This document shows, one piece after another, positions 1 to 60,890 of a stretch of DNA of 60,890 nt. Position 1 is the first letter of the stretch; each line of letters starts with the position of its first letter. The position numbers and the translations under genes are program-made. The stretch is from the IMG/VR virus record IMGVR_UViG_3300037424_000169, positions 1-60,890 of that record. One strand, written 5' to 3'. This stretch comes from a virus. Taxonomy: Duplodnaviria > Caudoviricetes. A model generated the notes under the pieces. That model was not told the origin of the DNA. It did not search any database and worked only from the letters and a program-made list of their open reading frames with translations.

Positions 1-26
1 TTATCTATGGGAGGGACAAGCAAGAA

Positions 27-224
27 ATGCCAGAAAAACGCTACCTAGTTTATAAATCTTGGAATGGCCAAATTCATACCTCAATTGAGTATGGAAATCA
101 TACTACAGGAGAAGGTAAAAAGAAAAATCAAGATGATATTAAAAGAATTGAACTAAATAGTTTTGACAGTAATGATTTATCTTTATTGGAAGAGTTATAC
201 CCACTAGAGGAAATTAATAAATGA
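27..224 (+). CDS. hypothetical protein
   Basis: ORF with upstream GGAGG; ATGA-type overlap region with next gene. Confidence 0.6.
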   Translation: MPEKRYLVYKSWNGQIHTSIEYGNHTTGEGKKKNQDDIKRIELNSFDSNDLSLLEELYPLEEINK

Positions 225-451
225 AATCCTTATTAATTATTGGTTTATTTATCATGGCTATCCTTCCTGCTTATGTCCTAGATGCTAATGCCCAAGAGCT
301 TATTATTAAAGCTACTCCTGCTGAAGCTGACTTGATTTGGAAGGGTCTTAGAGAATTACCTGTCAAAGACGTTGAGGCTTTAATGGGTAAGATTAGGCAG
401 CAAGTGGCAGAACAGACACAACCTAAGCCGGAATTAAAGAAAGATAAATAA
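221..451 (+). CDS. small exported protein (signal peptide)
   Basis: MKSLLIIGLFIMAILPAYVLDANA-Q: hydrophobic core and A-x-A cleavage site. Confidence 0.6.
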   Translation: MKSLLIIGLFIMAILPAYVLDANAQELIIKATPAEADLIWKGLRELPVKDVEALMGKIRQQVAEQTQPKPELKKDK

Positions 452-453
452 AA

Positions 454-636
454 ATGGATCATCCTTCCCACAAATTGAACGCTTATTGCCAAGACTATAA
501 ACTTCGCACAGTTTATTGTGAATATTGTGAGAAAGAGGAAGGCTTAAATGAGCCTTGTGCTAAAACTTTTTATCAAAATGTGGTTGACTTAAAGATTGAC
601 AATCCCCATACTCAATTTGTTTCGGGTTTACCGTAA
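454..636 (+). CDS. small Cys-rich hypothetical protein
   Basis: CxxC motif; tightly packed ORF. Confidence 0.5.
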   Translation: MDHPSHKLNAYCQDYKLRTVYCEYCEKEEGLNEPCAKTFYQNVVDLKIDNPHTQFVSGLP

Positions 637-666
637 TGAATTTAATCAAAATCGAAAGGGTTAAAA

Positions 667-1293
667 ATGGCTAAGCATAATAAAACTGTGATCGCTGCTC
701 TTAAGCTAATTCAGGAAACCGGGCGTGCCACGCAGGCTGTTGGTGAGCCGCTGGTTAAGCTAGGTTTGATTGAGGTTAATACTGAGGATTTAGATGAAAA
801 TGGCGCGGCTGCTGCCCGCCTTACACAAAAAGGAATTGATGGCATGCCTGTTGATAAGAATAAAAATGAAACCTCTGCTGGTGGATTTGCGTTGATTGAT
901 GGTGTTGTATTGCCGGAAAGTAAGCGTGGGTTTGGTCGTGCTGTTGGTACTTCTAAATATCCGTTTGCTACTATGGATATTGGTAAGACTTTCTATGTTG
1001 GTAATGCCGATGTTGAAGGTGGTGATGCTGTTAAGAAGCTTACTAGTACCGTTTCTAATATGAATAATAAGTACCGCACTGAAACCGGCGAAACCGAGAC
1101 TAAGACCCGTACCAAGCGTGGCGATGGTAACAAAGCTGTACTTGATGAAGCTGGTAATAAAATCAAGGAAACTGTTACGGTTCTTGCTTACAAGCAGGAT
1201 CGTAAGTTCACTATTCGTCCTGCTAAGGCTGGTGAGGTTTATGGCGCTTGGACTTGCCCTGCGGACGGTGCTATCATTCAGCGAACGCTCTGA
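667..1293 (+). CDS. putative DNA-binding protein, probably abundant
   Basis: strong RBS, biased codons, 'SKYPFATMDIGKTFYV' motif seen in phage DNA-binding proteins, followed by a terminator. Confidence 0.6.
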   Translation: MAKHNKTVIAALKLIQETGRATQAVGEPLVKLGLIEVNTEDLDENGAAAARLTQKGIDGMPVDKNKNETSAGGFALIDGVVLPESKRGFGRAVGTSKYPFATMDIGKTFYVGNADVEGGDAVKKLTSTVSNMNNKYRTETGETETKTRTKRGDGNKAVLDEAGNKIKETVTVLAYKQDRKFTIRPAKAGEVYGAWTCPADGAIIQRTL

Positions 1294-1320
1294 TATTGCC
1301 GTATACTTATTGATTGCGCG

Positions 1321-1360
1321 CCGCCTAGGATTGGTTTACCTTTCCTAGGCGGTTTGCTTT
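1321..1360 (+). terminator. intrinsic terminator
   Basis: CCGCCTAGGA...TCCTAGGCGG stem with T-rich tail. Confidence 0.7.
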
Positions 1361-1375
1361 TGGAGATAGTTTTAA

Positions 1376-1609
1376 ATGGATATTTTAAAATTAAAATCTG
1401 GTAGAGAACTACATGTTAACCGTGGTTTTGTTTCTATAAATGAGGATTTGGAAATATCAGAAGGTTATGATAGTGGTTTGCTAGCCGCTCCAAATGAAAA
1501 ATATTATGAGTATGATGAAGATCGTTTAACAAAAGACGAAGCTTTAGAGTTAGCTGATATTTTAATTGATCGTTGGAATAGATTTAAAATTGCTTGCCAA
1601 AAGGATTAA
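1376..1609 (+). CDS. hypothetical protein
   Basis: ORF with GGAG RBS. Confidence 0.6.
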   Translation: MDILKLKSGRELHVNRGFVSINEDLEISEGYDSGLLAAPNEKYYEYDEDRLTKDEALELADILIDRWNRFKIACQKD

Positions 1610-1614
1610 TCTAA

Positions 1615-1863
1615 ATGTCTGACGATATTCCCCGTGGTCCTGAAGATTTGCCGCCTAAGCAATACGTTCGAGATTTTCCGTTAGTTGTTTTAGTTAAAGA
1701 TATTAAAAGTGGTAGGATCATTAGGGAAGAGCATGTAAATTATTCCGATAGTGATGCTAGAAAGTGGATAGGAAAATTAACTTTCTATATGTGCAATCAG
1801 GGATATAGTATTGTCACAATGGCAGAAAAAGATTATCATTCTTTAGAAGATATAAAGCCTTGA
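1615..1863 (+). CDS. hypothetical protein
   Basis: ORF with AGGA RBS. Confidence 0.6.
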   Translation: MSDDIPRGPEDLPPKQYVRDFPLVVLVKDIKSGRIIREEHVNYSDSDARKWIGKLTFYMCNQGYSIVTMAEKDYHSLEDIKP

Positions 1864-1888
1864 CTTTATAAAGTTAATGATATAATGT
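1860..1888 (+). promoter_or_regulatory. sigma70-type promoter for tRNA-Leu
   Basis: TTGACT-N17-TAATGT, overlapping a TATAAT. Confidence 0.55.
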
Positions 1889-1900
1889 GATTTAGTAATA

Positions 1901-1985
1901 GCGGACTTGGCGAAACTGGTAGACGCATTAGGCTTAAGACCTAACACCGTAAGGTATGCCGGTTCGACCCCGGCAGTCCGCACCA
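1901..1985 (+). tRNA. tRNA-Leu(UAA)
   Basis: cloverleaf with long variable arm, anticodon loop CTTAAGA, GGTTCGA T-loop, CCA end. Confidence 0.95.
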
Positions 1986-2008
1986 AAATTTAAAACAGGA
2001 ATTTTAAA

Positions 2009-2254
2009 ATGAATATGACTAATCCTCCTGAATTTACACCATTACGATCAAGTAAAACGGTTGAAATGACGACAATTAAAGGCGACAAAGAAATTGCTAC
2101 TGAGTTACGCCAAAAATTCTTTGATGCTTTAGCTCCGGTGGCTGAATTGATTGCTGAAGCAGAAAGCAATGGGTTTGAAGTTGGCTTTCAATTTGGCAAG
2201 AATGCTTTCGGTAAAGCTCAGATTATGTCAATAAACTTAATGAAGAAGTATTAA
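2009..2254 (+). CDS. hypothetical protein
   Basis: ORF with AGGA RBS. Confidence 0.6.
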   Translation: MNMTNPPEFTPLRSSKTVEMTTIKGDKEIATELRQKFFDALAPVAELIAEAESNGFEVGFQFGKNAFGKAQIMSINLMKKY

Positions 2255-2271
2255 ACTCAGTAACGCCAGAT

Positions 2272-2460
2272 ATGGAAGCCGACATGAGCAACCCCACTCA
2301 AGACGAAATCTATAAAAAGGCAAAAGAATTGGCCTTCAAAGACTGGCCTGCTGCCTTTCCCTATGGTCGCGCGCGATGGGTGCAAGAGAATTACTGCACC
2401 GACCGATACATCACATTGGCGAAGCGCGAATTACAGGCATCTACAGCAATTCGCGCATAA
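2272..2460 (+). CDS. hypothetical protein (locally GC-richer)
   Basis: ORF. Confidence 0.5.
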   Translation: MEADMSNPTQDEIYKKAKELAFKDWPAAFPYGRARWVQENYCTDRYITLAKRELQASTAIRA

Positions 2461-2483
2461 CACGCATTAAGGAAAACTTTAAA

Positions 2484-2705
2484 ATGACACATAAACACAA
2501 CTTCCCTGATTCAAGTTCAATTTCTTGTTGCGAATATGATCCTGCTACTAAGGATATGCACATTACTTTTGTAAGTGGAGGTAAGCATAAATTTAGTGGT
2601 GTTGATCAAGAAGATTTTGATGGGTTTAAAACTGCTGATAGCGTAGGAAAACATTACCATAGCGCCATTAGGCGTAAATATAAAGGTGAGAAAGTGGAGG
2701 AATAA
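2484..2705 (+). CDS. KTSC domain protein
   Basis: SSSI..YDPATKDMHITFVSG...ADSVGKHYH pattern; start reassigned to the ATG after AAGGAA. Confidence 0.85.
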   Translation: MTHKHNFPDSSSISCCEYDPATKDMHITFVSGGKHKFSGVDQEDFDGFKTADSVGKHYHSAIRRKYKGEKVEE

Positions 2706-2849
2706 TTAAATGGTAGTATATCTGATTGTTATGAACCTTTATGGTACTAATGTAACTATGATGCCTTCTGTCCAAATGTGCGAACGAATAGGCAATACAG
2801 TAGTTGCTATGGATAAGAAAAAGAGAACTATTTATAAGTGTGTTAAATA

Positions 2850-2924
2850 GCTGGTTTAGCTCAGTGGTAGAGCAAGACTTTTGTAAAGTCGAGGTCGGAA
2901 GTTCAAATCTTTCAATCAGCACCA
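2850..2924 (+). tRNA. tRNA-Thr(UGU)
   Basis: cloverleaf, anticodon loop TTTGTAA, GTTCAAATC T-loop, CCA end. Confidence 0.92.
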
Positions 2925-2954
2925 AATAAGCATGGTAGGTGTTGCGTCCATGCC

Positions 2955-2996
2955 AAAGCCTCCGGTGATTAATTTCATCGGGGGCTTTTTCTTTTT
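2955..2996 (+). terminator. intrinsic terminator
   Basis: AAAGCCTCCGGTG...CATCGGGGGCTTT followed by a T-run. Confidence 0.75.
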
Positions 2997-3011
2997 ATAA
3001 AAAGCTGTTAT

Positions 3012-3587
3012 GTGTGGGCAATGTTTACGCTTCCTGATAGTTTTGAGGTTCCTCAACCCGTCAAATCGGCTTGGAATATACCTGAGCCGGTAATAGAAAA
3101 TGCTGATGAAAAGAAGCGATTATTTGGGGTTGAATTAGCTAAAAATACCCCGTTTCAAGCGGCCTGCTCAATTTTTAAAGACGACACTAACACAGCCCTA
3201 TGGTGTAGTCACAATTGGGTTAATGATCCTATAGTAGTGGCGTCCAAGGATAAATATTTAGAAGCGGCTGACACTTCTCAAGCTTTGCTTGACAAGGATC
3301 AATTCGCCCGTATGCTGCTCAATATGGCGAATGAAAAAAACGCCAGTAACACTATTCATATATTAGATGGCAAGGACCGCCTAAAAGCTTTAGAGCTTTA
3401 TGCTAAGGTTACAGGACTTATTGATACTAAAGCTGATCCTTTATTAACACAAAATTTTGTTCATAACAGTATGACCATTAAACTAGTTGAGCCTCAAGCT
3501 AAAGAAAAACCAATTACAACAATAGATAATAATGAAGTTCAAAATCAAAATATTAATTCACCCTTAAAACTTAAACTAGTTGGATAA
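3012..3587 (+). CDS. putative terminase small subunit
   Basis: C-terminal 'KDRLKALELYAK' motif typical of TerS; first gene of the virion module; ATG at 3021 is an alternative start. Confidence 0.6.
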   Translation: MWAMFTLPDSFEVPQPVKSAWNIPEPVIENADEKKRLFGVELAKNTPFQAACSIFKDDTNTALWCSHNWVNDPIVVASKDKYLEAADTSQALLDKDQFARMLLNMANEKNASNTIHILDGKDRLKALELYAKVTGLIDTKADPLLTQNFVHNSMTIKLVEPQAKEKPITTIDNNEVQNQNINSPLKLKLVG

Positions 3588-3615
3588 ATCGGCCGATTTA
3601 TTTCAGGAGATTTAA

Positions 3616-4203
3616 ATGAACATTAAGCTTAAAATTTCACTTGCTGCTTTTTCTTTAGTTGCTTTTGCTGGTATTGCTATTGGCCAGAGTGGCCTTTGGC
3701 CTAATTTTCCTATTGTAGGTGGTAGCTCCTACAGTTGTGGTAGCGTTAACGGTGTTAGCAATTGTACTGTTCCTGCTGGCCCTACTGTATTAACTGGTAA
3801 CGAGACTATTCCAGCTAATACTAATCTTTCTCAGGGTCGTAGCCCTCAGAATGTGCTTATTAAACCTGCTAATTTAAATGCTAATCCTCTTACTTTTGTT
3901 ACCGTAACTACTCCCCCGGCTGGCATTAGCGCTTCTAATATAGAAGGCGGAGTTGTTTATACATCATCCACTACTATTACTTCTGCTAATGTTACACTTC
4001 CAGCTAGTGCAATTAATGGCCAGCAGTACCGTATTGCGTCTAATCGAACTATTACTACTTTAACTGTAGACGCTGCTACCGGCGATAGTATCGCAACTAA
4101 TAGCAATCCTACCTCTCTAACTGCTTCTACCACCTCACCTTCAAACTATAATTTTGTTTGTGATAAAACTAGCTTAGTTTGTGTTTGGAAGCGTTTACAG
4201 TAA
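3616..4203 (+). CDS. signal-peptide-bearing Ser/Thr-rich fiber/decoration-like protein
   Basis: N-terminal signal sequence, two Cys pairs, 'ANVTLPAS..NGQQYRI' fiber-like beta domain. Confidence 0.65.
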   Translation: MNIKLKISLAAFSLVAFAGIAIGQSGLWPNFPIVGGSSYSCGSVNGVSNCTVPAGPTVLTGNETIPANTNLSQGRSPQNVLIKPANLNANPLTFVTVTTPPAGISASNIEGGVVYTSSTTITSANVTLPASAINGQQYRIASNRTITTLTVDAATGDSIATNSNPTSLTASTTSPSNYNFVCDKTSLVCVWKRLQ

Positions 4204-4213
4204 GGAATAAAAT

Positions 4214-5329
4214 ATGGGTACGGTTTTAAATTGGGGAAACCCTTTACATAAACCGTACCCATTATTTTTATTAGGATTTGGAGTTATTACAGCTTACATA
4301 CCTGGAATTGTAGGAGCCTCTATATCTACAGGATGGTTATTTTTATTTATATACATTCCTTTTTTATTTTTATACTGTGATAAAATTCGATTTAGATTAG
4401 GATTTATTTTTATTTGTTATGTTATATTATCATTAGTTTGGACTGAAAATTTAAACATAGCTTGGTTTCATCTTTTACAATTGATTATATTAGCCTGTGT
4501 TTTTTGTGTAGGCCAAAATATAAAAGATATAAAACCTATATTTAAAGGTTTGGCATTAGGATTAGGAGTTTCAGCAACTATATCTATTTTTCAATACTTT
4601 GGTTTCTATGGACAAATTTATACAATCACTAAGTCGTTCGCCGGTTTTTTTATAAATCCTAATATATTTAGCGAAGTTTCTGCTGTTATGTTAATTAGCT
4701 TAGTTGTTTTAAAATTATGGTGGTGGATACCAGTTACTTTACCTGGGTTAATATTAGTTCAATCTAGAGCAGCTTATCTAGCGTTGGCTGTTGGTATTTT
4801 TATTTCAGTCTGGAAATATAATAGATATTTAGCATTTACATTATTTAATATAATAATAATTATAGGATTATATTTTTATTGGGATAAATTTAGTTTAGTA
4901 AGTTTTAAAGAACGGCTAGATATGTGGGCAGATACTATACAAGGATTTAATTTTTTTGGTAATGGGGTTGGTTCTTATGAAGTATTATTTCCTTACTACG
5001 CTACACATATAGATACTGAAATAGCTAGACCACGTTATGCCCACAATGACTTATTAAATATTATTTTTGAATTTGGTATAGCTTCAATTTTATTTTTAAT
5101 GGTTTTGTTTAATGCTTTTAAATCAAATAAATCAGAAGTCACCATTTTACTCACAGTTTGTATTATTTCGTTATTTACCTACCCTATGCATATACCAACT
5201 CAAGCTTTTATTGCTTTTTTGGTTGCGGGTTATCTTACTGCTAATATTACCTCTAACAGGGTTGTTTGGGATAATTGGGGATCAAATTTATTTACAAGGC
5301 TTAAAAGAAAGAAATTTTTTAAAGCTTGA
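4214..5329 (+). CDS. O-antigen ligase / O-oligosaccharyltransferase family membrane protein (Wzy_C-like)
   Basis: multi-TM; NPN, SRAA, 'ERLDMW', 'FFGNGVGSY' and 'AHNDLLNIIFEFG' motifs. Confidence 0.85.
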   Translation: MGTVLNWGNPLHKPYPLFLLGFGVITAYIPGIVGASISTGWLFLFIYIPFLFLYCDKIRFRLGFIFICYVILSLVWTENLNIAWFHLLQLIILACVFCVGQNIKDIKPIFKGLALGLGVSATISIFQYFGFYGQIYTITKSFAGFFINPNIFSEVSAVMLISLVVLKLWWWIPVTLPGLILVQSRAAYLALAVGIFISVWKYNRYLAFTLFNIIIIIGLYFYWDKFSLVSFKERLDMWADTIQGFNFFGNGVGSYEVLFPYYATHIDTEIARPRYAHNDLLNIIFEFGIASILFLMVLFNAFKSNKSEVTILLTVCIISLFTYPMHIPTQAFIAFLVAGYLTANITSNRVVWDNWGSNLFTRLKRKKFFKA

Positions 5330-5603
5330 GGTAGCTCGTTATTTTTTCCCATTTGAAAGAGAAATTTTAATTGGTCCTGCTCAATTTTACTTTAGAGAAA
5401 AGATTGCAAATGCTAATTCAGTATCAGTTTATAAAGATGCTTTAAAATATGATCCTTACTCTATTCAATTTTTAGGTGTAGCTATTCAATTAGACTACAT
5501 CTATGGAAATAAAAATGAAGCCTTAATAGGTAAACAAAAATTACAAAAAATAGGTCCAAATTCAAAAGTATTAAAACAGATTAACGCGAAAGGATTTAAA
5601 TAA
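5223..5603 (+). CDS. membrane-anchored TPR-like protein overlapping the ligase gene
   Basis: hydrophobic N-terminus followed by TPR-like 'YKDALKYDPYS'; start uncertain (TTG 5223 or frameshift). Confidence 0.55.
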   Translation: MRVILLLILPLTGLFGIIGDQIYLQGLKERNFLKLEVARYFFPFEREILIGPAQFYFREKIANANSVSVYKDALKYDPYSIQFLGVAIQLDYIYGNKNEALIGKQKLQKIGPNSKVLKQINAKGFK

Positions 5604-6013
5604 TGACCATTCCATCCGGCCCGGTTCCTTCTTTTCCTAACACCATAGGATTGCAAGACGGTAAATCTTTAAATAGGCTCGCTCAATTAATGGGGTCAGT
5701 CCAAAATGGGATTACGGCTCAAGCTGACGGAACTAAAGCTAACGCTACTCAGATTACAGGCGTTAAAGCTCATGTAGCTACGTCTGCTGGCGCTGCTGAT
5801 AGCGTTTTACTTCCTCCTGGTTACCCTGGCTTAGAAGTGACTATTTTTAATGGTGGCGCTAGTAGTATTCAAGTCTTTGGTAGTGGGAGCGACACAATTA
5901 ATGATATTGATACTGACACTGGCGTAACTCAAAATAATGGCATATCTGCTGTTTATACTTGTTACGATGTTGTAGCCGGTGTTGGTATTTGGGGCCGTGT
6001 TCTTTCAGCTTAA
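5603..6013 (+). CDS. virion decoration-like protein (no signal peptide)
   Basis: Gly/Ala/Thr-rich beta protein, 'DSVLLP..GLEVTIFN...IQVF...DTIN'. Confidence 0.6.
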   Translation: MTIPSGPVPSFPNTIGLQDGKSLNRLAQLMGSVQNGITAQADGTKANATQITGVKAHVATSAGAADSVLLPPGYPGLEVTIFNGGASSIQVFGSGSDTINDIDTDTGVTQNNGISAVYTCYDVVAGVGIWGRVLSA

Positions 6014-6023
6014 GAGGTTTAAA

Positions 6024-6728
6024 ATGCAACGTCTAATTTTAGGAATTATCTTAGCGTTGGGCGTTGCTTTTAATGCTTCCGCTCAAATATCCCCACAATG
6101 CTATACTACTAATGGAAGTAACTGTATTAAAGTTGGCACTCCTGAAACTAGTACAGGGGCATGGGGGGCTTTACCTGTTGTTGGTACAGTATCCATTAGT
6201 AGTAGTTCGGTTGATGCAGTTGATGTGACAGGCATAGTTACAGTAAGTAATTTTACAGCATCGGCTTTACAAACTGCTAGTACTCCTACAATAAGTACTT
6301 CTAATTATACAGCCGGTAATTGTATTGGCGGATTTAATGCTGTAACTGTTACTAATAGCAATGGGCAGACTGGATTTTTAACTAATTTTACTGTTACTAA
6401 TATTAGCGGTGCTACTCCTACCCTCACTGTGTTTATTTTTGATAGTCAGCCTACAACATCAACTTGTACTGACAAAAGCACATTTTCTATAAGTGCTACT
6501 GATCTTGATAAATTAATAGCTACTCCTACTGCAATTACGTTAGCTGCTCCAACTAGTGTAACGTCGCCTTCCACCGCGTCTTTAGATTTTACACCGCCGC
6601 GACCGTTTGTTGCTGGTGGTTCTATTTCAAGCGGAGTTAAAACTATTTACTATGGAATAGTAACAACCGCAATTACACCTACGACAACTAACGGGTATCA
6701 TATTAGAATTGGCGCGGCATTGAATTAA
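6024..6728 (+). CDS. signal-peptide-bearing Thr/Ser-rich structural-like protein
   Basis: GAGG RBS; MQRLILGIILALGVAFNASA-Q; four Cys. Confidence 0.7.
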   Translation: MQRLILGIILALGVAFNASAQISPQCYTTNGSNCIKVGTPETSTGAWGALPVVGTVSISSSSVDAVDVTGIVTVSNFTASALQTASTPTISTSNYTAGNCIGGFNAVTVTNSNGQTGFLTNFTVTNISGATPTLTVFIFDSQPTTSTCTDKSTFSISATDLDKLIATPTAITLAAPTSVTSPSTASLDFTPPRPFVAGGSISSGVKTIYYGIVTTAITPTTTNGYHIRIGAALN

Positions 6729-8005
6729 TGAAAAAATTAAAACTATATCTATTTTCATTATTATTACTGTTGAGTAGTGGTTTTAATGCAAACGCATTTA
6801 CTGCTACTCAACAGACTGTTTTGTTTGGTAGTAGTTGCCCTACAATTGGAGGTACTTGTCCATCAATAAATGCTAATTTTACTACTGATAAATATTGGGT
6901 TGAGGGTGTTGGATTTGTACCTTTAACAAGTATTGTTTCGACTAGTAGGGCATCATCTGCTTTATCTCAAGATACTAATGGTACTTGGTATAGTTTTTCA
7001 GCTAATACATTACGTGTTACTAATAAGGGCGCGCTGATCGAGGAAGCGCGGACGAACAAGTGTACGAATTACAATGCTAATCCTCCGGCGTTGGTGGCGA
7101 TGGGCACTGCGGCGGCATTTAATGCTGCCGTGACGAATATTACGGCAGGCGCAGGAACTGGCACTCCCCTATTTGGGGTTGTTGACGATAGCGCGGCTAT
7201 CGCCGCTAGTGGTTTAGCGAATGTCTCCAATGGTAGAACTTACGTTATTGATAATACGCTTGGAACATCTGACTCAAGCTTAACTTTTTCAGGTGTCGCC
7301 GGAAATACTAATACTCACACAATTTCAGCTTACGGGCGAGTTATTGGTACTGCCGGAGCCAACAACAGAATTGAAGTTCAAGATACAACTTCAATAAGAG
7401 CGTCCTTTACTGGTACTACAACTTACACTCGCGTTAGTGCAAGCGGTGTTCCTACAGCCATAAGTTTGCTTCGTGTCCGCGCAATCGCCGGCGCTACTGT
7501 ATACGTCACTCTCAACCAACTCGAAGAAGGCGCATTCGTCACGTCGCCCATTGTGGTTGCTGGCGCTTCCGCCACCCGCGCCGCAGACGTTCCGCAGTTG
7601 ATCGGGCCTGCCTTGACGGCGGCGCTGGCTGCCAAGGCGGCGTTCTTTCAGACGAATGGGATGGCAAATTCAACGGCCCCTAGACCTATTGATAGCTCCA
7701 CCGGGCGCATTCAATTTGACAGCACAACTGTTGTAGATGCTGTAATCGGAGCCAACACAGCGCCTGCAACTTTAGGCGCGGGAACGAGCGCAGGCACAGT
7801 AAAATTTGCTATGGCATTTGATGCTATCAACTTTAGCATGGTGGCAAACGGGGGAACGAAAGTAACTAATGCAAATGCTTTTAGTTTTACGGGCGCGGTA
7901 TACTTAGGAACAAATTTGGCCGCTACTCGTATTATTAACGGCTACATGCAGCGCTTCGCGTTCAGCCCGGTGAAGGGCGTCTTTGACGGAGCTACTAGAC
8001 CATGA
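6728..8005 (+). CDS. signal-peptide-bearing head-spike/fiber-like protein
   Basis: signal ending ANA; 'GALIEEARTN' and 'QLEEGAFVTSPI...ATRAAD' motifs seen in phage/GTA fiber proteins. Confidence 0.7.
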   Translation: MKKLKLYLFSLLLLLSSGFNANAFTATQQTVLFGSSCPTIGGTCPSINANFTTDKYWVEGVGFVPLTSIVSTSRASSALSQDTNGTWYSFSANTLRVTNKGALIEEARTNKCTNYNANPPALVAMGTAAAFNAAVTNITAGAGTGTPLFGVVDDSAAIAASGLANVSNGRTYVIDNTLGTSDSSLTFSGVAGNTNTHTISAYGRVIGTAGANNRIEVQDTTSIRASFTGTTTYTRVSASGVPTAISLLRVRAIAGATVYVTLNQLEEGAFVTSPIVVAGASATRAADVPQLIGPALTAALAAKAAFFQTNGMANSTAPRPIDSSTGRIQFDSTTVVDAVIGANTAPATLGAGTSAGTVKFAMAFDAINFSMVANGGTKVTNANAFSFTGAVYLGTNLAATRIINGYMQRFAFSPVKGVFDGATRP

Positions 8006-8475
8006 AACTCGCCTCCGCACTAACTGCGTCCTTAGTGCTTTTTAGTGCTGTTGCTCATGCTGCACGTGCTGATCAATTTGATTGTATTTTTAAATGGGAT
8101 ACAGTGATTGATGCTAGAGCGGATGTTAAAATGCTTGCTCACTCTATACTAGATGATCAAGGTGTTAGGCAGTTTGTTCAAGACCATGTAATTTCTAATA
8201 TTAAAGTTTGGCGAGCCAGCCAAGATACAGTTGATATTTCTGGTGATACTTTACATAATTACTTACCTGGTTTTTTTGCTTTAATTTCAGTAGATCATAG
8301 GATACCTGTTTTAGAAAATGATCCAGCTTTACAAGTTTGTGTTAATAGAGATAAAATGAACGCTGGTCAAACTCCGTATCTTTTCCTTTCTTCATATTCT
8401 GCTGCGATTTTAAAAGATATTCGTTTTGCTCCTATCTATATGGGAGCTAATTTTCCATTTGGAAGCTTACAATGA
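8002..8475 (+). CDS. exported hypothetical protein
   Basis: MKLASALTASLVLFSAVAHA signal; ATGA overlap. Confidence 0.65.
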   Translation: MKLASALTASLVLFSAVAHAARADQFDCIFKWDTVIDARADVKMLAHSILDDQGVRQFVQDHVISNIKVWRASQDTVDISGDTLHNYLPGFFALISVDHRIPVLENDPALQVCVNRDKMNAGQTPYLFLSSYSAAILKDIRFAPIYMGANFPFGSLQ

Positions 8476-8503
8476 GTATCCCTTTACAAATTAATTTTGC
8501 TTT

Positions 8504-9973
8504 ATGGGTAATGCTTATAATTTTAATAATGAAACTTACATGAATGCTATTAATCAACAACAGTTTGATGAAGGAATAGAGCTTTCTATCCCTAAGAAAC
8601 TTTCGTTTCTACTAGATACCCCTGCGCGTTTTAAAATAGCTTATGGTGGTCGTGGTGGTGCAAAAACTGAAACTATAGCCAGAATACTTATAGTTTTTAC
8701 TACTCAACGGCGCTTGCGCGTTGCTTGTTTTCGTGAATTTCAAAACTCTATGGACGAAAGCGTTTACGCTACTATAGTAAATGCTATTTATGATATTTGG
8801 AAAGACGGGTCTTGGGTATTTGAATGGGATATACAAGATAAAATTATTAGAAATAAACGTACTGGATCGGAATTTATATTTGCAGGATTGCGTTATAAAA
8901 TTGAAGCTATTAAATCAATGGCTCGCATTGATATAGCTTGGGTAGAGGAAGCTCGCGTTTGTTCTAAGGTCACACTTGATAAACTTTTTCCTACTATTCG
9001 TGGTGTTTATAAAGAAGGTGAAAGTGGCGGCCCATTTGGTAAAGGTCCTGAGATTTGGATTAGTTTTAATCCAGAACTAGACAGTGATGAAATTTATAAG
9101 CGCGCTGTCAAACAGCCTGACAAATATTTTCCTGAATTTGTAATGAATGAACAAACAGGAGAAATGGAGCGATATGCTATTATTGTTAAATTAAATTATT
9201 ATGATAATCCTTTCTTGCCTGAAGACTTACGACAGCAAATGGCTGTCGCCAAACAAGCTTCTAAAGATGATGAAGATGACGAATACCTTCATGTATGGGA
9301 AGGTCACACTAAATTAGTTTTAGCTGGTGCAGTTTATACTAAAGAAATTAAAAAGATTGTCCAAGAAAGTAGGCGAGGTAGAGTACCTTACAATCCAAAT
9401 AAACCAGTCTTTACATATTGGGATTTAGGGCATAGCGATAAAACAGCTATTTGGTTTGTTCAACATGCAGGCGTTGAATTTAATTTAATTCGTTATTATG
9501 AAAATCGTTTAGAGAAAATGCCTCATTATATTAAGTATCTCCAAGATACTGAATATAATTTTAGTACCCATGTTTTACCGCACGATGGCGATGCTGAAAC
9601 ACTTTCTAATGTCACTCCAAAAAAACAAGTACAAGATGCTTTCCCAAATTGTAAAGTTAGAATTGTTAATAGACCATCTAAAAAAGTTGTCGGTATAAAT
9701 GCTTGCCGTACCATACTCGATCTTTGTAATTTCGATGAAGAAAACACAAGCGATGGTTGGGCTTGTTTGTGTAACTATGCATTTAAAGTCAACGAAATTA
9801 ACGGTGTGTTTTCTAAAGAGCCTGATCATGATACACCTTGGAGCCACGGCGCAGACGCTTTACAAACTTTAGCGTTATCTTTAAAACCAGAAAAAGAAAT
9901 TAAAATAAAAACGGTCGGCAGTAACGTAAGAACTTTACATAATTTTAGAAGTGGTTCGGGGTGGATGGCATGA
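8504..9973 (+). CDS. terL: terminase large subunit (PBSX-like)
   Basis: Walker A GGRGGAKT, Walker B IAWVEEA, SFNP, nuclease WDLG and HGADA motifs. Confidence 0.95.
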   Translation: MGNAYNFNNETYMNAINQQQFDEGIELSIPKKLSFLLDTPARFKIAYGGRGGAKTETIARILIVFTTQRRLRVACFREFQNSMDESVYATIVNAIYDIWKDGSWVFEWDIQDKIIRNKRTGSEFIFAGLRYKIEAIKSMARIDIAWVEEARVCSKVTLDKLFPTIRGVYKEGESGGPFGKGPEIWISFNPELDSDEIYKRAVKQPDKYFPEFVMNEQTGEMERYAIIVKLNYYDNPFLPEDLRQQMAVAKQASKDDEDDEYLHVWEGHTKLVLAGAVYTKEIKKIVQESRRGRVPYNPNKPVFTYWDLGHSDKTAIWFVQHAGVEFNLIRYYENRLEKMPHYIKYLQDTEYNFSTHVLPHDGDAETLSNVTPKKQVQDAFPNCKVRIVNRPSKKVVGINACRTILDLCNFDEENTSDGWACLCNYAFKVNEINGVFSKEPDHDTPWSHGADALQTLALSLKPEKEIKIKTVGSNVRTLHNFRSGSGWMA

Positions 9974-12258
9974 GTTGGTCCTCAACATGGAATACTAAAT
10001 CTGCTAAACCAGCCCCCCCACAGACTGAGGATGAGTTAGAATTAATTGAGCAAGTTAAAGAAGATTTTAAAAATGGTGTATCGTGGGAAGCTCAAGCGCG
10101 TGTAAATTTCGAGTATGATTATAAATTTGCTAATGGTGATACCCACAATAAATTTCAATGGGATAATGATTTAATTTTAGCGCGTGAGTTAGATGATAAA
10201 CCTTGCTTAACTATTAATAAGGTTCAACAACACAATTTAATGGTTATTAATGACGCTAAACAAAATAAGCCAGGGGTTCGTATTCGCCCGGTTGGTGATG
10301 AAGCTTCATTTGAGGGGTCTCAAATATTTCAAGAATTAGTTTATCATATTGAATACATATCTAATGCTGAAAATGTTTATGATAGCGCCACGTCTTTCCA
10401 AGTTCAAGCTGGTTGGGCGTATTGGCGTATAGATACTGATTACGTTAGTGATAAAACTTTCGATCAAGAAATTTATATACGTCATATTAAAGACCCTCGC
10501 TCAGTTTATTTAGACCCTGACATTAATGAAATTGATGGCAGTGACGCCCGATGGGGTTTAATTTTTGAGGATATGGATAAAGAGCTTTATAAGAAAAAGC
10601 ATCCTAAATTTGCTGATGTTATGGGTAGCTCCACTTTAGGAAGCAAAGGGGATGGTTGGCTAACCGATGATAAGGTTAGAGTTGCTTTATATTATTATAA
10701 AGAAGAAAAAGAAGATAAATTAATCCATTGGATAGGGCAAGATGGCACTCAAGTTATTACTAAGAAATCAGAATTAGACGATCAACAAAAGATATTTTAT
10801 CAGGCTATTAAAAAAGAGCCTCAAGCTAAAGAGCTTTTACAATTTAAAGAACGCTCTATAGTTTCTAATGATGTTTATTGGTGCAAAATAGCTGGTGATA
10901 GAATTATCGAAGGTCCTACTAGATGGTTGGGAAGTACAATTCCTATTGTCAGACTTGTGGGCACAGAGACAGTTATTGATGGTGTTTTAGATAGAAAAGG
11001 ACATACTAGAGCTTTAATAAATGCTCAACAAATCTATAATTTTATGAGTTCTAGTAATGTTGAGTTTATTTCTACTCAATCTAAAACACCTTGGGTTGCG
11101 CCTTCTGCTGCTATTGAGGGATTTGAAGAATATTATAAAACTGCTAATCGTATTAATCATTCTTATCTTCCTTATAATGCTTATGATGATGAAGCTAATC
11201 CACTTCCTGCTCCTACGCGCAATAGTGCGATTAATAGCGGTACTGGTTATGTCACTCAAATGCAAGTTGCTCAAAATGAATTGATGATGGCGAGCGGCCA
11301 ATATCAAGCACAAATGGGAGAAAATGAAAATGCTAAGTCTGGTGTAGCTATCAATGCTCGTCAGCGTCAAGGCGATAGAGCTACTTATCATTTTATTGAT
11401 AACTTAGCTATTGCTATTCGTTGCACTGGTAAAATTTTAATTGATCTTATCCCAAAAGTTTACGATACACCTAGAGTTAAAAAGATTTTAGCTCAAGACG
11501 GTTCGCGTATGAATGTTAAAATTGATACCGATGCTAAACAAGAATTACAAAATACTACCGATCCTAACAATCCACCTATGGACAATGGGCAAAAAGTTAC
11601 CGAATATGTGTTTAATCCTGAATTTGGCCAATATGATATTCAAGCCGATACCGGACCAAGTTTTGCTACTAAACGTATGGAAACAGCAGCAGCATTACTT
11701 GAATTAGCTAAGGGTGATGAAAACTTTATGAAAATTGGTGGTGATATCCTTATGAAGAATATGGATTTCGCCGGTGCTGATATTCTTGCTTTACGTTATG
11801 GAAATATAATACCACCCCAAGTTAAGGGTGAAGGTCTGCCTCCTGAAGTTGAAGATCAAATGAATAAAGCCGCTGATATGATACAAATGCTTCAAGGTAA
11901 GATTGGTGAGCTTACACAGCAAGTTAAAGATAAAGATAAAGAGCTTACTATTAAGGCTCAAAATCTTGACCTTAATTTTAAGAAAGAAAGTGCTGCGCAA
12001 GCTAGAGAAGATTATCGTGCTGAGACTGAGAGAACGGTTGCTCTGTTTAATACTTCCAAGGATGGGGAAGGTATTGATCCTCAGTTAAAGGTAGTTTTAA
12101 AACAATTAATTTCTGGTATGCTTGCTAATGGCGAATTAAATTTTAAAGATGACGAAGAAGATGAGCCTCCGATTGAGGGAGCGAAAAAGGGTAATGACGG
12201 ACTTTGGTATGTAGAAAATCCTGAAGGTGGATATGCTAGAGTGGAAGAAAATGCCTAA
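9970..12258 (+). CDS. portal protein (P22-like)
   Basis: 'PCLTINK' and 'SGVAINARQRQG' motifs, C-terminal coiled coil; ATGA overlap with terL. Confidence 0.9.
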   Translation: MSWSSTWNTKSAKPAPPQTEDELELIEQVKEDFKNGVSWEAQARVNFEYDYKFANGDTHNKFQWDNDLILARELDDKPCLTINKVQQHNLMVINDAKQNKPGVRIRPVGDEASFEGSQIFQELVYHIEYISNAENVYDSATSFQVQAGWAYWRIDTDYVSDKTFDQEIYIRHIKDPRSVYLDPDINEIDGSDARWGLIFEDMDKELYKKKHPKFADVMGSSTLGSKGDGWLTDDKVRVALYYYKEEKEDKLIHWIGQDGTQVITKKSELDDQQKIFYQAIKKEPQAKELLQFKERSIVSNDVYWCKIAGDRIIEGPTRWLGSTIPIVRLVGTETVIDGVLDRKGHTRALINAQQIYNFMSSSNVEFISTQSKTPWVAPSAAIEGFEEYYKTANRINHSYLPYNAYDDEANPLPAPTRNSAINSGTGYVTQMQVAQNELMMASGQYQAQMGENENAKSGVAINARQRQGDRATYHFIDNLAIAIRCTGKILIDLIPKVYDTPRVKKILAQDGSRMNVKIDTDAKQELQNTTDPNNPPMDNGQKVTEYVFNPEFGQYDIQADTGPSFATKRMETAAALLELAKGDENFMKIGGDILMKNMDFAGADILALRYGNIIPPQVKGEGLPPEVEDQMNKAADMIQMLQGKIGELTQQVKDKDKELTIKAQNLDLNFKKESAAQAREDYRAETERTVALFNTSKDGEGIDPQLKVVLKQLISGMLANGELNFKDDEEDEPPIEGAKKGNDGLWYVENPEGGYARVEENA

Positions 12259-15200
12259 CGAAGCACCAGAAGGATATGAATTAAGATATACTGAAGGCGA
12301 TCAATATCCGTATTATCAACGTATCCATACCGAGGAAACAACTTTCGACGAAGACCCTTTTATTCGTGCTGCTGAGAGATTGAGACGTGGTGTTAAAGGA
12401 CGCCAGCAATTGCCAGCACAAGACGCGGCTACCCCTGAAGGCCCTCCTAATTATATTATGGAGCCTGATTTATTAGAAACTCAGCAGGGTATGAGTTTGC
12501 CTACAGGTATAGCTTTTAATGATGCTGGTATTCCTTTTAATTTAAAAACTGGAAAAGAAGTACCAATAATCCCACGTCCTAAAGTTTTACCTATTGCGAA
12601 AACACCAGACGGATATACATTTGCGATGCCTAAAATGTTAGATGTAGCTGGTAATGTTATGGGCGGTGTTGCTGGTGCTCCTGTTAAGGGTGCGGAAGTT
12701 TTGTTGGGCAGTGGTGCGGTTAGGAAAGTACCAGAAATTATTAAAGCTGCGGAAGGTCCATTTTATTCAGCTTTAGAACGTGCTGTTGATAATTCTAAAG
12801 TTGGTAAAGCTGACGCTCAACAGTGGCTTGGTTATTTAAAAAATCAACCGGGTGTTAAGAGTGAGGAATTGGCTTATGTTTTAGGTGATATTAAAGGTAG
12901 TCTTACAAAAGCTGAAGTGCAGGATATAATTAAAAATAATAAGGTGGAGTTGAAGGAAATTGGGAAGGGTGATATTAAAGCTTGGGATGAACTTGGTCCC
13001 AAAGAAATAAAAGAACAAGAAAAACAATTTAAAGAATTTTATGGTTATAAAGGGTCATTAGATGAAGTTGAAGAATTTTATAGTGGTGGGGAATTAAGTT
13101 CTCCTACCAAATACCACGGCTATCAACTCCCCGGTGGTCCTTTATCAAGAGATACTGAAATTTTAACGCGCGACGGTTGGAAGCGTATTGATGACGTTTC
13201 TATCGGTGAAGAAATTATTACGCGCAAAGATGAAAGCGGCGAACTTGAATGGCAATCTATTCAAGCCGTGCCTACAGTTTACGCTGAAAAGCTTTATCAT
13301 TTTTATAACCAGTCTATTGATATGCAGGTTACAGCAAATCATAAAATGGTTGTTAGAAAGCGTAGGCGTTCAAGTCGCGGTATATTTAGAATAACTGCTG
13401 AGCAGCTTTGGAAAACTTCGGAGTGCGTAATTCCTTTAACTGGCAATTGGACAGGTAAAGGTAGTAAAACTCTATTTGGATATGATGCTTGCGATGTAGC
13501 GGAATTTATCGGTTGGTATCTTGCGGAAGGTTCTTATAAACATAAGAACGGAATAAAAAATACAATTCAAATCGCGCAATCTCGCGCGCATAATCCAGAC
13601 AATTGCGATAGGCTGGAAGCTCTTTTTGATAGGCTTGGGGTTGTGTGGAAATATTACGGTAACGGATATGGGATTGGTAGTAAGTCTATAAATAAATCTC
13701 TTTTAGATTTACTACACAGTCAGCCTACCTCAGAAGGTAAGTTTATTCCGTCTTTATTTTTTAATGAAAACAAGCATGTTGTAAACTCATTATTAGCGGG
13801 TTTAATTTTAGGTGACGGTCATCATAGCGAAGATATTTATGACGATTACGGAAACCTAAGACAAGCTAGAAAGATATTTTTTAGTAAATCCAAATCACTT
13901 GCTGATGGAGTGCAAATTTTAGCATTGCTGAGCGGTTATCGTGCAAGCGTTCGTAAGCGCCCAACTGGTATCTATGTTGTGGGTATAAATTCTAAAGAAT
14001 GGAATAGCGTCGATGACGCTAAATATGCAATTGTCGATTACCACGATTTTGCGTTCTGCGTTACAGTGGAAAATCATTGTATTTATGTACGTCGTAATGG
14101 CGTAGCTGCGTTCACTGGAAACTCTGACTATAAAGAAATGTTATTGACGTTGCCTAACAGTTGGGAAAAGTTTAGAGAACTTCAAAAAACAAACGATGCT
14201 AGAATTGCTACCTTACGTCAAGAAATGCACGGTACTAGCGGATCAAATGAAATTCGTGCTGAGATCAGTAAATTGCAAAATGAAAATCAAAATTTACAAA
14301 AACAAATTAGAGAAGCTCCTATTTATACTTCTTCCCATTGGGATGAACCAAATGTTTTAGCTCATGTTCGTATGAATGATAGAACAGTTGATGGCAAGAA
14401 AACTCTCCACATAGAAGAAATCCAATCTGATTGGCACCAAGCGGGACGTAAGCAAGGTTATAAACTTTCTGAGAAACAGAAAGCTGACTTGGATAATATT
14501 GAAAATAAATTAACATCTAAACTCACTGAAGCTGAGATTGGTAATCCTGATATTGATAATGTTTTAAAAATTGCTGTTGAGAAGAAAGTTATTTCCAGCG
14601 ATGATGCTAAAAATTATAAAGAATATGTAAAGGGTGAAAACTCAAACATACCAGATGCTCCATTCAAAAAGAATTGGGATGAATTAGCTTTAAAGCGAAT
14701 GCTTCACAAAGCTGCTGATGAAGGTTATGAAGGGATTAGTTGGACGCCGGGAGAGGCGCAAGCGGCTAGATATGATTTGAGTAAACAGGTTGATAAGATT
14801 GAATTGGTAAAACATGGGGATAGGGGTACATACGTCAGAGGTTATAAAAATGGCGGTATGCCTATCAATGAATTATTAAAAGATGAAAGTAAGCTTGCTG
14901 GCATGATCGGCAAAGAAGCTGCTGAAAAATTATTAAAATCTAAAGTTGAAAAAAGAACATCCGGTACAGGGGAGGAAATAGAAACTCGATTTTTAGAAGG
15001 TGATAATTTAAAAATCGGTGGCGAAGGCATGAAGTCTTTTTACGATAAGATACTAGTTGATCGTGCAAACAATTTAGCAAAGAAGTATGGGAGTAAGGTA
15101 GAGCAGCGGAATTTAAATAATGAACTTATTGTAGCTTCCAAAAAATTAGCTGAGTTTGAAGCTAAATTTAAATCTAAACCTATTCCGTTATCTATGAAAG

Positions 15201-15424
15201 CTGAACATGAAAATTTAAGAAACGCTGTTGCCAAAGCTAAAACTGGTGAAACTTCTCAACCCATCCACTACTTACCAATACCACCAGAACTTCGCGCCAA
15301 AGCTAAAGAGGGGTTTCCTATGTTTAGTTTTACCCCGACGACTGTACCAGTTGACTATGATCCTTTTAAGTCTGAAGATAAAAAATACCGCTTAGTGCCA
15401 GTTCAAGGAAATCCGTTTAAATGA
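12251..15424 (+). CDS. large polyvalent/virion-associated protein containing an intein
   Basis: 'FYSALE..GVKSEEL', 'SSHWDEPNVLAHVR', 'IEEIQSDWHQ' and 'PDAPFK' motifs of large podophage proteins; interrupted by an intein. Confidence 0.75.
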   Translation: MPNEAPEGYELRYTEGDQYPYYQRIHTEETTFDEDPFIRAAERLRRGVKGRQQLPAQDAATPEGPPNYIMEPDLLETQQGMSLPTGIAFNDAGIPFNLKTGKEVPIIPRPKVLPIAKTPDGYTFAMPKMLDVAGNVMGGVAGAPVKGAEVLLGSGAVRKVPEIIKAAEGPFYSALERAVDNSKVGKADAQQWLGYLKNQPGVKSEELAYVLGDIKGSLTKAEVQDIIKNNKVELKEIGKGDIKAWDELGPKEIKEQEKQFKEFYGYKGSLDEVEEFYSGGELSSPTKYHGYQLPGGPLSRDTEILTRDGWKRIDDVSIGEEIITRKDESGELEWQSIQAVPTVYAEKLYHFYNQSIDMQVTANHKMVVRKRRRSSRGIFRITAEQLWKTSECVIPLTGNWTGKGSKTLFGYDACDVAEFIGWYLAEGSYKHKNGIKNTIQIAQSRAHNPDNCDRLEALFDRLGVVWKYYGNGYGIGSKSINKSLLDLLHSQPTSEGKFIPSLFFNENKHVVNSLLAGLILGDGHHSEDIYDDYGNLRQARKIFFSKSKSLADGVQILALLSGYRASVRKRPTGIYVVGINSKEWNSVDDAKYAIVDYHDFAFCVTVENHCIYVRRNGVAAFTGNSDYKEMLLTLPNSWEKFRELQKTNDARIATLRQEMHGTSGSNEIRAEISKLQNENQNLQKQIREAPIYTSSHWDEPNVLAHVRMNDRTVDGKKTLHIEEIQSDWHQAGRKQGYKLSEKQKADLDNIENKLTSKLTEAEIGNPDIDNVLKIAVEKKVISSDDAKNYKEYVKGENSNIPDAPFKKNWDELALKRMLHKAADEGYEGISWTPGEAQAARYDLSKQVDKIELVKHGDRGTYVRGYKNGGMPINELLKDESKLAGMIGKEAAEKLLKSKVEKRTSGTGEEIETRFLEGDNLKIGGEGMKSFYDKILVDRANNLAKKYGSKVEQRNLNNELIVASKKLAEFEAKFKSKPIPLSMKAEHENLRNAVAKAKTGETSQPIHYLPIPPELRAKAKEGFPMFSFTPTTVPVDYDPFKSEDKKYRLVPVQGNPFK
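13139..14122 (+). mobile_element. intein with LAGLIDADG homing endonuclease (328 aa, Pro1, Ser+1)
   Basis: block A PLSRDTEILTRDGW, block B VTANH, FIGWYLAEGS and LAGLILGDG, block F AFCVTV, block G FTGN|S. Confidence 0.9.
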
Positions 15425-15816
15425 CTAAAAAATTAATAACCCCAATTAACCCACTTATTTATAAAGTTGCTAGTAATTTCGCTGGTATTTTTTACGATGC
15501 TGGACGTTCAACAGGACTAACTTCAAATTACAAAACACCAGAAGCTTTTGCTAAAAAGTATTTAGAACGCTTCATACCTATGGCGATTAAGCATTTAATG
15601 ACATTGCTAAAGCCTAATAGTGGTATTACCGAACATATGAAAGAAGAAATTTATTCCGCGCTAATTGATCCTGTTAACGATCCTAGGTTAATGAAAGCTA
15701 AAGTGAATGTAGATCTAAATATGGAATTATTAGCTGAGCAACATAAATTTGATAAATTAAAAATTGTCACCCCTGTCAATTCTACTAAGAAGTCAGTCCT
15801 TCATAAGGATCAATGA
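15421..15816 (+). CDS. hypothetical protein
   Basis: ORF in head module. Confidence 0.6.
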   Translation: MTKKLITPINPLIYKVASNFAGIFYDAGRSTGLTSNYKTPEAFAKKYLERFIPMAIKHLMTLLKPNSGITEHMKEEIYSALIDPVNDPRLMKAKVNVDLNMELLAEQHKFDKLKIVTPVNSTKKSVLHKDQ

Positions 15817-15817
15817 T

Positions 15818-16048
15818 ATGGCTAAGAAAAATAGATTACCTGTAGCTAAGGCTTCCACTCCAATAGATTGCCCACAGACTTACAAGCGTACTAAAGAGGA
15901 CGAAGCTAGGGAACGTCGCTACGCCGTTGAAGCTGGGTTGCGCGCAATTCAACGTGCTGAAGAAATAAAAGCTAATAAATCTTTAATGAGCGATATAAAA
16001 ACATTGGCTGCTGAACAAGTCGCTAATTTAAAAAAGTTTGCTAAATGA
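15818..16048 (+). CDS. hypothetical head-module protein
   Basis: ATG after AAGGA; 'RAEEIK' helical protein. Confidence 0.6.
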   Translation: MAKKNRLPVAKASTPIDCPQTYKRTKEDEARERRYAVEAGLRAIQRAEEIKANKSLMSDIKTLAAEQVANLKKFAK

Positions 16049-16281
16049 ATTGGCAAGGAAAAGAAATCCAATCCCTAACTGATGAGGAATTGTGGGCAGC
16101 CCTTCAATCTGTTGCGGATATGGATAATTTTAGATTTGACAAGCTTAAAGACCCGCGTATAAATAAGCTTAAGCATCGGTTAAACAAAATTTTTAATTCT
16201 AATCCACCAATAGAAAATCAGACTTTTACTAATCTTGTAGAAGCTCTAAATAAAGAATGGAAAAAACGCAATGAAAATTAA
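16045..16281 (+). CDS. hypothetical protein
   Basis: ORF overlapping both neighbours. Confidence 0.55.
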   Translation: MNWQGKEIQSLTDEELWAALQSVADMDNFRFDKLKDPRINKLKHRLNKIFNSNPPIENQTFTNLVEALNKEWKKRNEN

Positions 16282-17173
16282 ATTTTTACCGCTTCCTTAT
16301 TATGGTCCTGAAGATGGAACTGGTGGTGGGGAACCAGAAAAGACGCCAGCACAGATCGAACGTGAAAAAATTGTAGTGACTAATGGTACTAAGGATGAAA
16401 AGAAAGAAGAAACTAAAGAAAATAATATTGATGCTGAAGATGATACTGAAGAAGCAGAAGATGAAACCAAAGATGAAGATGAAGATGAAGATGCTACTAA
16501 AGAAGAGCCAAAAGAATTAACTGAAGAACAAAAGCAAATTCAAGCTCTAGAAAAAAAGCTTGAACGCGCTCAACGTCGCGCTGGTAAAACTGCACAAGAG
16601 CGTGATGAAAATAAGAAATTGGTCCGTGAGCTTCAAGCCTCATTAGAAGCTAAAGTAAAAGAAGGTGAGCAGCCTTTAACCGAAGAAGAAGTAAGAAGGC
16701 AAGCTAGGGAGCTAGCAGATCAAACTTTAACTCAACGTGAATTTGATAAAGCCCAAGAAAAGTTAATTGAGGATGCTACTAAAGTCGATAAGACTTTTAT
16801 GAGTAAGGTTCGTGATTTAGCTGCTGAAGTAGCTCCCTTACCAGAATTTTTTATTGGAGCTTTAAATGATATTGATAATGGGGGTGAAGTTTTAAATTAT
16901 TTAACTGATAACCCTGATGATTATGAGGATTTGCTAAAAAAGAATAGCCCTATGAAAGTTATGAAGGGATTGTTAGAAATTTCAAATAAATTAATTGAAG
17001 CTAAAAAACCAAAACCTAAGAAAATTTCAAACGCCCCTGAACCAGCCAAAGCACCAAAAGGTAGCGGTAAAAATCTTGACACATTACCAGCTAAACCTAC
17101 CGATAATATGGCTGAATACATTAGGGTTAGGAATGCTCAGGATCGGGCTAAGCGAGAATCGCAAGGGTATTAA
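16271..17173 (+). CDS. capsid scaffolding protein
   Basis: acidic N-terminus, coiled coil, position just before coat gene. Confidence 0.8.
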   Translation: MKIKFLPLPYYGPEDGTGGGEPEKTPAQIEREKIVVTNGTKDEKKEETKENNIDAEDDTEEAEDETKDEDEDEDATKEEPKELTEEQKQIQALEKKLERAQRRAGKTAQERDENKKLVRELQASLEAKVKEGEQPLTEEEVRRQARELADQTLTQREFDKAQEKLIEDATKVDKTFMSKVRDLAAEVAPLPEFFIGALNDIDNGGEVLNYLTDNPDDYEDLLKKNSPMKVMKGLLEISNKLIEAKKPKPKKISNAPEPAKAPKGSGKNLDTLPAKPTDNMAEYIRVRNAQDRAKRESQGY

Positions 17174-17195
17174 TCCTCAAACTAAAATTCTTTTC

Positions 17196-17223
17196 AACAG
17201 CCCCTTGACGGGGCTGTTTTTTT
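17196..17223 (+). terminator. intrinsic terminator
   Basis: AACAGCCCC-TTGAC-GGGGCTGTT followed by a T-run. Confidence 0.75.
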
Positions 17224-17396
17224 ATTATCTGCTGTCATTCTGATTAGCTTTCTAAGGTTAGCTTTAAACACCTTAGCCGCCTTCTGGAATTGGCCTTAAT
17301 CATTCCAGTTTGCCGTAACCGGGTTCGCAGCCGGATTTCACCAAATTCAATTTAATATTATGTCTGAATTTTCAGACTGTATTTAGGATAATTAAT

Positions 17397-18626
17397 ATGG
17401 CTAATACACTTCTCACAATCGATATGATTACCGCCGAGGCTGTACGTCTATTTAAGAACTCTAATTTGTTTATCCAAAATATGGATACTCAGTATGACCC
17501 TGCTTTCGCTGTAGATGGCGCTAAAATTGGTTCGACTTTGCGTATTCGTTTGCCTAATGATTATATTGTTACTAGTGGTCCTGCGTTACAGCTTCAGAAT
17601 ACAACTGAACAGTACACCACATTAACTGTTTCTAACCAGTTTAATATCGCTGTTCCATTCACAAGTGCCGAACGTACTATGAGTATTGATAATTATGCTG
17701 AAATTATTATGGCTCCATTGATTAATAATCTTGCTGGTGGTGTTGCTCAAGATGTTATGAATGGTGCTGAAACTGGTGTTTGTAATTTCGTTTCCAATGT
17801 TGATGGGAATGGAAATATCATTCATCCTACCGCTCAACAGTTCTTACGCGCGGGTGCGGTATTAGATAACAATTCGGCAGATACTATGACGCGCCGTGTT
17901 GTCGATAGCCCTGATACCGATGCTGAAATGTCTAATTCGCTTCAGGGTCTTTTAAATCCGGCCACCAAGATTAGCGCACAGTATGAAGCTGGCGCTATGA
18001 AATCGGGGCTTGGTTACGGTAAATGGTTCCGTGACCAGACTGTAATTGTTCATACTTCTGGTACTTATGACAACGCCGCGCTATCTACCGTTGATGGTGC
18101 TGACCAAACTGGAACTACAATTGCTATTAGCGCCCTTGCTGGTACTTTGGTTGCTGGCGATATTATTACTTTTGAAGGTGTGTTAGCAGTTAACCGCGTT
18201 ACAAAAGCGACACAGGCTAAACTTCGTCAATTTGTTATTTTAGAAGATGTGGCTATTGGCGGTACTGAAGTTAGCATCTATCCTGCATTAACTCCTGCTG
18301 TTGGTGGGTCTAATGTGCAATTCCAAACTGTCACGGCAAGCCCTGATAACGGTGCCGATGTTATCATGGCTACTAAGTCTGGTGAAATTTATTACAAGAA
18401 TTTGGCCTATGTTCAAAAGGCCTTAACTCTTGCTACCGCTGACTTAGTTATGCCTACAGGTGCCGTTGTAGAATGCGCTAGAGCAAATTACGATGGTATC
18501 TCAATGCGTGTTTTAACTGATTATTTAACTGGTAGTGACCAGTTAGCTACGCGAGTTGATGTTTTATTCGGGTCTAAATATATTAGGCCAGAATGGCTCT
18601 GCATCGTGGCAGACTCCATCGGATAA
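17397..18626 (+). CDS. major capsid protein (P22 coat-like)
   Basis: 'AKIGSTLRIRLP' and 'RVDVLFG...RPEW' motifs; 409 aa; follows scaffold. Confidence 0.92.
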   Translation: MANTLLTIDMITAEAVRLFKNSNLFIQNMDTQYDPAFAVDGAKIGSTLRIRLPNDYIVTSGPALQLQNTTEQYTTLTVSNQFNIAVPFTSAERTMSIDNYAEIIMAPLINNLAGGVAQDVMNGAETGVCNFVSNVDGNGNIIHPTAQQFLRAGAVLDNNSADTMTRRVVDSPDTDAEMSNSLQGLLNPATKISAQYEAGAMKSGLGYGKWFRDQTVIVHTSGTYDNAALSTVDGADQTGTTIAISALAGTLVAGDIITFEGVLAVNRVTKATQAKLRQFVILEDVAIGGTEVSIYPALTPAVGGSNVQFQTVTASPDNGADVIMATKSGEIYYKNLAYVQKALTLATADLVMPTGAVVECARANYDGISMRVLTDYLTGSDQLATRVDVLFGSKYIRPEWLCIVADSIG

Positions 18627-18630
18627 TATC

Positions 18631-18686
18631 TTGACTTTCCTTTTCGGGGGACTTACGGTTGAAAAATCGTAGCTTCCGAAAGGGAA
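18631..18686 (+). promoter_or_regulatory. promoter plus RBS-sequestering hairpin upstream of HNH gene
   Basis: TTGACT-N17-TACGGT; 18637-18650 pairs with 18673-18686, which contains AAGGGA. Confidence 0.55.
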
Positions 18687-18692
18687 TTTTAA

Positions 18693-19358
18693 ATGACTAA
18701 ATGTGTAGTTTCTGATTGTGATAACGATAGTAAAGGTGGCTTTGGTTATTGTCGAAAACATTATCAACAATTTTATAAAGATCATCCTGAGTATAAACCG
18801 CGCGGTAAATATGGGCGTAACCATCCTCTTTATATAATTTGGTGGCAAAGAAAAAGTGATAAATTACTTTGTGAGGAATGGTTAAATTTTGATAAATTTG
18901 TAGATGATGTTTCTCCAAAACCAGATGGAAATTTTTTACTTGTTCGATTGCGTAATGACCTTTTTGGGCCTACAAACTTTAAATGGCAAGAGCATTTAAA
19001 ACGCAAAGAGGATGAAAGTAAAAAAGACTGGCATGCTAGGAAAAGGGCGGCTAGAATTGCGGCAAATCCTAGTATGGAAAGTGATAGAAATTTAAAAAGA
19101 ATTTTTGGAATTACTAGAGAGAAATATAACGAAAACCTACAATTACAAAATTTTGTTTGTGCAATTTGTGAGCAGCCAGAAACTACAGTTTCTCCTAATA
19201 CAGGCACTATAAAACAATTAGCAGTGGATCATTGCCATAAAACTAATAAGGTTAGAGAATTGCTTTGCTATCGCTGTAATACTACCATTGGACGAATAAA
19301 CGAAAATATAGAGTTATTAGATAAAATGAAAGCCTACTTGATTAAACACTTAGACTAA
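18693..19358 (+). CDS. endonuclease VII-like HNH homing endonuclease
   Basis: CAIC...LAVDHCH..VRELLCYRCN. Confidence 0.9.
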   Translation: MTKCVVSDCDNDSKGGFGYCRKHYQQFYKDHPEYKPRGKYGRNHPLYIIWWQRKSDKLLCEEWLNFDKFVDDVSPKPDGNFLLVRLRNDLFGPTNFKWQEHLKRKEDESKKDWHARKRAARIAANPSMESDRNLKRIFGITREKYNENLQLQNFVCAICEQPETTVSPNTGTIKQLAVDHCHKTNKVRELLCYRCNTTIGRINENIELLDKMKAYLIKHLD

Positions 19359-19370
19359 ACCTCCCAACTA

Positions 19371-19404
19371 CCCTAGTGAGTGTAATAACTCACTAGGGGA
19401 TTTT
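19371..19404 (+). terminator. intrinsic terminator
   Basis: CCCTAGTGAGT...ACTCACTAGGG followed by ATTTT. Confidence 0.65.
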
Positions 19405-19422
19405 CATATGAAAGGAAACTAA

Positions 19423-19575
19423 ATGGCTAAAGATAAAAAAGGTAATACTAAAATTGAGTATCCTAAATTAATTAAAATTAATGGTAAAAAAGTTAGGGTT
19501 TTGAGTGCTGAAGATGAAGCTAAGTTAGTTGGTACTAATAAAAATCCAGGATGGGATAAAGGTAAGGATAAATAA
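19423..19575 (+). CDS. small basic protein (50 aa, not in ORF track)
   Basis: AAAGGAA RBS; MAKDKKGNTKIEYPKLIKINGKKVRV... Confidence 0.65.
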   Translation: MAKDKKGNTKIEYPKLIKINGKKVRVLSAEDEAKLVGTNKNPGWDKGKDK

Positions 19576-19577
19576 TA

Positions 19578-20552
19578 GTGACTACGACAGCACGCCAGCT
19601 ATGTACAGATAGCTTGCTTGAGGCTGGCGTGCTGGGTGTTGGTCAAACAGCATTAAGTGAAGATATTAATGATGCTTTTAATCGCCTTCAACGAATGTTG
19701 GCTACTTGGCAAAAACAAAGATGGCTAGTTCCTTCATTACAAGAATTTCAATTTGATGGCGACGGAACTAAATATAAAACAGTAGGGCTACGAGGGGATA
19801 TAAATATAATTCCTCCTAGTAATATTAAAGGTGGCTATGTAATTCAACGTAACACAGGGCAAACTCCTGTTAGTTTACCTTTAAAGCCAATATTTTCTTA
19901 TGAGGATTATATAAGAATTAGAGTTAAAGATTTAGCAAGTCTACCTACTTATTTCTTTTATACAAATGAATACCCACTAGCTAAATTATATCCTTGGCCT
20001 GTGCCAAGCTCACAATATGAACTTCATTTTATTTATCAAAGCCGTTTAGGTTTTGGCAGCACTATTTCAGCCGGTTCAATTACAACTGGTGGGGCTGCTT
20101 ATACCGATGGCCAATATGATGGCGTGGCTTTGACAGGTGGGGTGGGGAGCCTCGCTACAGCCGATATAACGGTTACTGGTGGCGTTGTCACGGTCGTGAC
20201 GCTTGCCTCCGGTGGCCAAGATTTCGCTATCGGTAATATCCTTACAGCCGACGCAGCGGACATTGGCGGCACTGGTGCTGGTTTCACTTGGACCGTATCA
20301 AATATCACAAGTAACCTCGATAGTGAAATCATAATGCCAGAGGAATATGAAGAAGCTATAATGTATAATTTAGCATTACGTGTTTGCTCTATGTATCAAG
20401 TACAACCTATGCCTCAAACTATGATGTTAGCTAAATCAGGATTAAATAATATCAGAAAAAATAACACACAGGTTCCTCAACTTCAAATGCCTGGGGCTCC
20501 TGGGGTTAGGTCTAGTAGAGCGTTTTCATTATATAATCCTGATAATAGGTAG
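19578..20552 (+). CDS. head-tail adaptor (P22 gp4 / tail tubular A-like) with inserted beta domain
   Basis: 'GVLGVGQT..EDINDAF..L..ML..W', 'LYPWPVP' and 'PEEYEEAIMYNLA' motifs. Confidence 0.75.
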   Translation: MTTTARQLCTDSLLEAGVLGVGQTALSEDINDAFNRLQRMLATWQKQRWLVPSLQEFQFDGDGTKYKTVGLRGDINIIPPSNIKGGYVIQRNTGQTPVSLPLKPIFSYEDYIRIRVKDLASLPTYFFYTNEYPLAKLYPWPVPSSQYELHFIYQSRLGFGSTISAGSITTGGAAYTDGQYDGVALTGGVGSLATADITVTGGVVTVVTLASGGQDFAIGNILTADAADIGGTGAGFTWTVSNITSNLDSEIIMPEEYEEAIMYNLALRVCSMYQVQPMPQTMMLAKSGLNNIRKNNTQVPQLQMPGAPGVRSSRAFSLYNPDNR

Positions 20553-20663
20553 GTAATGTATAATATAGTTTACACCAAATCTAATTTTAGTTCAGGAGTT
20601 ATTATTTATTATTGGGGAGATGAATTTGAGGATGGACCTAGCGATAGTTATCGGATATTTTAA

Positions 20664-22154
20664 ATGCCAGCCGTTAATTTATTAGGACAACCTTACGCTG
20701 GTAAATCTTTAATCGCTTCTGCGCAGCGAAGTATAAACCTTTATGCTGAAATCAATGAACTTCCTAAACAAGGTGTGCCTTCAACTAAACCTACTCCAAT
20801 CACATATTACCAATTCCCAGGTAATGAGTTATATAGTTCGCCTTTAGATGAAGGTAAAGGCCGCTGTATATATAGAACGTCAATTGGTACAGTTTATAAA
20901 GTAGTTGGTCCTACTGTATATTTGCTTCAAAGTAACGGGGTAATGGTATTTGTGGGCAGCATTCCTGACCGTGCTTCTCAAGTTTATATGGCTGATAATG
21001 GGTTAGCTGTAGTTATAGTTGATGGTAGCTCAGAAGGTTGGGCTATTGATATGTCCACTAATGATTTTGGACAAATTATTGATCCTAGCTTTTATGGGGC
21101 TGATATTGTTAAATTTTTAGATACATTTTTTGTATTTAATAGACCTGATACCAATCAATTTTATATTTCATTAAGTATGGTTACTTATGCGCTTCTTACT
21201 GCTGGAACATCATTTGATCCATTAGACATTGCTGCTAAATCTGGCAATGCCGATCCTATAGTTTCTCTTTTAGTAATTCAAAAAAACTTATGGCTTATTG
21301 GCGCTCTTACTACAGAGCCTTGGATTGGTACAGGCGCGGCAGATTTTTATTTTCAACAAATTCAAGGAACATTTATTAATCACGGTTGTATAGCCCCATA
21401 CTCTGCGGCTTCTATAGATGTTATTGGTTTTTGGTTGATGCAGGATTTACAAGGTAAAAATATTATAATGAGAACTAAAGGATATGATGTTGAAGAAGTT
21501 TCAACACCTTATTTAGTTTCTCAATTTAATACCTATAGCATTACAAGCGATGCTATTGGCATGATGCTCCAAATTGAAGACCATGCTTTTTATATTTTAG
21601 TATTTCCTACAGCTAATATCACTTGGGCTATGGAATTATCTACTGGTTATTGGTTCCAATTAGCTAAATGGAATACAGAGACAGGAGTATTTGATCGTTA
21701 CCGTGCTAATGGTGCTGCTTTTGCATTTGGATTTAATTTAATTGATGATTATGATACTGGTAAAGTTTATAAATTAAATCCAAATATTGCTACCGATGGT
21801 GGTGATAATATGAAATTTATACGAACATTTTTACATATGGTTGGACCTGAATTTCAACGTGTAATTTATAGAAATGCTAGTGCAAATATTGAGCCTGGGA
21901 CTTCAACTAAAGAAGTTGGTAGTTTAGATGACGATAATGAGCCTGAAATATTTTTAAGCTGGTCTGACGATAGAGGTAAAACTTTTGGCACCCCTATGTC
22001 GCAAAGTTTAGGAAGACAAGGTGAATTTCTAACAGACCCTCAATGGAATAGACTAGGAATGGCTAGAGACAGAGTTTTTAAATTAGAATGGAATGGTCCT
22101 GTTATCACAGCATTAAATGGTGCTTTTGTTGAAGCTAAACCTTTGAGAAGTTAA
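20664..22154 (+). CDS. tail hub / packaged DNA stabilization protein (P22 gp10-like)
   Basis: beta-propeller-like; 'WSDDRGKTFG...WNRLG.ARDRVF'. Confidence 0.85.
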   Translation: MPAVNLLGQPYAGKSLIASAQRSINLYAEINELPKQGVPSTKPTPITYYQFPGNELYSSPLDEGKGRCIYRTSIGTVYKVVGPTVYLLQSNGVMVFVGSIPDRASQVYMADNGLAVVIVDGSSEGWAIDMSTNDFGQIIDPSFYGADIVKFLDTFFVFNRPDTNQFYISLSMVTYALLTAGTSFDPLDIAAKSGNADPIVSLLVIQKNLWLIGALTTEPWIGTGAADFYFQQIQGTFINHGCIAPYSAASIDVIGFWLMQDLQGKNIIMRTKGYDVEEVSTPYLVSQFNTYSITSDAIGMMLQIEDHAFYILVFPTANITWAMELSTGYWFQLAKWNTETGVFDRYRANGAAFAFGFNLIDDYDTGKVYKLNPNIATDGGDNMKFIRTFLHMVGPEFQRVIYRNASANIEPGTSTKEVGSLDDDNEPEIFLSWSDDRGKTFGTPMSQSLGRQGEFLTDPQWNRLGMARDRVFKLEWNGPVITALNGAFVEAKPLRS

Positions 22155-22156
22155 AA

Positions 22157-22513
22157 ATGCAACCGTTCCCTTCAGTCATTCAAGACTTTATAGATGCTGC
22201 TAAAAAAATTAAAGAACCTTGGGTGCAATACTTACAACAATTTACTATAGCTCCACCAGCCTTCATTGATATTACTGTAGGCGCTTCGCCATTTGAGTAC
22301 CAAGATAAAGAACCTGGGAATATTTTTATATCAGGCGGCACAGTTTCGGGAATTACTTTGACACGTGGCGTAGATACTATTACCGTTGCTCCTGATACAT
22401 CAACACCACGAATAATTCCAGTGGCGGTAAATGATATAATAGAAGTTACTTATACTGTACTGCCTACAATGAAATTTATTCCTTTATATGGTGTGGATAC
22501 ACATAATTTTTAA
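22157..22513 (+). CDS. tail-associated hypothetical protein
   Basis: ORF directly after gp10-like gene. Confidence 0.6.
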   Translation: MQPFPSVIQDFIDAAKKIKEPWVQYLQQFTIAPPAFIDITVGASPFEYQDKEPGNIFISGGTVSGITLTRGVDTITVAPDTSTPRIIPVAVNDIIEVTYTVLPTMKFIPLYGVDTHNF

Positions 22514-22514
22514 A

Positions 22515-22946
22515 ATGAATGAATTAGTAGAAAATATAACCAGACAAAAGGTAAACGCTATTGAAGCTTTAATGGCTCAACAGCCTCAAGTTGATTTAAA
22601 AGTTGAGCATTATTTTTCAGAAGGGGTTTACGCTAGAGCTTTAGAAATTCCAGCGGGAGTACAATTAACTGGAAAAATTCATAAATTTGAACAATTAAAT
22701 ATTTTAGCTAAAGGGAAGATGAAAGTTTTAGTTGGTGATTTCTATAAAGTAGTGAAATCCCCATTTATTGTAGTATCACCCCCTGGGACTAAAAGAATTG
22801 CTATAGCTTTAGAAGATTGCGTTTGGGTTACTATTCATGGGACTTACGAAACAGATTTAGAACTAATTGAAAAAACATTCATTGCTCAAGATGAAAAAGA
22901 ATATTTAGAATTTAAAAATGATAAACAATTGGTGCTAGGAATTTAA
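22515..22946 (+). CDS. cupin-like protein
   Basis: 'HYFSEGVYAR..IPAG..LTGKIH...PGTKR' motif common in podophage tail modules. Confidence 0.7.
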   Translation: MNELVENITRQKVNAIEALMAQQPQVDLKVEHYFSEGVYARALEIPAGVQLTGKIHKFEQLNILAKGKMKVLVGDFYKVVKSPFIVVSPPGTKRIAIALEDCVWVTIHGTYETDLELIEKTFIAQDEKEYLEFKNDKQLVLGI

Positions 22947-22947
22947 G

Positions 22948-23703
22948 ATGGGTAGATTTTCTTTAGATATTGAAGATTATACAGACCCGTTATTATGTAA
23001 CGCATGGGTAGCAACAGCTATTGTTGGTTCTGCAATTATTGGTGCGGGTACTAGTATTTATGCTTCTGGTGAAGCGGCTGATGCTCAAACGGAAGCTAAT
23101 CAGCGTGGTATTGATGCTCAACAGCGTATGTATAATCAAACGCGATCTGATTTGACACCTTACCGTGTAGCCGGTGAAGATAATTTAAAAGAACTTAATG
23201 CCAGAATGCCGGAATTAACGGCTCCTATTGAATTAACTCAAGATTGGTTAGAGAGTACACCTGGATATCAATTTACTAAAACTCAAGGTTTAAAATCTGT
23301 TCAAAATTCCGCTGCTGCTAGAGGATTGGGGGCTTCTGGTGCTGCTTTAAAAGGCGCTGCTACTTTCGCTACTGGTTTAGCTGATAACACTTATAAAACT
23401 CAGTTTGATGTTGCTAACATAAATAAAACTAATGCCTACAATCGTTTGAAAAGTTTGGTTGACACCGGGCAAAGTGCGGCTGCTCAAATAGCTACTGCTG
23501 GCACAAGTGCAGCTAATGCTATTTCTAATTTATCTACAGGACAAGGGAACGCGCAAGCTGCGGCATGGAATGCGGCTGGTGGTGCTATAGGTAACGCTGC
23601 AAATAATATTGGTGGATATGTTGCGTATCGTGGACTTTACGGAGGGAGTGGAAATAATTCTTATAGCAATCCTCCAACTGGGAACGAATGGTATAATACA
23701 TGA
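22948..23703 (+). CDS. DNA ejection protein (P22 gp7-like)
   Basis: Ala/Gly-rich; 'PGYQF..QG...NSAAARG..SGAALK'. Confidence 0.8.
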   Translation: MGRFSLDIEDYTDPLLCNAWVATAIVGSAIIGAGTSIYASGEAADAQTEANQRGIDAQQRMYNQTRSDLTPYRVAGEDNLKELNARMPELTAPIELTQDWLESTPGYQFTKTQGLKSVQNSAAARGLGASGAALKGAATFATGLADNTYKTQFDVANINKTNAYNRLKSLVDTGQSAAAQIATAGTSAANAISNLSTGQGNAQAAAWNAAGGAIGNAANNIGGYVAYRGLYGGSGNNSYSNPPTGNEWYNT

Positions 23704-24329
23704 AGTCTGGAATTTATAAAATTTTAAATGTTGTTAACGGAAAGTGCTATGTTGGTAGTGCCGTTAATTTATCCATTCGTGAATACGAGCACAAGAGGCA
23801 ACTAAATAATAAAAATCACCCTAACAAATATCTTCAAGCCGCATGGAATAAATACAGCGGTTGGAAATTTGAGGTTAGTGTTTTAGAAAACTGTGAAGTT
23901 AATAAGCTAATAGAACGTGAGCAATTTTATATTGATTTATATGATTGTGTAGCACCAAAGGGATATAATTTGGCTCCTATCGCTGGTAGCCAATTAAATT
24001 TTAAGCATAGTGAAGAAACCAAAAAGATTATATCTAAAAAAGCTAAGAATATTTCTGATGAAACTAGAGCTAAGATGAAAGCTCATATTTTTTCTAATGA
24101 ACACAAAAAGAATATGTCTATCGCTAGACGTAAAAGAATTTATAAAGAAGAAACAAAAATAAAACATGCGCAAGCTGCTAAAAATAGAGTTTGGACAGAA
24201 GAAAGCAAATCTAAATTAAAAGCTTCTAAGCTTGGTCATAAAGTTTCTGAAGAAACTCGCTTGCTTATAAGCAAAACTTTAAAACTAAAAAATAGATTAA
24301 AATTTAAAGCTGAAATGATGGTGGACTAA
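23700..24329 (+). CDS. GIY-YIG homing endonuclease with NUMOD3-like repeats
   Basis: SGIYKI...YVGSA, 'REQFYID', repeated (H)SEET. Confidence 0.92.
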   Translation: MKSGIYKILNVVNGKCYVGSAVNLSIREYEHKRQLNNKNHPNKYLQAAWNKYSGWKFEVSVLENCEVNKLIEREQFYIDLYDCVAPKGYNLAPIAGSQLNFKHSEETKKIISKKAKNISDETRAKMKAHIFSNEHKKNMSIARRKRIYKEETKIKHAQAAKNRVWTEESKSKLKASKLGHKVSEETRLLISKTLKLKNRLKFKAEMMVD

Positions 24330-24330
24330 A

Positions 24331-25716
24331 ATGTCTGAAGTTGATACAAGCTCATATCTAAAACCAGCCGCCTTACCGGCTCAAAAAACTATTCTTGACC
24401 AAGTTGGACAATTCCAAAGTCTTGAGCGTGGTAATATTGCTTTAGGCCAAGATAAATTAAAACAATTAAACGATCAATTTAATGTTATGAATGCAGAGCT
24501 TTCTACTTTAGCTAATGACCCTAATGTTACTAAAGAACAAGCGGCTTCGCGTTTAATTACGCTTTCTAAAACTTTTGGGTTAAAGCCTGAAATTACTAGC
24601 CATATGATGAATGAATTAAATACTGCTCCTGATGTTAAAAGTTTTGCTCAAAATGCTTTAGTACGCGGTATGGCCGCTATGGAGAAAGTAAATAATTTAT
24701 ATGGTACGCCTTCTGTTTATAACCAAGGTCAGCAAGATACGCCAGTTAATGTAAGTCCTATGCGTGGTATGCGCCCAACTGGATTACCTATTCAACGTCA
24801 AATTCCGCCTACTCAACCTGTTATTGGTCCTGATGGTACTCCCGGTTTACAAGGTCCAATGGCTCCTGTCGCTCCTCCCGGTATCGCTACAGGACCGGGG
24901 CAAGACATACAGCCGCGCCCAATTAAAACTTTACCAATTGGCCCTATTAACAATCCTGCAATCAATGGCCAAAGTTCTAATTTTGGTGGAAATGTAATAG
25001 GCGCTACGGTTGAACCTGCTGAAACTCCTAATCAAATTGTAGGCAATCGTTTCCCGGCTGCTAGTGGCCCTGCTACTGGATATTCACCATTATTTGAAGA
25101 AGGTAAAAAGGCTTATACTGGCGATCAATTAATGGCTAGTCAAAAAATGATGGCCGCTAAACCTGCTATTCAAGCTTTACCATTGATGCAAACTCCCGGC
25201 TTTTTATCTGGTCCTTTAACAGACCAATTTACCAAAGTAGTAGCTGGTCTTAAATCTACAGGTTTAATTGATATAGATGAAAATTCTGATCCTACTGCTA
25301 TTAGACAAGACGTTGTAAAAAAATTAGCTCAGTATGTTTCTAACAATCCAATTGGACAACGATCTGATGCCGCTCAAACTTTAAGAGAAGCAGCAAGTCC
25401 TAATCCTAATGTTCAAATTCTTCCTGCCTTAATTAAACTTACTAAAGACGCGGTTGCTTTAGATCGTATTGAGGCGGCTATGCCTAATGCGTTTAAAGGT
25501 AAAGACTATGAAGATTATTTAAAACATAAAGGTACTTTCCCTCAATCTATAGATGAAAAGGCATTTACTTTAGATTTAGAACCAGAAGAAAAAAGTAAGG
25601 CTTTAGTTGATAAAATGGCTAAGCAAACTAAATCTAAAAATAATCGTGAACGCATGGAAGCTGAAAAATTCTTTAGATCATTAGCTATTGCGGATAACCA
25701 AGGGTTTTATAAGTAA
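24331..25716 (+). CDS. putative DNA ejection / internal virion protein
   Basis: position after gp7-like gene; Pro/Gln-rich with helical C-terminus. Confidence 0.6.
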   Translation: MSEVDTSSYLKPAALPAQKTILDQVGQFQSLERGNIALGQDKLKQLNDQFNVMNAELSTLANDPNVTKEQAASRLITLSKTFGLKPEITSHMMNELNTAPDVKSFAQNALVRGMAAMEKVNNLYGTPSVYNQGQQDTPVNVSPMRGMRPTGLPIQRQIPPTQPVIGPDGTPGLQGPMAPVAPPGIATGPGQDIQPRPIKTLPIGPINNPAINGQSSNFGGNVIGATVEPAETPNQIVGNRFPAASGPATGYSPLFEEGKKAYTGDQLMASQKMMAAKPAIQALPLMQTPGFLSGPLTDQFTKVVAGLKSTGLIDIDENSDPTAIRQDVVKKLAQYVSNNPIGQRSDAAQTLREAASPNPNVQILPALIKLTKDAVALDRIEAAMPNAFKGKDYEDYLKHKGTFPQSIDEKAFTLDLEPEEKSKALVDKMAKQTKSKNNRERMEAEKFFRSLAIADNQGFYK

Positions 25717-27623
25717 TGCCTACAGTAGAAGATTTAGCTTCTAAATATGGTAGTGGTGACGCGAATGGAGCGATTATAACTCCTCATGCTGATTTAATTA
25801 ATAAGTATGGTAGCGGTACTGTTGAAACTAAATCTTCTGCTCAATCCGATATTAATATTCCGTCGCCAGAAAATTTTGAGCGTTCTAAAGTTATCGAAGC
25901 TGAAACTGTTAAGGCTAATGCTAAAGATTTTACAAAACTGCCTATAATTAGGCAAGGTAAAGAAATTATAGATTACGGAGTTAAAGGATTTAAAGAAGGT
26001 AGTGAATTAGCCGGTTCTGGTTACAGTGATATTGCTAGAAGTGCTCCTGCTAGTGGTGTTGGTAAAGTTATAATGGGGCATGGTATTCAAGCTTTAAATG
26101 TACTTCCTGTACTACCTGCTATAGAATTTGCTAAAGATAAATTAACTAAAGCTACAGGAAACCCCGGCTTTGCTGATCGTGCTGAATTAGTGGCAACTGG
26201 TGGATTACCAATTGCTAAAACAGTTAAGGTGATATCGGAACTAGCACCTTCTAGTCGTGCTGTTAAAACTATTGTTGATGCTATTGGTCCTGAAAATTTA
26301 CCTGCTGTTATTCAACAATTAAAATCTAATCCGCGTCTTACTTTAATGGACGTTGACCCTAATATACAGGTAATTAGTCAAGGATTAGCTGCTAAGCCCG
26401 GCGAGCCTAGAAATATTTTGGATAAGGTTGTTAAAGGTAGAACTGATACTAAATTAGATACTGTTACTGGTGCGATTGATGAAGCTATGGGCGCTCCCGT
26501 AAATGTTTTAGATAAAGTTGAAAATTTAAAAGCTCAAATTAAAGCTACAGGAAAAGAAATTAATCCAATTGTCTCTAGCGCAAATCCAGTTGATGTAAGT
26601 CCTGTCATTGCAAGTATAGACGCCAAATTAAAGCCGGGGGTTAATAGTGTTATTACTGTTGGCGAACCTTTACCATTAGGTGATATTGAAAAGAGTTTAG
26701 AACGAGTTAGAAATTTTATAACCGATGATTTAAAAAATAGAACTGATGCTAAAAGTTTACATGCTTTCCAATCATCTTTAAGAGCTAAAGCTGAAGATTT
26801 ATTGTCTAGTACAAGTGGTCAAGATAGACAGCTTGGGCGTGCGTTAATGGACGTGCGTAATCAAGTTGTAGGGGCTATTGATATTGCGGCTAGTGGTAAT
26901 TATCGGCCCGCATTATCTAAATACAGAGACGTGAATGATGTTGAGGACGCTTTTAAAAAAGGTCAAGCGGTAACTAAAAATAGGCTTGGTAATTTAGACG
27001 ATGATCCTAGTTATTGGGATAAATGGGTTAAGCAAGCTACTCCTGCTGAATTAGAAGCAGCTAGAGAAGGTGCGCGTTTATCCTATGCTCATCAAATGGG
27101 TTCTGTAACTAATGCTGCGCGTAAAGGTACTGACATTCCTTTAATTGAATTTAATAAAGAGAAGCTAGAACTTCTTTTCGGTAAAGCTGAAGTTGAAAAA
27201 ATGGCTAAGGCTTTAGCTGATGAAAAGAAAATAGCTGATACTAATTCAAAATTATTTCAAAATTCTCAAACTGCTATGCGTTTGTTAGGTGCTGATGCAA
27301 CTAAGGTTCGTCCTGATTATGAACCTAAATTTACTAGAACTATTCTACCTGTAGCTTTAGAAGCTGGTACGCTTTATTTAAGTGGAGGTAATATTCCGGC
27401 GGCTGGTCTAGCTGTTGGTTTTGCTTATCCTGCGGTAAGAAGTAAATTTACAAAAATGGGGCAAGCGTTGGACGCTAAAACAAATGTAGAAATTACTAAT
27501 CTTGCTGCTTCAGTTGGAGAAGCTAAGGAAACTTTAATTAAAGCTTTACAAGATCATATCCCTAAAGCTAAGTTATCGCTTGCTCAGAAATCCATGTTGG
27601 CGTTGCCAATCTCTAAACCTTAA
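25716..27623 (+). CDS. putative DNA ejection / internal virion protein
   Basis: large helical protein, third gene of the ejection block. Confidence 0.6.
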   Translation: MPTVEDLASKYGSGDANGAIITPHADLINKYGSGTVETKSSAQSDINIPSPENFERSKVIEAETVKANAKDFTKLPIIRQGKEIIDYGVKGFKEGSELAGSGYSDIARSAPASGVGKVIMGHGIQALNVLPVLPAIEFAKDKLTKATGNPGFADRAELVATGGLPIAKTVKVISELAPSSRAVKTIVDAIGPENLPAVIQQLKSNPRLTLMDVDPNIQVISQGLAAKPGEPRNILDKVVKGRTDTKLDTVTGAIDEAMGAPVNVLDKVENLKAQIKATGKEINPIVSSANPVDVSPVIASIDAKLKPGVNSVITVGEPLPLGDIEKSLERVRNFITDDLKNRTDAKSLHAFQSSLRAKAEDLLSSTSGQDRQLGRALMDVRNQVVGAIDIAASGNYRPALSKYRDVNDVEDAFKKGQAVTKNRLGNLDDDPSYWDKWVKQATPAELEAAREGARLSYAHQMGSVTNAARKGTDIPLIEFNKEKLELLFGKAEVEKMAKALADEKKIADTNSKLFQNSQTAMRLLGADATKVRPDYEPKFTRTILPVALEAGTLYLSGGNIPAAGLAVGFAYPAVRSKFTKMGQALDAKTNVEITNLAASVGEAKETLIKALQDHIPKAKLSLAQKSMLALPISKP

Positions 27624-27805
27624 TTTTAAATACCAAAATGGAGTTTCTAATTTCCACCAAAAATAAGAAGCTACAATTAGAATTGTAGGCATAAATATAA
27701 ATTTATGATATTTAAAAGTTATATACCAAATTGGTATTAAAATTAAAAGTATTGGATTACTTAAAGATATTAGGACTGTAATTGTTATGAAAAAAAACAT
27801 TGGCA
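27573..27805 (-). CDS. small antisense membrane protein
   Basis: hydrophobic ORF filling the AT-rich gap between ejection gene and tail fiber. Confidence 0.4.
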
Positions 27806-30495
27806 TTTTATTTACATTCCTAACTATCTTTGGTTTGGGAATTTTAATTTTCAAACCTGCAATAGCTCAAGATGCTAGTCTTTTACCAAATGCGGTTCAA
27901 CAATTTTTTGATAGTTCTGGAAAACCTCTTGCTTCTGGCAAAGTATATTTTTATGAAGTTGGCACTTCTACATTTAAAGATACCTACACTTCTTCAGCAG
28001 CTACTACACCTTATCAAAATCCAATTACATTAAATGCAGGTGGTAAACCCCCCGGTAGTTCTGGTATTTATGGTATTGGATTATATCGTCAGCTTGTTAG
28101 GGATAAAAATAATAATATAATTTGGGATGCTGTTACGGCTCCCGGTGGTGGCGGTGGTAGTACTCCTACTGATGTTGGGGATGGTAATTTAGTTGGTACT
28201 GTACTTCCTTGGTCTGGTTTAGTTGCTCCTAATCAATATACTTTTGCATATGGACAAGAATTAGCCCGTTCTACTTATCCTGAATTTTTTACTGCTGTAA
28301 CTCAACAGGCTAATGTTATTTGTAGTTCCGCTAGTAATATATTGACTGGTATTTCAGATACGTCTCAAATCCCAATTGGTGCAGATATTGAACTTTCATT
28401 GTGTGTTATAGCTGGAACTACTGTTATTTCTAAAACATCTTCAACTGTTACGCTTTCAAATCCATCTTCTGTTTCTATTAATACAGTTGCTACATTTTTT
28501 CCTTATGGAAATGGAAACAGGTCTACAACTTTTAATGTTCCTGATTTACGTGGCTATGTTTTAGCTGGTCGTGATAATATGGGAGGTTCTGCATCAAGTC
28601 GTTTAACTTCAACCTATTTTGGTTCAGATGCCGATGCTTTAGGAGCGGTTGGGGGCTCACAAAGTCATACTCAAACTATTTCAGAAATGGCCGCTCACGA
28701 TCATACCTTAACTGATCCGGGTCATAGTCATAAGATAGGTGGTAATGGAGCAGCACCTTCCGGCTCAAGTATTGCAACTATAACAAATTATAATATTAGT
28801 GGTGTTCAATATGATAGCCAAATTGTAGCCACTGGAATAACTATGGCTATAACTGGTGCTAGTGTTCCTTTTAGTATTGTACAACCTACTATAACTTTAA
28901 ATTATATTATTAAAATTACTCCTGATACTTCAACTTCTATTGCTACTGGTGTTTATTCTATCGGTGGTATGAGTGGTGTTATCAGTTGCGGTACTGGCAT
29001 ATTATGTACTGGAAATATTATAAATTTTAATGGTAATGTTTTGGCTGGTGGTTCAACAAGAAGTATTCAATTTAGAAATTCAGATGGTTCTTTTGGAGGT
29101 TCTGATAATTTAGTTTTTATTAGTCCTGATACTTTAACATTAGGTGTCTCTGGTTCAACCATGAATTTTGATATTTATGGTCTGACTAGTGGACGTGTTA
29201 GACAAAATGTACAAGCTGTTGCTGGTACACCAACTATTGTTTGGGGGAATGCAAGTGGTACTCCTGCTGTAATAGCAGCATTTCCATTAGAAATAGATAC
29301 TGTAACTGGTACTATTAATTGTGATACTTGTGCTACTGGTTCTTTAAATGGGCAAGCTTTAACTAAAATTGATGATACTAATATTACTTTAACATTAGGT
29401 GGTTCCTCAACTACTGCTTTATTAAGTCCGGCTTCTTTAACTTTAGGTTGGACCGGAACTCTTGCCGCTGGTCGTCTCAATAGTAATGTTGTGCAAGCTA
29501 TTACTAATGATACTAATATTACAGGTTCTATATCCGCTCAAAATCTAACTTTGGGTTGGACGGGACAATTAGCAGTTTCTCGCGGGGGTACTGGTTTATC
29601 CTCTGGCACTTCTGGCGGTATTCCTTATTTTAACTCAACCTCTACTATGGCTTCTAGTGGTGTATTAGGAGCTAACCAAATTGTGTTAGGTGGTGGTGCT
29701 AGTGCTAGCCCAACATCTTTAACGTGTGCAGCTTCTACCACTGTCGTTCATGGTGGTACCCCTCCTACTTGTTCTCAAATTGTAGCAGCAGATATTACTA
29801 CAAATACAATTACTAATTCTAATTTATCTCAAATTGGTGCAGCTACTATTAAAGGTAATCCAACGGCGTCAACAGCTAATACTCAAGATTTTACATTTGG
29901 TAGTTTAACCCAAACTATTAGCCCCGGCGCAACAGATTGGATACCAATTTATGATAATGCTACTGGTACAATTAAAAAAGTAAATGCTGGTATCATCGCT
30001 TCTGCTTCGGTTGCTGGTGTAAGTTCTATTGCTGGTAATACAGGTGCATTTACATTAAGCACAGGTATTACTAATTCAGCTAATAATATTATAGCTGATA
30101 TATCTTCTGAAGCTGATTTTGAAGCTGGTACGGCTAATAAATTGTTAGATGCTAATGTAGTATTTACTGCTGAAATAACTACAACTTATGGAACCACTAC
30201 AACTTTTGATTTTGATACTTTTATAAATAGTCAAGTTATTTTAACTGGTAATATTACTACAATGAATTGCAGTAATATGAAACAAGGTCAAGCTGGTACT
30301 ATTGCTTACATTCAAGATGGAGTAGGAAGTCGTACCGCTGCTTTCAATACCGGAACTTGCTCAACAGTTTTAAAATTTGCTAATGCTTCATTCCCAACAC
30401 TAACTACTTCAGCAAGCGCGATTGATATTTTATCTTATTCTTGCCGTAGTTCTACATATTGTGCAGCGGCTCTTTCTAAAGGTTACAATCCGTAA
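27787..30495 (+). CDS. tail fiber with N-terminal signal peptide and collar domain
   Basis: signal ...KPAIA-Q; virion-anchor 'QFFDSSGKPLASGKVYFY'; collar 'GNG..TTFNVPDLRG'; many Cys pairs. Confidence 0.85.
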   Translation: MKKNIGILFTFLTIFGLGILIFKPAIAQDASLLPNAVQQFFDSSGKPLASGKVYFYEVGTSTFKDTYTSSAATTPYQNPITLNAGGKPPGSSGIYGIGLYRQLVRDKNNNIIWDAVTAPGGGGGSTPTDVGDGNLVGTVLPWSGLVAPNQYTFAYGQELARSTYPEFFTAVTQQANVICSSASNILTGISDTSQIPIGADIELSLCVIAGTTVISKTSSTVTLSNPSSVSINTVATFFPYGNGNRSTTFNVPDLRGYVLAGRDNMGGSASSRLTSTYFGSDADALGAVGGSQSHTQTISEMAAHDHTLTDPGHSHKIGGNGAAPSGSSIATITNYNISGVQYDSQIVATGITMAITGASVPFSIVQPTITLNYIIKITPDTSTSIATGVYSIGGMSGVISCGTGILCTGNIINFNGNVLAGGSTRSIQFRNSDGSFGGSDNLVFISPDTLTLGVSGSTMNFDIYGLTSGRVRQNVQAVAGTPTIVWGNASGTPAVIAAFPLEIDTVTGTINCDTCATGSLNGQALTKIDDTNITLTLGGSSTTALLSPASLTLGWTGTLAAGRLNSNVVQAITNDTNITGSISAQNLTLGWTGQLAVSRGGTGLSSGTSGGIPYFNSTSTMASSGVLGANQIVLGGGASASPTSLTCAASTTVVHGGTPPTCSQIVAADITTNTITNSNLSQIGAATIKGNPTASTANTQDFTFGSLTQTISPGATDWIPIYDNATGTIKKVNAGIIASASVAGVSSIAGNTGAFTLSTGITNSANNIIADISSEADFEAGTANKLLDANVVFTAEITTTYGTTTTFDFDTFINSQVILTGNITTMNCSNMKQGQAGTIAYIQDGVGSRTAAFNTGTCSTVLKFANASFPTLTTSASAIDILSYSCRSSTYCAAALSKGYNP

Positions 30496-31229
30496 TGATA
30501 AAATTACTAGTAGTTCTACTTTTAATATTTAATGGAATAGCGCAAGCTAATCCACCCGGTACATTTCAACCTTTATTATTAAACACTAAAAACCCATTAA
30601 CAATAACTAATACAGATAGTGCTAGCCAAGCTAGTGCTTCTAATACTACAACATTTACTAATAAATTAATTGGAGTAGCTAACTCTGGTCGTCTAGTTTC
30701 AGCTTGTGTTGCATGGAGGTCTAATGGAACTGAAACTTTAACTTCTGCTACTATTGGGGGAATATCAGCAACAATAACTTTACCAAATCAGCAACAAACA
30801 CCAACTTATTTTAATGTAGCTATAATTAGAGCATTAGTACCAACTGGTTTAACAGCAAATTTTACATTAAATTATAGCGGAAATTTATCAGGTAGTGGTG
30901 CATATACAGCTATAGCTGTATATAGTATATTACCAACTAATTCGACTATTTCATCTGATTACGCTACTGGTACAGGAACTACATCAATCAGCCTAAATAC
31001 TGATGTTAATTTAGGGGGTGTAATAATGGCGTGTGGATTTAGTCAAGCGAGTTCCGCTCGCGGGTTTACAGGATTAACAAAAAATGGGGAAATAAATACG
31101 CAAGGATCGGATTGGATGCAATATGGTTCTGATATGTATTCTGTTGCTCAAGCACCAGTATCAATTACCGCTACCTCAACAGGAGGTAACCAATTTACTG
31201 CTATTTCCGCCGCATTTAATCCATTATAG
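30495..31229 (+). CDS. signal-peptide-bearing Ser/Thr-rich fiber-tip-like protein
   Basis: MIKLLVVLLLIFNGIAQA-N; TAATG coupling to tail fiber. Confidence 0.7.
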   Translation: MIKLLVVLLLIFNGIAQANPPGTFQPLLLNTKNPLTITNTDSASQASASNTTTFTNKLIGVANSGRLVSACVAWRSNGTETLTSATIGGISATITLPNQQQTPTYFNVAIIRALVPTGLTANFTLNYSGNLSGSGAYTAIAVYSILPTNSTISSDYATGTGTTSISLNTDVNLGGVIMACGFSQASSARGFTGLTKNGEINTQGSDWMQYGSDMYSVAQAPVSITATSTGGNQFTAISAAFNPL

Positions 31230-31239
31230 GAATTTTAAT

Positions 31240-32019
31240 ATGCCGACTAAACAAGAAATTATAGATGCTCTTACAGCTATAAAAGCTACAAATGACAGCG
31301 TATCACAAAATCTTGCTACTCAAATTGCTACATTAGCTGCTTTGGTTTGCAATGAAGAACCGCCACCAACTCCACCAGAAGATGAAGATACATTATTTTC
31401 AGTTGAATTTAGCGGTAATGATGAAGCAACTATTGCTACTGATTTATCTATTTACGCAAGACCATTAGCATTTCTTGATAATGCTCATATATTAAATAAT
31501 AAACTATTGTTAGATGGAGCTAATGATTGTGTTAAAATCCCTTGGTCTGCTGATTTTCAGCGTGGCGCTGGTGACTTTACAATAGACGCCAAAGCTTCAA
31601 CAACTAGTCTTTCTGAAGCGAGAAGTATTCTTACTCAATGGCAAACTGGTGGAGATAACAACCGAGCATTTAGCTTAAGAATATCCAATGGTAAACTAGC
31701 TATGTCTGTAAATAGTGGAGGCATAAACTTTATTGAGCTTCTAGGAGCAACAACGTTACAAATAGGAATTGACTATGATATAAGTTTTGAACGATTTGGT
31801 TCACTAGCTACATTGTTCCTTAATGGTGTAGTTGATGCTCAAGCACAAATCAGTGGAGCAATGAATAATAGTCCAAGGTCGCTATTGATTGGAGGACAAT
31901 GGGGGAATGCAGTGGAAACACCGGGAAATATAAATGAAGAATTAATTGGTACAATAACTAAAGTTAGGTTTATAAAAAAGGCTGTTTATCAAGGTGAAAA
32001 TTTTATACCATCTTTATAA
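31240..32019 (+). CDS. LamG/ConA-like lectin domain protein
   Basis: 'LLLDGAND', 'GAGDFTID', 'LFLNGV', 'LLIGG'; start moved to the ATG after AGGAA. Confidence 0.75.
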   Translation: MPTKQEIIDALTAIKATNDSVSQNLATQIATLAALVCNEEPPPTPPEDEDTLFSVEFSGNDEATIATDLSIYARPLAFLDNAHILNNKLLLDGANDCVKIPWSADFQRGAGDFTIDAKASTTSLSEARSILTQWQTGGDNNRAFSLRISNGKLAMSVNSGGINFIELLGATTLQIGIDYDISFERFGSLATLFLNGVVDAQAQISGAMNNSPRSLLIGGQWGNAVETPGNINEELIGTITKVRFIKKAVYQGENFIPSL

Positions 32020-32033
32020 AAGAGGAATTTTGA

Positions 32034-32897
32034 ATGACTTGGACACCAATAGTAGGTAAAGCTTTAGCACTTCCAGAATTACAAAAACATATTAATAGTC
32101 TCTCATTCAATAATTGGAAACCTTCTGTAATCATTTGGCATAATACAGGTTTGCCTACAATTCAACAATGGGAAAAATCTTATCAAGACGATTTAAAACG
32201 TAAATTAGAGCCGGGTATTACTCGAATTAATAGTTTAGAGCATTGGTTTAAAATTAAACAAGGTTGGAAGTCAGCCCCTCATTGGTTTGTTTACAAAGAT
32301 AAAGTGTGGGCATTTACTCCATCTAATAAAAAAGGTACAGGTTCTCCTAGTTGGAATGGTACTGGTATTCATATTGAAATGATTGCTGACTTTTCTAAAG
32401 AGGATGATGATAGCGGTGATGGTTTATTAATTAAAAATAATACTATAGCTTTAACTGCTATGCTTTGTGATAAAATTGGATTGAAGCCTGAAAGCGGAGA
32501 AGTTATTAGTGAAAAACCTTTTAGAACTACAGGGACTATTTTTCTTCATAAACAAGACCCTAGAACGACGCACGATTGCCCCGGTCATGATATTGCGGTT
32601 GACAAAGACGCTATGATTGATAGCGTATTGGAATATATGGGGCATGGAGGCGATCATACAGGAAGCGTAGATTTAAGCGTAATCAAGAAACGAAACGGAT
32701 TTGTTAATGTCGCTCATAATGATTATTTAAATTTAAGAGAAAATTCCAGCGCGTCTAGCAAAATAATTACAAAACTACATCCTGATACTAAAATTACTAT
32801 TTTAAATGAAGCTATGAATAGCAACACTAAATGGCTTTATATTTCTGTTCTAAAATATAAAGGTTGGGTTGCGGCTAGATATATAAAGGAAATTTAA
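32034..32897 (+). CDS. endolysin: N-acetylmuramoyl-L-alanine amidase plus SH3b
   Basis: WHNT, PHWF, HIEM and H...CPG amidase motifs; 'YLNLRE...GWVAARY' SH3. Confidence 0.85.
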   Translation: MTWTPIVGKALALPELQKHINSLSFNNWKPSVIIWHNTGLPTIQQWEKSYQDDLKRKLEPGITRINSLEHWFKIKQGWKSAPHWFVYKDKVWAFTPSNKKGTGSPSWNGTGIHIEMIADFSKEDDDSGDGLLIKNNTIALTAMLCDKIGLKPESGEVISEKPFRTTGTIFLHKQDPRTTHDCPGHDIAVDKDAMIDSVLEYMGHGGDHTGSVDLSVIKKRNGFVNVAHNDYLNLRENSSASSKIITKLHPDTKITILNEAMNSNTKWLYISVLKYKGWVAARYIKEI

Positions 32898-32899
32898 TT

Positions 32900-33259
32900 A
32901 TGAATTTAACTACCGCCCAAAAATTAGCGTTAACTATTGGTATTCTTGGTTTTGTTGCAACTGGTGGCACACAATTAACTGACATATTTTCACCATTAGG
33001 TTCTATTGCTCCAATAATTGTTAAAGAGATTGTATCATTGGCTGGATTTGTATCCGGTGTGCTTGGTATTATTCTCACTTTCACTACTGGCCAGTCTGGC
33101 CAAATTAAAACTGTAGTTGCTATGGCTAATGACCCAAATTCTCCAATCCAAGGTATTATTACTACTTCGGATAAAAATGGGCAAGCCTTAGCTAAATCAA
33201 TGAACGGTCCTATCGTTTCTGCTGGTACTTCTGCTGCTGCTGAAATTATCAAACCATAA
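32900..33259 (+). CDS. putative holin
   Basis: two TM segments, directly after endolysin. Confidence 0.55.
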   Translation: MNLTTAQKLALTIGILGFVATGGTQLTDIFSPLGSIAPIIVKEIVSLAGFVSGVLGIILTFTTGQSGQIKTVVAMANDPNSPIQGIITTSDKNGQALAKSMNGPIVSAGTSAAAEIIKP

Positions 33260-33269
33260 AGGAATTAAA

Positions 33270-33596
33270 ATGAAAAAACTTTTAATTATTGGTGTTACTT
33301 GTTTAGCTCTTGCTGGTTGCCAAACTGCGCAAGACGTAGCAACTACAATCACTACAGCTACTCAAACTACTAAAGAAAAAGTTAAATCAGTTCAAGGCTA
33401 CGCTGTTTCGGTTTGTGGTTACCTACCTGCTGCTGCTAGTGTTGTAGGCATTTTTAATTCTGGATTTGGTAATAGCGTAGCTGCTGTTGGTAGTGCAATT
33501 TGTAATGCAGTCACCAGCATTCCGCTGGCTGATGGTCCTGGTGATCGCTTGCCGCGCGTAAATGGAGTTATCATCAAGGGTAGCTTTGTTAAGTAA
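33270..33596 (+). CDS. lipoprotein (possible spanin component)
   Basis: lipobox LAGC within lysis cassette. Confidence 0.65.
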   Translation: MKKLLIIGVTCLALAGCQTAQDVATTITTATQTTKEKVKSVQGYAVSVCGYLPAAASVVGIFNSGFGNSVAAVGSAICNAVTSIPLADGPGDRLPRVNGVIIKGSFVK

Positions 33597-33603
33597 TTAT
33601 TTT

Positions 33604-33640
33604 AAATAGCTAGGGGTTAAGATTACCCCTAGCTATTTTT
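33604..33640 (+). terminator. intrinsic terminator, possibly bidirectional
   Basis: AAATAGCTAGGGG...CCCCTAGCTATTTTT. Confidence 0.75.
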
Positions 33641-33648
33641 ATGGGAAG

Positions 33649-33897
33649 TTGACAATGGATCTTAACACAGCTATGATTATGGGTACTGTTGCTAGTTCTG
33701 CTTTTGGGCTAGGGATATATTTCAAAACTGAAATATCTAAAGCTACTGATAAATTTACTACTTTATTAACTGAGCATAAAAATGAGGATGGTGTAAAATT
33801 TTTTGACCATGCTTTAAGACTTCAACGGATAGAACTTCATAATTTTAATGAAACTCATTCTGGTAAAAATCCTGATATAATGGACCCTAAAAATTAA
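33649..33897 (+). CDS. small membrane protein
   Basis: one N-terminal TM segment. Confidence 0.5.
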   Translation: MTMDLNTAMIMGTVASSAFGLGIYFKTEISKATDKFTTLLTEHKNEDGVKFFDHALRLQRIELHNFNETHSGKNPDIMDPKN

Positions 33898-33953
33898 AAT
33901 GAAATTGCCGCATGGTGCGGTATTTGACTTTATCCCTTTAAAAAGGAACAGCC

Positions 33954-34490
33954 ATGATACTTACACGCATTGCGGCATTAGCCGCTATCTTGCTCGCTTT
34001 CACAGCTTCAACCGAAGCCCGGCCCCGTTCCCAAAACATTATAAAGTGCGACGACAGAGGTTGCTCGGATAGGGTGGCCTATGGCACGGAAAAGACAAAT
34101 AAACGCACCAGTAAAGCCCGTATTGCTGCCAGCGGGGAAATTGTAAGTGGACGCCCGGCTGCTTGTAATATCCGTATCCGAGGCCGCTTAATCCCATATT
34201 GCGGATGTGGTGTTAGTTTGAAAGTGTTTGGTAAAGTTATACCAGAATTGATGCTCGCCTTAAATTGGAAGCGAAAATTCCCTCGCACTTCACCGGCTCC
34301 GGGGATGGTTGCGGCTCGATCCGGTCATGTATTCTACATTGTGAGTGTAATTGATAGTTCTATAGTGCTGGCCTACGATCCTAACAGCGGGAAAGGCTTA
34401 ACTCGCGTTCACGAAAGGTCATTAAAAGGATACACTGTAGTAAACCCATATGGAAGTAAAGTAGCAAGCAATGAAAAGAATTTTTACTGA
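33954..34490 (+). CDS. secreted CHAP/NlpC-P60-like Cys-His hydrolase
   Basis: signal peptide; YCGCG...GHV...DPNSG; locally GC-richer. Confidence 0.65.
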   Translation: MILTRIAALAAILLAFTASTEARPRSQNIIKCDDRGCSDRVAYGTEKTNKRTSKARIAASGEIVSGRPAACNIRIRGRLIPYCGCGVSLKVFGKVIPELMLALNWKRKFPRTSPAPGMVAARSGHVFYIVSVIDSSIVLAYDPNSGKGLTRVHERSLKGYTVVNPYGSKVASNEKNFY

Positions 34491-35016
34491 GGAAGAAAAA
34501 GCGCAAAGAAAATTAATATCTAAAGCTTGGAGAGAAGTTAATAAAGAAAGAGATAATGCAAGACAAAGAGATTATGAAAAGCGGCCAAACGTTAAAGCAA
34601 AAAGAAAAGAATGGAGAGATGAGAATAAGGATAAAACTAAAGCAGCTTTAGCTAAATATAGGTCTACTGCTGAATATAAAGAAAAGAATAAAACTTTAGC
34701 CGCTAAATATCGTGCTGAAAATGTAGAAAAACTCAGATTAAATAGAATTAAATACAATGATCGTCCTGAAAACATAGCTAGAAAAGCCGCAGCAAAACAT
34801 AATGGTAAACTAGTTATTGAACCTCCTACAAGGCCACGCCCTTTAACTTGTGACATTTGCAACGGAACTAATGAGCATAACGCTAGAATGCACTTCGATC
34901 ATTGTCATATTACAGGTAGATTTCGCGGTTGGTTATGTAGCAAATGCAACATGGCGCTTGGGTTATTAAATGATGATAAGGAACGATTGGCTAAGCTTAT
35001 TGAATATCTAAAATAG
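34471..35016 (+). CDS. endonuclease VII-like HNH endonuclease
   Basis: CDIC...FDHCHITGRFRGWLCSKCN. Confidence 0.9.
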   Translation: MKRIFTEEEKAQRKLISKAWREVNKERDNARQRDYEKRPNVKAKRKEWRDENKDKTKAALAKYRSTAEYKEKNKTLAAKYRAENVEKLRLNRIKYNDRPENIARKAAAKHNGKLVIEPPTRPRPLTCDICNGTNEHNARMHFDHCHITGRFRGWLCSKCNMALGLLNDDKERLAKLIEYLK

Positions 35017-35047
35017 TTGTCAACCCACATGGTAGTGTGGCGTGGAA

Positions 35048-36985
35048 TTAAAATAATCTTTGCTGCTTTGGGTGTTGATAATAAGCAATTTCATAAAGTA
35101 TTTCTGTAGCCTTGCGCTCATACCACTCGTAATCAAGATCGAAGGGGATTTGATTTGGTAAATCTAAAACCAAGCAAGCCCCTTCACTATCTGGTATTTT
35201 ATTATTAGCAGCTACCGTATTAATAGTTCCCATTTCACCTTTTTGGTAGTACCAGCGTAAAACTTTTCCGGCGTATTCGCCGTTTTTGTGGGCACCTGGG
35301 GCTTTAGCCTGTCTCACTGTAATAAATCTAGTAAAATCTTGGCAATTTTTAATTGTCTTTTCTACTGGTGTACCATCTAAAAGTAATTGCTTTACAGCAT
35401 CAGTACAAATTTGAGTAGTTGGGTTGGTATCTAATTGTGTTCCGCTTTGTGACCCTATTTCAGAATATGGGCCTTTTACTTTAATGTCTTTTAATTCTTT
35501 AGCATCAATTTTAACTGCAAAATAGCTATTAACATCTCTAGCATAATAACTACTATAACGAGTTTCTTCTAAATTAAATCCTGTAACTGTCTGCCAATAT
35601 TGCCCACACTCTTGATACTTGGCTTCTAAAGATTTAGGAACCAAGCAAACAATACCATCGGTATTAGCCGATATGACTGTTAAACCTGCTAACGTCACAG
35701 TTTCAATATATAAAAGTAATGCAAGCTGCCCTGTTACATTTTGTTGAATAGTTAATGGTGGATCGTACAAAACAGAATACGGATCACTGTACTTTCCTCC
35801 GGCTCCATTCACAACAATCTTTTTACCGTTGGCTTCTGTTTTTCTTGCTGCTTTTTTAGCATTCTCCCTTGACACAATAATTTTATCATATGCAATTAAA
35901 AATGCCGGACCCATTGAATGTGGGTACAATCCTAAAGTTGTAGTCAATCTTGGATAATAACCAGTAACATCTTTGTCGGATATACCTACATTATCAGTAG
36001 CTTTATAAGCTACATTTTCTTCGCTACTATGTAATCCGCCATTCCCAAGCCGATACTCGCCAGCGCCAACCTTGACTGAATTTTTTAATTCGTCTGGTAG
36101 CGTTACCTTGCCACTCTCTCCAATAATAAAGGTCGCTGATTTGACGGTTTCCAAAAGCTGCTGAAGGGCTGGCGTCTGATATTTAATATAATCAGGGGGA
36201 TAATATTTAAAGCTGAAGCCGGGAGGAATGTCCGGCTTTCGAGGCCGAACGCCGTTAAGCTTGGTTACTTCCTGTACCAATACAGCTTCGGCTATTTGAG
36301 CATCCGATTTGCTCATTAAGTCTAAGCCGTATTCGCTGCTCATTGCACGGCGTAACTCAATACGTTCTTTCATAAAATCAAAGAGCAACTCGGTTCCATC
36401 TAGATCATTAAAATTATAATGCTTAGTTATAATTTTTTGTTCATCGGTTAAAGATTGATTAGGTGGAAATGGAAGCTCTTGCAATCGTTTGGCATGAAGC
36501 CTTGCCATATAAAGCTTCAATGATCCTTTTAAGGGTGCTACCTCGATCAAGTCTAGAATATTGGTATCGTAAATCTTAAACCCAAATTCTTTTTGAGCTT
36601 CCTGATACCACATACCTTGTTGAATTAAAGCATTAGAGAGACGTTGTAGAGTTGGAATATCTTGGATTTTATAAGATAACCATACCATAGGACTATCATA
36701 TTTAATCCAATTAAATCCAACAATTTGATAGTTGTGCATTATCCAACTAAGCTTACGTTCATTAAACGGTGGCTCTAGCGTAAAATATTTTTTAGTTTTA
36801 TGACATTTAAAAGAGATTAAAAAATAGTTAGGATATACTTCGGTATCTGATATTAAAGTACCGCCTTTATTAGCAATTAGTTCATCATCCGATAACATTG
36901 GCCGCTCAACAATAGGGCGCGGCTTGTATGGGGCAAGTTTAACTTTTTCATTGGATAGGGTTATGAGGCCGGGATCGCTAACCAT
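35048..36985 (-). CDS. family B-like DNA polymerase
   Basis: exonuclease DTE and GFN..YD; polymerase motifs DVTGYYP, KxxxNG and NTDG. Confidence 0.88.
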   Translation of the reverse strand: MVSDPGLITLSNEKVKLAPYKPRPIVERPMLSDDELIANKGGTLISDTEVYPNYFLISFKCHKTKKYFTLEPPFNERKLSWIMHNYQIVGFNWIKYDSPMVWLSYKIQDIPTLQRLSNALIQQGMWYQEAQKEFGFKIYDTNILDLIEVAPLKGSLKLYMARLHAKRLQELPFPPNQSLTDEQKIITKHYNFNDLDGTELLFDFMKERIELRRAMSSEYGLDLMSKSDAQIAEAVLVQEVTKLNGVRPRKPDIPPGFSFKYYPPDYIKYQTPALQQLLETVKSATFIIGESGKVTLPDELKNSVKVGAGEYRLGNGGLHSSEENVAYKATDNVGISDKDVTGYYPRLTTTLGLYPHSMGPAFLIAYDKIIVSRENAKKAARKTEANGKKIVVNGAGGKYSDPYSVLYDPPLTIQQNVTGQLALLLYIETVTLAGLTVISANTDGIVCLVPKSLEAKYQECGQYWQTVTGFNLEETRYSSYYARDVNSYFAVKIDAKELKDIKVKGPYSEIGSQSGTQLDTNPTTQICTDAVKQLLLDGTPVEKTIKNCQDFTRFITVRQAKAPGAHKNGEYAGKVLRWYYQKGEMGTINTVAANNKIPDSEGACLVLDLPNQIPFDLDYEWYERKATEILYEIAYYQHPKQQRLF

Positions 36986-37146
36986 TGATAATTAAACCTC
37001 TTTGAATTTAAGTAAGCTACTACCCAATTCCATTCTTTACCAATCATCCATTTTATAATTGGTGCTGCTTTGTAGGCAATACCATCTTTAAAAATAATAC
37101 CAGCTACATAATGAGGCGCTTCTATACGCATTAGAATTTGCGTCAT
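36961..37146 (-). CDS. hypothetical protein
   Basis: 'APHYVAGI..AAPIIKWM'; ATGA overlap. Confidence 0.6.
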   Translation of the reverse strand: MTQILMRIEAPHYVAGIIFKDGIAYKAAPIIKWMIGKEWNWVVAYLNSKRFNYQWLAIPAS

Positions 37147-38141
37147 CCAAACCCCATTAATATACCGCGCACTTTATTTCCTATAAAACTTAGCAGCATA
37201 CTTTTTCTATCAGCCGGTACATAAAAATCTATCTTTTCAGCCATATCTTTTAAAAGAGATAAATACTTTGCTGAATACACAGGGCCATTCTTTATTTCAG
37301 GTACTTCAAATTCAGCACCTTTACCGTCAACGTCATGGCTTTGTAACTTACCATCTTTAAAATAAATCATACCGTTGTCTGAGAAATCTTTGATAGCTTC
37401 TAAGCCTTTAAAGAAATCTTTTGGTACGGGAATTGGAGTTGACGGTTTATTTAAAATATCGCTTATATCAGGCCATCTTTCGGCATATAATTGAGTGCGA
37501 ATAAAACTATTATCATCAACATAAAACGTAGCGGTAGTTTGTGAAAGGCCAAATCCAATTAATTTTTTAGAGCTTAACAAGACTGGAATTATAGCTTTAG
37601 GTATTGGTACATTTGTGGGTAAATTTAAACCATGCCAAGCTTCAACCAATATCTTACCATCGGTAGCTATAACACTTCCACCATTCATTAAGAAACTGAG
37701 TGTAATAATTCTCTGGCCATTTTCAGGTTTAATTTTTTCAATTAAGGTAAGAGCTTCTTTTAAAGTATCGTCTATAGGAGCTACGTTTTGGTCCGGGGTA
37801 GGAAAATAAATTAGGCTTGGATCAATACAAGGAATAACAGCTTTAAACGGTCCTGATTTAATAGATAGTTTTGATTGGTCAACTTGAGTTAACGAATAAT
37901 TTTCTCCACACTTAGCTAGTGCATTTAAAAATGTTTTAGCGTGTGGTGCACAATATAAATCTTCTTCTATTATACAACCTGCACCTAACGTACCATTGAA
38001 AGCACTTGCTGTTTTATCTTTTAGAAGAATGTGAGTTTCATTTATCGGTCCTCCATCTTTAGAAACTAAAGATAAAAAACGTACTACCTCTAAAAGTCTA
38101 GAGGAAGTTTTAGTTGATGGTTTGCGAGGTTTTGGGGGCAT
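37143..38141 (-). CDS. DNA polymerase sliding clamp (beta-like)
   Basis: about 330 aa, 'VIATDG' motif, adjacent to polymerase. Confidence 0.7.
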   Translation of the reverse strand: MPPKPRKPSTKTSSRLLEVVRFLSLVSKDGGPINETHILLKDKTASAFNGTLGAGCIIEEDLYCAPHAKTFLNALAKCGENYSLTQVDQSKLSIKSGPFKAVIPCIDPSLIYFPTPDQNVAPIDDTLKEALTLIEKIKPENGQRIITLSFLMNGGSVIATDGKILVEAWHGLNLPTNVPIPKAIIPVLLSSKKLIGFGLSQTTATFYVDDNSFIRTQLYAERWPDISDILNKPSTPIPVPKDFFKGLEAIKDFSDNGMIYFKDGKLQSHDVDGKGAEFEVPEIKNGPVYSAKYLSLLKDMAEKIDFYVPADRKSMLLSFIGNKVRGILMGFG

Positions 38142-38515
38142 TATCTATTATCACCACTTCCGCTAAGCTTATTACGTTCTTGCCTAGATGCTAACTTAGC
38201 TAAATTAGCCGTAGCTACATAATTTAAATCTTTGCCTAATTCCTTAGCGGCAGCAGCAATATACCAAAGCTGATCTCCTAATTCTAAAATCATTAAATGT
38301 CTTTTTTCTTCTGATAAAATTCCGCCTTCGTCACGCATAACCTTACCAACTTTTTCTGCAAGTTCACCAGCTTCTCCATTCAATTTCAAAGTTATATAAA
38401 TTAAACCATTGAATGTCCCTTGGCCAGGGTAGATAGCAGTTGTAATGGCTGCTTTTTGATAACCATTTAAAGTGGTGATATCGTCTAAATCAACATGCAG
38501 CTTAGATGTGTTCAT
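38141..38515 (-). CDS. MazG-like nucleotide pyrophosphohydrolase
   Basis: GEAGELAEK...LELGDQLWY...N..KL..R. Confidence 0.9.
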   Translation of the reverse strand: MNTSKLHVDLDDITTLNGYQKAAITTAIYPGQGTFNGLIYITLKLNGEAGELAEKVGKVMRDEGGILSEEKRHLMILELGDQLWYIAAAAKELGKDLNYVATANLAKLASRQERNKLSGSGDNR

Positions 38516-38556
38516 TTTTTAATTTCCTTTAAAAAGGTATCCATTCATCATCTTCA

Positions 38557-39018
38557 TCATATTTTAGATTTTTCTAAATATAAAGCTAAGCTTCTCAAAA
38601 TTTCAGGATTATCTTTAGCATGCCCTAATGCTCTGTTACAACTATCACAAATCCAACCTCTAAATTTATTTTCATTATGGCAATGATCGAAACAAATCTT
38701 ACCGGGTTGATTGCAAACTTCACATAAATCGGACTTAGGTCTGCCTGCAATTTCTTCTAACTTTTTCTTATTATAAACTTTAACTTTGTCTCTAAGCTTT
38801 TGTAATTTTTCTGGATTTTCATTTTTAAGTCTATGATAACTTTTTACGTTATGTTCTCTTATATGTTCTTTAGTCCTAGATTTGTTATATTTAATTGATC
38901 TTTCTTTTTGTCTCTTAATTTTTTCTTCATCGGACATACGTTTTCTATTTGGATACTTCTTTTTAATTTTAGGTAATTCGACATTTTCTAAAATTTTATA
39001 CACTAGAAGGGTATCCAC
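38557..39018 (-). CDS. endonuclease VII-like HNH endonuclease
   Basis: CEVC...FDHCH..FRGWICDSCN. Confidence 0.88.
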   Translation of the reverse strand: MDTLLVYKILENVELPKIKKKYPNRKRMSDEEKIKRQKERSIKYNKSRTKEHIREHNVKSYHRLKNENPEKLQKLRDKVKVYNKKKLEEIAGRPKSDLCEVCNQPGKICFDHCHNENKFRGWICDSCNRALGHAKDNPEILRSLALYLEKSKI

Positions 39019-39239
39019 TCGTCATCTGTATATTCTAGGCAACCAAATGCTATAATTTCCGCTGGTGGTCTAAGATTATATAATTTACAAAGTTCTGTTT
39101 TTAAGTCAAAATGATCGCAACGAACACAAGTTTTATATGGATAGTTACCAACCATTTCTAAAACTCTCATAGCAGCATTAGAAGCTGCTGAAGAAATTTC
39201 TAGTTTAGCTTCTTCTCTAAGAGTTGGTTTAGCTTTCAT
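39003..39239 (-). CDS. small Cys-rich protein
   Basis: CxxC...C...C, ends IPF. Confidence 0.6.
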   Translation of the reverse strand: MKAKPTLREEAKLEISSAASNAAMRVLEMVGNYPYKTCVRCDHFDLKTELCKLYNLRPPAEIIAFGCLEYTDDEWIPF

Positions 39240-39475
39240 TTTGATATCTGTATTTCTATATAGAGTTGTCTTTCATCATCTTGGCTAAATGTAGCATGAC
39301 TTCCTGTAGGTTTGTCTTTTAAAGCTTTATCTAATTCATAAGAACCACCGATATCATGAGCATAAAATGGAGGTAACGCTAATTCTGAATTTGTAAAGGG
39401 TTTGGCAGCTTCATCTAAAGCTTGCCTAAAAGCTAACCATTTAGCTTGAAACTTAGCAGAGACATTTACTCTCAA
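39236..39475 (-). CDS. hypothetical protein
   Basis: ORF overlapping both neighbours. Confidence 0.5.
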   Translation of the reverse strand: MRVNVSAKFQAKWLAFRQALDEAAKPFTNSELALPPFYAHDIGGSYELDKALKDKPTGSHATFSQDDERQLYIEIQISK

Positions 39476-41067
39476 AACGCAATCTCCATTATCTCAGGAT
39501 TAGGTAACTTGTTAATCCATACTTTTACTGTCTTTGGTTTCTTTAAATGTTGCACATACCCCAAAGCATCTTCTACTGTTAAAGGTGGAGGAACTTGGCT
39601 ACGTTGTTTCCACCATTGATGAAAGAAATGTTTTCCAGGGCCTCTAGTAGATTGTGGGAACAGCCATTCTGTAAATGATCTTATACCAGTATGATACACA
39701 ACTTTCAAGCATGGAGTTGAAACTAAAGATTTTTGATGTTTATTATAAATAACTCGCGTCACATCAAATTCTTCATAGATCGGAATATCTGATTTTATAA
39801 GTTCTTGGTATCCAGCAGTCTTAGTAATTTTAATTTCAAAGCTAAATTCGCTCGCACAATGAGTACACGTTTTATTTTTAATATGATTGAATACGCCGCA
39901 GAAATCACAAACTTTTACAGGAACTTCTCCTACAGCATCACCCTTTTTACGTGGTATCATCGGATCGTTAATTGGCCCTAGACGCGGTGTATTGCGAGCA
40001 TAGTCCATTACTAAACAATCGCTCTTGCCATCAGCAGGTCTAGTACCACGTCCTAACATTTGTACCCATAAAGGTACAGACATAGTTGGCCTAAACATAC
40101 CAATGGCATCAATTTGAGGATGATTAAAGCCAGTGGTTAACTTTCCATAATTGACGATAGCCCTTAAACTAAAATCTTTGAATGCGCGAATAGCTTTATC
40201 ATTGTATTCAGACGATTGTTTGGAATGAACAGCAGCACAATCAATTCCCATTTGACCTAGCATTTCAGCTATATGTTCTGCATGGTCAATGCCGGATGCA
40301 AATAAAAGCCATGACCTTCTATTGTGAGAAGCTTCTATAAATTCTCTTAATCCTTCCCAAGTAACTTTAGCTACGTCAACGGCGTGTTGTAATTGTCCTT
40401 GGTTAAAGTCACCTTTTACCATACCTACATTGCTCACGTCCAATTCAATTTTAGTTCTTAAAGGTTTTAATGGAGCTAAATAGCCGTCTGCAATCAACTT
40501 ATTAAAATTTTCCATACTACATAGATCATGCACAATGTCAGTAAAAATTCCACCTTCTGTAATATATCCTTGGCCCATTCTAAAAGGTGTAGCAGTCATA
40601 CCTATTATTTTTAGATGTGGGTTAATCAGCTTCATGGTTGCGAGAAATGTCAAATACATACTCGCGTCATCTTGATTTATTAAGTGAGCTTCATCTATAA
40701 AAATAATATCTCTATGACCGAATAAATGAGGATTATTTTTAGCTGACTGAATACCTGCATAACAAATCGGCATTACTGGATTTTTTTCTTTTAAACCAGC
40801 ACTATAAATTCCCAATGGGGCATTAGACCATATTTCTTTTAATACTCCTGCATTTTGTTCAATCAATTCTTTAACATGAGTAGCTAAAAGAAATCTTTGC
40901 GTAGGCCAAATCTTCATTACGCTTTCAATAAAAATTGCAGGGACAATTGACTTACCTGTGCCGGTTGGCCAGCATAATAAAGGATTACCTGTATTACCAT
41001 CTTTAAAATAATCCCATAAAGCATTAAGACCGTCTTGCTGATATGGGCGTAGGGTTAGAGTGGTCAT
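39472..41067 (-). CDS. superfamily 2 DNA helicase with Zn ribbon
   Basis: LRPYQ, PTGTGKS, DEAH, TATP, LTTGFN, QMLGRGTR, two CxxC. Confidence 0.95.
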   Translation of the reverse strand: MTTLTLRPYQQDGLNALWDYFKDGNTGNPLLCWPTGTGKSIVPAIFIESVMKIWPTQRFLLATHVKELIEQNAGVLKEIWSNAPLGIYSAGLKEKNPVMPICYAGIQSAKNNPHLFGHRDIIFIDEAHLINQDDASMYLTFLATMKLINPHLKIIGMTATPFRMGQGYITEGGIFTDIVHDLCSMENFNKLIADGYLAPLKPLRTKIELDVSNVGMVKGDFNQGQLQHAVDVAKVTWEGLREFIEASHNRRSWLLFASGIDHAEHIAEMLGQMGIDCAAVHSKQSSEYNDKAIRAFKDFSLRAIVNYGKLTTGFNHPQIDAIGMFRPTMSVPLWVQMLGRGTRPADGKSDCLVMDYARNTPRLGPINDPMIPRKKGDAVGEVPVKVCDFCGVFNHIKNKTCTHCASEFSFEIKITKTAGYQELIKSDIPIYEEFDVTRVIYNKHQKSLVSTPCLKVVYHTGIRSFTEWLFPQSTRGPGKHFFHQWWKQRSQVPPPLTVEDALGYVQHLKKPKTVKVWINKLPNPEIMEIAF

Positions 41068-41507
41068 TTGTGGAGTGGTAAGTTTATATTTAATTCAGGG
41101 ATATGGATTTTTATAATTTCTAATCTATTATCCATAGGTGAATTATTTTCAATTTTGAGAACCGGCCTAGACATTCTAGCATACTCGCTAAACAGCAATC
41201 TAAGTTGCTGATCTGGGGATGCCATGAGTAATAAATTTAAATCTAATTGGATAGTAAAGACACCAGCCCTTCTGCTCTTAAGTGTTTTAAAAAGCTGTTC
41301 ATTTAAAATCTGAGCAATTTCGTTCTTTGCTTGCTCCATTCCATATTTTATAATATCTTCCCCAAGCTTAAACTCAATTTGATGATAATCATTGATAGCT
41401 TTTTCTTTTGCGCGACGTTCATTATTTAACGCTTTAATAACAGGAGCCTTAACTTCAGCTTCCCGCTGATCGCGTTCATTGCGGAGTTGGTCTAAGAGTT
41501 TACCCAT
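41064..41507 (-). CDS. hypothetical coiled-coil protein
   Basis: ATG after AAAGGA. Confidence 0.6.
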   Translation of the reverse strand: MGKLLDQLRNERDQREAEVKAPVIKALNNERRAKEKAINDYHQIEFKLGEDIIKYGMEQAKNEIAQILNEQLFKTLKSRRAGVFTIQLDLNLLLMASPDQQLRLLFSEYARMSRPVLKIENNSPMDNRLEIIKIHIPELNINLPLHK

Positions 41508-41508
41508 T

Positions 41509-42402
41509 TCAAACAATTCCTTTATATTGGTCGCAACCATCGGGAATGAAAGTCTTAGGTATAATATCTTTAAATTTTTCACAATGCCATTTACCATTAG
41601 CTATCGGGCTAGCAAACTCACAACTTCTACAATTCTTTTCTATTACTTCATTATGATGGCATATATCTTTATAATCACAAAATTTACAGACCCAATAACT
41701 TGGATTTTCATTAATTTTTTGTGGTGGCACCTTACTATAAATTATATCATTTGCTTTCTTCTCTAACTCAGCCCCCAAATTCCAATCAAGCTCAACAAAT
41801 TCAAAATACCATTCGTCTGTATTTTTATTAACAGCGCAATACAAACCATGTTTGATTTGAAATCCTTTACCATAGCCAGACATTTGTTTATAGTGTTGAG
41901 GCTTGGATTTCCGTAAACCCTTTTCTTTTAAATCGGCAAAGCTCTTATCACCATGCGTTTTATATTCGCAAATAATAGGCAGATCATCGCACCAGCGGAT
42001 TAAACAAATATCGTCAGTTGATCCACCATAATGACCGCCAACGCCAGAAATTCTAGATTGCTCACTCCCGTCTACACTTCTAAAACTAAAGCCTGCCCAC
42101 AATAAGAAAGCTTGGAACTGCTTTTCTTCTCTATGGCCACGTTGAAACAAGCGACGTATTCTAGGATCATGTTGAATTAATTTAACCCATCTAAATCCAT
42201 ACCAAATTTTTCTACTACAATCATCACCAATTATTGAAATACCTAAATGATCGCGGTGTTCTGAGGGCCATTTTTCTTTAGAATACTCAGCCGCGTATTC
42301 ATATAAACGTGATTGAATTTCATAGGCGTTTAGAGATGGTTTTGTATCGTCAATCATACGTGGTTGCCAGTGGCCGTTTTGATAGTCTAGGATTGTGGGC
42401 AT
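41509..42402 (-). CDS. PD-(D/E)XK Cas4-like exonuclease
   Basis: C.R..WY, GH..E, D...EYKT, Q...Y, C-terminal Cys cluster. Confidence 0.85.
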   Translation of the reverse strand: MPTILDYQNGHWQPRMIDDTKPSLNAYEIQSRLYEYAAEYSKEKWPSEHRDHLGISIIGDDCSRKIWYGFRWVKLIQHDPRIRRLFQRGHREEKQFQAFLLWAGFSFRSVDGSEQSRISGVGGHYGGSTDDICLIRWCDDLPIICEYKTHGDKSFADLKEKGLRKSKPQHYKQMSGYGKGFQIKHGLYCAVNKNTDEWYFEFVELDWNLGAELEKKANDIIYSKVPPQKINENPSYWVCKFCDYKDICHHNEVIEKNCRSCEFASPIANGKWHCEKFKDIIPKTFIPDGCDQYKGIV

Positions 42403-42621
42403 TTAAAATAGCTTATGAAAGACAATAGCCAACCCTATTATTACAGAACTTAAAATAATATGACCACCGAGTCTCAAAATATTAGCAGCTAATTTTATAA
42501 TGGATTGGTTATGGTCTATAAGGGAAAAACTTAGATTGGTTTCTAAAATTTCATTATGACGATTTTGAATATTTACAAATCGTTCAAACTTCTTTAAAAA
42601 CTCGCTGCTTTCTTCATTCAT
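42403..42621 (-). CDS. small membrane protein
   Basis: C-terminal TM segment; AAGGA RBS. Confidence 0.55.
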   Translation of the reverse strand: MNEESSEFLKKFERFVNIQNRHNEILETNLSFSLIDHNQSIIKLAANILRLGGHIILSSVIIGLAIVFHKLF

Positions 42622-42635
42622 ATTTATATTCCTTT

Positions 42636-42664
42636 AAAAATAGCGGGGGTAAAGCCCCGCTATT
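42636..42664 (-). terminator. intrinsic terminator after SSB gene
   Basis: AATAGCGGGG...CCCCGCTATT with U-tail on the minus strand. Confidence 0.7.
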
Positions 42665-42679
42665 AATTTTAAAAAATAG

Positions 42680-43318
42680 TTACTTCCCCCAAGGCGGGTT
42701 AGCAGCAGGAGCAGCACCGGGCTGCCAACCTTGAGCAGTCTGAGCAGGCTGTTGGGCAGCTTGAGCCGGTTGACCCCAACCACCTTGCTGAGCGGTCATA
42801 GGAGGTTGCTGGGGCGCTGGTGCAGGCTGTTGAGCAGGTTGAACAGCGGGAGCAGTACTAGACTTACCCGGTTCATTACCAGCTACATCATAATACTTTT
42901 TAATTTCAACGTAGCCGCCTTCTGGTTTTTCTGCGGTAGGTTCGTGACCTTTTTGATAACCAATTTCCATACGACCACGCGCACCACGCAATTCACGGGC
43001 AGCTTGATCGAAAATTGGCGTACCATCAGGATGTTTAGGATAAGTTAAACGGAACACATTGGTAGCATGACAGATAGCGGAAATTTGTTTATTAGCAATT
43101 TCAATTGCCTTGGCGCTTTCACCATCAACAATAAAGCGTTCCATATGGCGACCAGCCGGGGATTGAAATTCAATATGTAACATAAGGTGCTTATTGTTTT
43201 CACTTGGCTGTAGATAGGTATTACCAACTTGAAAATCAAACATGCCGCACGGATGGCTACCCATACCGCTAGGCTGTTGAGGTTGAACAGAACGTGCATC
43301 AAAATCTTGTAATCCCAT
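42680..43318 (-). CDS. single-stranded DNA-binding protein (DUF669-like)
   Basis: 'KAIEIA..QISAICHA' core, Q/P/A-rich tail ending PPWGK; near Sak4-like ATPase. Confidence 0.75.
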   Translation of the reverse strand: MGLQDFDARSVQPQQPSGMGSHPCGMFDFQVGNTYLQPSENNKHLMLHIEFQSPAGRHMERFIVDGESAKAIEIANKQISAICHATNVFRLTYPKHPDGTPIFDQAARELRGARGRMEIGYQKGHEPTAEKPEGGYVEIKKYYDVAGNEPGKSSTAPAVQPAQQPAPAPQQPPMTAQQGGWGQPAQAAQQPAQTAQGWQPGAAPAANPPWGK

Positions 43319-43322
43319 AGTG

Positions 43323-43478
43323 TTAATCCTTCTTTAAAATTTCAAGGGTGTGAGCTTCATCAGATACGATAATGTTGTATCCAAATAAAGTTAGCATCAT
43401 TTCTATTAAATTTAAAAGACTAGTTTTACCAGACCCTTGCGGACCTACGATACTTATTTTAAGTGGGCCTTTGATCAT
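43323..43478 (-). CDS. 51-aa mini P-loop protein (not in ORF track)
   Basis: MIKGPLKISIVGPQGSGKTSLLNLIEMMLTLFGYNIIVSDEAHTLEILKKD; TAATG coupling to upstream gene. Confidence 0.7.
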   Translation of the reverse strand: MIKGPLKISIVGPQGSGKTSLLNLIEMMLTLFGYNIIVSDEAHTLEILKKD

Positions 43479-43768
43479 TAACTTTCTTTTCCTTCTTTGT
43501 CAACAATTTCTCCTGATAAGCACCAATTAAAAATTTTGTCAGCAATATTTAAAAATTGAATTTCATCTTCTAAAGCTGCATTTTTAAATATTTCTACTGC
43601 TGCCATCAAACAATTTTGTCTTATGGCTACCATTCTGAAGTCCTGAGGGGGAAAGATAGCATCACCTTTTTCAATTGTCAGTGGTGAGCCATCGTTGATA
43701 TCACGCCCAAGACGTTTTAAAATTAATGATAGCTCGCTGTAGGTTTCATTAGAGACTTGAATTTTCAT
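43478..43768 (-). CDS. hypothetical protein
   Basis: coupled ORF. Confidence 0.6.
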   Translation of the reverse strand: MKIQVSNETYSELSLILKRLGRDINDGSPLTIEKGDAIFPPQDFRMVAIRQNCLMAAVEIFKNAALEDEIQFLNIADKIFNWCLSGEIVDKEGKES

Positions 43769-43959
43769 ACCGCGTCCTTTAAAATTTTAAGTCTCGTTTC
43801 ATTAAAAGTATGAAATAACAAGCGTGGCATTATATCCATATTTGTGGATAAAAACTCAACCGCTCTTTTATTACCAAATTCTTTTATTAAATTAGATTTT
43901 ACTTTTAGAGCTAACTCTGATAAATCTTTTTCTGATAATGGTAATGCTTCTTTCTTCAT
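43765..43959 (-). CDS. hypothetical protein
   Basis: coupled ORF. Confidence 0.55.
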   Translation of the reverse strand: MKKEALPLSEKDLSELALKVKSNLIKEFGNKRAVEFLSTNMDIMPRLLFHTFNETRLKILKDAV

Positions 43960-44663
43960 TACATCATAGCCTTTCGCACCAAAGCGCCAAAATCCGGTGG
44001 TTCAAATTCTAAAAGATTACCTGTACGATTACGCGCTATTTCATCAATTGACTGTAAGCAACGGAATGCTAAAGTATCACCGATATTATTATAAGGAATG
44101 CGATGAATAGCTAAGCGTAAAATTGCATCAAACATATGGGGAAGCTCAACCGGCAAATATTTACCTGGAAAAAATGGGCGAGTAGTTGAGATGCCGCTAA
44201 CTGTAATTGTTTCTTGTTTGGCAATACAATAAACATGCTTGTTTGCTAAATGATAAAGAGGCCGCATATGATCCATTACACATTTGGCCATTTCACCATA
44301 TGCAGCTTGGCCGTGAACTTTATTGCCAGCTTTAGAAGTACCATTTAAAATTGCAGTCAAATAAACTTCGCACATATGGCTACCACTATCAATACCTATT
44401 GTATCAAAATTTTTGGGTTCTGTGCTATGAAATAACCATTTAAAAAAATCATCTATATCGGATGGGGTATGAGCGTAACAAGTTGGTATGGTACTTCCTT
44501 TCATTGATAGCAAACCGGCTTCTGTGGCTAAAAGAATAGGTCTAGGCGCGGTGTTCAAAATCGGTGTTTTTGCCGATCCGGGGGGACCATATATAATACT
44601 TTTAAAACCAGAAGTTTTAGCAAAGCTACCGGCTGGTTTAAAATCTGAGTTAGAGAAAGTCAT
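43959..44663 (-). CDS. Sak4-like / AAA_24 recombination ATPase
   Basis: IIYGPPGSAKT, EAGLLS, IGIDS. Confidence 0.85.
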   Translation of the reverse strand: MTFSNSDFKPAGSFAKTSGFKSIIYGPPGSAKTPILNTAPRPILLATEAGLLSMKGSTIPTCYAHTPSDIDDFFKWLFHSTEPKNFDTIGIDSGSHMCEVYLTAILNGTSKAGNKVHGQAAYGEMAKCVMDHMRPLYHLANKHVYCIAKQETITVSGISTTRPFFPGKYLPVELPHMFDAILRLAIHRIPYNNIGDTLAFRCLQSIDEIARNRTGNLLEFEPPDFGALVRKAMM

Positions 44664-44679
44664 CGTATTCCTTCAAAAT

Positions 44680-44756
44680 TGGTCTGTGTGAAAGGATTTG
44701 AACCTTTGACCTTTCCGCTCCAAACGGAAAGCTCTACCAGACTGAGCTACACACAG
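44680..44756 (-). tRNA. tRNA-Pro(UGG)
   Basis: reverse complement CTGTGTGTAGCTCAGTCTGGTAGAGC...TTTGGAG...GGTTCAAATCC...CACACAGACCA. Confidence 0.95.
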
Positions 44757-44757
44757 T

Positions 44758-45039
44758 TTAAAAATACCTTGCCTTATATAAAGGCTTCCATTCTAAATCT
44801 TCTCTATAATTTTTATCTTTATAATCAGGTTCACTAATTAAACAAAATCCATTAATCATAACATAATACGCAAAAGGTTTATCTGTAGTTGATCGTACAG
44901 GACTTTCAAACAAAGGCCGCCAATCATATTTTAATAGTTTTTCAGTAGGCCATTGGCTTAAAAATTGAATACCGAAATCTTCATGCTCTGCATAAAAAGC
45001 AATCGGCTTATCTGATATGTAGGGCGCTTGTGCTTTCAT
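44758..45039 (-). CDS. hypothetical protein with internal duplication
   Basis: two DKP.A.Y...W.PL units. Confidence 0.6.
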   Translation of the reverse strand: MKAQAPYISDKPIAFYAEHEDFGIQFLSQWPTEKLLKYDWRPLFESPVRSTTDKPFAYYVMINGFCLISEPDYKDKNYREDLEWKPLYKARYF

Positions 45040-45560
45040 TTTTTCACCTTCGGCTCTTTCACAGTCAACGTAGGAGCAGCATCGGTAATTTCCAACATTA
45101 TCTCAGTTAGTTTTAAAATGCGTTTTGCATTCTCATTACCGCTTGCAGCATCTTCTTGAAGCTTGGTATATTCAGTCTTGAGAAAGTTGGGCGTCCAAGA
45201 TACAAGACGATCCGCAATGAACGGTCCCTCATTACCAACTTGAGCAATTTCCTGAAGTGTCTTTTCTACAATCTCATTATCAGCCAAACGATAGTTATAT
45301 TTTACAACAGCCTTCAACTCATAGCCGTTGCCAAGCTCTAATGTATTAGTGCCTTCGCTCTTAGAAGGAAACGCACGATTTACAATATATTTGCGAAGTT
45401 CCATTTCCTCTGCTTTTAAAGCAGCAAGATCGGCTTGCATCTTTTGATGCTTCATTAAAAGCTGGTCTTGACTTAAAGCGTCCAGGGGGTTTGATGGTTC
45501 GCTTTTACAAATTGGAGCGTCAACTTGAACAGACTTATCGTAGCTCGAAGACCAATTCAT
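45036..45560 (-). CDS. hypothetical coiled-coil protein of recombination module
   Basis: first gene of leftward operon; 'EGTNTLELGNGYELK'. Confidence 0.7.
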   Translation of the reverse strand: MNWSSSYDKSVQVDAPICKSEPSNPLDALSQDQLLMKHQKMQADLAALKAEEMELRKYIVNRAFPSKSEGTNTLELGNGYELKAVVKYNYRLADNEIVEKTLQEIAQVGNEGPFIADRLVSWTPNFLKTEYTKLQEDAASGNENAKRILKLTEIMLEITDAAPTLTVKEPKVKK

Positions 45561-45589
45561 TTTTCATTATCCATTTAAATTAAAAGTAA

Positions 45590-45713
45590 GGTGTTGAGAG
45601 AATGAGGGCTCAAACAGTGCAGCCTTGCACCTTTCCCGGATCACTGGACTACAGCAGTAGCAGCAATCATATTTGACCTAGGTTAATGGCGAGCGGTCAT
45701 CCTCTCAACAACC
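45590..45713 (-). ncRNA. candidate structured RNA / 5' leader
   Basis: 13-bp closing stem GTTGAGAGGATGA/TCATTCTCTCAAC with internal hairpins, starting right at the predicted TSS. Confidence 0.5.
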
Positions 45714-45716
45714 AGC

Positions 45717-45787
45717 ACCCTAGCACAGCAAAAAATCCTGTCAATAACTAATTGTCACTTGACGTTGTATTATTGGCGGCGTATCTG
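45717..45787. promoter_or_regulatory. divergent promoter pair
   Basis: minus TTGACA(45744-45739)-N16-TAGGGT; plus TTGACG(45759)-N17-TATCTG. Confidence 0.6.
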
Positions 45788-45817
45788 TGGAAAGAACGCG
45801 CTAAAAATTAGGGATAA

Positions 45818-46015
45818 ATGCCCACAATGGATTTGTATACAGAAACTTTAAAATTAATTCAGGACCGACCCGCAAAGCTGGAACTTATACAAATAGCCAA
45901 AGATTTGAAGATCAGTTATAGTTGGGTTTTAAAATTTCATAAAGATGAAATTAGAAATCCTTCTTACCGTACTCTTCAATCTTTACATGACTATTTGGTA
46001 AAGCACTCTATATAG
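45818..46015 (+). CDS. Cro/XRE-like HTH regulator
   Basis: 'IAKDLKISYSWV...IRNPSYRTLQSL'. Confidence 0.8.
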   Translation: MPTMDLYTETLKLIQDRPAKLELIQIAKDLKISYSWVLKFHKDEIRNPSYRTLQSLHDYLVKHSI

Positions 46016-46019
46016 CTTT

Positions 46020-48368
46020 GTGGGGGTTGTTCTGCCAAATAATTTTAATAATATTCCAGCCGAATTGCGTGCATTCCGAAGTTGGATTTGCTGGCGCTAT
46101 GAAGATATTGGGGCATCTAAGCTAAGCAAGGTCCCGTATCAACTTAATGGTAACAAAGCAAGTGTAACCGATCCCTCACATTGGAGTAGCTTTGATGAAG
46201 TATGCAATTGCGTTAGCAATTATTCTGGCATTGGCTTTGTGTTTAGCTCCCACAATCCTTACTCATTTATTGATTTAGACCAAACCGACAACCCCGAAAC
46301 TCTAAAACGTCAACAAGAAATATTTAAAACCTTTGCTTCATACTCCGAACTATCGCCAAGCGGTCAAGGTTTACACATTATTGTTAAAGGGTCTGTACCG
46401 CAAGGAAGGCGGCGCAATTCTATAGAGATTTATTCAAATGAACGCTATGCTACTTTTACCGGCAATGTTTATTTAAATGAGCCAATTAGAGAATGTCAGG
46501 CTGAGCTAACAGCATTGTGGGAAAGTTTGGGTAATGAAAAATCTCAACAATTAAAATTTGAAAGCCAGCCTGAGACAACTTCGGATCAAGAAGTAATTCG
46601 TATAGCTTCTGACGCTGCTAACGGTAATAAGTTTCAAGCTCTTTGGACTGGTGAATGGGGTGGTTTATATCCTTCTCAATCCGAAGCCGATCATTCTTTA
46701 ATAAACATGATTGCATTTTATACTAAAAATAAAATGCAAGTTGTTCGTATCTTTAGGCAGTCTGCGCTAGGGAAAAGAGAAAAAGCTAAACGTGGAGACT
46801 ATATTAAAAATATGGTCGATAAAGCTTTTGATCGTGAATTACCACCTATTGACATTGATGATATTAAAATACAAACTGAAGACGCGATTAGGGAGAGTAG
46901 CTTAAAGGTAAAGCCAGTTCCTCATAAGAACTTAGATGAAGGTTCGACCCCTTCTTCTCCCACCAATCCTTTAATTTTAATACCTGAAATTAAAAATAAA
47001 CCTTTCTTAACTCCACCACATGGATTAGTTGGGGAAATCGCACAGTTTATTTATGCCGCTGCTCCTAGACCCGTACCGGAAATTGCCATAGCGGCTGCAA
47101 TAGGTTTAATGGCTGGTATCTGTGGACGTGCCTACAATGTATCGTCAACAGGTTTAAACCAATATGTATTGCTATTAGCCAAAACAGGTAGAGGCAAAGA
47201 AGCCATCCAATCTGGTATATCTAAATTAATAGCTCACGTTCGCCAGCAAGTCCCCTCAATTGAAGAATGTATAGGGCCGGATGAAATTGCATCAGGCCCG
47301 GCACTTTATAAATATTTAAATAAAAATCCAGGTTTTGTATCTGTGCTATCTGAGTTTGGTTTACGTCTTGCTGCAATGTCGGACGGCCACGGCAATGGGG
47401 CTAATGTTTCCTTACGCCGCATGATCTTACAGCTTTACGCTAAGTCTGGCTTTAATGATGTAGCGCACCCTTCGATCTATTCCGATAAAGATAAAAATAT
47501 TGCCGCTATCCCTTCACCTGCATTTAGCATTTTAGGTGAAAGCACCCCTCACACATTTTATAAAAATCTAAATGAAGAAATGATTAGTGAAGGGTTGCTA
47601 CCTCGATTTCTTTTAATTGAATATGATGGCGAGCGTGTAGCAGAGAATGTAAATCATGCTAAAGCTGTGCCCTCCAATGAGTTGATAGATAAGCTGGCTC
47701 AAATTGCTGCTAATGCAGCGACCGTTGAAAATTCTCAGCCTAGGCGCGTTATCACTGTAAATTTTTCAGCCGAAGCTTCTAAAATAGCTGTTGATTTTTC
47801 AAATCAATGCGACCGTTTTATAAATAATAAAAATAATAATGAAGTTGTGATTGAGCTATGGAATAGAGCGCATTTGAAAGCTTTAAAACTTGCGGCGGTG
47901 GTCAGTGTAGGCATTAATATGTGGAACCCCACAATAGAAAAAGAACATTTAGAATGGGCTATTGGAATGGTAAATGCTGATATCAATACTCTCACTGAAA
48001 AATTTGCCAGCGGAAAGATCGGCGCAAATACTCAAGAGATAAAACAGATTGATGAAGTCGGTAGAGTTATTAAAGAATATGCTACTGGCGATTGGAAAGA
48101 AATTTCTAAATATTGTACAGCTAAAGATAAAATTTTATTTGAGGAAAAGGTTATACCTTACGGCTTTATTTCTAAAAGGCTAGTAGGTGTTGCTGCATTT
48201 AGAGTTGATAAAATGGGAGCTACGTTTGCAATTAAACGCACCATTCAAATTTTAATGGATCGTGACTATATACAAGAATTAAGCCGTCAACAATTAAAAG
48301 ATAAATTTGGTACTACACAGAAAAGTTACATGATTACAAATATAAAATTGTTGGAGGAAGGGGATTAA
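46020..48368 (+). CDS. primase-polymerase with C-terminal helicase-like (DUF3987-like) domain
   Basis: 'KVPY', 'GIGFVF..FIDLD', 'ELSPSGQGLH', 'SQSEAD'; C-terminal 'LLAKTGRGKE', 'GLLPRFL'. Confidence 0.9.
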   Translation: MGVVLPNNFNNIPAELRAFRSWICWRYEDIGASKLSKVPYQLNGNKASVTDPSHWSSFDEVCNCVSNYSGIGFVFSSHNPYSFIDLDQTDNPETLKRQQEIFKTFASYSELSPSGQGLHIIVKGSVPQGRRRNSIEIYSNERYATFTGNVYLNEPIRECQAELTALWESLGNEKSQQLKFESQPETTSDQEVIRIASDAANGNKFQALWTGEWGGLYPSQSEADHSLINMIAFYTKNKMQVVRIFRQSALGKREKAKRGDYIKNMVDKAFDRELPPIDIDDIKIQTEDAIRESSLKVKPVPHKNLDEGSTPSSPTNPLILIPEIKNKPFLTPPHGLVGEIAQFIYAAAPRPVPEIAIAAAIGLMAGICGRAYNVSSTGLNQYVLLLAKTGRGKEAIQSGISKLIAHVRQQVPSIEECIGPDEIASGPALYKYLNKNPGFVSVLSEFGLRLAAMSDGHGNGANVSLRRMILQLYAKSGFNDVAHPSIYSDKDKNIAAIPSPAFSILGESTPHTFYKNLNEEMISEGLLPRFLLIEYDGERVAENVNHAKAVPSNELIDKLAQIAANAATVENSQPRRVITVNFSAEASKIAVDFSNQCDRFINNKNNNEVVIELWNRAHLKALKLAAVVSVGINMWNPTIEKEHLEWAIGMVNADINTLTEKFASGKIGANTQEIKQIDEVGRVIKEYATGDWKEISKYCTAKDKILFEEKVIPYGFISKRLVGVAAFRVDKMGATFAIKRTIQILMDRDYIQELSRQQLKDKFGTTQKSYMITNIKLLEEGD
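46891..46965 (+). tRNA. tRNA with CAU anticodon (Ile2 or elongator Met) nested in primase CDS
   Basis: GGGAGAG/TTCTCCC acceptor, GCTT/AAGC D-stem, AGTTC-CTCATAA-GAACT anticodon arm, GAAGG-TTCGACC-CCTTC T-arm, ACCA end. Confidence 0.9.
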
Positions 48369-48790
48369 TCTTTAGCCCAACTTACTTACGCTCCCCCCGG
48401 TTCACTGGCTAGGGCGGCGCGCGATGCTGCGATAACATTTTGTCTTTCAGTCTCGTAGCAATCTACAAAGGTCGATTTTCCATCTGCGATAAATTCGACT
48501 GCGCGTTTCAACGCTTCCCTTACCTTGTCAGTCATTTCTACCACCCATAAATAATAGTTTGGCTATCAGCAATATAATCCAACCATATCCAAACGGCAAG
48601 CACAAATAAGCTGAGTACAGTAAGGGTTGACAGTTCTTTTAAAATCCACATTTGGTTAATCCTTTTTAAAATTAAACGGGGCTTCTTATCCAACTATAGG
48701 TATTTCTATAGTTTTAGGTTAAACCCAGATAAGAACTTTTGTCTAGCATTAGTACCATAGCCGTTTGCCAGCTATAGAACCCCAAACAAT

Positions 48791-48991
48791 TTAAACTCCC
48801 ACTTGCTGTTCAATCTGCTTACGCATATACTGGCGTGGCTTTGACTGCAACGCACTACCTACAGCCTTACCAGCACGAATACGCATGTAGATAGTAATGT
48901 AGCTCAACTCAGGATGCTTCTTTTGAGCGGACTTAACAGCAGCTTTAATCGACTTAAACTTGATAGCACCAAACTTGATTTGCTTAGACAT
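48791..48991 (-). CDS. small basic HTH-like protein
   Basis: FKSI..A...Y.TIY.R; resembles 60443..60655. Confidence 0.65.
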   Translation of the reverse strand: MSKQIKFGAIKFKSIKAAVKSAQKKHPELSYITIYMRIRAGKAVGSALQSKPRQYMRKQIEQQVGV

Positions 48992-49063
48992 AGCATGTTC
49001 CTTTTTATATTTTGCTAATTACGATTTAAAGATACTACATTGTTTTAGATTAGAGGTCAAGCT

Positions 49064-49381
49064 TTAAATTTGTGGCGTTTGCGCCATTTCAATTGCATCC
49101 TTAGCTTCTTTCAAACCATAGCCAGTGAGCATACGGCAAGCTTTGATAGCTTCAATCTTTTTACCAGTGCGCATACTTTCCAGCATTAGCTTAACTTCTG
49201 CACCAGCGGCGGCTACAATTTGATCGTGAGTTGGCTTAGATACAACAACTTCGGTACTTTTGATACCAGCTTCGATTGTATCAAGCATATCTTGAAGCTC
49301 ATCTTCAGTGAAGCTGATCGCGTGTTGGCGAGTAATATTTGAAACCAATTGGGCAAATTTAATCGTATTCATTCTATCCAT
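49064..49381 (-). CDS. ribosomal protein L7/L12 C-terminal-like domain protein
   Basis: KKIEAIKACRMLTGYGLKEAKDAIE. Confidence 0.85.
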   Translation of the reverse strand: MDRMNTIKFAQLVSNITRQHAISFTEDELQDMLDTIEAGIKSTEVVVSKPTHDQIVAAAGAEVKLMLESMRTGKKIEAIKACRMLTGYGLKEAKDAIEMAQTPQI

Positions 49382-49446
49382 CCTACATTTTGCTATGGGC
49401 TATTGCCCGGTTGACTTCAATACCTTACTACATTCTTTTAGAAGTG

Positions 49447-49614
49447 TCAAGTGGTAGTTTTTAGATTAGCTCTAATGCGGTTTAATAGGCTTTCTAAAGC
49501 AAGTTCTCTGATTATTTTAGACACACTTTTATTTTGTAATTTACTTAAATTTTTAATAATCTCAAACTGATCAGGAGTAAATCTCACATTAACTTTCATC
49601 ATCTTAGGCTTCAT
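49447..49614 (-). CDS. ribbon-helix-helix (CopG-like) protein, 55 aa (not in ORF track)
   Basis: KVNVRFTPDQFEIIKNLSKLQNKSVSKIIRE; AAGGAA RBS. Confidence 0.7.
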   Translation of the reverse strand: MKPKMMKVNVRFTPDQFEIIKNLSKLQNKSVSKIIRELALESLLNRIRANLKTTT

Positions 49615-49619
49615 ATTCC

Positions 49620-49796
49620 TTACCCCTGTTCCGTTTCAATCCAAGTTGTAAAGCCACCTGCAAACCTATCCTTAAGCCGTTCGATGGTGACAAGCTCGAT
49701 TGTAGTTAATGGGCGCTTAGCTCTATCACCAATGGCATTAGCCATTAGCTTGTCAAGAGCTTCAAAGTCGTATTTGGATAGTTCGTATTTTTGCAT
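49620..49796 (-). CDS. hypothetical protein, 58 aa (not in ORF track)
   Basis: GAAGGAA RBS and upstream promoter. Confidence 0.55.
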   Translation of the reverse strand: MQKYELSKYDFEALDKLMANAIGDRAKRPLTTIELVTIERLKDRFAGGFTTWIETEQG

Positions 49797-50036
49797 GTTA
49801 CTTTTCCTTCAGTCTCATTAATATACATTATTTAAAACTTATTGCAAGAGCTATTTTCAATCTTTTTGGATAATATTATTGATTTGTTACCACACATTCA
49901 TAAAATTGATTATTTTCGTAATCTTTTAGTTTTACTATTGAGCCATCTTTAATTTCTTGATCAAACCTATAATATGCAATCATAGTTGGATTTAAATCAA
50001 ACAAATCTGGTAGCTTGGTAAATTTATATATCATTT

Positions 50037-50765
50037 CTAACCCCTCCCAATCAGTTTAATTCCGCCACCCTGGCCTACCGGGCGTCCGAAGCTTGCCCGC
50101 TCACCAGCGGCCTTCCCTGCCCCGTAGCTATCCCGATTTGTGCGGGTGCCGCGCTGCCTAGGTTCCCGCAAAGCCAAGCCCATTTCCTTCATTTTGGCAT
50201 CAATCAAAGCATTCTTGATAACGACCAGTGCGTTAGCATTGTCGCTAGCCTTATCCTCTGAGCCTTCCATAAGTTCATTCAAACGCTCATTAATCCGGCG
50301 CGTACAGCCCATTACAAAACCCATAATAATCGGGCGCTTTTCATTTGGAGGTAGACTAGTATAATCATTACCCCAAATGTAATTCTTAAGTTCTTTCTGC
50401 ACAAACATCGTCAGAGTTTCAGTGAGCCACATTGCAAATTCTACATCAGATGGTAAGCCCACAAAATTGTATTGATACTTCTGACTTTTAAATTCATGCC
50501 GGTAGCATTTAGTATTGGTAAACTCAGAAATACGTCTAGTCAACATTGACCTGATATGATGAGGATCGCGCATATCCTTCATTGTGTCTTTAATCGCGCT
50601 TTCAGCTTTGGTTTCAGCCAAATCTTCATCCGTCACATTGTAGGCATCCATCATAGCTTGAGCCATTGACAGAGCAGACATAGCTTCAGCTTCGCTGCAA
50701 CCATTATCAATGGTCTTCGACATAAGAGCGCGAATTTTGCGCAACATGTTTTCACGATTGTTCAT
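50037..50765 (-). CDS. DUF2786-like protein
   Basis: 'KIRALM...SEAEA..A..MAQAMM..YN' N-terminus. Confidence 0.8.
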   Translation of the reverse strand: MNNRENMLRKIRALMSKTIDNGCSEAEAMSALSMAQAMMDAYNVTDEDLAETKAESAIKDTMKDMRDPHHIRSMLTRRISEFTNTKCYRHEFKSQKYQYNFVGLPSDVEFAMWLTETLTMFVQKELKNYIWGNDYTSLPPNEKRPIIMGFVMGCTRRINERLNELMEGSEDKASDNANALVVIKNALIDAKMKEMGLALREPRQRGTRTNRDSYGAGKAAGERASFGRPVGQGGGIKLIGRG

Positions 50766-50838
50766 TTTGCTTATTCCTAGTTGATAATTTAAAATAGCCT
50801 ACCAACTAATTAAAGTCAATAGGCTATATTAAATTATT

Positions 50839-51093
50839 TTACTTCACCTTTATTACAATACCATCTTTCAATTCAGCTTCCGCATACCAAGTGTGGGCAG
50901 CAGGATAGTGCGGACCTTCCAAGCAAATCTTACCAGTGAAGTTTGAAAGGTCAGGACCAAGGCCGGGATTGAAACATTTAACAGGTTTTTGAATAACAGG
51001 ATTAAATCCTAACTTAGCTACTTTATTATTCCACCTATTTACTTCATTTTTTAGCTCATTCTTAGTCTTAAAGTTAATTACAGTATATGCCAT
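50839..51093 (-). CDS. small phage early protein
   Basis: 'NFKTK..LK...EGPHYP..HTWYA'; AGGAGG RBS. Confidence 0.7.
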   Translation of the reverse strand: MAYTVINFKTKNELKNEVNRWNNKVAKLGFNPVIQKPVKCFNPGLGPDLSNFTGKICLEGPHYPAAHTWYAEAELKDGIVIKVK

Positions 51094-51144
51094 TCTATCC
51101 TCCTACATTTTGATATCTTATCCTACTCCCATTTCTTTAAATTG

Positions 51145-51408
51145 TCAATCCTCTATTTCTTTCATTGTAATTAGAGCTAGTGAGATAGGTCTTTTAGATT
51201 TGGGATGAGCATTTAAACTTTTATGTGCTGCTTTTTTATATTCTGTTTTATCCTTTACTTTAATTCTTAACGCTTTTAGCTGCTTAATTGTCAGTCCCCC
51301 ATTTTTAGCTGCCGATTGACAATTAGAGGTAAATGAGCTTACCCCATCCCTCTTCATTATTATTGTACATAATCCATAAGCTTCTTGTAATTCCTTTTTA
51401 GTTAGCAT
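51145..51408 (-). CDS. hypothetical protein
   Basis: ORF with GAGG RBS. Confidence 0.55.
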   Translation of the reverse strand: MLTKKELQEAYGLCTIIMKRDGVSSFTSNCQSAAKNGGLTIKQLKALRIKVKDKTEYKKAAHKSLNAHPKSKRPISLALITMKEIED

Positions 51409-51892
51409 GGCCAGCCTCTTTATTCACTATATTCATATAATCCTGAGCCATATTTAATGGCGTCCAATCATCGTCCAGATTACCATCCGGCAGCACTACA
51501 CAATATCGACCATCTTCTCTACTGATTAAATAAGCGCGTCCTGTGGCAGGATGATTATGCTCATTAATTGGTTGAGGTTCACGCACTATCTCAAAATCTT
51601 TTAAATTCCATTTTGGTTTGCTATAAACCGGGCCATCCCCTTCCATTCGTGGTTCAAGCTTCATTTTTGTTTTAGGTACAGGCTTTGCCGGCTTAGCTGT
51701 TACAACAGCTTTCAGATGATCGCTTAATTTATCAGTCAATCGACCTTGTTCATAAAATCGGCGCAATCTAGTTTGGCCAACCCAGTATTCACTTTTAGCT
51801 CCATTATCTGCTTTATACCTAAGAAAATACAACATATGACCTTGGGGTTGCTTTTCCTCGCTAACCACTTGATATTTATAAGTTTTTTTCAT
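51398..51892 (-). CDS. hypothetical protein
   Basis: first gene of leftward early arm; AAGGA RBS. Confidence 0.6.
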   Translation of the reverse strand: MKKTYKYQVVSEEKQPQGHMLYFLRYKADNGAKSEYWVGQTRLRRFYEQGRLTDKLSDHLKAVVTAKPAKPVPKTKMKLEPRMEGDGPVYSKPKWNLKDFEIVREPQPINEHNHPATGRAYLISREDGRYCVVLPDGNLDDDWTPLNMAQDYMNIVNKEAGHAN

Positions 51893-52585
51893 AAATGGAT
51901 ATCCTTTATACTTGTATCTCTGCTGACATTATATCATTTCTGCCCACAAATCAAGGGCTTTCTAGCGTCCATTTGATAAACCGATATGCTATATCTTGTG
52001 ATCTTCAAAAAATATAATGAAAGTTAATGGCCCATTAATGCTGTATGTTATTGTTTTTTATTAGCAATTGGTCTTTTATATATTTATATATCAATATAAT
52101 GATCCTCGACACCCTACCCATAAACCCATATCTCTATCCTATATATGGATATCTCTAAAGTGATATATGATATCCTGATATCCTTACTCTATATCTACTA
52201 TATTATTATTATATATATTATATATATATATAAAGAGTATAAAAGAGTAGAGAAATCAAAGACTTACAGGACTAATGCAAGATTAGCGTTTATGAGGGAA
52301 ATTTTGGCGATCTAAACTGGTAAGCTATTGAAAAGATTAAGGAAAACTGTTAAGATGGCGGAAGATATAAGAATAGTGGTTTATGAGTTCCATTGGACGG
52401 CGAACTGACAGCATAAACGCTTAAATTGTGGGCATAAGATGTGGAAAGAATAGAAGAGACAAAGAGTTAGGAAGGAATCTATAAACTGATAAACTGATAT
52501 CTTGAGGGGATGGGATAGGATCAAGACTTGACAACCTTTAAGATTTATGCAATGAGTGAAGGTTGAATAGGAAAAGGAAGATATC
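51893..52585. other. non-coding divergence region, candidate origin or terminus
   Basis: no credible ORF; (AT)n tract at about 52195-52235; strand switch. Confidence 0.5.
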
Positions 52586-52948
52586 ATGAAGATTAGAGAA
52601 GCGTTGAGATTGTTTGTTAATGCTACTGCTGATGATTATGATAAATGGATACTTTGGCAGATAAAAGAAATTAATGATTTAGCTGCTGAAGCCTTAGCTT
52701 TAAATGATTGGCAACCTATTGAGACTGCGCCGAAGGATGATAAAGCTTTGTATGGTTATTGGACTCAATTTGATAATTGGTATACTCATTTATTTACAGG
52801 GTCACATGAGCCAATTATATACGGATACACCCACTGGCAACCACTTCCTGAACCTCCTAAGCTTAGCTCAACATTAGATGCTGCTACTAAAATTACTATG
52901 GTTGATATTACTAATTTAAAAACAACTATGAAAAATCAGGACAGGTAA
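52586..52948 (+). CDS. DUF551-like protein
   Basis: WQPIETAPKD...THWQPLPEPP. Confidence 0.8.
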   Translation: MKIREALRLFVNATADDYDKWILWQIKEINDLAAEALALNDWQPIETAPKDDKALYGYWTQFDNWYTHLFTGSHEPIIYGYTHWQPLPEPPKLSSTLDAATKITMVDITNLKTTMKNQDR

Positions 52949-53221
52949 AATGAAACGTATCATATGGATTGCTCAAGATAAGAGGCATAGGATAATAAGT
53001 GTATGGTATTCCAATCATGCTCACTCATTGCGGAGTTGGAAACGTATAGCTAGAATGACAGGTGCCTATCACATTACTAAACATTATATAGAGGTTTGAC
53101 AAATGACAAAAGATGAATGGTTGTGGGTTGGTAGATATTTATTAATTGTGTGCGGATCATTTTTAGCAGGATACTCTATGTATGATTATTTATATTAATT
53201 AAATAGGATTAAATGTAGCTA

Positions 53222-53323
53222 TTGACTGTATTTTGAAAATGTGTTATAATGTAAGATTAAGTAAAAAGTCCTATAAAATAATTTTAAAATAAGTGTTGAC
53301 ATAGTTTTAAAATGTGGTAGATT
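53222..53323 (+). promoter_or_regulatory. tandem sigma70 promoters
   Basis: TTGACT-N17-TATAAT (53222-53250) and TTGACA-N16-TAGATT (53296-53323). Confidence 0.75.
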
Positions 53324-53353
53324 GTAAGGGTAGACAGAAGGTAGGAGGAATAA

Positions 53354-53635
53354 ATGAATGATAGCCACATTGGGGTGACTGACGGTAAATGCACTAGCTT
53401 TGTTGGGAATGATGCGGTAAATTATGTACGCGCTGAATTGTTAGCTTCAAGTCTTAGATTGTACGCAAGCTGTGGTATTCGTCCTACCCGCACAGTTGGC
53501 CCAACTCAAATGCTTCAAATGGCTACTGGTTACACTGGTAAAAAATACAAGCGTAGTGAATATATAAAAGCCGCAGACGATGTAAAGAAATGGGCCGATG
53601 AAATGAAAGCGGCCTTACCAAAGATACATAATTAG
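53354..53635 (+). CDS. hypothetical early protein
   Basis: AGGAGG RBS, own promoters and terminator. Confidence 0.75.
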   Translation: MNDSHIGVTDGKCTSFVGNDAVNYVRAELLASSLRLYASCGIRPTRTVGPTQMLQMATGYTGKKYKRSEYIKAADDVKKWADEMKAALPKIHN

Positions 53636-53643
53636 AAAATATA

Positions 53644-53675
53644 TGGGTAGATGTAAAAGTTTACCCATTTTATTT
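53644..53675 (+). terminator. intrinsic terminator
   Basis: TGGGTAGA...TTTACCCA followed by a T-run. Confidence 0.55.
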
Positions 53676-53822
53676 TAAATAGGAGACTAACATGGGCTAC
53701 TCCAAACTTCTCCCTAACCCCTTCAATGATCTAAATTCCAGCTTGCGTTTCAAAGTGAAAGCTGGTATAAAGAAAATGAAGGAAAATGTTAAGAAGTTGA
53801 AGAAAATGAAAGGGAAGAAGAA

Positions 53823-54038
53823 ATGAGTATCAGCAAAATAAGTCTTCAAGACGACGAATATTATTGGCTTAATGCTCCTGCAATTAGTCCTGATAGGCCA
53901 TTGATGATTGGCCAATATTCTTATAATCCTTATTCTGGTGGTCGCTATAGGTGGTTCATTGGTGGACAAATGTATACAGTCGGGGTTGGGGTTGATGTTA
54001 TAAAGCGGATACCTAAGCCACGTATTAATAAGGAATAA
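53823..54038 (+). CDS. hypothetical protein
   Basis: ORF. Confidence 0.55.
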   Translation: MSISKISLQDDEYYWLNAPAISPDRPLMIGQYSYNPYSGGRYRWFIGGQMYTVGVGVDVIKRIPKPRINKE

Positions 54039-54041
54039 GAA

Positions 54042-54527
54042 ATGACCACTGAAACCCAATACTGGCTTCAAAAGAAACCTTTTAATAGCTGGCAGCATAT
54101 CACATGGTATGCTACGCTAGAGGAAGCTAAAGCTAATTTTGATAAGGTTAGCGAAAGCTCAGGTTATAGTTGGAGGTTGATCAAGGCTGAAGTTCTTGAG
54201 GAACGATTGCTTGAAGGTGAACGTCCTGAGATGAAGCAGGAGGGGGAACCGATTAGCAGCCCCGTACAGGCCGTTAAATCGTCTTGGGGTGGGCAGGGTG
54301 CCTCCGGGTGGGAAAAGCCTACTGTTAATGGGGGTTGGTCTGATGTTAATGGAGGATGGGCTACTAATGATTTTGCTGCAAATATTTTAAAATCAGAGCA
54401 TGGTATGGTTGGGAAGGTCTGGTTGGGTAATCCGGCCACCAAAGAAAAGAAACGTGTTGGACCTGAATTAGTATCTGCTATGATGGCTGATGGTTGGATT
54501 AAAGCTGGTCCGAGAACGGTGCTTTAA
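54042..54527 (+). CDS. hypothetical protein with GW repeats
   Basis: AAGGA RBS; SWGG/SGW/NGGW repeats. Confidence 0.65.
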   Translation: MTTETQYWLQKKPFNSWQHITWYATLEEAKANFDKVSESSGYSWRLIKAEVLEERLLEGERPEMKQEGEPISSPVQAVKSSWGGQGASGWEKPTVNGGWSDVNGGWATNDFAANILKSEHGMVGKVWLGNPATKEKKRVGPELVSAMMADGWIKAGPRTVL

Positions 54528-54782
54528 ATAGAAGTCGCTGCTGTATGAAAAATCAGTAGACCCATTGGGCGAAGTGGTCAGGATATGTCCTGATTAGCTG
54601 AAGATCGTGAATGGGGACAATTTAAGAAGGATGTTGTGATGATAATATGTATTCAAGGTTATTGTTTAAATGATGAAGCTTTTGTTTGTCGCGTGAGCTA
54701 TCACGTTAGCGATCAATATGGACCGCTTAATAGCCCAAGTGATTGTGAATGGATTGTACCTGGAACAATAGAGGAATAGGTT

Positions 54783-55019
54783 ATGCTCAATAAAGGATTA
54801 ATGACACAAACTCTTAGTAGAGGAACTAGGCCTATGTCTATCGTTCGTGAAAATCTTATGACTGAGGTCGGTTACACTCCGTATTGCGGTGATGAAACTT
54901 GTAAGGCTCGATGGCCGCGTACTAGCTTTAACGGTAAACAATTTCAATGTTCTTGTGGTTGGACTTCTGGATTTGAAGCTAAGTTCATTGAAGAATATAA
55001 AGTTAAGTGGAATAAGTAA
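54783..55019 (+). CDS. small Zn-binding hypothetical protein
   Basis: YTPYCG...C...WPR...FQCSCGW. Confidence 0.6.
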   Translation: MLNKGLMTQTLSRGTRPMSIVRENLMTEVGYTPYCGDETCKARWPRTSFNGKQFQCSCGWTSGFEAKFIEEYKVKWNK

Positions 55020-55180
55020 AATGTCCACTCCCCTCACTCACGGCTGGTATTTGAAGGCTATTCGTGTTATAGCTATTATCAGGATCAATCCTTTTATAAA
55101 ACAAGTCCCAATAATGTTTTATGGGGATAAGTTTAAAATGATTGGGAATTACTCAGAGGATAGAATTTTAAAAGCAGGAA

Positions 55181-55474
55181 ATGATAATGCAGAAGGAATA
55201 TTGGATTAATGTGTATGAGGGATACAGATATTTTATATGCCATAGTAAATTTCAAGCTAAATATGAAAGTTTGTATCTCAGAACCCTCTACCGCATTCAT
55301 GTTAAAATGAAGCCTGCGGCCCCTCTTATTGAAATGACCCTTGATCAGTTCAAAGATTATATGAATAACCCAGAATGGCAAGATAATTGGAAGCCTGCCG
55401 GTGTCGCCTACACAACAGAACGTGAAATGAAAGTTGAACGGCTTAACTGGCCTGTTATTAAAATGGAGTGGTAG
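55181..55474 (+). CDS. hypothetical protein
   Basis: ORF with AGGA RBS. Confidence 0.55.
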   Translation: MIMQKEYWINVYEGYRYFICHSKFQAKYESLYLRTLYRIHVKMKPAAPLIEMTLDQFKDYMNNPEWQDNWKPAGVAYTTEREMKVERLNWPVIKMEW

Positions 55475-55744
55475 GTGATTTATAATAACGCCCGCAGGCA
55501 AGGTAAGACTTTAATTCTTGAATACGAACTTAAATTTAAACTCATTCAAACTGTAAAATATAATGTACCTGAGAAGCCTTTCGTGCTATGGATGGGTGAC
55601 GAAGAAATTATCTGGCTGCCTACAGGTGAGGTTATATCAAGACCAGTTAAATTAGCTGGTACAAAAGTTAGTAGCTTTATTCAAGACGATTGGTTTTATA
55701 ATTTATGGAGGGATAGCAATGTGCCGTCGCATTCCAAATCTTGA
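55475..55744 (+). CDS. small protein with terminase-like Walker A start
   Basis: GTG start after GGAG; 'ARRQGKT'. Confidence 0.55.
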   Translation: MIYNNARRQGKTLILEYELKFKLIQTVKYNVPEKPFVLWMGDEEIIWLPTGEVISRPVKLAGTKVSSFIQDDWFYNLWRDSNVPSHSKS

Positions 55745-55910
55745 AACGGCTATTGAAGAATGTAGGCAATTAGGTAAGATGTTTAAATATAAATATACAG
55801 GTAGCAAACATATTAAATTTTATGTCGAAGATAAGATGATAATGATTGGCTTAAAGAAATCAAACCCGGATAAAGTCAGGAAAGATATTAGGAGGGTTAT
55901 CAATGTTTGA
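55719..55910 (+). CDS. hypothetical protein (HicA-like fold possible)
   Basis: 'TGSKHIKF' motif; GGAGG RBS. Confidence 0.55.
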   Translation: MCRRIPNLETAIEECRQLGKMFKYKYTGSKHIKFYVEDKMIMIGLKKSNPDKVRKDIRRVINV

Positions 55911-56641
55911 AAACATTTGCGAGAATTGTGCAGCTAAATTTAAAACTGATAACGAAGATGAAATGTTTTGCTGTGACGATTGCGCAGAAGATTACAATGA
56001 TGACACTTGGTTAGAAGATGAAGACTAATGTCATTTACTCCCAAACTCACTCCCAAACAAATTAAAGAAATTCAAGATGCTCCTGCTCATTATAGGAATG
56101 AATATTTTGCTAGACTTTATAAAGTAAGTGTGGTTAGAATTAGTCAGATAAGGAATAAACACGATGCTGACAAATAGCGCCTCTACACTCGAACTACTCT
56201 CAATCATTTTTATTTCCACCTTGTTTTTGGTAGCGCTATCTGCTATCCTTATGAAGGAAAAAGATGAGCATGGGATATTTAAAATTTGGAAATGGTGAGC
56301 CATTAATCATCTTGATGGCTATCTTAATAATTTTAATTATAGCTTCGCTGATTTCATTTTAAAAAGGTAAATAGCAAAATGGAAATGTTTTTATTAATTT
56401 ATATAACTGTTTTATTAACATTTGTGTCAGTATTTATTTTTACAAAGGTAGAATAAAATGTTATTTACAGTTTCTTTAATTGTAGTTGGTATTTTACTTT
56501 TCTTTGTTGGGGGTGTATTAGGATTTTTGTTAGCTGCATTTTATTTTGAAGATAGGACAATAGAATGATTTTGTTTTCGTTGTTGTGGTTCTATGCAATT
56601 TTGTTTATTGGTTCTTACTACCTAATGGAGACATATTTAAC

Positions 56642-56902
56642 ATGAATATGGTAGAGAGAGTTGCGGAGGTACTTTATAATAAATCTTGGAATACTGATGT
56701 AAAATTTAAAAATTGTTATTCGTGTACTAGGAAGTTATATTTTGAGATGGCCAGAGCCGCTATCGAAGCTATGCGTGAGCCAACAGATAATATGCCTAAT
56801 GAATTCTATAAAATGAAATTAGCCGAAGGTCACACTAAATATAGCGCGGTATTCCAATATGCCGATTGGGAACGTGCTATTGACGCAGCTTTAAAAGAAT
56901 GA
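56642..56902 (+). CDS. hypothetical protein
   Basis: 'MVERVA...ARAAIEAMREPT..M...IDAAL', a motif I associate with alphaproteobacterial phages. Confidence 0.7.
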   Translation: MNMVERVAEVLYNKSWNTDVKFKNCYSCTRKLYFEMARAAIEAMREPTDNMPNEFYKMKLAEGHTKYSAVFQYADWERAIDAALKE

Positions 56903-57306
56903 TTATTAAGCTCCAAACTGTAGCTGACTACATTGTAAAAGGCCACGCACCTAAAATACTTTTAAATATTTTAAAGAATATAAAAAGCGTATTTACTTTT
57001 ACTCAAGAGCGTGCTAATCGTGTCAAACGATTTGTACGTATTATTAATGCCTATAAGGCCGGCGTTGCTATTATAAAAATTGAAGAAGACTACGGCTGTA
57101 CTAAATCAACTGTGCTACGTTATGCACGATTGGCTGGTTTACCAAAACGTGACAGAGGTTTTGACCCTGATATAAAAATAGCCACACTATTGCTTTATAA
57201 AGACGGGTTACCTATATCTCAAATTTCAGCGCAGTTAGGTGTATCGCAAGCTTATGTTTCTAAAACTGCTAGTGAAGCTGGTATCAATAGAAGAAAATTT
57301 AAATGA
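56899..57306 (+). CDS. double HTH DNA-binding protein
   Basis: 'YGCTKSTVLRY' and 'ISAQLGVSQAYVS'. Confidence 0.7.
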   Translation: MIIKLQTVADYIVKGHAPKILLNILKNIKSVFTFTQERANRVKRFVRIINAYKAGVAIIKIEEDYGCTKSTVLRYARLAGLPKRDRGFDPDIKIATLLLYKDGLPISQISAQLGVSQAYVSKTASEAGINRRKFK

Positions 57307-57506
57307 TCCTTCCTATCATAGCTGAGTTGCGTAAGGCACGTAAAAATTTAAATTTAAGTTTGCTTGCTGTGTCTCATAAAATAGGCTATCATCATAATGC
57401 TATTCAAAAATGGGAAACAGGTAAGATAAATCCTTCTGTTAAATCATTCATAGATTACGCAAATGGTTTAGGTTTTGATGTTGTATTGAAAAGGAAAGAA
57501 GAATGA
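57303..57506 (+). CDS. XRE-family HTH protein
   Basis: LRKARK..LS...IQKWETGKINPS. Confidence 0.85.
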   Translation: MILPIIAELRKARKNLNLSLLAVSHKIGYHHNAIQKWETGKINPSVKSFIDYANGLGFDVVLKRKEE

Positions 57507-57763
57507 TTGTACGAATTATAGGTTGGTTTTGTTTGGGATATACCTTAACTCTAATTTTATCTGTGATATTTAATGGTCTTTACTCTACTGAAGTAATCGA
57601 TTTAGATAAAATTAAAATTATGGGTTTATTTTTAATCGCAGCTTCAATTTGTTTTAAATAATATGACAATATTTTTATATTTAATGTTAGCTGCTGGTCT
57701 TTTGCTAGGGTTTGCAGTATGTGTGTTAGTAGGTCTTTATTTTATAATTGCTCAGGATAACGG

Positions 57764-58072
57764 ATGATATATTTAACAATTGAAGATAAAATTAGAGCTA
57801 ATGGGCATCGCCATCTAGAGCGGGCTATTAGTTATGCGTGCGCTGAATATCCAGATCATTACTATGAAGGTTCTATGCGTAAAGCACGTAAAAATTTTAA
57901 AATAGCAGATAGTTTCACAGAAACTGATAAATTAATGCAATTGTTTTTGAAGAATATAGCTGAGGATTTAAATAATCATATTTCTAACCATATTTTATAT
58001 GGAACTGGTTATTCTAAAATCAATGATGATGGTACAGTAACCTCACTTAAAACTAAAGATATTTATAAATGA
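57764..58072 (+). CDS. hypothetical protein with portal-like C-terminal motif
   Basis: 'HILYGTGYSKI...DIY'. Confidence 0.55.
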   Translation: MIYLTIEDKIRANGHRHLERAISYACAEYPDHYYEGSMRKARKNFKIADSFTETDKLMQLFLKNIAEDLNNHISNHILYGTGYSKINDDGTVTSLKTKDIYK

Positions 58073-58332
58073 CAATAGAGCTACCCCGCCGTAGCTTCCT
58101 TTTAGGATTAGGATCGCTAATAGCTGCTCCTGCTATTGTGCGGATTGGTAGCTTGATGCCGGTGAGTAATAAATTTATGCAACCTATCGTTAAAGGTAAT
58201 TTTACTGGAATTTCAATTGGTGATGTAATAACATTTGAAGATATAGGTTCTACAAAAGGAAAATTAAAACAATTTGTTGTTACTGGTATTGAGAATGGGT
58301 TATCCTTTTATCCTATACTAGAGCCAACATGA
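58069..58332 (+). CDS. twin-arginine-leader protein with coat-like segment
   Basis: PRRSFLLGLGSLIAAPAIV followed by GDVITFE..KLKQFV..SFYPIL. Confidence 0.7.
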   Translation: MTIELPRRSFLLGLGSLIAAPAIVRIGSLMPVSNKFMQPIVKGNFTGISIGDVITFEDIGSTKGKLKQFVVTGIENGLSFYPILEPT

Positions 58333-58501
58333 CCTACATACTAGACTGTGATGGCGATTATACAAAACAGTGTGAGACTGAGGGCTGCCCTAATGTAATT
58401 TTGCTTGGTGTATCGACTACAAAATGTATTAGGTGTTTGGAAGATGAAGGTGTAGAATTAGTTTGCAAGATCATTCCATATTTTGAACAGAGGTTTATGT
58501 T

Positions 58502-58690
58502 GTGATGATTAATATCGTCTCTATTTATAATTTAATTGTAACTATTATTGTTTTAATGTTTGCTTTATTAGGAATTTTTCCTAAAGATTTGGGATTTTCT
58601 ATAGGTGATACTGGTTATTTACAATTTACAGCGTTGTGGTTCGTAGGAATGATATCAGTATGTATTTTAGCTTTCAAATTTAATAAATAA
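58502..58690 (+). CDS. small membrane protein
   Basis: two TM segments. Confidence 0.5.
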   Translation: MMINIVSIYNLIVTIIVLMFALLGIFPKDLGFSIGDTGYLQFTALWFVGMISVCILAFKFNK

Positions 58691-58691
58691 A

Positions 58692-59093
58692 ATGACCAGT
58701 AAACCAATAACCCCAGAACAAATGGCTCGATCCGGCTCAGAAGATGGTCATCAACTTGCAGTTTGTTTGTGGGCAGCTTATAATTTAAATAAATATCCAG
58801 AATTAAAATGGTTGCACCATAGTCCTAATGGTGGGTTTAGAAATCAACGTGAGGCTGCTAAATTAAAAGCTATGGGTGTCAAGCAAGGTTTTCAAGATTT
58901 AATTTTAATTGTTAGACGTAAACAATATAATGGATTAGCAATTGAGCTTAAAAAATTAAAAGGTAGTGTTATTTCTAGTGAGCAAGAGGATTGGAAAAAT
59001 CACTTGAGCTCGGAAGGCTATTATGCTACGGTTTGTTATGGTTGGATTGAAGCTGTAGCTGTAATTGAGACTTATTTAAAATTGGAGAGGTAG
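58692..59093 (+). CDS. VRR-NUC domain nuclease
   Basis: HSPNGG.R...LKAMGV..G..DL...IELK...S.EQ..W. Confidence 0.9.
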   Translation: MTSKPITPEQMARSGSEDGHQLAVCLWAAYNLNKYPELKWLHHSPNGGFRNQREAAKLKAMGVKQGFQDLILIVRRKQYNGLAIELKKLKGSVISSEQEDWKNHLSSEGYYATVCYGWIEAVAVIETYLKLER

Positions 59094-59094
59094 A

Positions 59095-59352
59095 ATGAAA
59101 AAATATATCGTACCACTTACCATGATTATAATGTTATATATTGGTGTCGCATTGATAAATGCAGGTTTTGTATATGCTGATCTTGATAGCAAGCATGGGA
59201 AATCCCTATGTTTGGCAAGAGAACATAGAGGCAATTTAGCTTTTTCAATTGGTTGGAGTTTACTTCCATTTACAACAGTGATAACGCCTTTTGTTACTGG
59301 ATTTTATTATAATGGTTGGCGCTTAACTAGTCGTTATAGAACTTGTGATTAA
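59095..59352 (+). CDS. small membrane protein
   Basis: two hydrophobic segments. Confidence 0.55.
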   Translation: MKKYIVPLTMIIMLYIGVALINAGFVYADLDSKHGKSLCLAREHRGNLAFSIGWSLLPFTTVITPFVTGFYYNGWRLTSRYRTCD

Positions 59353-59526
59353 AGGTAATAAAATGCACCCCGCAGAAAAGCGACTTCAAAAATTAATAGC
59401 TTTAAAAGAAGAAGAGAAAAGTTCCCCTAATTGTAGTCAAACTTATATTGACGATTTGAATATTTTAATTCAATCGTGTAAAGATGCATTAAAATATATT
59501 AATGAAGATGGGTATAGGATGGTGGA

Positions 59527-59826
59527 GTGATGAAGTTTAAATTAGGAAATTATCTAAATGTTCCTATTTATATGGAGACTAAAATGACAAGAGAAGAAGC
59601 TATTAATAAAGTTAAGACGCTGCCTTTTGGGAGAGATGCTATTCACCCAACTTTGCTAGTCAGGGCTCTTGAAGTTCTCGGTTTAATTAAGTTTGATGAT
59701 GAAGTTTGTGATAAACTATTTGAGCAAACTGTAGCTCTTAATGGTACAATTAGATTAGAGCGTTGGAAAGAAGGTCTAGTTCTTTGGGTTGGTGGTGAAA
59801 TAGTTTATAAGTCTTGGAAATCTTAA
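59527..59826 (+). CDS. hypothetical protein
   Basis: ORF. Confidence 0.55.
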   Translation: MMKFKLGNYLNVPIYMETKMTREEAINKVKTLPFGRDAIHPTLLVRALEVLGLIKFDDEVCDKLFEQTVALNGTIRLERWKEGLVLWVGGEIVYKSWKS

Positions 59827-60012
59827 TGCCCACATTTGTTATTGTTAATTCTGATGGTCTATATTTAAAAATTTATCATGACTTAGGTATAGACTGGTCA
59901 CAAACTGACTACAATAAATACACTTCAAAATATCAAGCCAAACGTCATTTAAAAGAGCTTGACAATATACCAGAATGTGTTAAAATTATTCCTCTTTTAA
60001 CAGAATAAGGAA

Positions 60013-60441
60013 ATGAAAATGTTTTATGTACTTGTTGTTGTAACTATAATTTTAATTATAGTTTTTGTGCCTTTTGCGTTTTGGTTCTTTCCTGTGTATG
60101 GAGTTTGGGCTGCTCGAAAGGCAGGCGAAGCTGCTTTTGCAGAAGCTCAAAATGAGCAACGTGTTATTTTGTCTGAAGCTAATGCACGTTTAGAAGCAGC
60201 AGAAATAAATAAAAATGCTGCTATTATTGAAGCTGGAATAAATAAAAATGCTGCTATTATTGAAGCTGAAGCTGTGGCTGCTCAAATTGATAAAATTGGA
60301 GCTAACCTCAAAGAACATGACTTGTATCTTAAGTGGCAATGGATTAAAATGATGGAAGACAGGCACTCTAAGAGTGATACCATTTATGTACCTACTGAAT
60401 CAGGTATGCCTATTTTAGAAGCTAACAGAAAGGTAAAATGA
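60013..60441 (+). CDS. membrane protein resembling the SPFH/band-7 C-terminal region
   Basis: TM plus 'PVYGVW', AEA-rich coil, 'YLKWQWI...IYVPTE..MPILEA'. Confidence 0.75.
   Translation: MKMFYVLVVVTIILIIVFVPFAFWFFPVYGVWAARKAGEAAFAEAQNEQRVILSEANARLEAAEINKNAAIIEAGINKNAAIIEAEAVAAQIDKIGANLKEHDLYLKWQWIKMMEDRHSKSDTIYVPTESGMPILEANRKVK
60204..60268 (+). repeat. in-frame tandem duplication (33-nt period)
   Basis: AATAAATAAAAATGCTGCTATTATTGAAGCTG twice, encoding INKNAAIIEA twice. Confidence 0.9.
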
Positions 60442-60442
60442 A

Positions 60443-60655
60443 ATGTCTAATCCTAAAGGTGCCCCAGGTCTTAAGCTTATTGTTCGTATTGGTAAAAAGC
60501 AAAAGACTTTTAAAAGTATTGAGGATGCTGCTAAGGCTTTTAAAATTCCTTACCAGACCCTTTATCAGCGTTTGTTTTATATGGGATGGTCGCATAAGGA
60601 TGCCTTGATTACACCTGTTCGCAAGCGTAAAAAGGTAGGTAAGAAGCGAAAGTAA
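60443..60655 (+). CDS. small basic HTH-like protein
   Basis: FKSIEDAAKAFKIPYQTLYQRL..GW. Confidence 0.7.
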   Translation: MSNPKGAPGLKLIVRIGKKQKTFKSIEDAAKAFKIPYQTLYQRLFYMGWSHKDALITPVRKRKKVGKKRK

Positions 60656-60821
60656 TCCCGCAAGGGAGCCTCTAGCATGTGGTTGGATTGTTGTTGTCTC
60701 CTTTCCAATAGTTCTTGCTGGAGGTTTTTATACAACGCACGACTTGGGTAGCCATTGATACTCAAGGTAAAGCATCCGGCAAAATGCAATAGTTAGTCCC
60801 CCTTGCTATTGCCGCGCGTTG
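60656..60821 (+). ncRNA. candidate structured RNA cluster
   Basis: GNRA hairpin, long stem-loop and multibranch domain in an intergenic region. Confidence 0.45.
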
Positions 60822-60890
60822 AAAGTTTTAAAATTAAAGGAATAAAATGAGTAAGAAAATTTATAAGCCAATTGTTGCTGTAATTCGTAT

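Follow-up and report, generated by a model that had tools for sequence, protein, structure and literature searches.

Between the genes for the small and large terminase subunits of an uncultured phage lies a cassette of Ser/Thr-rich, fibre-, spike- and lectin-type proteins which, to judge by their N-terminal leaders, are very probably exported from the cytoplasm through the host Sec pathway, as is the canonical tail fibre of the same phage, and beside them is encoded a Wzy_C-family membrane enzyme with the fold of WaaL. We propose, giving the idea nearly even chances, that this cassette, lying next to the terminase genes, is one part of a “periplasmic fibre” system common to the whole lineage, and that the proteins of this system join the particles late. 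Exported fibres combined with an adjacent sugar-transferring enzyme would point to an undescribed route of virus-particle completion, and no precedent for this combination was found in the published literature. The phage belongs to a clade of uncultured podoviruses (short-tailed) with P22-type portals, of which no cultured relative was found; its replication module is complete and of lytic type, and the ORFs scanned include no integrase. The window analysed here is the whole stretch of 60,890 nucleotides; genes are named by their first position in it, and all features described lie on the + strand.

The late operon is bounded upstream by a strong terminator-like hairpin (2955..2988; 14-bp stem with 7 GC pairs, and a T-run). 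From terS (3012..3587; phrog_5334, 6e-13) to terL (8504..9973; Terminase_3, 2.9e-31) the genes overlap or are closely packed as one late operon, and the interval holds no internal terminator comparable to this hairpin. The four ORFs with signal peptides that the original prediction placed in it (3616, 6024, 6728 and 8002) are all present as described. Beyond what had been listed, an ORF at 5112-5603 overlaps 4214, 3616 and 5603 are paralogous, and Sec-type leaders also occur on 27787-30495 and 30495-31229.

Leaders were called with a heuristic of our own that looks for K/R residues in the n-region, followed by a hydrophobic core and an AxA-type (small-x-small) site, and by this heuristic a positive n-region, an h-region and a small-x-small site are found in 3616, 6024, 6728, 8002, 27787 and 30495. 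In the cassette, cleavage is predicted between MNIKLKISLAAFSLVAFAGIAIG and Q in 3616, MQRLILGIILALGVAFNASA and Q in 6024, MKKLKLYLFSLLLLLSSGFNANA and F in 6728, and MKLASALTASLVLFSAVAHA (ending in AVAHA) and A in 8002. Leader-like N-termini are enriched there (3/6 cassette genes versus 4/85 others; Fisher p = 0.005), a count in which 6024 is missed because its upstream GTG start was used. The Cys pairs cited previously are found in 3616 (C41/C50), 6024 (C26/C34) and 6728 (C37/C44), and the high Ser/Thr content claimed for the same proteins is borne out, at 25%, 28.5-30% and 22%, respectively; the 91 greedy gene calls of the genome average 11.9% (sd 4.7). Leader, Cys loop and a conserved N-terminal module (N-module) recur together in 40 of 41 distinct 3616 homologues, the 41st being cut by the locus end, so that a chance origin of leader and loop is disfavoured; in some relatives, twin-arginine leaders replace the Sec-type ones. 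The clade-wide conservation of leaders and disulfide loops is what makes the proteins look exported, and the export originally proposed for the cassette proteins is thereby supported as a prediction.

From its sequence, 3616 (3616..4203) is the founding member of a large family of predicted exported, fibre-type proteins. Its Sec-type leader and Cys41-Cys50 loop are joined to the conserved module (TVPAGP..TGNETIPANTNL) and to a C-terminal fibre-tip-type domain that ends in WKRLQ and also caps the leaderless tail fibres P0322, P0334, P0346 and P0354. HMMER retrieves 165 representatives of the family at E<=1e-3, and 42 of the 43 N-module loci found by pattern are genuine. The family plan is that of a leader, a disulfide loop and the conserved N-module, followed by variable fibre or spike C-termini: the N-module heads fibre/spike-like proteins of 371-1102 aa, all with a leader, and the longest, in L041, has ~1280 aa. 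A conserved N-terminus with a variable C-terminus, at lengths up to this, is typical of particle-borne fibres. Wherever terL is in view, the N-module gene lies directly upstream of it.

The leaderless 5603 (5603..6013), a core gene of the clade present in 26/27 related records, encodes a small protein of fibre/adaptor fold and is a paralogue of the 3616 body, its family aligning to 3616 residues 51-195 (hhalign, E 1.4e-5). This family comprises 136 clusters; the 120 listed have 108-140 aa, nearly all of them 134-140. The AF2 model (pLDDT 87.8) has Foldseek matches to the KP1 baseplate, the Pa223 capsid spike, T4 gp9/gp10, CBA120 TSP4-N and a tailspike N-terminus, and 5603-like genes occur in the neck module of two relatives (L020 and L045), between the adaptor and Hc3 genes. 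Fold, presence across the clade and neck-module genes lend support to the earlier suggestion that 5603 is a virion-side component.

The other exported proteins of the cassette, all so by prediction, are variable in the clade. Ser/Thr-rich 6024 (6024..6728), a variable accessory protein with its leader and N-terminal Cys26-Cys34 loop, has viral hypothetical proteins as its nearest Atlas clusters. A GTA head-spike-fibre, lectin-like domain occupies aa 103-286 of 6728 (6728..8005), which passes NCBIfam NF048003 (GTA_spike_fiber) by a narrow margin (36.7 bits, cut-off 36; model positions 1-182 of 182) and matches phrog_5939 and phrog_1419 (tail protein); together with the tail fibres capped by the 3616 C-terminal domain, these matches uphold the fibre/head-spike relation put forward originally. 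The 157-aa protein 8002 (8002..8475) belongs to no known family and has only 5 other clusters, none named; neither in it nor in 6024 was a docking domain recognisable. Leader-bearing homologues of 6024 (575 aa) and 6728 (407 aa) occur together in L036, a relative without Wzy_C, and a cassette protein of another relative, L004, joins a Tat leader to a pectate-lyase-type beta-helix.

Far downstream, between the ejection-protein and lysis genes, 27787 (27787..30495; 902 aa) is a tail fibre of the Collar-domain type, with PF07484 Collar at 2.6e-9 (37.3 bits versus 24), PHROG matches to tail protein and tail fibre, and tblastn matches to tail collar proteins of cultured phages. It too has a Sec-type leader (predicted cleavage between FKPAIA and QDASLLPNAVQQF) and 25% Ser+Thr. 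Homologues are found in 18/20 related records, all 18 with a leader, behind which the mature N-terminus is conserved as xLLP(N/P)(A/G)x(Q/T)(Q/C)F. Directly after it, 30495 (30495..31229) encodes a 244-aa Ser/Thr-rich protein (25.4%) with a Sec-type leader, predicted to be cut between MIKLLVVLLLIFNGIAQA and NPP, and with no family match in PHROG or Pfam.

The 4214 product (4214..5329; 371 aa) is, as originally called, a polytopic membrane enzyme of the Wzy_C family: aa 176-295 exceed the Pfam PF04932 threshold (38.6 bits versus a cut-off of 31.7), and the best structural match of its model is WaaL (7tpj_B; VIA-align Z 15.4, rmsd 4.4, 294 residues aligned, model residues 7-347), followed by FtsW (Z 8.6) and RodA (Z 7.5), with the catalytic loop 240-290 modelled at pLDDT below 50. 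Its relatives fall into 83 clusters besides its own (35-84% identity), and R185, R234, D240, E256 and H277-N278-D279 are invariant. By sequence there was no detectable match to PDB chains, none to an NCBIfam WaaL model or equivalog at E<=1, and no tblastn match to named phages, D3-type included, among 50,697 phage records. In general O-oligosaccharyltransferases of the PglL type, Wzy_C is accompanied by PglL_A and/or Wzy_C_2; 4214 contains neither, Wzy_C standing alone in Pfam at E<=0.1, and was set aside as a candidate of that type on this ground. Lacking both domains and an NCBIfam equivalog, it could therefore have lipid A-core or another glycan as acceptor; for a protein acceptor we put the chances somewhat below even. 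Sharing 218 nt with its 3′ end, read in the +1 frame, 5112 (5112..5603) encodes a membrane-anchored TPR-like protein conserved in L002-L006; translation may in fact begin at an internal TTG, and the L006 homologue does not overlap the Wzy_C gene. Its ten best family-bearing language-model neighbours all belong to the TPR clan (0.91-0.94), which is a lead only, and there is no Pfam match; a TPR-like gene stands beside Wzy_C in 12/13 evaluable loci.

In all 16 records that have Wzy_C it adjoins an N-module gene, a count that is biased because only 5 of these loci were found through Wzy_C itself. It is, however, present in only 11 of 40 N-module-bearing records, about a quarter, and 10 of 15 near-complete N-module-bearing genomes are without it. 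Wzy_C is thus an accessory gene of the clade and, being missing from 29/40, is not essential to the exported proteins; given the leader-bearing homologues in Wzy_C-free L036 as well, glycosylation by a phage enzyme, if any, would be optional. N-modules with and without a Wzy_C neighbour showed no distinguishing residue by eye. The many records and genomes without Wzy_C tell against the strong form of the original idea.

In the mechanism that we propose, fibre, spike and lectin-type proteins, the canonical tail fibre among them, would be made as Sec (occasionally Tat) preproteins, the terS-terL slot always providing an exported N-module gene (here 3616) and often further variable exported genes (6024, 6728, 8002). 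The Cys loop would be oxidised after export, and the most likely task of Wzy_C, with the membrane-anchored periplasmic TPR-like protein, would be to transfer an Und-PP-linked glycan to the N-module protein or its exported companions, much as a dedicated O-oligosaccharyltransferase does for pilin. When the holin opens the inner membrane, the matured proteins would join otherwise finished particles, docking by their conserved mature N-termini, and leaderless 5603 would be the cytoplasmic, particle-side relative of the exported N-module protein. The chances that the exported proteins are incorporated into virions at all seem to us evenly balanced. More doubtful is a full two-compartment assembly, with heads and tail hubs made in the cytoplasm and all receptor-binding fibres exported via Sec or Tat, oxidised, glycosylated in some members with Und-PP-linked glycans of the host by the WaaL-fold enzyme and TPR adaptor, and attached after holin action. 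In P22, the tailspikes are the last to attach, and their attachment to heads also works in vitro. Against the proposed mechanism, export parts the fibres from the cytoplasmic heads until lysis, and we know of no tailed phage that keeps them apart in this way; against a virion role, the Tat-leader beta-helix of L004 fits an envelope-acting enzyme at least as well.

The cassette might instead, as the original prediction allowed, remodel or mask the host envelope: exported copies of receptor-binding and depolymerase modules would act on surface glycans of the infected cell itself, binding or cutting O-antigen or capsule in the periplasm as it is made, and the WaaL-fold enzyme would re-route or alter Und-PP-linked glycans, so that superinfection is blocked and progeny are kept off debris, none of the proteins being virion parts. 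The WaaL fold equally fits a lipid A-core acceptor, Wzy-family genes are described in the seroconverting temperate phages D3 and VarioGold (PMC9658991), the L004 protein resembles the Tat-exported WceF of one report (PMC7949094), and the 6728-type domain is, in the account of RcGTA, a capsule-binding lectin (PMC10218006). This reading is a serious rival, yet the less likely one in view of the lytic-type replication module without an integrase among the ORFs scanned, the place of the cassette in the late operon, the lack of tblastn similarity to named phages, D3-type included, the particle-borne fibre pattern of the N-module proteins and the leader on the canonical tail fibre in 18/18 genomes, which masking leaves unexplained.

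That leader, with the conserved N-module and mature N-termini, is likewise left unexplained if the proteins are free soluble lectins or enzymes, released at lysis without attaching to particles and loosening the capsule or biofilm of neighbouring cells or acting as decoys; and since lysis alone frees cytoplasmic proteins, release would not need export. The lectin-like and depolymerase-like domains of the variable accessory set, and the want of a recognisable docking domain in 8002 and 6024, would suit such a role, which we hold to be improbable. Fibres displayed on the infected cell, with the N-module as envelope anchor, for instance so as to keep adjacent cells nearby, would share the layout reported for the mosaic adhesive trimer (MAT) proteins of Bdellovibrio (PMC10769870), yet the cassette shows no evident device for crossing the outer membrane, proteins expressed late would have little time before lysis, and the tail fibre leader and leaderless 5603 point to particles, making display very improbable. 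Hardly probable at all is that the hydrophobic N-termini are mis-called starts or uncleaved membrane tethers: the leaders were called by a home-made heuristic only, and the h-region of 27787 is long (~18 residues), but the n/h/c plan recurs in divergent sequence in 40/41 N-module and 18/18 tail-fibre homologues, conserved Cys pairs stand right after the cleavage site, and some relatives have twin-arginine leaders.

Pilins are encoded in pairs with dedicated O-oligosaccharyltransferases (pilA-tfpO/pilO, comP-pglS, TfpM). As in these pairs, a Wzy_C-family enzyme is here encoded beside the gene of an exported protein (16/16 records, only 5 found via Wzy_C), and, like the pilins, 3616 contains disulfide loops; it does not qualify as a pilin substrate, its leader being of the Sec-type n/h/c plan with an AxA-type site and not a prepilin one, and 4214, putative in activity, is short (371 aa) and has a separate TPR-like partner in the late operon of a lytic phage. 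With WaaL (PDB 7tpj), 4214 shares fold, Pfam family and conserved Arg and His in the Wzy_C region, but it is phage-encoded, linked to an exported-protein gene and a TPR-like protein, and without a PDB sequence or NCBIfam match. The seroconversion modules of D3 (iap-wzy-beta-oac) and VarioGold also include a phage-borne Wzy_C-family membrane protein, VG_p25 of the latter having, as reported, small exported/TM neighbours (PMC9658991); these modules are moron-like, temperate and expressed in lysogeny, whereas 4214 lies between terS and terL, tied to fibre-like proteins in a genome with lytic-type replication genes. As a D3-type seroconversion Wzy it was rejected on that position, the lack of an integrase among the ORFs scanned and the lack of a tblastn match.

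Among fibres and spikes, the Pantoea WceF is described as a tailspike-fold glycanase, Tat-exported, that trims exopolysaccharide (PMC7949094); the L004 cassette protein resembles it in its Tat leader and has a pectate-lyase-type beta-helix, but WceF comes from a bacterial polysaccharide biosynthesis cluster and the L004 protein from a phage relative, outside the window. The RcGTA head-spike fibre (rcc01080), reported to carry a capsule-binding lectin-like domain and to be held on the particle through its N-terminal ~10 residues (PMC10218006), shares the GTA_spike_fiber domain with 6728; it has no leader and uses residues 2-10 for docking, whereas in 6728 a Sec-type leader and a Cys loop take their place. 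The Bdellovibrio MAT fibres, described as having a signal peptide, a conserved ~130-aa N-domain and variable phage-tailspike-like tips (PMC10769870), are like the N-module proteins in signal peptide, conserved N-domain and variable body or tip, a likeness of layout between fibres that are bacterial in the one case and viral in the other.

CheckV rates the virus record that fills the window (60,890 bp) as 100% complete. It has a podovirus-type structural module, in the order terS, terL, P22-type portal (Pfam, 1.1e-140), scaffold, major capsid protein, adaptor (19578), Hc3 hub (20664), ejection proteins, a 902-aa tail protein and lysis genes, and a lytic-type replication set comprising a DNA polymerase and processivity factor, helicase, primase, SSB, Sak4 and a Cas4-type exonuclease; no integrase occurs among the ORFs scanned in the window. 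Because a strong terminator lies upstream of terS, and the genes from terS through terL overlap or are tightly packed, they are read here as one late operon. The lysis block (32034-33897) encodes a leaderless amidase_2 + SH3 endolysin, a 119-aa TM protein, a 108-aa lipoprotein (lipobox LAGC) and an 82-aa TM protein, with one or more ORFs holin-like, a composition consistent with a diderm host. Cultured relatives were found only for the portal (at most 42% identity, the closest phages of the named phage collection lying at ~30-42%) and for the tail fibre over its collar region, while the DNA of the cassette between terS and terL, its Wzy_C enzyme, the cassette proteins 6728 and 3616 (ORFs are named by start coordinate) and P0278, a long homologue of the latter, went unmatched across the 50,697 records of named phages.

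Several other features of the genome deserve mention. Four tRNA genes (Leu-TAA, Thr-TGT, Pro-TGG and Met-CAT) lie at 1901-1985, 2850-2924, 44680-44756 and 46891-46965, that for Thr-TGT directly preceding the late operon, whose products include very Thr-rich proteins. Four genes of homing-endonuclease type (endonuclease VII/HNH and GIY-YIG types; 18693-19358, 23700-24329, 34471-35016 and 38557-39018) are dispersed across the structural and replication modules, and in the related locus L006 an HNH-AP2 gene sits between the homologue of 3616 and Wzy_C. The ORF after the portal gene (12227-15424, 1065 aa) has an apparent intein-like insertion, with a Cys-start/His-Asn-end block discernible by eye and PHROG matches spanning only parts of the protein; in two relatives the terL ORF, 837 aa long in L004 and 774 aa in L019, may also contain an intein.

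The original prediction placed four ORFs with Sec-type leaders in the cassette, and 3616, 6024, 6728 and 8002 do each have a K/R n-region, a hydrophobic core and an AxA-type site. It also named three close Cys pairs, all of which are present, and the Ser/Thr richness it had described is borne out by Ser+Thr contents reaching 22-30% where the genome averages 11.9%. Leaders were called by our own n/h/c heuristic together with a crude genome-wide test, which also flagged 27787-30495, 30495-31229, 33954-34490 and 59095-59352; outside the cassette and the tail module, leader-like N-termini occur on the small ORFs 221-451, 33954-34490 and 59095-59352. The slot between terS and terL in relatives frequently carries more leader-bearing proteins with Cys loops (close Cys pairs after the leader). 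Cassette proteins of two relatives bear twin-arginine (Tat-type) leaders, namely L004:4848-6491, a 547-aa pectate-lyase-fold beta-helix (PF12708, 2.6e-16), and one in L028 (oriented 3421-3777), and L036, whose record is without Wzy_C, has leader-bearing homologues of 6024 and 6728. An Atlas search with 6024 yielded nothing beyond viral clusters without names and some weak structural rows, and Pfam, PHROG, NCBIfam and cluster searches gave no explanation for 8002.

Leaders extend to the canonical tail module, where both flagged ORFs, 27787-30495 (902 aa) and 30495-31229 (244 aa), contain 25% Ser+Thr. In the former, Pfam finds a Phage Tail Collar domain, and PHROG gives tail protein and tail fibre matches. 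It is similar to tail collar proteins from cultured phages and lies at the position corresponding to that at which P22-like phages encode their tailspike. Homologues of its N-terminal region were found in 18 of 20 related records, and all 18 start with a Sec-type leader, divergent in sequence, followed by a conserved mature N-terminus; fibre export would therefore be a trait of the lineage, beyond the cassette. The same fibre has a His-rich stretch at 28680-28760 (..AAHDHTLTDPGHSHKIGG..), reminiscent of the HxH sites that bind metal in T4 fibre proteins.

Within the cassette, 3616 belongs to a family of 165 representatives (exhaustive HMMER search), most of them ~190-210 aa. Its first ~100 residues form what we call the N-module, composed of the leader, P-I/V-V-G-x-x-S-Y/F-C, a G/S/T/Q-rich loop of 6-40 residues and C-x-x-T-V-P-A-G-P..T-G-x-E..P-x-D-T-N-L. 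The same module begins longer, invariably leader-bearing proteins (371-1102 aa) that continue in fibre repeats and beta-helix-like bodies; the C-terminal domain of 3616, by contrast, tips ordinary leaderless tail fibres (P0322, P0334, P0346 and P0354). A degenerate DNA pattern for the N-module retrieved 43 viral loci, 42 of them genuine by profile search, with leader and Cys loop in 40 of 41 distinct ORFs (the remaining one is cut by the locus end) and the gene directly upstream of terL wherever terL is in view. In bacterial genomes, 77 pattern matches reduced to three convincing ORFs (E<1e-20) and three marginal ones (~1e-4), the convincing ones on phage-like contigs that binning had assigned to MAGs of Beijerinckiaceae, Pseudolabrys and Terriglobales; these three contigs and the GTA-type domain (the GTA head-spike-fibre domain of 6728) are weak hints of alphaproteobacterial hosts.

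The leaderless 5603 aligns over its whole length to residues 51-195 of 3616 (profile comparison, E 1.4e-5, 80% probability). Its family comprises 136 clusters (108-140 aa among the 120 listed, nearly all 134-140) and is better conserved than Wzy_C. For its model (pLDDT 87.8), the best Foldseek matches are KP1 baseplate chains, the Pa223 capsid spike, T4 gp9 and gp10, the N-terminal region of CBA120 TSP4 and a tailspike N-terminus, with E-values of 4e-4 to 5e-2 that show the fold class of phage attachment and fibre modules, not identity. Of 27 related records, 26 have a similar ORF, which in L020 and L045 lies between the adaptor and hub genes. The one negative record, G027 (L042, L126), is near-complete, has an N-module very like that of 3616 and is also without Wzy_C; in two others (G007 and G028) a single in-frame TGA interrupts the ORF.

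The enzyme 4214 (4214-5329) passes Pfam Wzy_C, in agreement with the family first proposed for it. Besides the cluster to which it belongs, its family has 83 others at 35-84% identity, nearly all on contigs of at most ~60 kb, and invariant residues that include R185, R234, D240, E256 and H277-N278-D279; the next matches are ~28-30% identical, one being named 'O-antigen ligase family'. Sequence searches of PDB (Wzy_C profile and single sequence) gave no match even at E<=10, and Foldseek with the model reached only E 1.4. Via a wide alignment search of 48,161 chains, the only search to recover it, WaaL ligase ranked first (Z 15.4, 294 residues aligned), far ahead of the SEDS proteins FtsW (Z 8.6) and RodA (Z 7.5); the predicted periplasmic loop bearing the invariant His is poorly modelled. 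Pfam found neither PglL_A nor Wzy_C_2 in 4214, and NCBIfam has no model for Wzy_C, 3616, 5112, 5603 or 6024 and no equivalog for 4214. The acceptor may be a protein or lipid A-core, both being compatible with the data.

A gene missed in the first reading of the sequence (5112-5603) shares, in the +1 frame, the final 218 nt of 4214, so that the overlap codes both for the Wzy_C C-terminus and for the N-terminal membrane anchor of a TPR-like protein. All ten family-bearing language-model neighbours of its soluble domain are TPR (scores 0.91-0.94), and Pfam gave no match. Relatives L002-L005 keep both frames, and the TPR-like protein stands beside Wzy_C in 12 of 13 loci with the downstream region in view (the exception is L010). 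A programmed +1 frameshift fusing the two was rejected because in L006 the TPR-like gene is separate, non-overlapping and starts with its own membrane anchor, and because none of the 86 homologues found within a 204-650 aa length range exceeds 400 aa. Complex prediction for Wzy_C, the TPR-like protein and mature 3616 gave no answer (score 0.00), which speaks neither for nor against binding.

Wzy_C adjoins the N-module gene in 16 of 16 records that have it (L003 is cut), only five of which were ascertained through Wzy_C, and these include both extra cases, among 31 records with no Wzy_C beside the N-module in the fetched stretch, in which the family profile detected it and record coordinates place it against the N-module gene. 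Conversely, Pfam Wzy_C is present in only 11 of 40 records found via the N-module, and in 5 of 15 among those at least 90% complete. A terL tree of 11 rows implies at least two gains or losses, two long branches making the placements unsure, and inspection by eye of the ORFs listed (all but that of L019) revealed no residue by which N-modules next to Wzy_C differ from the others. Wzy_C is thus an accessory gene, tightly linked to the N-module gene and dispensable in most relatives.

The simplest reading of these sequence features is that fibre-type proteins of this clade are matured in the periplasm, since conserved Cys loops make sense only where the compartment is oxidising: the leader would be cleaved and the loop oxidised there. 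In the N-module and tail-fibre families alike, the residues just past the cleavage site are conserved, which suggests that the new N-terminus may serve as a docking element, through which exported fibres would join particles after holin action. Such timing is mechanistically plausible because in P22 the tailspikes are the last to attach, and in vitro they can be added to heads. Where present, the WaaL-fold enzyme (here 4214), with its periplasmic TPR-like partner, would transfer a glycan onto the N-module protein; its constant position beside the gene for that protein is best explained if it serves as a glycan transferase dedicated to it.

The strongest alternative is that the host envelope is remodelled or masked late in infection, by exported copies of receptor-binding modules acting with a ligase-like enzyme. 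It has precedents in known phage Wzy genes (PMC9658991) and in WceF, a Tat-exported enzyme of tailspike fold (PMC7949094), but it leaves unexplained why the canonical tail fibre, leader-bearing in all 18 homologues of 27787, would be exported too. Less likely are surface display resembling the MAT fibres of Bdellovibrio (PMC10769870) and free release of the exported proteins at lysis. For periplasmic maturation itself, the main texts searched, mostly outside subscription journals, gave no precedent for Sec-exported tail fibres or for periplasmic glycosylation of phage proteins.

Structural proteins of tailed phages are held to fold and assemble in the cytoplasm. If periplasmic maturation is correct, clade-wide secretion leaders and disulfide loops on fibres, the tail-module fibre included, would overturn that view for at least one lineage, the interval between holin and spanin action would gain a part in morphogenesis, and the cassette would provide the first candidate for glycosylation of a phage protein in the periplasm from host lipid-linked glycans, with bearing on host range, virion resistance to protease and antibody, and glyco-engineering. 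Were envelope remodelling to hold instead, phage-made periplasmic copies of receptor-binding modules would constitute a new kind of late-acting envelope manipulation. Leaders on fibres are unexpected by annotation pipelines and receptor-binding-protein predictors, and recombinant production of such fibres would require periplasmic targeting.

Known systems offer parallels for both elements of periplasmic maturation. Pairs of pilin and O-oligosaccharyltransferase genes are a model for the Wzy_C gene that, where present, invariably adjoins the N-module gene here. The RcGTA head-spike fibre docks through its first ten residues (PMC10218006), an N-terminal docking to which that proposed for the mature N-termini of these exported fibres may be likened.

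Follow-up and report, generated by a model that had tools for sequence, protein, structure and literature searches.

Predicted export leaders and paired cysteines suggest that the tail fibre of an uncultured P22-type podophage may mature in the host periplasm

The tail fibre gene of the virus record IMGVR_UViG_3300037424_000169 opens with what looks like a bacterial signal peptide, which raises the question of where this fibre folds and how it would reach the particle. The window analysed is the whole stretch of 60,890 nucleotides, a complete 60.9-kb phage genome (Table 1). By its gene content the window is a podophage with a P22-type head and a short tail, and a P22-type module with portal, coat, Ad3 adaptor, Hc3 and ejection proteins is present. 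Judged by its gene position and domains, the 902-aa protein is the only tail fibre of this phage. Its gene stands in the tailspike position after the Ad3, Hc3 and ejection genes, as in P26218 and PBR31 (ejection genes followed by fibre match P26218_27/26 and internal protein C/tail spike of PBR31). The cultured relatives are Pseudomonas phage PAE2, Rhodoferax phage P26218, Xanthomonas phage PBR31 and Shewanella phage X14. The host is predicted to be diderm because lipobox lipoproteins follow the endolysin and holin genes, as they do 3' of the lysis genes in most relatives, and because one relative has an outer-membrane beta-barrel gene.

Table 1. Positions of the features discussed, numbered from the first letter of the window (a slash marks a predicted cut)
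Feature	Position	Strand	Basis
Export locus between small and large terminase genes	3616..8475	+	
Four leader-bearing proteins of the terminase-flanked locus	3616-4203, 6024-6728, 6728-8005, 8002-8475	+	
Wzy_C membrane protein	4214-5329	+	PF04932 E 1.1e-9
Ad3-type adaptor, leaderless tail-hub gene	19578-20552	+	tail-hub block 19578..22154 matches phrog_637, phrog_578
Hc3-type head closure, leaderless tail-hub gene	20664-22154	+	tail-hub block matches phrog_637, phrog_578
Ejection-protein-type genes, directly 5' of fibre	22948..27623	+	phrog_598 'DNA ejection', phrog_5880
Homing-endonuclease gene amid ejection-protein-type genes	23700-24329	+	
Small membrane-protein gene, 77 aa, head-to-head with fibre gene	27573..27806	-	
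Fibre gene, 902 aa, ATG start	27787-30495	+	
Predicted fibre leader, 27 codons	27787..27867	+	own n/h/c rule and homologue comparison
Head-binding N-terminal domain, residues 28-135	27868..28191	+	phmmer against PDB chains; leaderless cultured relatives
Phage tail collar region, residues about 137-379	28195..28923	+	PF07484; phrog_8763
Variable distal (receptor-side) fibre part, five further close cysteine pairs	28924..30495	+	
Downstream partner, 244 aa, with predicted leader	30495-31229	+	
LamG protein	31240-32019		
Amidase_2+SH3_3 endolysin, leaderless	32034-32897	+	
Holin-like membrane protein	32900-33259	+	
Lipobox lipoprotein, LAG/C	33270-33596	+	

The translated fibre begins MKKNIGILFTFLTIFGLGILIFKPAIA-QDASLLPNAV. 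Its leader is tripartite, with MKKN (net charge +2) as the n-region, an uncharged hydrophobic h-region of 18 residues (residues 5-22, mean hydropathy 2.57), which is at the upper end of the length range for leaders, and KPAIA as the c-region before Q. In the c-region, the residues at positions -3 and -1 are small and a helix breaker is present; the predicted signal peptidase I site is AIA/Q, with Q28 as the new N-terminus. Leader calls for the fibre, its partner and the family were made with our own n/h/c rule and by comparison. A SAR domain was rejected, as the core IGILFTFLTIFGLGILIF is strongly hydrophobic, not Gly/Ala/Ser-rich, and is followed by AIA/Q; a lipoprotein leader for signal peptidase II was also rejected, as neither fibre nor partner has a Cys near the cut.

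The pooled homologue sets held 211 proteins, of which 199 could be aligned after exclusion of 12 without the anchor motif. A tripartite leader stands directly before the conserved LLPNAVQQFFD domain in 195 of the 199, so that the signal peptide placed by the sequence-only reading right before the virion-anchoring domain is a family trait. Residue -1 in these 195 is A (151), S (27) or G (17) and residue -3 is A (107), V (40), S (20), T (18), L (8), G (1) or C (1); these classes are partly imposed by our rule, which admitted small residues only, and therefore just the dominance of Ala is informative. Leaders are 20-60 residues long, with an uncharged hydrophobic stretch of 9 to 21 residues (most often 15-18). 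Sequence identity is 0.15 in the leader versus 0.57 in the mature start (181 sequences). The family profile has a mean charge of +0.1 to +0.44 at positions -34..-22, an h-region at about -21..-12 (charge 0.00-0.01, mean hydropathy 2-2.9) and polar residues beyond the cleavage site. By eye, the leader is also at the fibre start in 36/36 distinct relatives' loci with the domain motif.

A phmmer search of the fibre against PDB sequences matched 9vyg_m/n/o ('Tail spike protein'; E 1.4e-7, fibre residues 39-114 to 12-86) and 7eeq_A ('Tailspike head-binding domain'; E 2.3e-4, fibre residues 41-90 to 13-62). The offset between fibre and solved chains is 27 residues, the length of the leader; residue 1 of the solved chains therefore corresponds to Q28, and the predicted mature fibre opens with the domain. 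When N-termini were compared, the leaderless tailspikes of PAE2, P26218, PBR31 and X14 (MTQLLP.., MATLLP..) were likewise found to begin at the predicted mature start. Podophage tailspikes (7eeq, 9vyg, PAE2, P26218, PBR31, X14) thus share with the fibre a homologous N-domain and the gene position after the ejection genes; they start 2-12 residues before the domain without a leader, whereas proteins of the window's family have, in addition, a leader and 4-20 paired cysteines. The head-binding domain is single-copy in the genome and 72-88% identical among the 20 best domain-search matches. PF07484 is matched by fibre residues 137-171 (37.3 bits, cut-off 24), and the collar region matches phrog_8763 'tail protein' (E 5.9e-27). 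Homologues range from 497 to 1570 aa and differ in their distal Pfam domains (beta-helix, SGNH, pectate lyase, S74); the P22-type tailspikes have a modular variable distal part as well, and the coat protein of their phages is related.

The sequence-only reading had noted many short-range cysteine pairs, and the 12 cysteines of the fibre (179/206, 401/407, 512/515, 647/662, 828/858, 886/892) comprise its motifs and two more pairs. C179/C206 lies in the collar region and forms invariant columns in the homologue alignment. Cysteine counts are even in 86/91 of the nearest fibres and in 181/188 full-length leader-bearing mature fibres (counts from 4 to 20). Within consecutive pairs of these 188 fibres the median spacing is 16 aa (990/1082 at most 35 aa), and between pairs it is 113 aa (122/901 at most 35 aa). 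Leader ORFs of the relatives' loci are 109 even to 27 odd with 1.4 Cys per 100 aa; leaderless ORFs of the same loci, the control, are 120 even to 136 odd with 0.5 Cys per 100 aa, and 13 leaderless collar-domain fibres have 0-4 cysteines without a parity bias. The parity counts include related sequences, so that p-values overstate independence, yet the fibres span 4 to 20 cysteines and vary in their distal domains. A passage of one source states that exported proteins follow an even-cysteine rule (PMC7678975), and the mature parts of fibre (12) and partner (2) agree with it. Even, closely paired cysteines thus give strong indirect support for periplasmic disulfides in the leader-bearing fibres.

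The gene downstream is coupled to the fibre gene, with a one-base overlap between the stop codon TAA of the fibre and the start codon ATG of the partner (ccgTAATGata). The signal peptide claimed for it is borne out: the partner begins MIKLLVVLLLIFNGIAQA-NPPGTFQ, and cleavage is predicted after MIKLLVVLLLIFNGIAQA (AQA/N) because the homologue P0213, which keeps both the leader and the mature start, reads ...LAYA/NPPGTFQPLLL. A gene 3' of the fibre gene, usually the next one, bears a leader by eye in 15 of the 29 relatives' loci that show downstream ORFs.

With ordinary bacterial export signals and paired cysteines on both, fibre and partner most likely fold in the host periplasm and not in the cytoplasm. 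We give about an even chance to a scheme in which the fibre undergoes export, cleavage and disulfide bonding and, once the holin has breached the membrane, docks on particles built in the cytoplasm. The host Sec system would export the fibre pre-protein, signal peptidase I would cut the 27-residue leader after AIA, and Q28 would begin the particle-binding domain, as in the leaderless relatives. The fibre would fold and trimerise in the oxidising periplasm, where six consecutive cysteine pairs would become disulfides, and the 244-aa product of the overlapping next gene would be exported along with it. Fibreless heads with portal, adaptor and hub would be assembled in the cytoplasm; opening of the inner membrane by the holin, or lysis, would let fibres meet particles, and the N-domain would dock on the hub. 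The presumed docking platform is the Ad3/Hc3 hub, and the census of the genome's leader-bearing proteins flagged no leader on the tail-hub genes. Because the endolysin is leaderless, a hole-forming holin is expected. Export, cleavage and disulfide formation have strong indirect support; docking after the membrane breach is inferred by exclusion and by analogy with P22, in which tailspike addition is the last assembly step and is feasible in vitro. For the proposal that the fibre matures outside the cytoplasm, the conserved leader and the paired cysteines absent from leaderless proteins thus speak in favour, and the cleavage step stays a prediction. Periplasmic fibres could meet cytoplasmic particles only between holin triggering and dispersal, a short time that makes the step look inefficient at natural cell densities. 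The long h-region of the subclade (18 residues) looks more like that of a membrane anchor than that of a typical leader, which counts against periplasmic maturation with cleavage.

Could the leader be an annotation artefact, either because translation starts further 3' or because the hydrophobic stretch merely mirrors the antisense ORF 27573-27854? That ORF is a real gene, and AGGA stands 11 nt from the fibre ATG, slightly farther than the 8-9 nt at other genes. The conserved antisense start, however, is at 27806, and the gene therefore shares just nt 1-20 of the fibre gene (codons 1-7, the n-region); the h-region faces the 5' leader of the antisense gene, and relatives without that gene (e.g. 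L004, L005, L008, L026, L042, L076) keep the fibre leader. With the next Met of the fibre only at residue 265, the leader cannot be skipped by starting at an in-frame ATG, as the sequence-only reading had said. In-frame ATG, GTG or TTG codons occur within the 12 codons before the domain in 9/36 loci, at varying places; none of these candidates in the 36 loci has a Shine-Dalgarno-like motif, and a conserved downstream start was sought there and not found. Neither of the ways in which the claim could have failed, a downstream non-ATG start or an antisense by-product, thus fits the loci, and we regard an artefact as hardly credible. Given the conservation in 195/199 homologues, the drifting sequence with a kept profile, the starts in relatives and the lack of a bypass start, the comparison indicates that the fibre leader is a genuine, ordinary Sec-type export signal.

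Three further explanations accept the reading frame. It is very unlikely that there is no export and that the hydrophobic N-terminus is a structural or membrane-active element of a cytoplasmic fibre, as a trimer core or for insertion into the host membrane at infection, with cysteines that serve as metal ligands or become oxidised once released. In the textbook view, all tailed phages examined to date make their fibres in the cytoplasm, and large trimeric beta-rich fibres are demanding Sec substrates. A structural element should, however, keep its sequence, and leader identity is 15% versus 57% for the domain that follows; a positive n-region, an uncharged core and an AxA-type end serve export and not a trimer core, the leaderless homologues work without a hydrophobic N-terminus, and in these phages cysteine parity and pairing are specific to leader-bearing proteins. 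Alternatively, the leader may be an uncleaved signal-anchor that keeps the exported fibre tethered on the periplasmic side of the inner membrane up to the time of lysis, with release by proteolysis or membrane collapse, or with docking while tethered. The core of the subclade (17-18 residues, mean hydropathy about 2.6) would suit this, and a tether would concentrate fibres where holin holes open. We nevertheless consider it decidedly unlikely: across the family the stretch varies from 9 to 21 residues and is followed by a Pro-containing c-region with small -3/-1 residues (195/199), it lacks the Gly/Ala/Ser-rich composition of SAR domains, the predicted cut coincides with the native N-terminus of leaderless relatives and solved chains, and 27 extra hydrophobic residues on a hub-binding domain are hard to accommodate. 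Unlikely, too, is a fibre that is exported and acts on the envelope of the infected cell and not on the virion, where, from the periplasm or the cell surface, it would attach to, cover or degrade the receptor polysaccharide for superinfection exclusion, release of progeny from debris or as a lysis aid. The enzyme domains of homologues (SGNH/GDSL, pectate lyase, beta-helix) and a Wzy_C envelope enzyme among the window's leader proteins are in its favour, as is the leader-bearing SGNH esterase gp40 of PBR31, which a passage on that phage likens to tail-associated hydrolases and which adjoins the lysis genes (PMC10975493). Against it, the gene is right 3' of the ejection genes in the tailspike position, as in cultured relatives, and the fibre holds the sole particle-binding domain of the genome. 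This domain is also the best-conserved part, which is unexpected if a fit to the hub is no longer needed, and no other receptor-binding candidate with a hub adaptor was found, just the LamG protein and a leader-bearing head-spike-like protein.

The antisense ORF is, on comparative grounds, a real, conserved small membrane-protein gene. It is found in 19 relatives' loci (17 distinct sequences) with the core FKFRNYIWMPTILILAAY, its differences by codon position are 0.48/0.36/0.54, and its 77-aa product matched no Pfam family. In a P22-type genome, the gene of the inner-membrane protein SieA has the last ejection gene on one side and the tailspike gene on the other, according to a passage in a preprint (bioRxiv 10.1101/2023.08.15.553423). 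Both are membrane proteins near a tailspike gene, alike in position alone: SieA has 162-164 aa and three transmembrane segments, whereas the window's gene encodes 77 aa and overlaps divergently.

To our knowledge, the textbook view is that tailed phages assemble wholly in the cytoplasm, and a literature search found no published description of a leader-bearing, periplasm-matured tail fibre. The only experimental precedent that we checked is Cellulophaga phage phi18:3 (KC821620, Pachyviridae), whose record annotates gp085-087 as 'structural protein ... experimental MS/MS proteomics', a hint that leader-bearing proteins may reach particles; what the annotation attests is that the proteins were in the virion preparation, and it does not extend to their export or cleavage. 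These proteins (547, 785 and 559 aa) are, like the fibre, large late tailed-phage proteins with an n/h/c leader before Gln (ending S/Q, A/Q and A/Q). The phage, however, is of an unrelated family with a Bacteroidota host, and cysteine counts of 0, 1 and 3 give no disulfide signature.

Other viruses offer partial parallels. The virion and receptor-binding proteins g8p and g3p of Inoviridae have cleavable Sec leaders, like the fibre, and g3p requires periplasmic disulfide formation. Inoviridae are extruded through the envelope, whereas the window's DNA-filled icosahedral head and tail are expected to be cytoplasmic and a lysis cassette is present. The general point on export and disulfides of Inoviridae coat and adsorption proteins is made in a passage of PMC4823517. 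Passages on rotavirus VP7 describe the outer-capsid, receptor-side protein of a non-enveloped particle; it has a cleaved signal peptide, undergoes maturation in the secretory compartment and joins the particle as the last component (PMC13043047, PMC13011347). Rotavirus is eukaryotic and its particles bud into the ER to meet VP7, so the likeness to the fibre is in logic only. We know of no comparable route in bacteria. Among phage-encoded surface proteins are Bor and Lom of lambda and the Llp type of T5. Spanins, SAR endolysins, T4 antiholin RI and PBR31 gp40 are phage proteins with a Sec leader or lipobox that act in the envelope; for RI, export is mentioned in part of PMC8385771. None of these exported accessory proteins combines, as the fibre is predicted to, receptor binding on the virion with a hub-binding domain.

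The genome and its relatives encode unusually many large leader-bearing proteins, several of them fibre-like, which agrees with a genome-wide export strategy as proposed, with export itself predicted from the sequence. The 'ligase cassette' placed about 20 kb away does exist as the terminase-flanked locus with its Wzy_C gene, but it is about 23 kb upstream. Its 6728-8005 protein matches NF048003 'phage head spike fiber domain' and phrog_5939 'tail protein'. Tentatively, and at somewhat less than even chances, we propose that a large group of uncultured P22-type podophages of ~57-61 kb assembles in two compartments, with DNA-filled heads and tail hubs produced in the cytoplasm and all outward appendages Sec-exported, trimmed by signal peptidase and disulfide-linked in the periplasm, and that the halves join only at holin opening. 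The appendages would be the tail fibre, its partner, the head-spike-like protein and other fibre-like proteins, and in some members a phage Wzy_C/O-antigen-ligase-type enzyme may modify them in the periplasm.

If true, a further compartment, together with Sec, signal peptidase and Dsb of the host, would enter the assembly pathway, infectivity would depend on host Sec, LepB and Dsb functions, and the final step of tailed-phage assembly would be tied to holin action or lysis. Periplasmic maturation would also account for the disulfide-stabilised, cysteine-rich fibres of some environmental phages, and fibres for host-range or structural work would need periplasmic expression, which would avoid a leader artefact. 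The clade marked by such a leader-bearing fibre would be large and uncultured; 13,277 cluster representatives came up in the domain search (E<=0.001), of which the best 150 are nearly all leader-bearing.

The fibre gene encodes a 902-aa product that opens with MKKN, an 18-residue uncharged core and KPAIA, with a predicted cut directly before Gln. Re-checking of the ORF translations showed that the coordinates, sequences and cysteine motifs listed for the fibre and its downstream partner in the sequence-only reading were all correct, as was its statement that no in-frame Met bypasses the fibre leader, a predicted Sec-type signal peptide (the first internal Met is residue 265). We collected homologues with a word-indexed search using fibre residues 1-135 (96 proteins) and an exhaustive HMMER search using the mature domain alone (13,277 cluster representatives at E ≤ 0.001, of which the best 150 were used). 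The homologue set comprised 211 proteins, 199 of them anchorable on a conserved LLPNAVQQFFD..G.P motif. The comparison of homologous N-termini that the reading had proposed supported the leader: a hydrophobic segment with a small-residue cut site directly precedes this motif in 195 of the 199. The four remaining proteins are two short starts (P0086 and P0092), one with a visible leader that fails the -3 rule (P0192) and one with a different start (P0208).

The leader is kept as a physico-chemical pattern, not as a sequence. Across 181 sequences, pairwise identity was 0.15 in the leader vs 0.57 in the first 40 mature residues, and the family profile is positively charged upstream, uncharged with high hydropathy across some 10 core positions, and polar after the cut. 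Because a conserved pattern with a drifting sequence is how signal peptides evolve, the segment is better explained as a signal peptide than as a structural helix.

It had been allowed that translation might begin downstream of the leader, or that the hydrophobic stretch might be a by-product of an ORF on the other strand. Across 36 non-redundant relatives' loci, no in-frame start bypassing the leader was conserved. The antisense ORF is a genuine gene: a minus-strand membrane protein of 70-86 aa, encoded between the fibre gene and the last ejection-type gene, recurs in 19 relatives' loci as 17 distinct sequences. The encoded core (FKFRNYIWMPTILILAAY..WK) is conserved, and substitutions in the gene follow a coding pattern (0.48/0.36/0.54 by codon position). 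However, its conserved ATG lies at 27806, so that it overlaps the fibre gene head to head by 20 nt, within the n-region only. Since relatives without the antisense gene also retain the fibre leader, the hydrophobic stretch is not its by-product. In position the gene resembles sieA of phage P22. The minus strand carries a suitably located TTGAGC-18-TAAAAT for it (27870-27841), though only as a consensus match. Promoter and terminator signals in 27300-28300 did not exceed those of shuffled sequences, and an Rfam search of 27400-28000 gave no match.

PHROG and Pfam scans identify the 60,890-base window, which is an entire virus record rated complete, as the genome of a P22-type short-tailed phage. 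Its G+C content is 32-44% in 2-kb windows, and replication genes lie on the opposite strand to the structural and lysis genes.

Features of the structural and lysis region of the window
Feature	Position	Strand	Remarks
Small terminase	3012		PHROG/Pfam scans
Terminase-flanked cassette	3616-8475	+	Wzy_C membrane protein of the O-antigen-ligase family, with four leader-bearing proteins (4, 4, 3 and 2 cysteines)
Large terminase	8504		PHROG/Pfam scans
Portal	9961		PHROG/Pfam scans
Scaffold-like	16271		PHROG/Pfam scans
Coat	17397		PHROG/Pfam scans
Ad3-type adaptor	19578		PHROG/Pfam scans
Hc3-type head closure	20664		PHROG/Pfam scans
Ejection-type proteins	22948-27623		PHROG/Pfam scans
Small membrane-protein gene (antisense)	27573-27806	-	77 aa, no known family; conserved in 19 relatives' loci
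Fibre gene	27787-30495	+
Partner gene	30495-31229	+	244 aa
LamG-type protein	31240-32019
Amidase_2+SH3_3 endolysin	32034
Holin-like membrane protein	32900
Lipobox lipoprotein	33270

Fibre residues 28-135 are homologous to the solved tailspike head-binding domains 9vyg and 7eeq, and the same N-terminal domain recurs in the tailspikes of cultured phages with the same coat type (PAE2, Rhodoferax P26218, PBR31, Shewanella X14 and others). A tail-collar domain follows it. The head-binding domain is the best-conserved part of the fibre; length and distal domains vary among homologues. The fibre is thus predicted to be the phage's hub-binding receptor-binding protein. NCBIfam gave no match for the fibre, nor did a single-sequence scan of viral contigs; the relatives' loci were obtained with an alignment-based scan of those contigs. 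The fibre alignment found no relative in 185,579 species' genomes, and hence neither prophage copies nor a host name.

The mature fibre carries a cysteine signature of the kind expected in an oxidising compartment. According to PMC7678975, exported bacterial proteins prefer even cysteine numbers. The 12 cysteines of the fibre form six close sequential pairs, and counts are even in the mature fibres of 86 of the 91 nearest homologues and in 181 of 188 full-length leader-bearing homologues (range 4-20), statistics inflated by kinship among the sequences, though the distal domains with most cysteines differ. Spacing within consecutive pairs (1-2, 3-4 and so on) had a median of 16 residues and was ≤35 in 990 of 1082 cases; between pairs the median was 113 residues, with 122 of 901 at ≤35. 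As a control we used ORFs of at least 120 aa from the relatives' loci, excluding overlapping ORFs, duplicates, ORFs with further membrane segments and the window's own locus. Those with a predicted leader were 109 even and 27 odd, at 1.4 Cys per 100 aa; leaderless ones were 120 even and 136 odd, at 0.5. Leaderless fibres sharing the collar domain alone (n = 13) have 0-4 cysteines with unbiased parity. Fibres of a second lineage with both a leader and the collar domain, on 48-50-kb contigs (L031, L038, L043 and L048), have a different mature N-module, QNTTC.DRP.GD.SNACANTRF, and again 6-10 cysteines; exported fibres thus seem to have more than one origin.

The most economical reading of these sequences, and the most likely one, combines export, cleavage, disulfide formation and docking. 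The fibre would be exported via Sec, its leader cut after AIA, and the protein would then fold as consecutive disulfides form; once the inner membrane is breached, it would dock on finished, fibreless particles. In P22, tailspike addition is late and self-driven, and it can proceed in vitro onto heads. In the Cellulophaga phage phi18:3 (KC821620), gp085-087 are annotated as structural proteins detected by MS/MS and all three start with leaders; they are a precedent that such proteins can reach particles. Pfam scans of the phage detected no Dsb, signal peptidase or chaperone genes. In a full-text literature search no paper was found that describes tail fibres of tailed phages exported by Sec, and these appear to be undescribed; the DsbA matches in PMC13412088 concern host receptors, not phage fibres.

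Among the other readings, the least improbable is that the exported protein acts on the envelope and is not part of the virion. PMC10975493 offers a parallel in a leader-bearing PBR31 esterase related to tail hydrolases, but the head-binding domain is present in a single copy in the genome, at the tailspike gene position, and we consider this role unlikely. That the leader stays on as an uncleaved tether is somewhat less likely still. In cultured tailspikes and solved chains the domain begins 2-12 residues after Met1 with no leader, whereas the fibre has one, and relative to the solved chains the fibre alignment is shifted by 27 residues, which equals the leader length, so that leader removal would recreate a native N-terminus. 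A fibre that assembles without export, its leader serving as a structural element, is improbable: those leaderless tailspikes function without such a segment, and the paired, mostly even cysteines also speak against it. Finally, the leader could be an annotation artefact, which its recurrence before the anchoring motif makes very hard to sustain. The route of export, cleavage, disulfide formation and docking is a prediction.

The partner was also said to bear a leader, and this was borne out (start MIKLLVVLLLIFNGIAQA|N). Its ATG shares one base with the fibre TAA. Only two homologues were detectable: the closer keeps the leader and the identical mature start NPPGTFQPLLL, and the more distant is without a leader. 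Pfam, PHROGs and NCBIfam gave no match, and a single-sequence structure prediction (mean pLDDT 37) was too low for use. By eye, a gene 3' of the fibre, usually the next one, bears a leader in 15 of 29 relatives' loci with downstream ORFs. Twelve of 79 ORFs in the window were flagged as leader-bearing (about 10 credible by eye), four of them in the terminase-flanked cassette, and 16/67, 11/76, 10/73, 10/77 and 5/97 in five complete relatives. Cultured relatives with leaderless fibres gave 1/42 (P26218) and 6/50 (PAE2, where several calls resemble chance ORFs by eye). This census makes 'genome-wide export' a fair description. Within the cassette, a GTA-type head-spike-fibre domain is present in the 6728-8005 product. 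The relatives G001 (2412-10484) and G003 (47800-56063) have comparable cassettes of leader-bearing proteins, one relative's cassette protein has an endosialidase-chaperone domain, typical of fibres, and the Wzy_C gene recurs in two of five complete relatives.

The hosts are predicted to be diderm, given lipobox lipoproteins after the endolysin and holin and a relative's outer-membrane barrel gene. The latter (L005:10962-11690, with similar ORFs in L008 and L058) is a leader-bearing PF13505-type beta-barrel gene just 3' of the lysis genes. Because the endolysin is leaderless, the holin is expected to be hole-forming. Gln at +1 is a Bacteroidota trait (the 'Q-rule'). A Bacteroidota host proposed on this basis was weakened by AGGA/AAGG/GAGG-type motifs before 34 of 59 genes and by the Proteobacteria hosts of relatives sharing the coat and N-domain. 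As to the host, atlas look-ups gave no more than 'viruses / Wzy_C bacteria' and, for a gene of a relative, 'OMP_b-brl, Pseudomonadota or Verrucomicrobiota'. One DNA sequencing run matched, a sediment metagenome that may be the source, and there was no RNA run among the matching runs.

Several further features were observed. The small 58069-58332 (+) product has a twin-arginine-type leader (RRSFLLGLGS..AAPAIV), is conserved in G002 35302-35529 (-) and G001 20290-20772 (+), and is possibly a phage protein exported by the Tat route. Mini-proteins of about 73-86 aa that bear leaders (221-451 (+), L016 12544-12774, L021 8660-8881, L036 5683-5928 and L025 9049-9309), several with similar mature starts (Q..EY.VKLT.EE..), lie beside fibre or lysis genes in the relatives, and in the window at its left end. 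Signatures of mobile nucleases are numerous: they occur at 12227-15424 (a LAGLIDADG segment within a 1065-aa post-portal protein), 18693-19358, 23700-24329 (a homing-endonuclease gene inserted among ejection genes), 34471-35016 and 38557-39018, and include three endonuclease-VII/HNH-type genes. Each of the four predicted tRNAs has an encoded terminal CCA; ARAGORN calls a tRNA-Met at 46891-46965 (+) inside the 782-aa primase ORF 46020-48368. A 105-aa protein at 49064-49381 (-) has a ribosomal L7/L12 C-terminal domain (PF00542, E 2.9e-8).

What the first reader, a model, noticed from the sequence alone, without database searches (positions are those of the whole stretch)
46849..46965. Complete tRNA(CAU) gene nested in-frame inside the primase coding sequence
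Seen: 46891-46965 folds into a canonical 75-nt cloverleaf with all four stems paired, a CTCATAA anticodon loop, a TTCGA T-loop and an encoded CCA. It lies on the same strand as, and inside, the uninterrupted 782-aa primase ORF, where it reads RESSLKVKPVPHKNLDEGSTPSSPT in the linker between the prim-pol and helicase-like domains. 75 nt is 25 codons, so insertion or loss keeps the frame. A TTGACA at 46849 sits 42 nt upstream, matching the 41 nt between TTGACT and tRNA-Leu. Inference: this is dual-coding DNA. tRNA maturation (RNase P and 3' processing) would cut the primase mRNA, coupling tRNA supply to replication-gene expression, or an internal promoter makes the tRNA independently.
Basis: partly seen in the sequence, partly recalled or inferred. 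Interest (0 to 1): 0.92.

Follow-up and report, generated by a model that had tools for sequence, protein, structure and literature searches.

The report
tRNA gene nested inside phage primase
A complete tRNA gene lies in frame inside the floppy linker of this phage's essential primase-helicase gene, and related uncultured phages keep one to three tRNAs at the same spot, so one stretch of DNA seems to serve as both protein code and tRNA gene.

Summary
ARAGORN and Rfam (60.4 bits against a cut-off of 29) call a 75-nt tRNA(CAU) with encoded CCA at 46891-46965. It lies inside the uninterrupted 782-aa primase-helicase ORF. Independent assemblies bridge it.

It is not a one-off. 20 of 116 distinct related loci carry 1-3 tRNAs (Met/Ile2-CAU, Gln-UUG, once Arg-UCU) at this linker, 33 in all. 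All 33 pass Rfam and all 33 are read through in a stop-free frame. Stems show massive compensatory change. The tRNA stretch lacks codon periodicity and evolves more slowly than the flanking domains. AlphaFold2 predicts a disordered linker there.

The nested tRNAs are the only CAU and UUG copies in the complete genomes checked.

Not shown: expression, or how tRNA and protein share one transcript.

The closest case in print is selC nested in selB (Mukai 2021). I found no phage case in print. This scan noted the same arrangement before on other genomes.

The parts
46020..48368 (+). Primase-helicase ORF, 782 aa, uninterrupted, including the stop codon
   Evidence: ORF list. phrog_3022 'DNA primase', E 2e-233, over residues 7-770. 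Pfam NrS1-1_pol-like_HBD at 220-271 and DUF3987 at 490-652. About 48% identical to Septimatrevirus-type primase/helicases.
46020..46901 (+). N-terminal primase-polymerase plus helix-bundle half (residues 1-294)
   Evidence: AF2 blocks mostly at pLDDT 80-94, with the last helix at 279-294. D85, D87 and H119 are invariant in 34 sequences. Calling these the primase-polymerase catalytic motifs is recalled, not tested.
46891..46965 (+). tRNA(CAU), 75 nt with encoded CCA. Isotype is Met elongator or Ile2, unresolved. Read by the ORF as residues 291-315 plus the first base of codon 316.
   Evidence: ARAGORN. Rfam 60.4 bits. Only stop-free frame is the primase frame. Covariation in 18 homologous nested tRNAs.
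46966..47012 (+). Rest of the linker (residues 316-331, NPLILIPEIKNKPFLT), AT-rich. The three nearest relatives have a tRNA-Gln here.
   Evidence: DNA alignment. No tRNA relic at E<=1. The 15 nt after the CCA are 87% A+T. pLDDT below 50 up to residue 323.
47013..48365 (+). Helicase half (residues 332-782), starting at PPHGLVGE. No start codon of its own.
   Evidence: DUF3987. P-loop-like T389, G390, G392, K393 and E394 are invariant. No in-frame ATG, GTG or TTG between the tRNA and this motif. Stand-alone bacterial homologs start matching at query residues 317-333.
46849..46854 (+). TTGACA hexamer, -35-like, 42 nt before the tRNA. Probably a by-product of the Ile-Asp-Ile codons.
   Evidence: Sequence. 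Not listed by the promoter scan. The hexamer 17 nt on is CAAACT, and TTGAC lies at -37 to -45 in only 6 of 20 loci.
1901..1985 (+). Free-standing tRNA-Leu(UAA) of the same phage tRNA set
   Evidence: ARAGORN. Rfam 55.6 bits. Its open frame spans only 35 codons.
1860..1886 (+). Promoter-like site before tRNA-Leu: TTGACT, then TG-a-TATAAT
   Evidence: Read directly from the sequence. Used as a contrast to the nested tRNA.
2850..2924 (+). Free-standing tRNA-Thr(UGU)
   Evidence: ARAGORN. Rfam 66.7 bits. Open frame of 41 codons only.
44680..44756 (-). Free-standing tRNA-Pro(UGG)
   Evidence: ARAGORN. Rfam 66.1 bits. Open frame of 39 codons only.

Best explanation
The 75 bases at 46891-46965 are a working tRNA gene (anticodon CAU) and, at the same time, 25 codons of the disordered linker joining the primase-polymerase half to the helicase half of an essential phage replication protein.

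Shown: both readings are kept by selection across a clade of uncultured phages.

Inferred mechanism: the tRNA has no promoter of its own and is made from the primase transcript.
- A transcript covered by ribosomes is read straight through. This gives the full-length enzyme, with the tRNA-derived Gly/Ser/Pro/Thr-rich peptide as a passive tether.
- A transcript, or decay fragment, that is free of ribosomes folds into the cloverleaf. Host RNase P cuts the 5' end and the 3' end is trimmed back to the encoded CCA, releasing a stable tRNA and destroying that mRNA copy.

The tRNA probably extends the phage's set of readers of A-ending codons. That set is Leu-UUA, Thr-ACA and Pro-CCA here, plus Gln-CAA and Arg-AGA in relatives. 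On that logic it may be a lysidine-modified tRNA-Ile2 reading AUA rather than tRNA-Met.

Whole linkers, with their tRNAs, appear to be exchanged between related phages by recombination.
For: tRNA reality:
- 33 of 33 nested tRNAs pass the Rfam gathering score, at 48.7-70.2 bits.
- 32 of 33 end in CCA.
- CTCATAA is invariant in 18 of 18 CAU tRNAs, and TTTG in 13 of 13 Gln tRNAs.
- CAU set: 99.7% of 357 stem cells pair, against 80.2% in shuffles and 32-50% with slid partners. 16 of 21 pairs show double changes. 0 of 500 shuffles reach the observed values.
- Gln set: 98.5%, against 69.9% and 30-45%. 16 of 21 pairs, 0 of 500.

RNA-level constraint: pairwise divergence by codon position 1/2/3 is 0.34/0.25/0.57 in the flanking domains and 0.20/0.22/0.25 in the tRNA-Met stretch of the same 15 loci.

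Translation through the tRNAs:
- The primase frame is stop-free through 33 of 33 nested tRNAs. Only 10 of 36 forward frames are open in 12 free-standing tRNAs.
- 75-nt and 76-nt CAU tRNAs enter the frame at different codon positions, yet the frame is kept.
- 16 of 20 loci have no in-frame start codon between the last tRNA and the helicase half, and the gap can be 0-3 codons.

Linker: AF2 gives pLDDT below 50 and no secondary structure at 293-323, between confident domains. tRNA-less homologs have an unalignable linker at the same place.

Non-redundancy: in the window and 4 of 4 complete relatives checked, the free-standing tRNAs are only Leu(UAA), Pro(UGG) and Thr(UGU).

Codon use: ATA is 28% of Ile codons, CAA 80% of Gln and TTA 50% of Leu.

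What a dead copy looks like: L044 has a broken anticodon arm, no CCA and the lowest score, but is still in frame.
Against: - No expression data of any kind. No mature tRNA, cleavage ends or peptides were seen.
- The host is unknown, so charging and codon demand cannot be checked.
- Processing out of the mRNA would leave a non-stop 5' fragment, which is costly.
- tRNA divergence does not track primase divergence: Spearman 0.19 with 189 of 2000 permutations as high for CAU, and -0.02 for Gln. Part of the 'compensatory' signal therefore reflects swapped-in tRNA alleles rather than change in place.
- Most tRNAs already have one stop-free frame (10 of 12 free-standing ones), so an open frame is easier to obtain than it first seems.
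- A weak internal promoter is not excluded: the best match reaches 9 or more of 12 in 8 of 20 loci, against 19% of 319 control windows.
- Met versus Ile2 is undecided. The closest phage tRNAs are annotated Ile in 8 listed rows and Met in 4.
Confidence: 0.7

Rival explanations
1. The tRNA is functional but is transcribed independently from a promoter inside the primase gene, so tRNA output is uncoupled from primase mRNA fate.
For: TTGACA lies 42 nt upstream, much as TTGACT lies 41 nt before tRNA-Leu. TTGAC lies at -37 to -45 in 6 of 20 loci. The best sigma-70-like match in the 90 nt upstream reaches 9 or more of 12 in 8 of 20 loci, against 19% of 319 control windows.
Against: The hexamer 17 nt on is CAAACT (3 of 6), and the promoter scan lists no site there: 4 sites in 45400-48600, against 9.1 expected from shuffles. 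TTGACA is encoded by the conserved Ile-Asp codons. 14 of 20 loci lack TTGAC at that distance, and no -10 is conserved. Only sigma-70-type consensus was tested.
Confidence: 0.12
2. The cloverleaves act in cis rather than as decoders. They would be RNase P targets or ribosome roadblocks that set the amount or timing of primase-helicase synthesis, or that yield a primase-only product.
For: The position at the exact junction of two modules would suit a switch. Mukai 2021 proposes alternative expression for selB/selC.
Against: - Anticodons and anticodon loops are invariant while stems vary.
- The isoacceptors (CAU, UUG, UCU) complement the free-standing set and are not duplicated elsewhere in the genomes checked.
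- CCA is kept in 32 of 33.
- One, two or three tRNAs in either order serve equally, which a tuned switch would not predict.
- tRNA-less members of the same clade do without.
Confidence: 0.1
3. The nested tRNAs are neutral passengers or relics. On this view tRNA genes landed in the only insertion-tolerant part of the gene and simply have not decayed yet.
For: Most tRNAs offer one stop-free frame (10 of 12). The linker tolerates any sequence. Eight tRNA-less members sit inside the tRNA-bearing clade. One copy, L044, is visibly decaying.
Against: The tRNA stretch diverges less than even second codon positions of the flanking domains (0.20-0.25 against 0.25-0.57). 99.7% and 98.5% of stem cells pair across primases down to about 49% identity. 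The tRNA-less relatives examined show no relics at E<=1, so loss is clean rather than slow decay.
Confidence: 0.05
4. The tRNA is a phage attachment site (attP) for integration into a host tRNA gene, or it is an assembly chimera.
For: Many temperate elements integrate at tRNA genes (general knowledge).
Against: No tyrosine or serine recombinase in the complete 60.9-kb genome: PF00589 and PF00239 give 0 hits and the control genomes ring. The cloverleaves are complete, number one to three, and come in both orders. Contigs from separate runs and studies bridge the junctions.
Confidence: 0.02

Closest known systems
selC (tRNA-Sec) nested in the selB ORF of Alphaproteobacteria (Mukai 2021, PMC8124441). 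I read the abstract and matched passages.
   Same: A whole tRNA on the sense strand inside a protein ORF. The tRNA length often keeps the frame. The proposed model is that tRNA processing and full-length translation are alternative fates of one mRNA. Bioinformatic evidence only.
   Different: There the tRNA forms a C-terminal extension just before the stop codon, so cutting it out costs little, and tRNA and protein are functional partners. Here the tRNAs sit between two essential domains. They number one to three, are ordinary elongator-type isoacceptors unrelated to the protein's job, and are in phages.
Ordinary phage tRNA genes and tRNA operons (intergenic clusters). The window's own Leu, Thr and Pro genes and the 6-tRNA array of L112 are examples.
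   Same: The same kind of isoacceptors (readers of A-ending codons), encoded CCA, tandem spacing of 1-7 nt in many loci, and canonical cloverleaves.
   Different: Those lie outside long ORFs, with open frames of only 35-41 codons, and tRNA-Leu has its own promoter-like site. The nested ones are translated as part of a 782-aa protein.
Primase/helicase of Septimatrevirus-type siphophages (for example Pseudomonas phage Kakheti25 gp38, Burkholderia phage KL1, phage FtMidnight)
   Same: The same two-module protein at about 48% identity over its full length, with the same neighbouring genes, including a small HTH gene upstream.
   Different: Their linker is Pro/Ala-rich, with no tRNA (0 tRNAs in L001-L004).
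Mitochondrial tRNA genes overlapping protein genes (Armadillidium vulgare, Doublet 2015). I saw this only as a citation inside Mukai 2021.
   Same: tRNA and protein code share bases, and processing competes with translation.
   Different: That is an organelle genome under extreme compaction. I did not read the paper.

Membership tests
tRNA (Rfam RF00005) | Covariance-model score above the curated gathering score, over the full model length | tested here: met
   60.4 bits against 29, model positions 1-71 of 71. 33 of 33 nested tRNAs in relatives pass.
tRNA (Rfam RF00005) | Four-stem cloverleaf supported by covariation | tested here: met
   21 pairs, of which 16 show double changes. 99.7% of cells pair. 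0 of 500 shuffles reach this.
tRNA (Rfam RF00005) | 7-nt anticodon loop with U33, a T-loop TTCRA, and a 3' CCA | tested here: met
   CTCATAA, TTCGACC and ACCA read from the sequence. The position numbering is recalled.
tRNA (Rfam RF00005) | Made as a stable RNA of about 75 nt and aminoacylated | not testable with these tools
   No RNA run was listed for this stretch.
tRNA-Ile2 (lysidine) as opposed to elongator tRNA-Met | Isotype-specific identity elements or model score | tested here: inconclusive
   No isotype model was on hand. The nearest phage tRNAs are annotated Ile in 8 listed rows and Met in 4. The A-ending codon logic is inference only.
Phage primase-helicase (phrog_3022: primase-polymerase + NrS-1-type helix bundle + DUF3987) | Full-length profile match and both domain families | tested here: met
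   phrog_3022 E 2e-233 over 7-770. PF22763 and PF13148 are both above their cut-offs.
Phage primase-helicase (phrog_3022: primase-polymerase + NrS-1-type helix bundle + DUF3987) | Conserved acidic/His motifs in the N-terminal half and a P-loop in the C-terminal half | tested here: met
   D85, D87, H119, G390, G392 and K393 are invariant in 34 sequences. Their catalytic role is recalled, not assayed.
Nested tRNA of the selB/selC type (Mukai 2021) | Entire tRNA inside a protein ORF on the same strand | tested here: met
Nested tRNA of the selB/selC type (Mukai 2021) | The tRNA forms a C-terminal extension that ends at or near the stop codon | tested here: not met
   The tRNA covers residues 291-316 of 782, and 466 residues of conserved helicase follow it.
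Nested tRNA of the selB/selC type (Mukai 2021) | The tRNA and host protein act in one pathway | tested here: not met
   The host protein is a replication enzyme, and the tRNAs are CAU, UUG and UCU isoacceptors.
tRNA-type attP site of a temperate phage | An integrase encoded in the genome | tested here: not met
   PF00589 and PF00239 give 0 hits in the complete record.

The most novel reading that the evidence does not exclude
The linker of this primase-helicase family is a heritable, recombining 'tRNA bay'. The phage's only CAU and UUG tRNA genes would be expressed by sacrificing replication-gene mRNA. RNase P cleavage would turn each early primase transcript into stable tRNAs. That would shut off primase-helicase synthesis and stock the cell with readers of A-ending codons for late-gene translation, acting as a built-in early-to-late timer that needs no dedicated promoter or regulator.
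Probability: 0.3. Interest if true: 0.9.

Novelty: new variant of a known kind. Interest (0 to 1): 0.8.

Why it matters
Sense-strand overlap of a tRNA gene with the interior of an essential protein-coding gene is almost unknown. The one bacterial case in print that I found (selB/selC) sits in a dispensable tail.

Here, one to three tRNAs sit between two indispensable domains, across a clade of phages. That raises a testable question: how does a cell divide one transcript between translation and RNase P processing?

It also has practical consequences:
- Annotation pipelines that forbid tRNA/CDS overlap will either drop these tRNAs or split the primase gene.
- The fact that most tRNAs have one stop-free frame, encoding a Gly/Ser/Pro/Thr-rich peptide, suggests that disordered linkers are general landing places for tRNA genes in compact genomes. 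I did not test that claim.

Tried and rejected
- Assembly chimera: rejected.
- attP or integration site: no recombinase found.
- Internal promoter: not supported.
- Decayed tRNA relics in tRNA-less clade members (L015, L016, L018, L019, L041, L067) and after the window's own tRNA: none at E<=1.
- A general AU-rich 3' trailer as an RNase E site: not seen. Mean A+T is 0.53 in the 15 nt after the tRNAs, against 0.60 for the ORFs. The window's own trailer is 0.87.
- Expression: no RNA holder listed, so nothing can be said either way.
- Near-identical phage records: none by megablast. The window's tRNA has no blastn match among phage records.
- Met versus Ile2 from annotations of similar phage tRNAs: ambiguous.
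- Strict co-divergence of tRNA and primase: not found. This moved me from 'compensatory change in place' towards 'exchange of whole linkers', which also fits L010 sharing L006's spacer although its domains are closer to the window.
- First tree: my motif-based trimming dropped 38 of 96 rows, 6 of them tRNA-bearing. I replaced it, using all 96 rows and removing linker columns. In one search the midpoint root is distorted by the long branch of L024, so I rely on the unrooted split (27 rows, support 100). L021 (partial ORF, under 700 aa) is in neither tree.
- Papers: Patience (PMC4324244, passages) and the virus tRNA survey (PMC6409571, passages) turned out to be irrelevant. Paper supplements were not opened.
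- (51 of 120 homologs with tRNA-like peptides) is a protein-level proxy only. The DNA of those proteins could not be fetched.
Full report
**What is there**

The window is a complete 60,890-base virus record, 36.8% G+C.

At 46891-46965 on the + strand, ARAGORN calls a 75-nt tRNA with anticodon CAT. Rfam's tRNA model gives 60.4 bits (gathering score 29) over the whole model. The sequence shows the CTCATAA anticodon loop, the TTCGACC T-loop and an encoded ACCA end.

The tRNA lies wholly inside the 782-aa ORF 46020-48368. That ORF is a phage primase-helicase:
- phrog_3022, E 2e-233.
- Pfam NrS-1-type helix bundle at 220-271 and DUF3987 at 490-652.

tRNA base 1 is the second base of codon 291. The primase frame is the only one of the tRNA's three forward frames without stops.

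Contigs of separate public runs bridge the tRNA inside the gene. X1 does so with 0 differences. X4, from another study, has 54 differences over 678 bases and no gaps. It is therefore not an assembly chimera.

**Where it sits in the protein**

Homologs at about 48% identity (Kakheti25, FtMidnight, KL1) have the same two halves. Between them is a Pro/Ala-rich, unalignable linker with no tRNA.

Between the conserved motifs FDRxLPPID and PPGLLGE the linker measures:
- 56-75 aa in tRNA-less relatives.
- 70 aa with one tRNA (the window and L021).
- 86-98 aa with two tRNAs.

An AlphaFold2 model (34-row alignment, mean pLDDT 77.5) has a helix at 279-294. It then has no secondary structure and pLDDT below 50 at 293-323, and a confident C-terminal half from 336. 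The tRNA-encoded residues 291-316 are thus the tether itself.

Bacterial genomes hold stand-alone relatives of the C-terminal half only. Their matches start at query residues 317-333. The tRNA therefore marks a true module junction.

**It recurs**

I collected relatives from the viral, metagenome and genome collections. I removed 16 loci that repeat a contig or duplicate another locus, then ran ARAGORN on 116 distinct loci.

Twenty loci, including the window, carry one to three + strand tRNAs inside the longest stop-free primase frame, 33 tRNAs in all:
- 18 CAU tRNAs.
- 13 Gln(UUG) tRNAs.
- 1 Arg(UCU), in L053, which has three in a row.
- 1 odd 'Tyr' call, in L044.

Four other loci have tRNAs only outside the gene. 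No locus has a nested tRNA that breaks the frame. All 33 pass Rfam's gathering score, at 48.7-70.2 bits.

The window's three nearest relatives (L010, L005, L006; 73-83% identity) all have Met followed by Gln. So the window's lineage has lost, or never received, the second tRNA. No relic of one is detectable.

As a protein-level proxy, HMMs built from the translated nested tRNAs hit the linker of 51 of the 120 best database homologs.

**Selection on the RNA**

In the 18 CAU tRNAs:
- 99.7% of 357 stem cells form standard pairs, against 80.2% in shuffles and 32-50% with slid partners.
- 16 of 21 pairs show changes on both sides.
- None of 500 shuffles reaches the observed values.

The 13 Gln tRNAs give 98.5%, 16 of 21 and 0 of 500.

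Anticodon loops are invariant. CCA is encoded in 32 of 33.

Divergence by codon position 1/2/3 is 0.34/0.25/0.57 in 431 flanking codons. In the CAU tRNA stretch of the same 15 loci it is 0.20/0.22/0.25. So there is no codon periodicity, and the stretch evolves more slowly than the protein domains, although in tRNA-less relatives this linker is the least conserved part.

L044 shows what a dead copy looks like: its anticodon arm is broken, it has no CCA, and it has the lowest score. It is still in frame.

**Selection on the reading frame**

The primase frame is stop-free through 33 of 33 nested tRNAs. Both other forward frames are closed in 27 of 33.

Among 12 free-standing tRNAs, only 10 of 36 forward frames are open. 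However, 10 of the 12 have at least one open frame. So tRNAs are generally insertable in one phase, and in that phase they read as a Gly/Ser/Pro/Thr-rich peptide.

CAU tRNAs of 75 and 76 nt enter at different codon positions, yet the frame is restored.

Sixteen of 20 loci have no in-frame ATG, GTG or TTG between the last tRNA and the helicase half, and that gap is only 0-3 codons in several. The helicase half can therefore only be made by translating through the tRNAs.

**History**

In a tree of 96 primases (linker columns removed), all 19 tRNA-bearing rows lie on one side of a branch with support 100, together with 8 tRNA-less rows. At least 2 changes are forced by well-supported branches and 5 by the full tree.

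Orders differ among close relatives (Met-Gln against Gln-Met). Also, tRNA divergence does not follow primase divergence: Spearman 0.19 with 189 of 2000 permutations as high for CAU, and -0.02 for Gln.

I read this as an old association with this linker, plus exchange of whole linkers between phages. Part of the covariation therefore reflects different tRNA alleles rather than change in place.

**Function**

The window's other tRNAs are Leu(UAA), Thr(UGU) and Pro(UGG). They are free-standing and end in CCA.

Four complete relatives with nested tRNAs have free-standing Leu(UAA), Pro(UGG) and Thr(UGU) only. The nested CAU and UUG genes are therefore their sole copies.

All of these tRNAs read A-ending codons, which are common in this AT-rich genome (ATA 28% of Ile, CAA 80% of Gln, TTA 50% of Leu). 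This suggests, but does not show, that the CAU tRNA is a tRNA-Ile2. Annotations of similar phage tRNAs are split between Ile and Met.

**How the tRNA is made is not shown**

The promoter scan does not list it, and it is not conserved among the 20 loci.
- tRNA-Leu, by contrast, has a TG-n-TATAAT site.
- I therefore favour processing out of the primase transcript, with translation and RNase P processing as alternative fates of each mRNA copy. This is inference, by analogy with the model proposed for selB/selC.
- No RNA run was listed for the stretch.
- No integrase is encoded, which argues against an attP role.

**Comparison with the literature**

Mukai 2021 (PMC8124441; abstract and passages read) describes selC nested in a C-terminal extension of selB. 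The paper calls it the first nested tRNA in a bacterial protein ORF.

Four full-text searches found no report of tRNAs nested in a phage primase, or in the interior of any phage gene.

This scan's own earlier notes describe the same arrangement on three other genomes, and a similar one in a different phage gene. My results agree with them and were obtained independently here.

**Verdict**

The dual-use reading is well supported by comparative evidence. The mechanism of expression remains open.

Noticed in passing
L044:1138-1215: ARAGORN calls this nested 'tRNA-Tyr(gta)', but it looks like a decaying tRNA. The acceptor, D and T arms are intact, the anticodon arm is broken, and the 3' end is GCC rather than CCA. 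It has the lowest Rfam score (48.7 bits) and is still in frame.
   Followed up: partly
L006:3953-3977 and L010:2447-2465: A conserved AT-rich spacer, containing TATAAT, follows the CAU tRNA directly and reads IYNVNHN. The peptide pattern YN.NHN occurs in 25 of the 120 database homologs. It could be a processing signal, a -10-like box or a peptide motif. Unexplained.
   Followed up: partly
L112:801-1300 (- strand): A 62.8-kb contig, binned in a MAG labelled Mucilaginibacter, has a tRNA-less primase at 41% identity. About 1.7 kb upstream it has a free-standing array of six tRNAs (Thr-tgt, Lys-ttt, Ile-tat, Pro-tgg, Arg-tct, Leu-taa), all readers of A-ending codons.
   Followed up: no
Proteins P0012, P0032, P0033, P0037, P0040, P0042, P0047, P0066, P0117 (linker region): A second recurrent linker motif, K[DE]GD[AV], appears in 9 of the 120 homologs, with or without tRNAs. 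L016 carries a similar peptide (KEGDA) and has no Rfam match at E<=1.
   Followed up: no
Protein P0049 (1158 aa): One tRNA-bearing homolog also carries intein/homing-endonuclease domains (PF05203, PF14528), so the same gene hosts two kinds of in-frame insert.
   Followed up: no
window 1860-1886: tRNA-Leu is preceded by TTGACT, a 15-nt spacer and TG-a-TATAAT (an extended -10), ending 14 nt before the tRNA. It is a likely strong promoter for the free-standing tRNA.
   Followed up: partly
L116-L131 (bacterial genome contigs): Bacterial chromosomes and MAGs encode stand-alone relatives of the helicase half only. Their matches start at query residues 317-333, right after the tRNA position.
   Followed up: no
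L004 (NC_069752, Pseudomonas phage PSV3): The primase-helicase region is annotated as several short hypothetical CDS, and the tblastn match comes in 4 pieces. The gene may be broken, or the record may contain frame errors.
   Followed up: no
window 46247-47148: One contig of run X1 joins 46247 to 47148, skipping 900 bases, with only 27 letters on the shorter side. Probably a spurious join or another organism.
   Followed up: no
L111 (contig of a MAG labelled Candidatus Saccharibacteria): A 10.5-kb contig with a Gln-Met nested primase sits in a bacterial bin. Its CAU tRNA is identical to that of viral contig L032. It is probably a phage contig binned with a bacterium, so it gives no firm host clue.
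   Followed up: no
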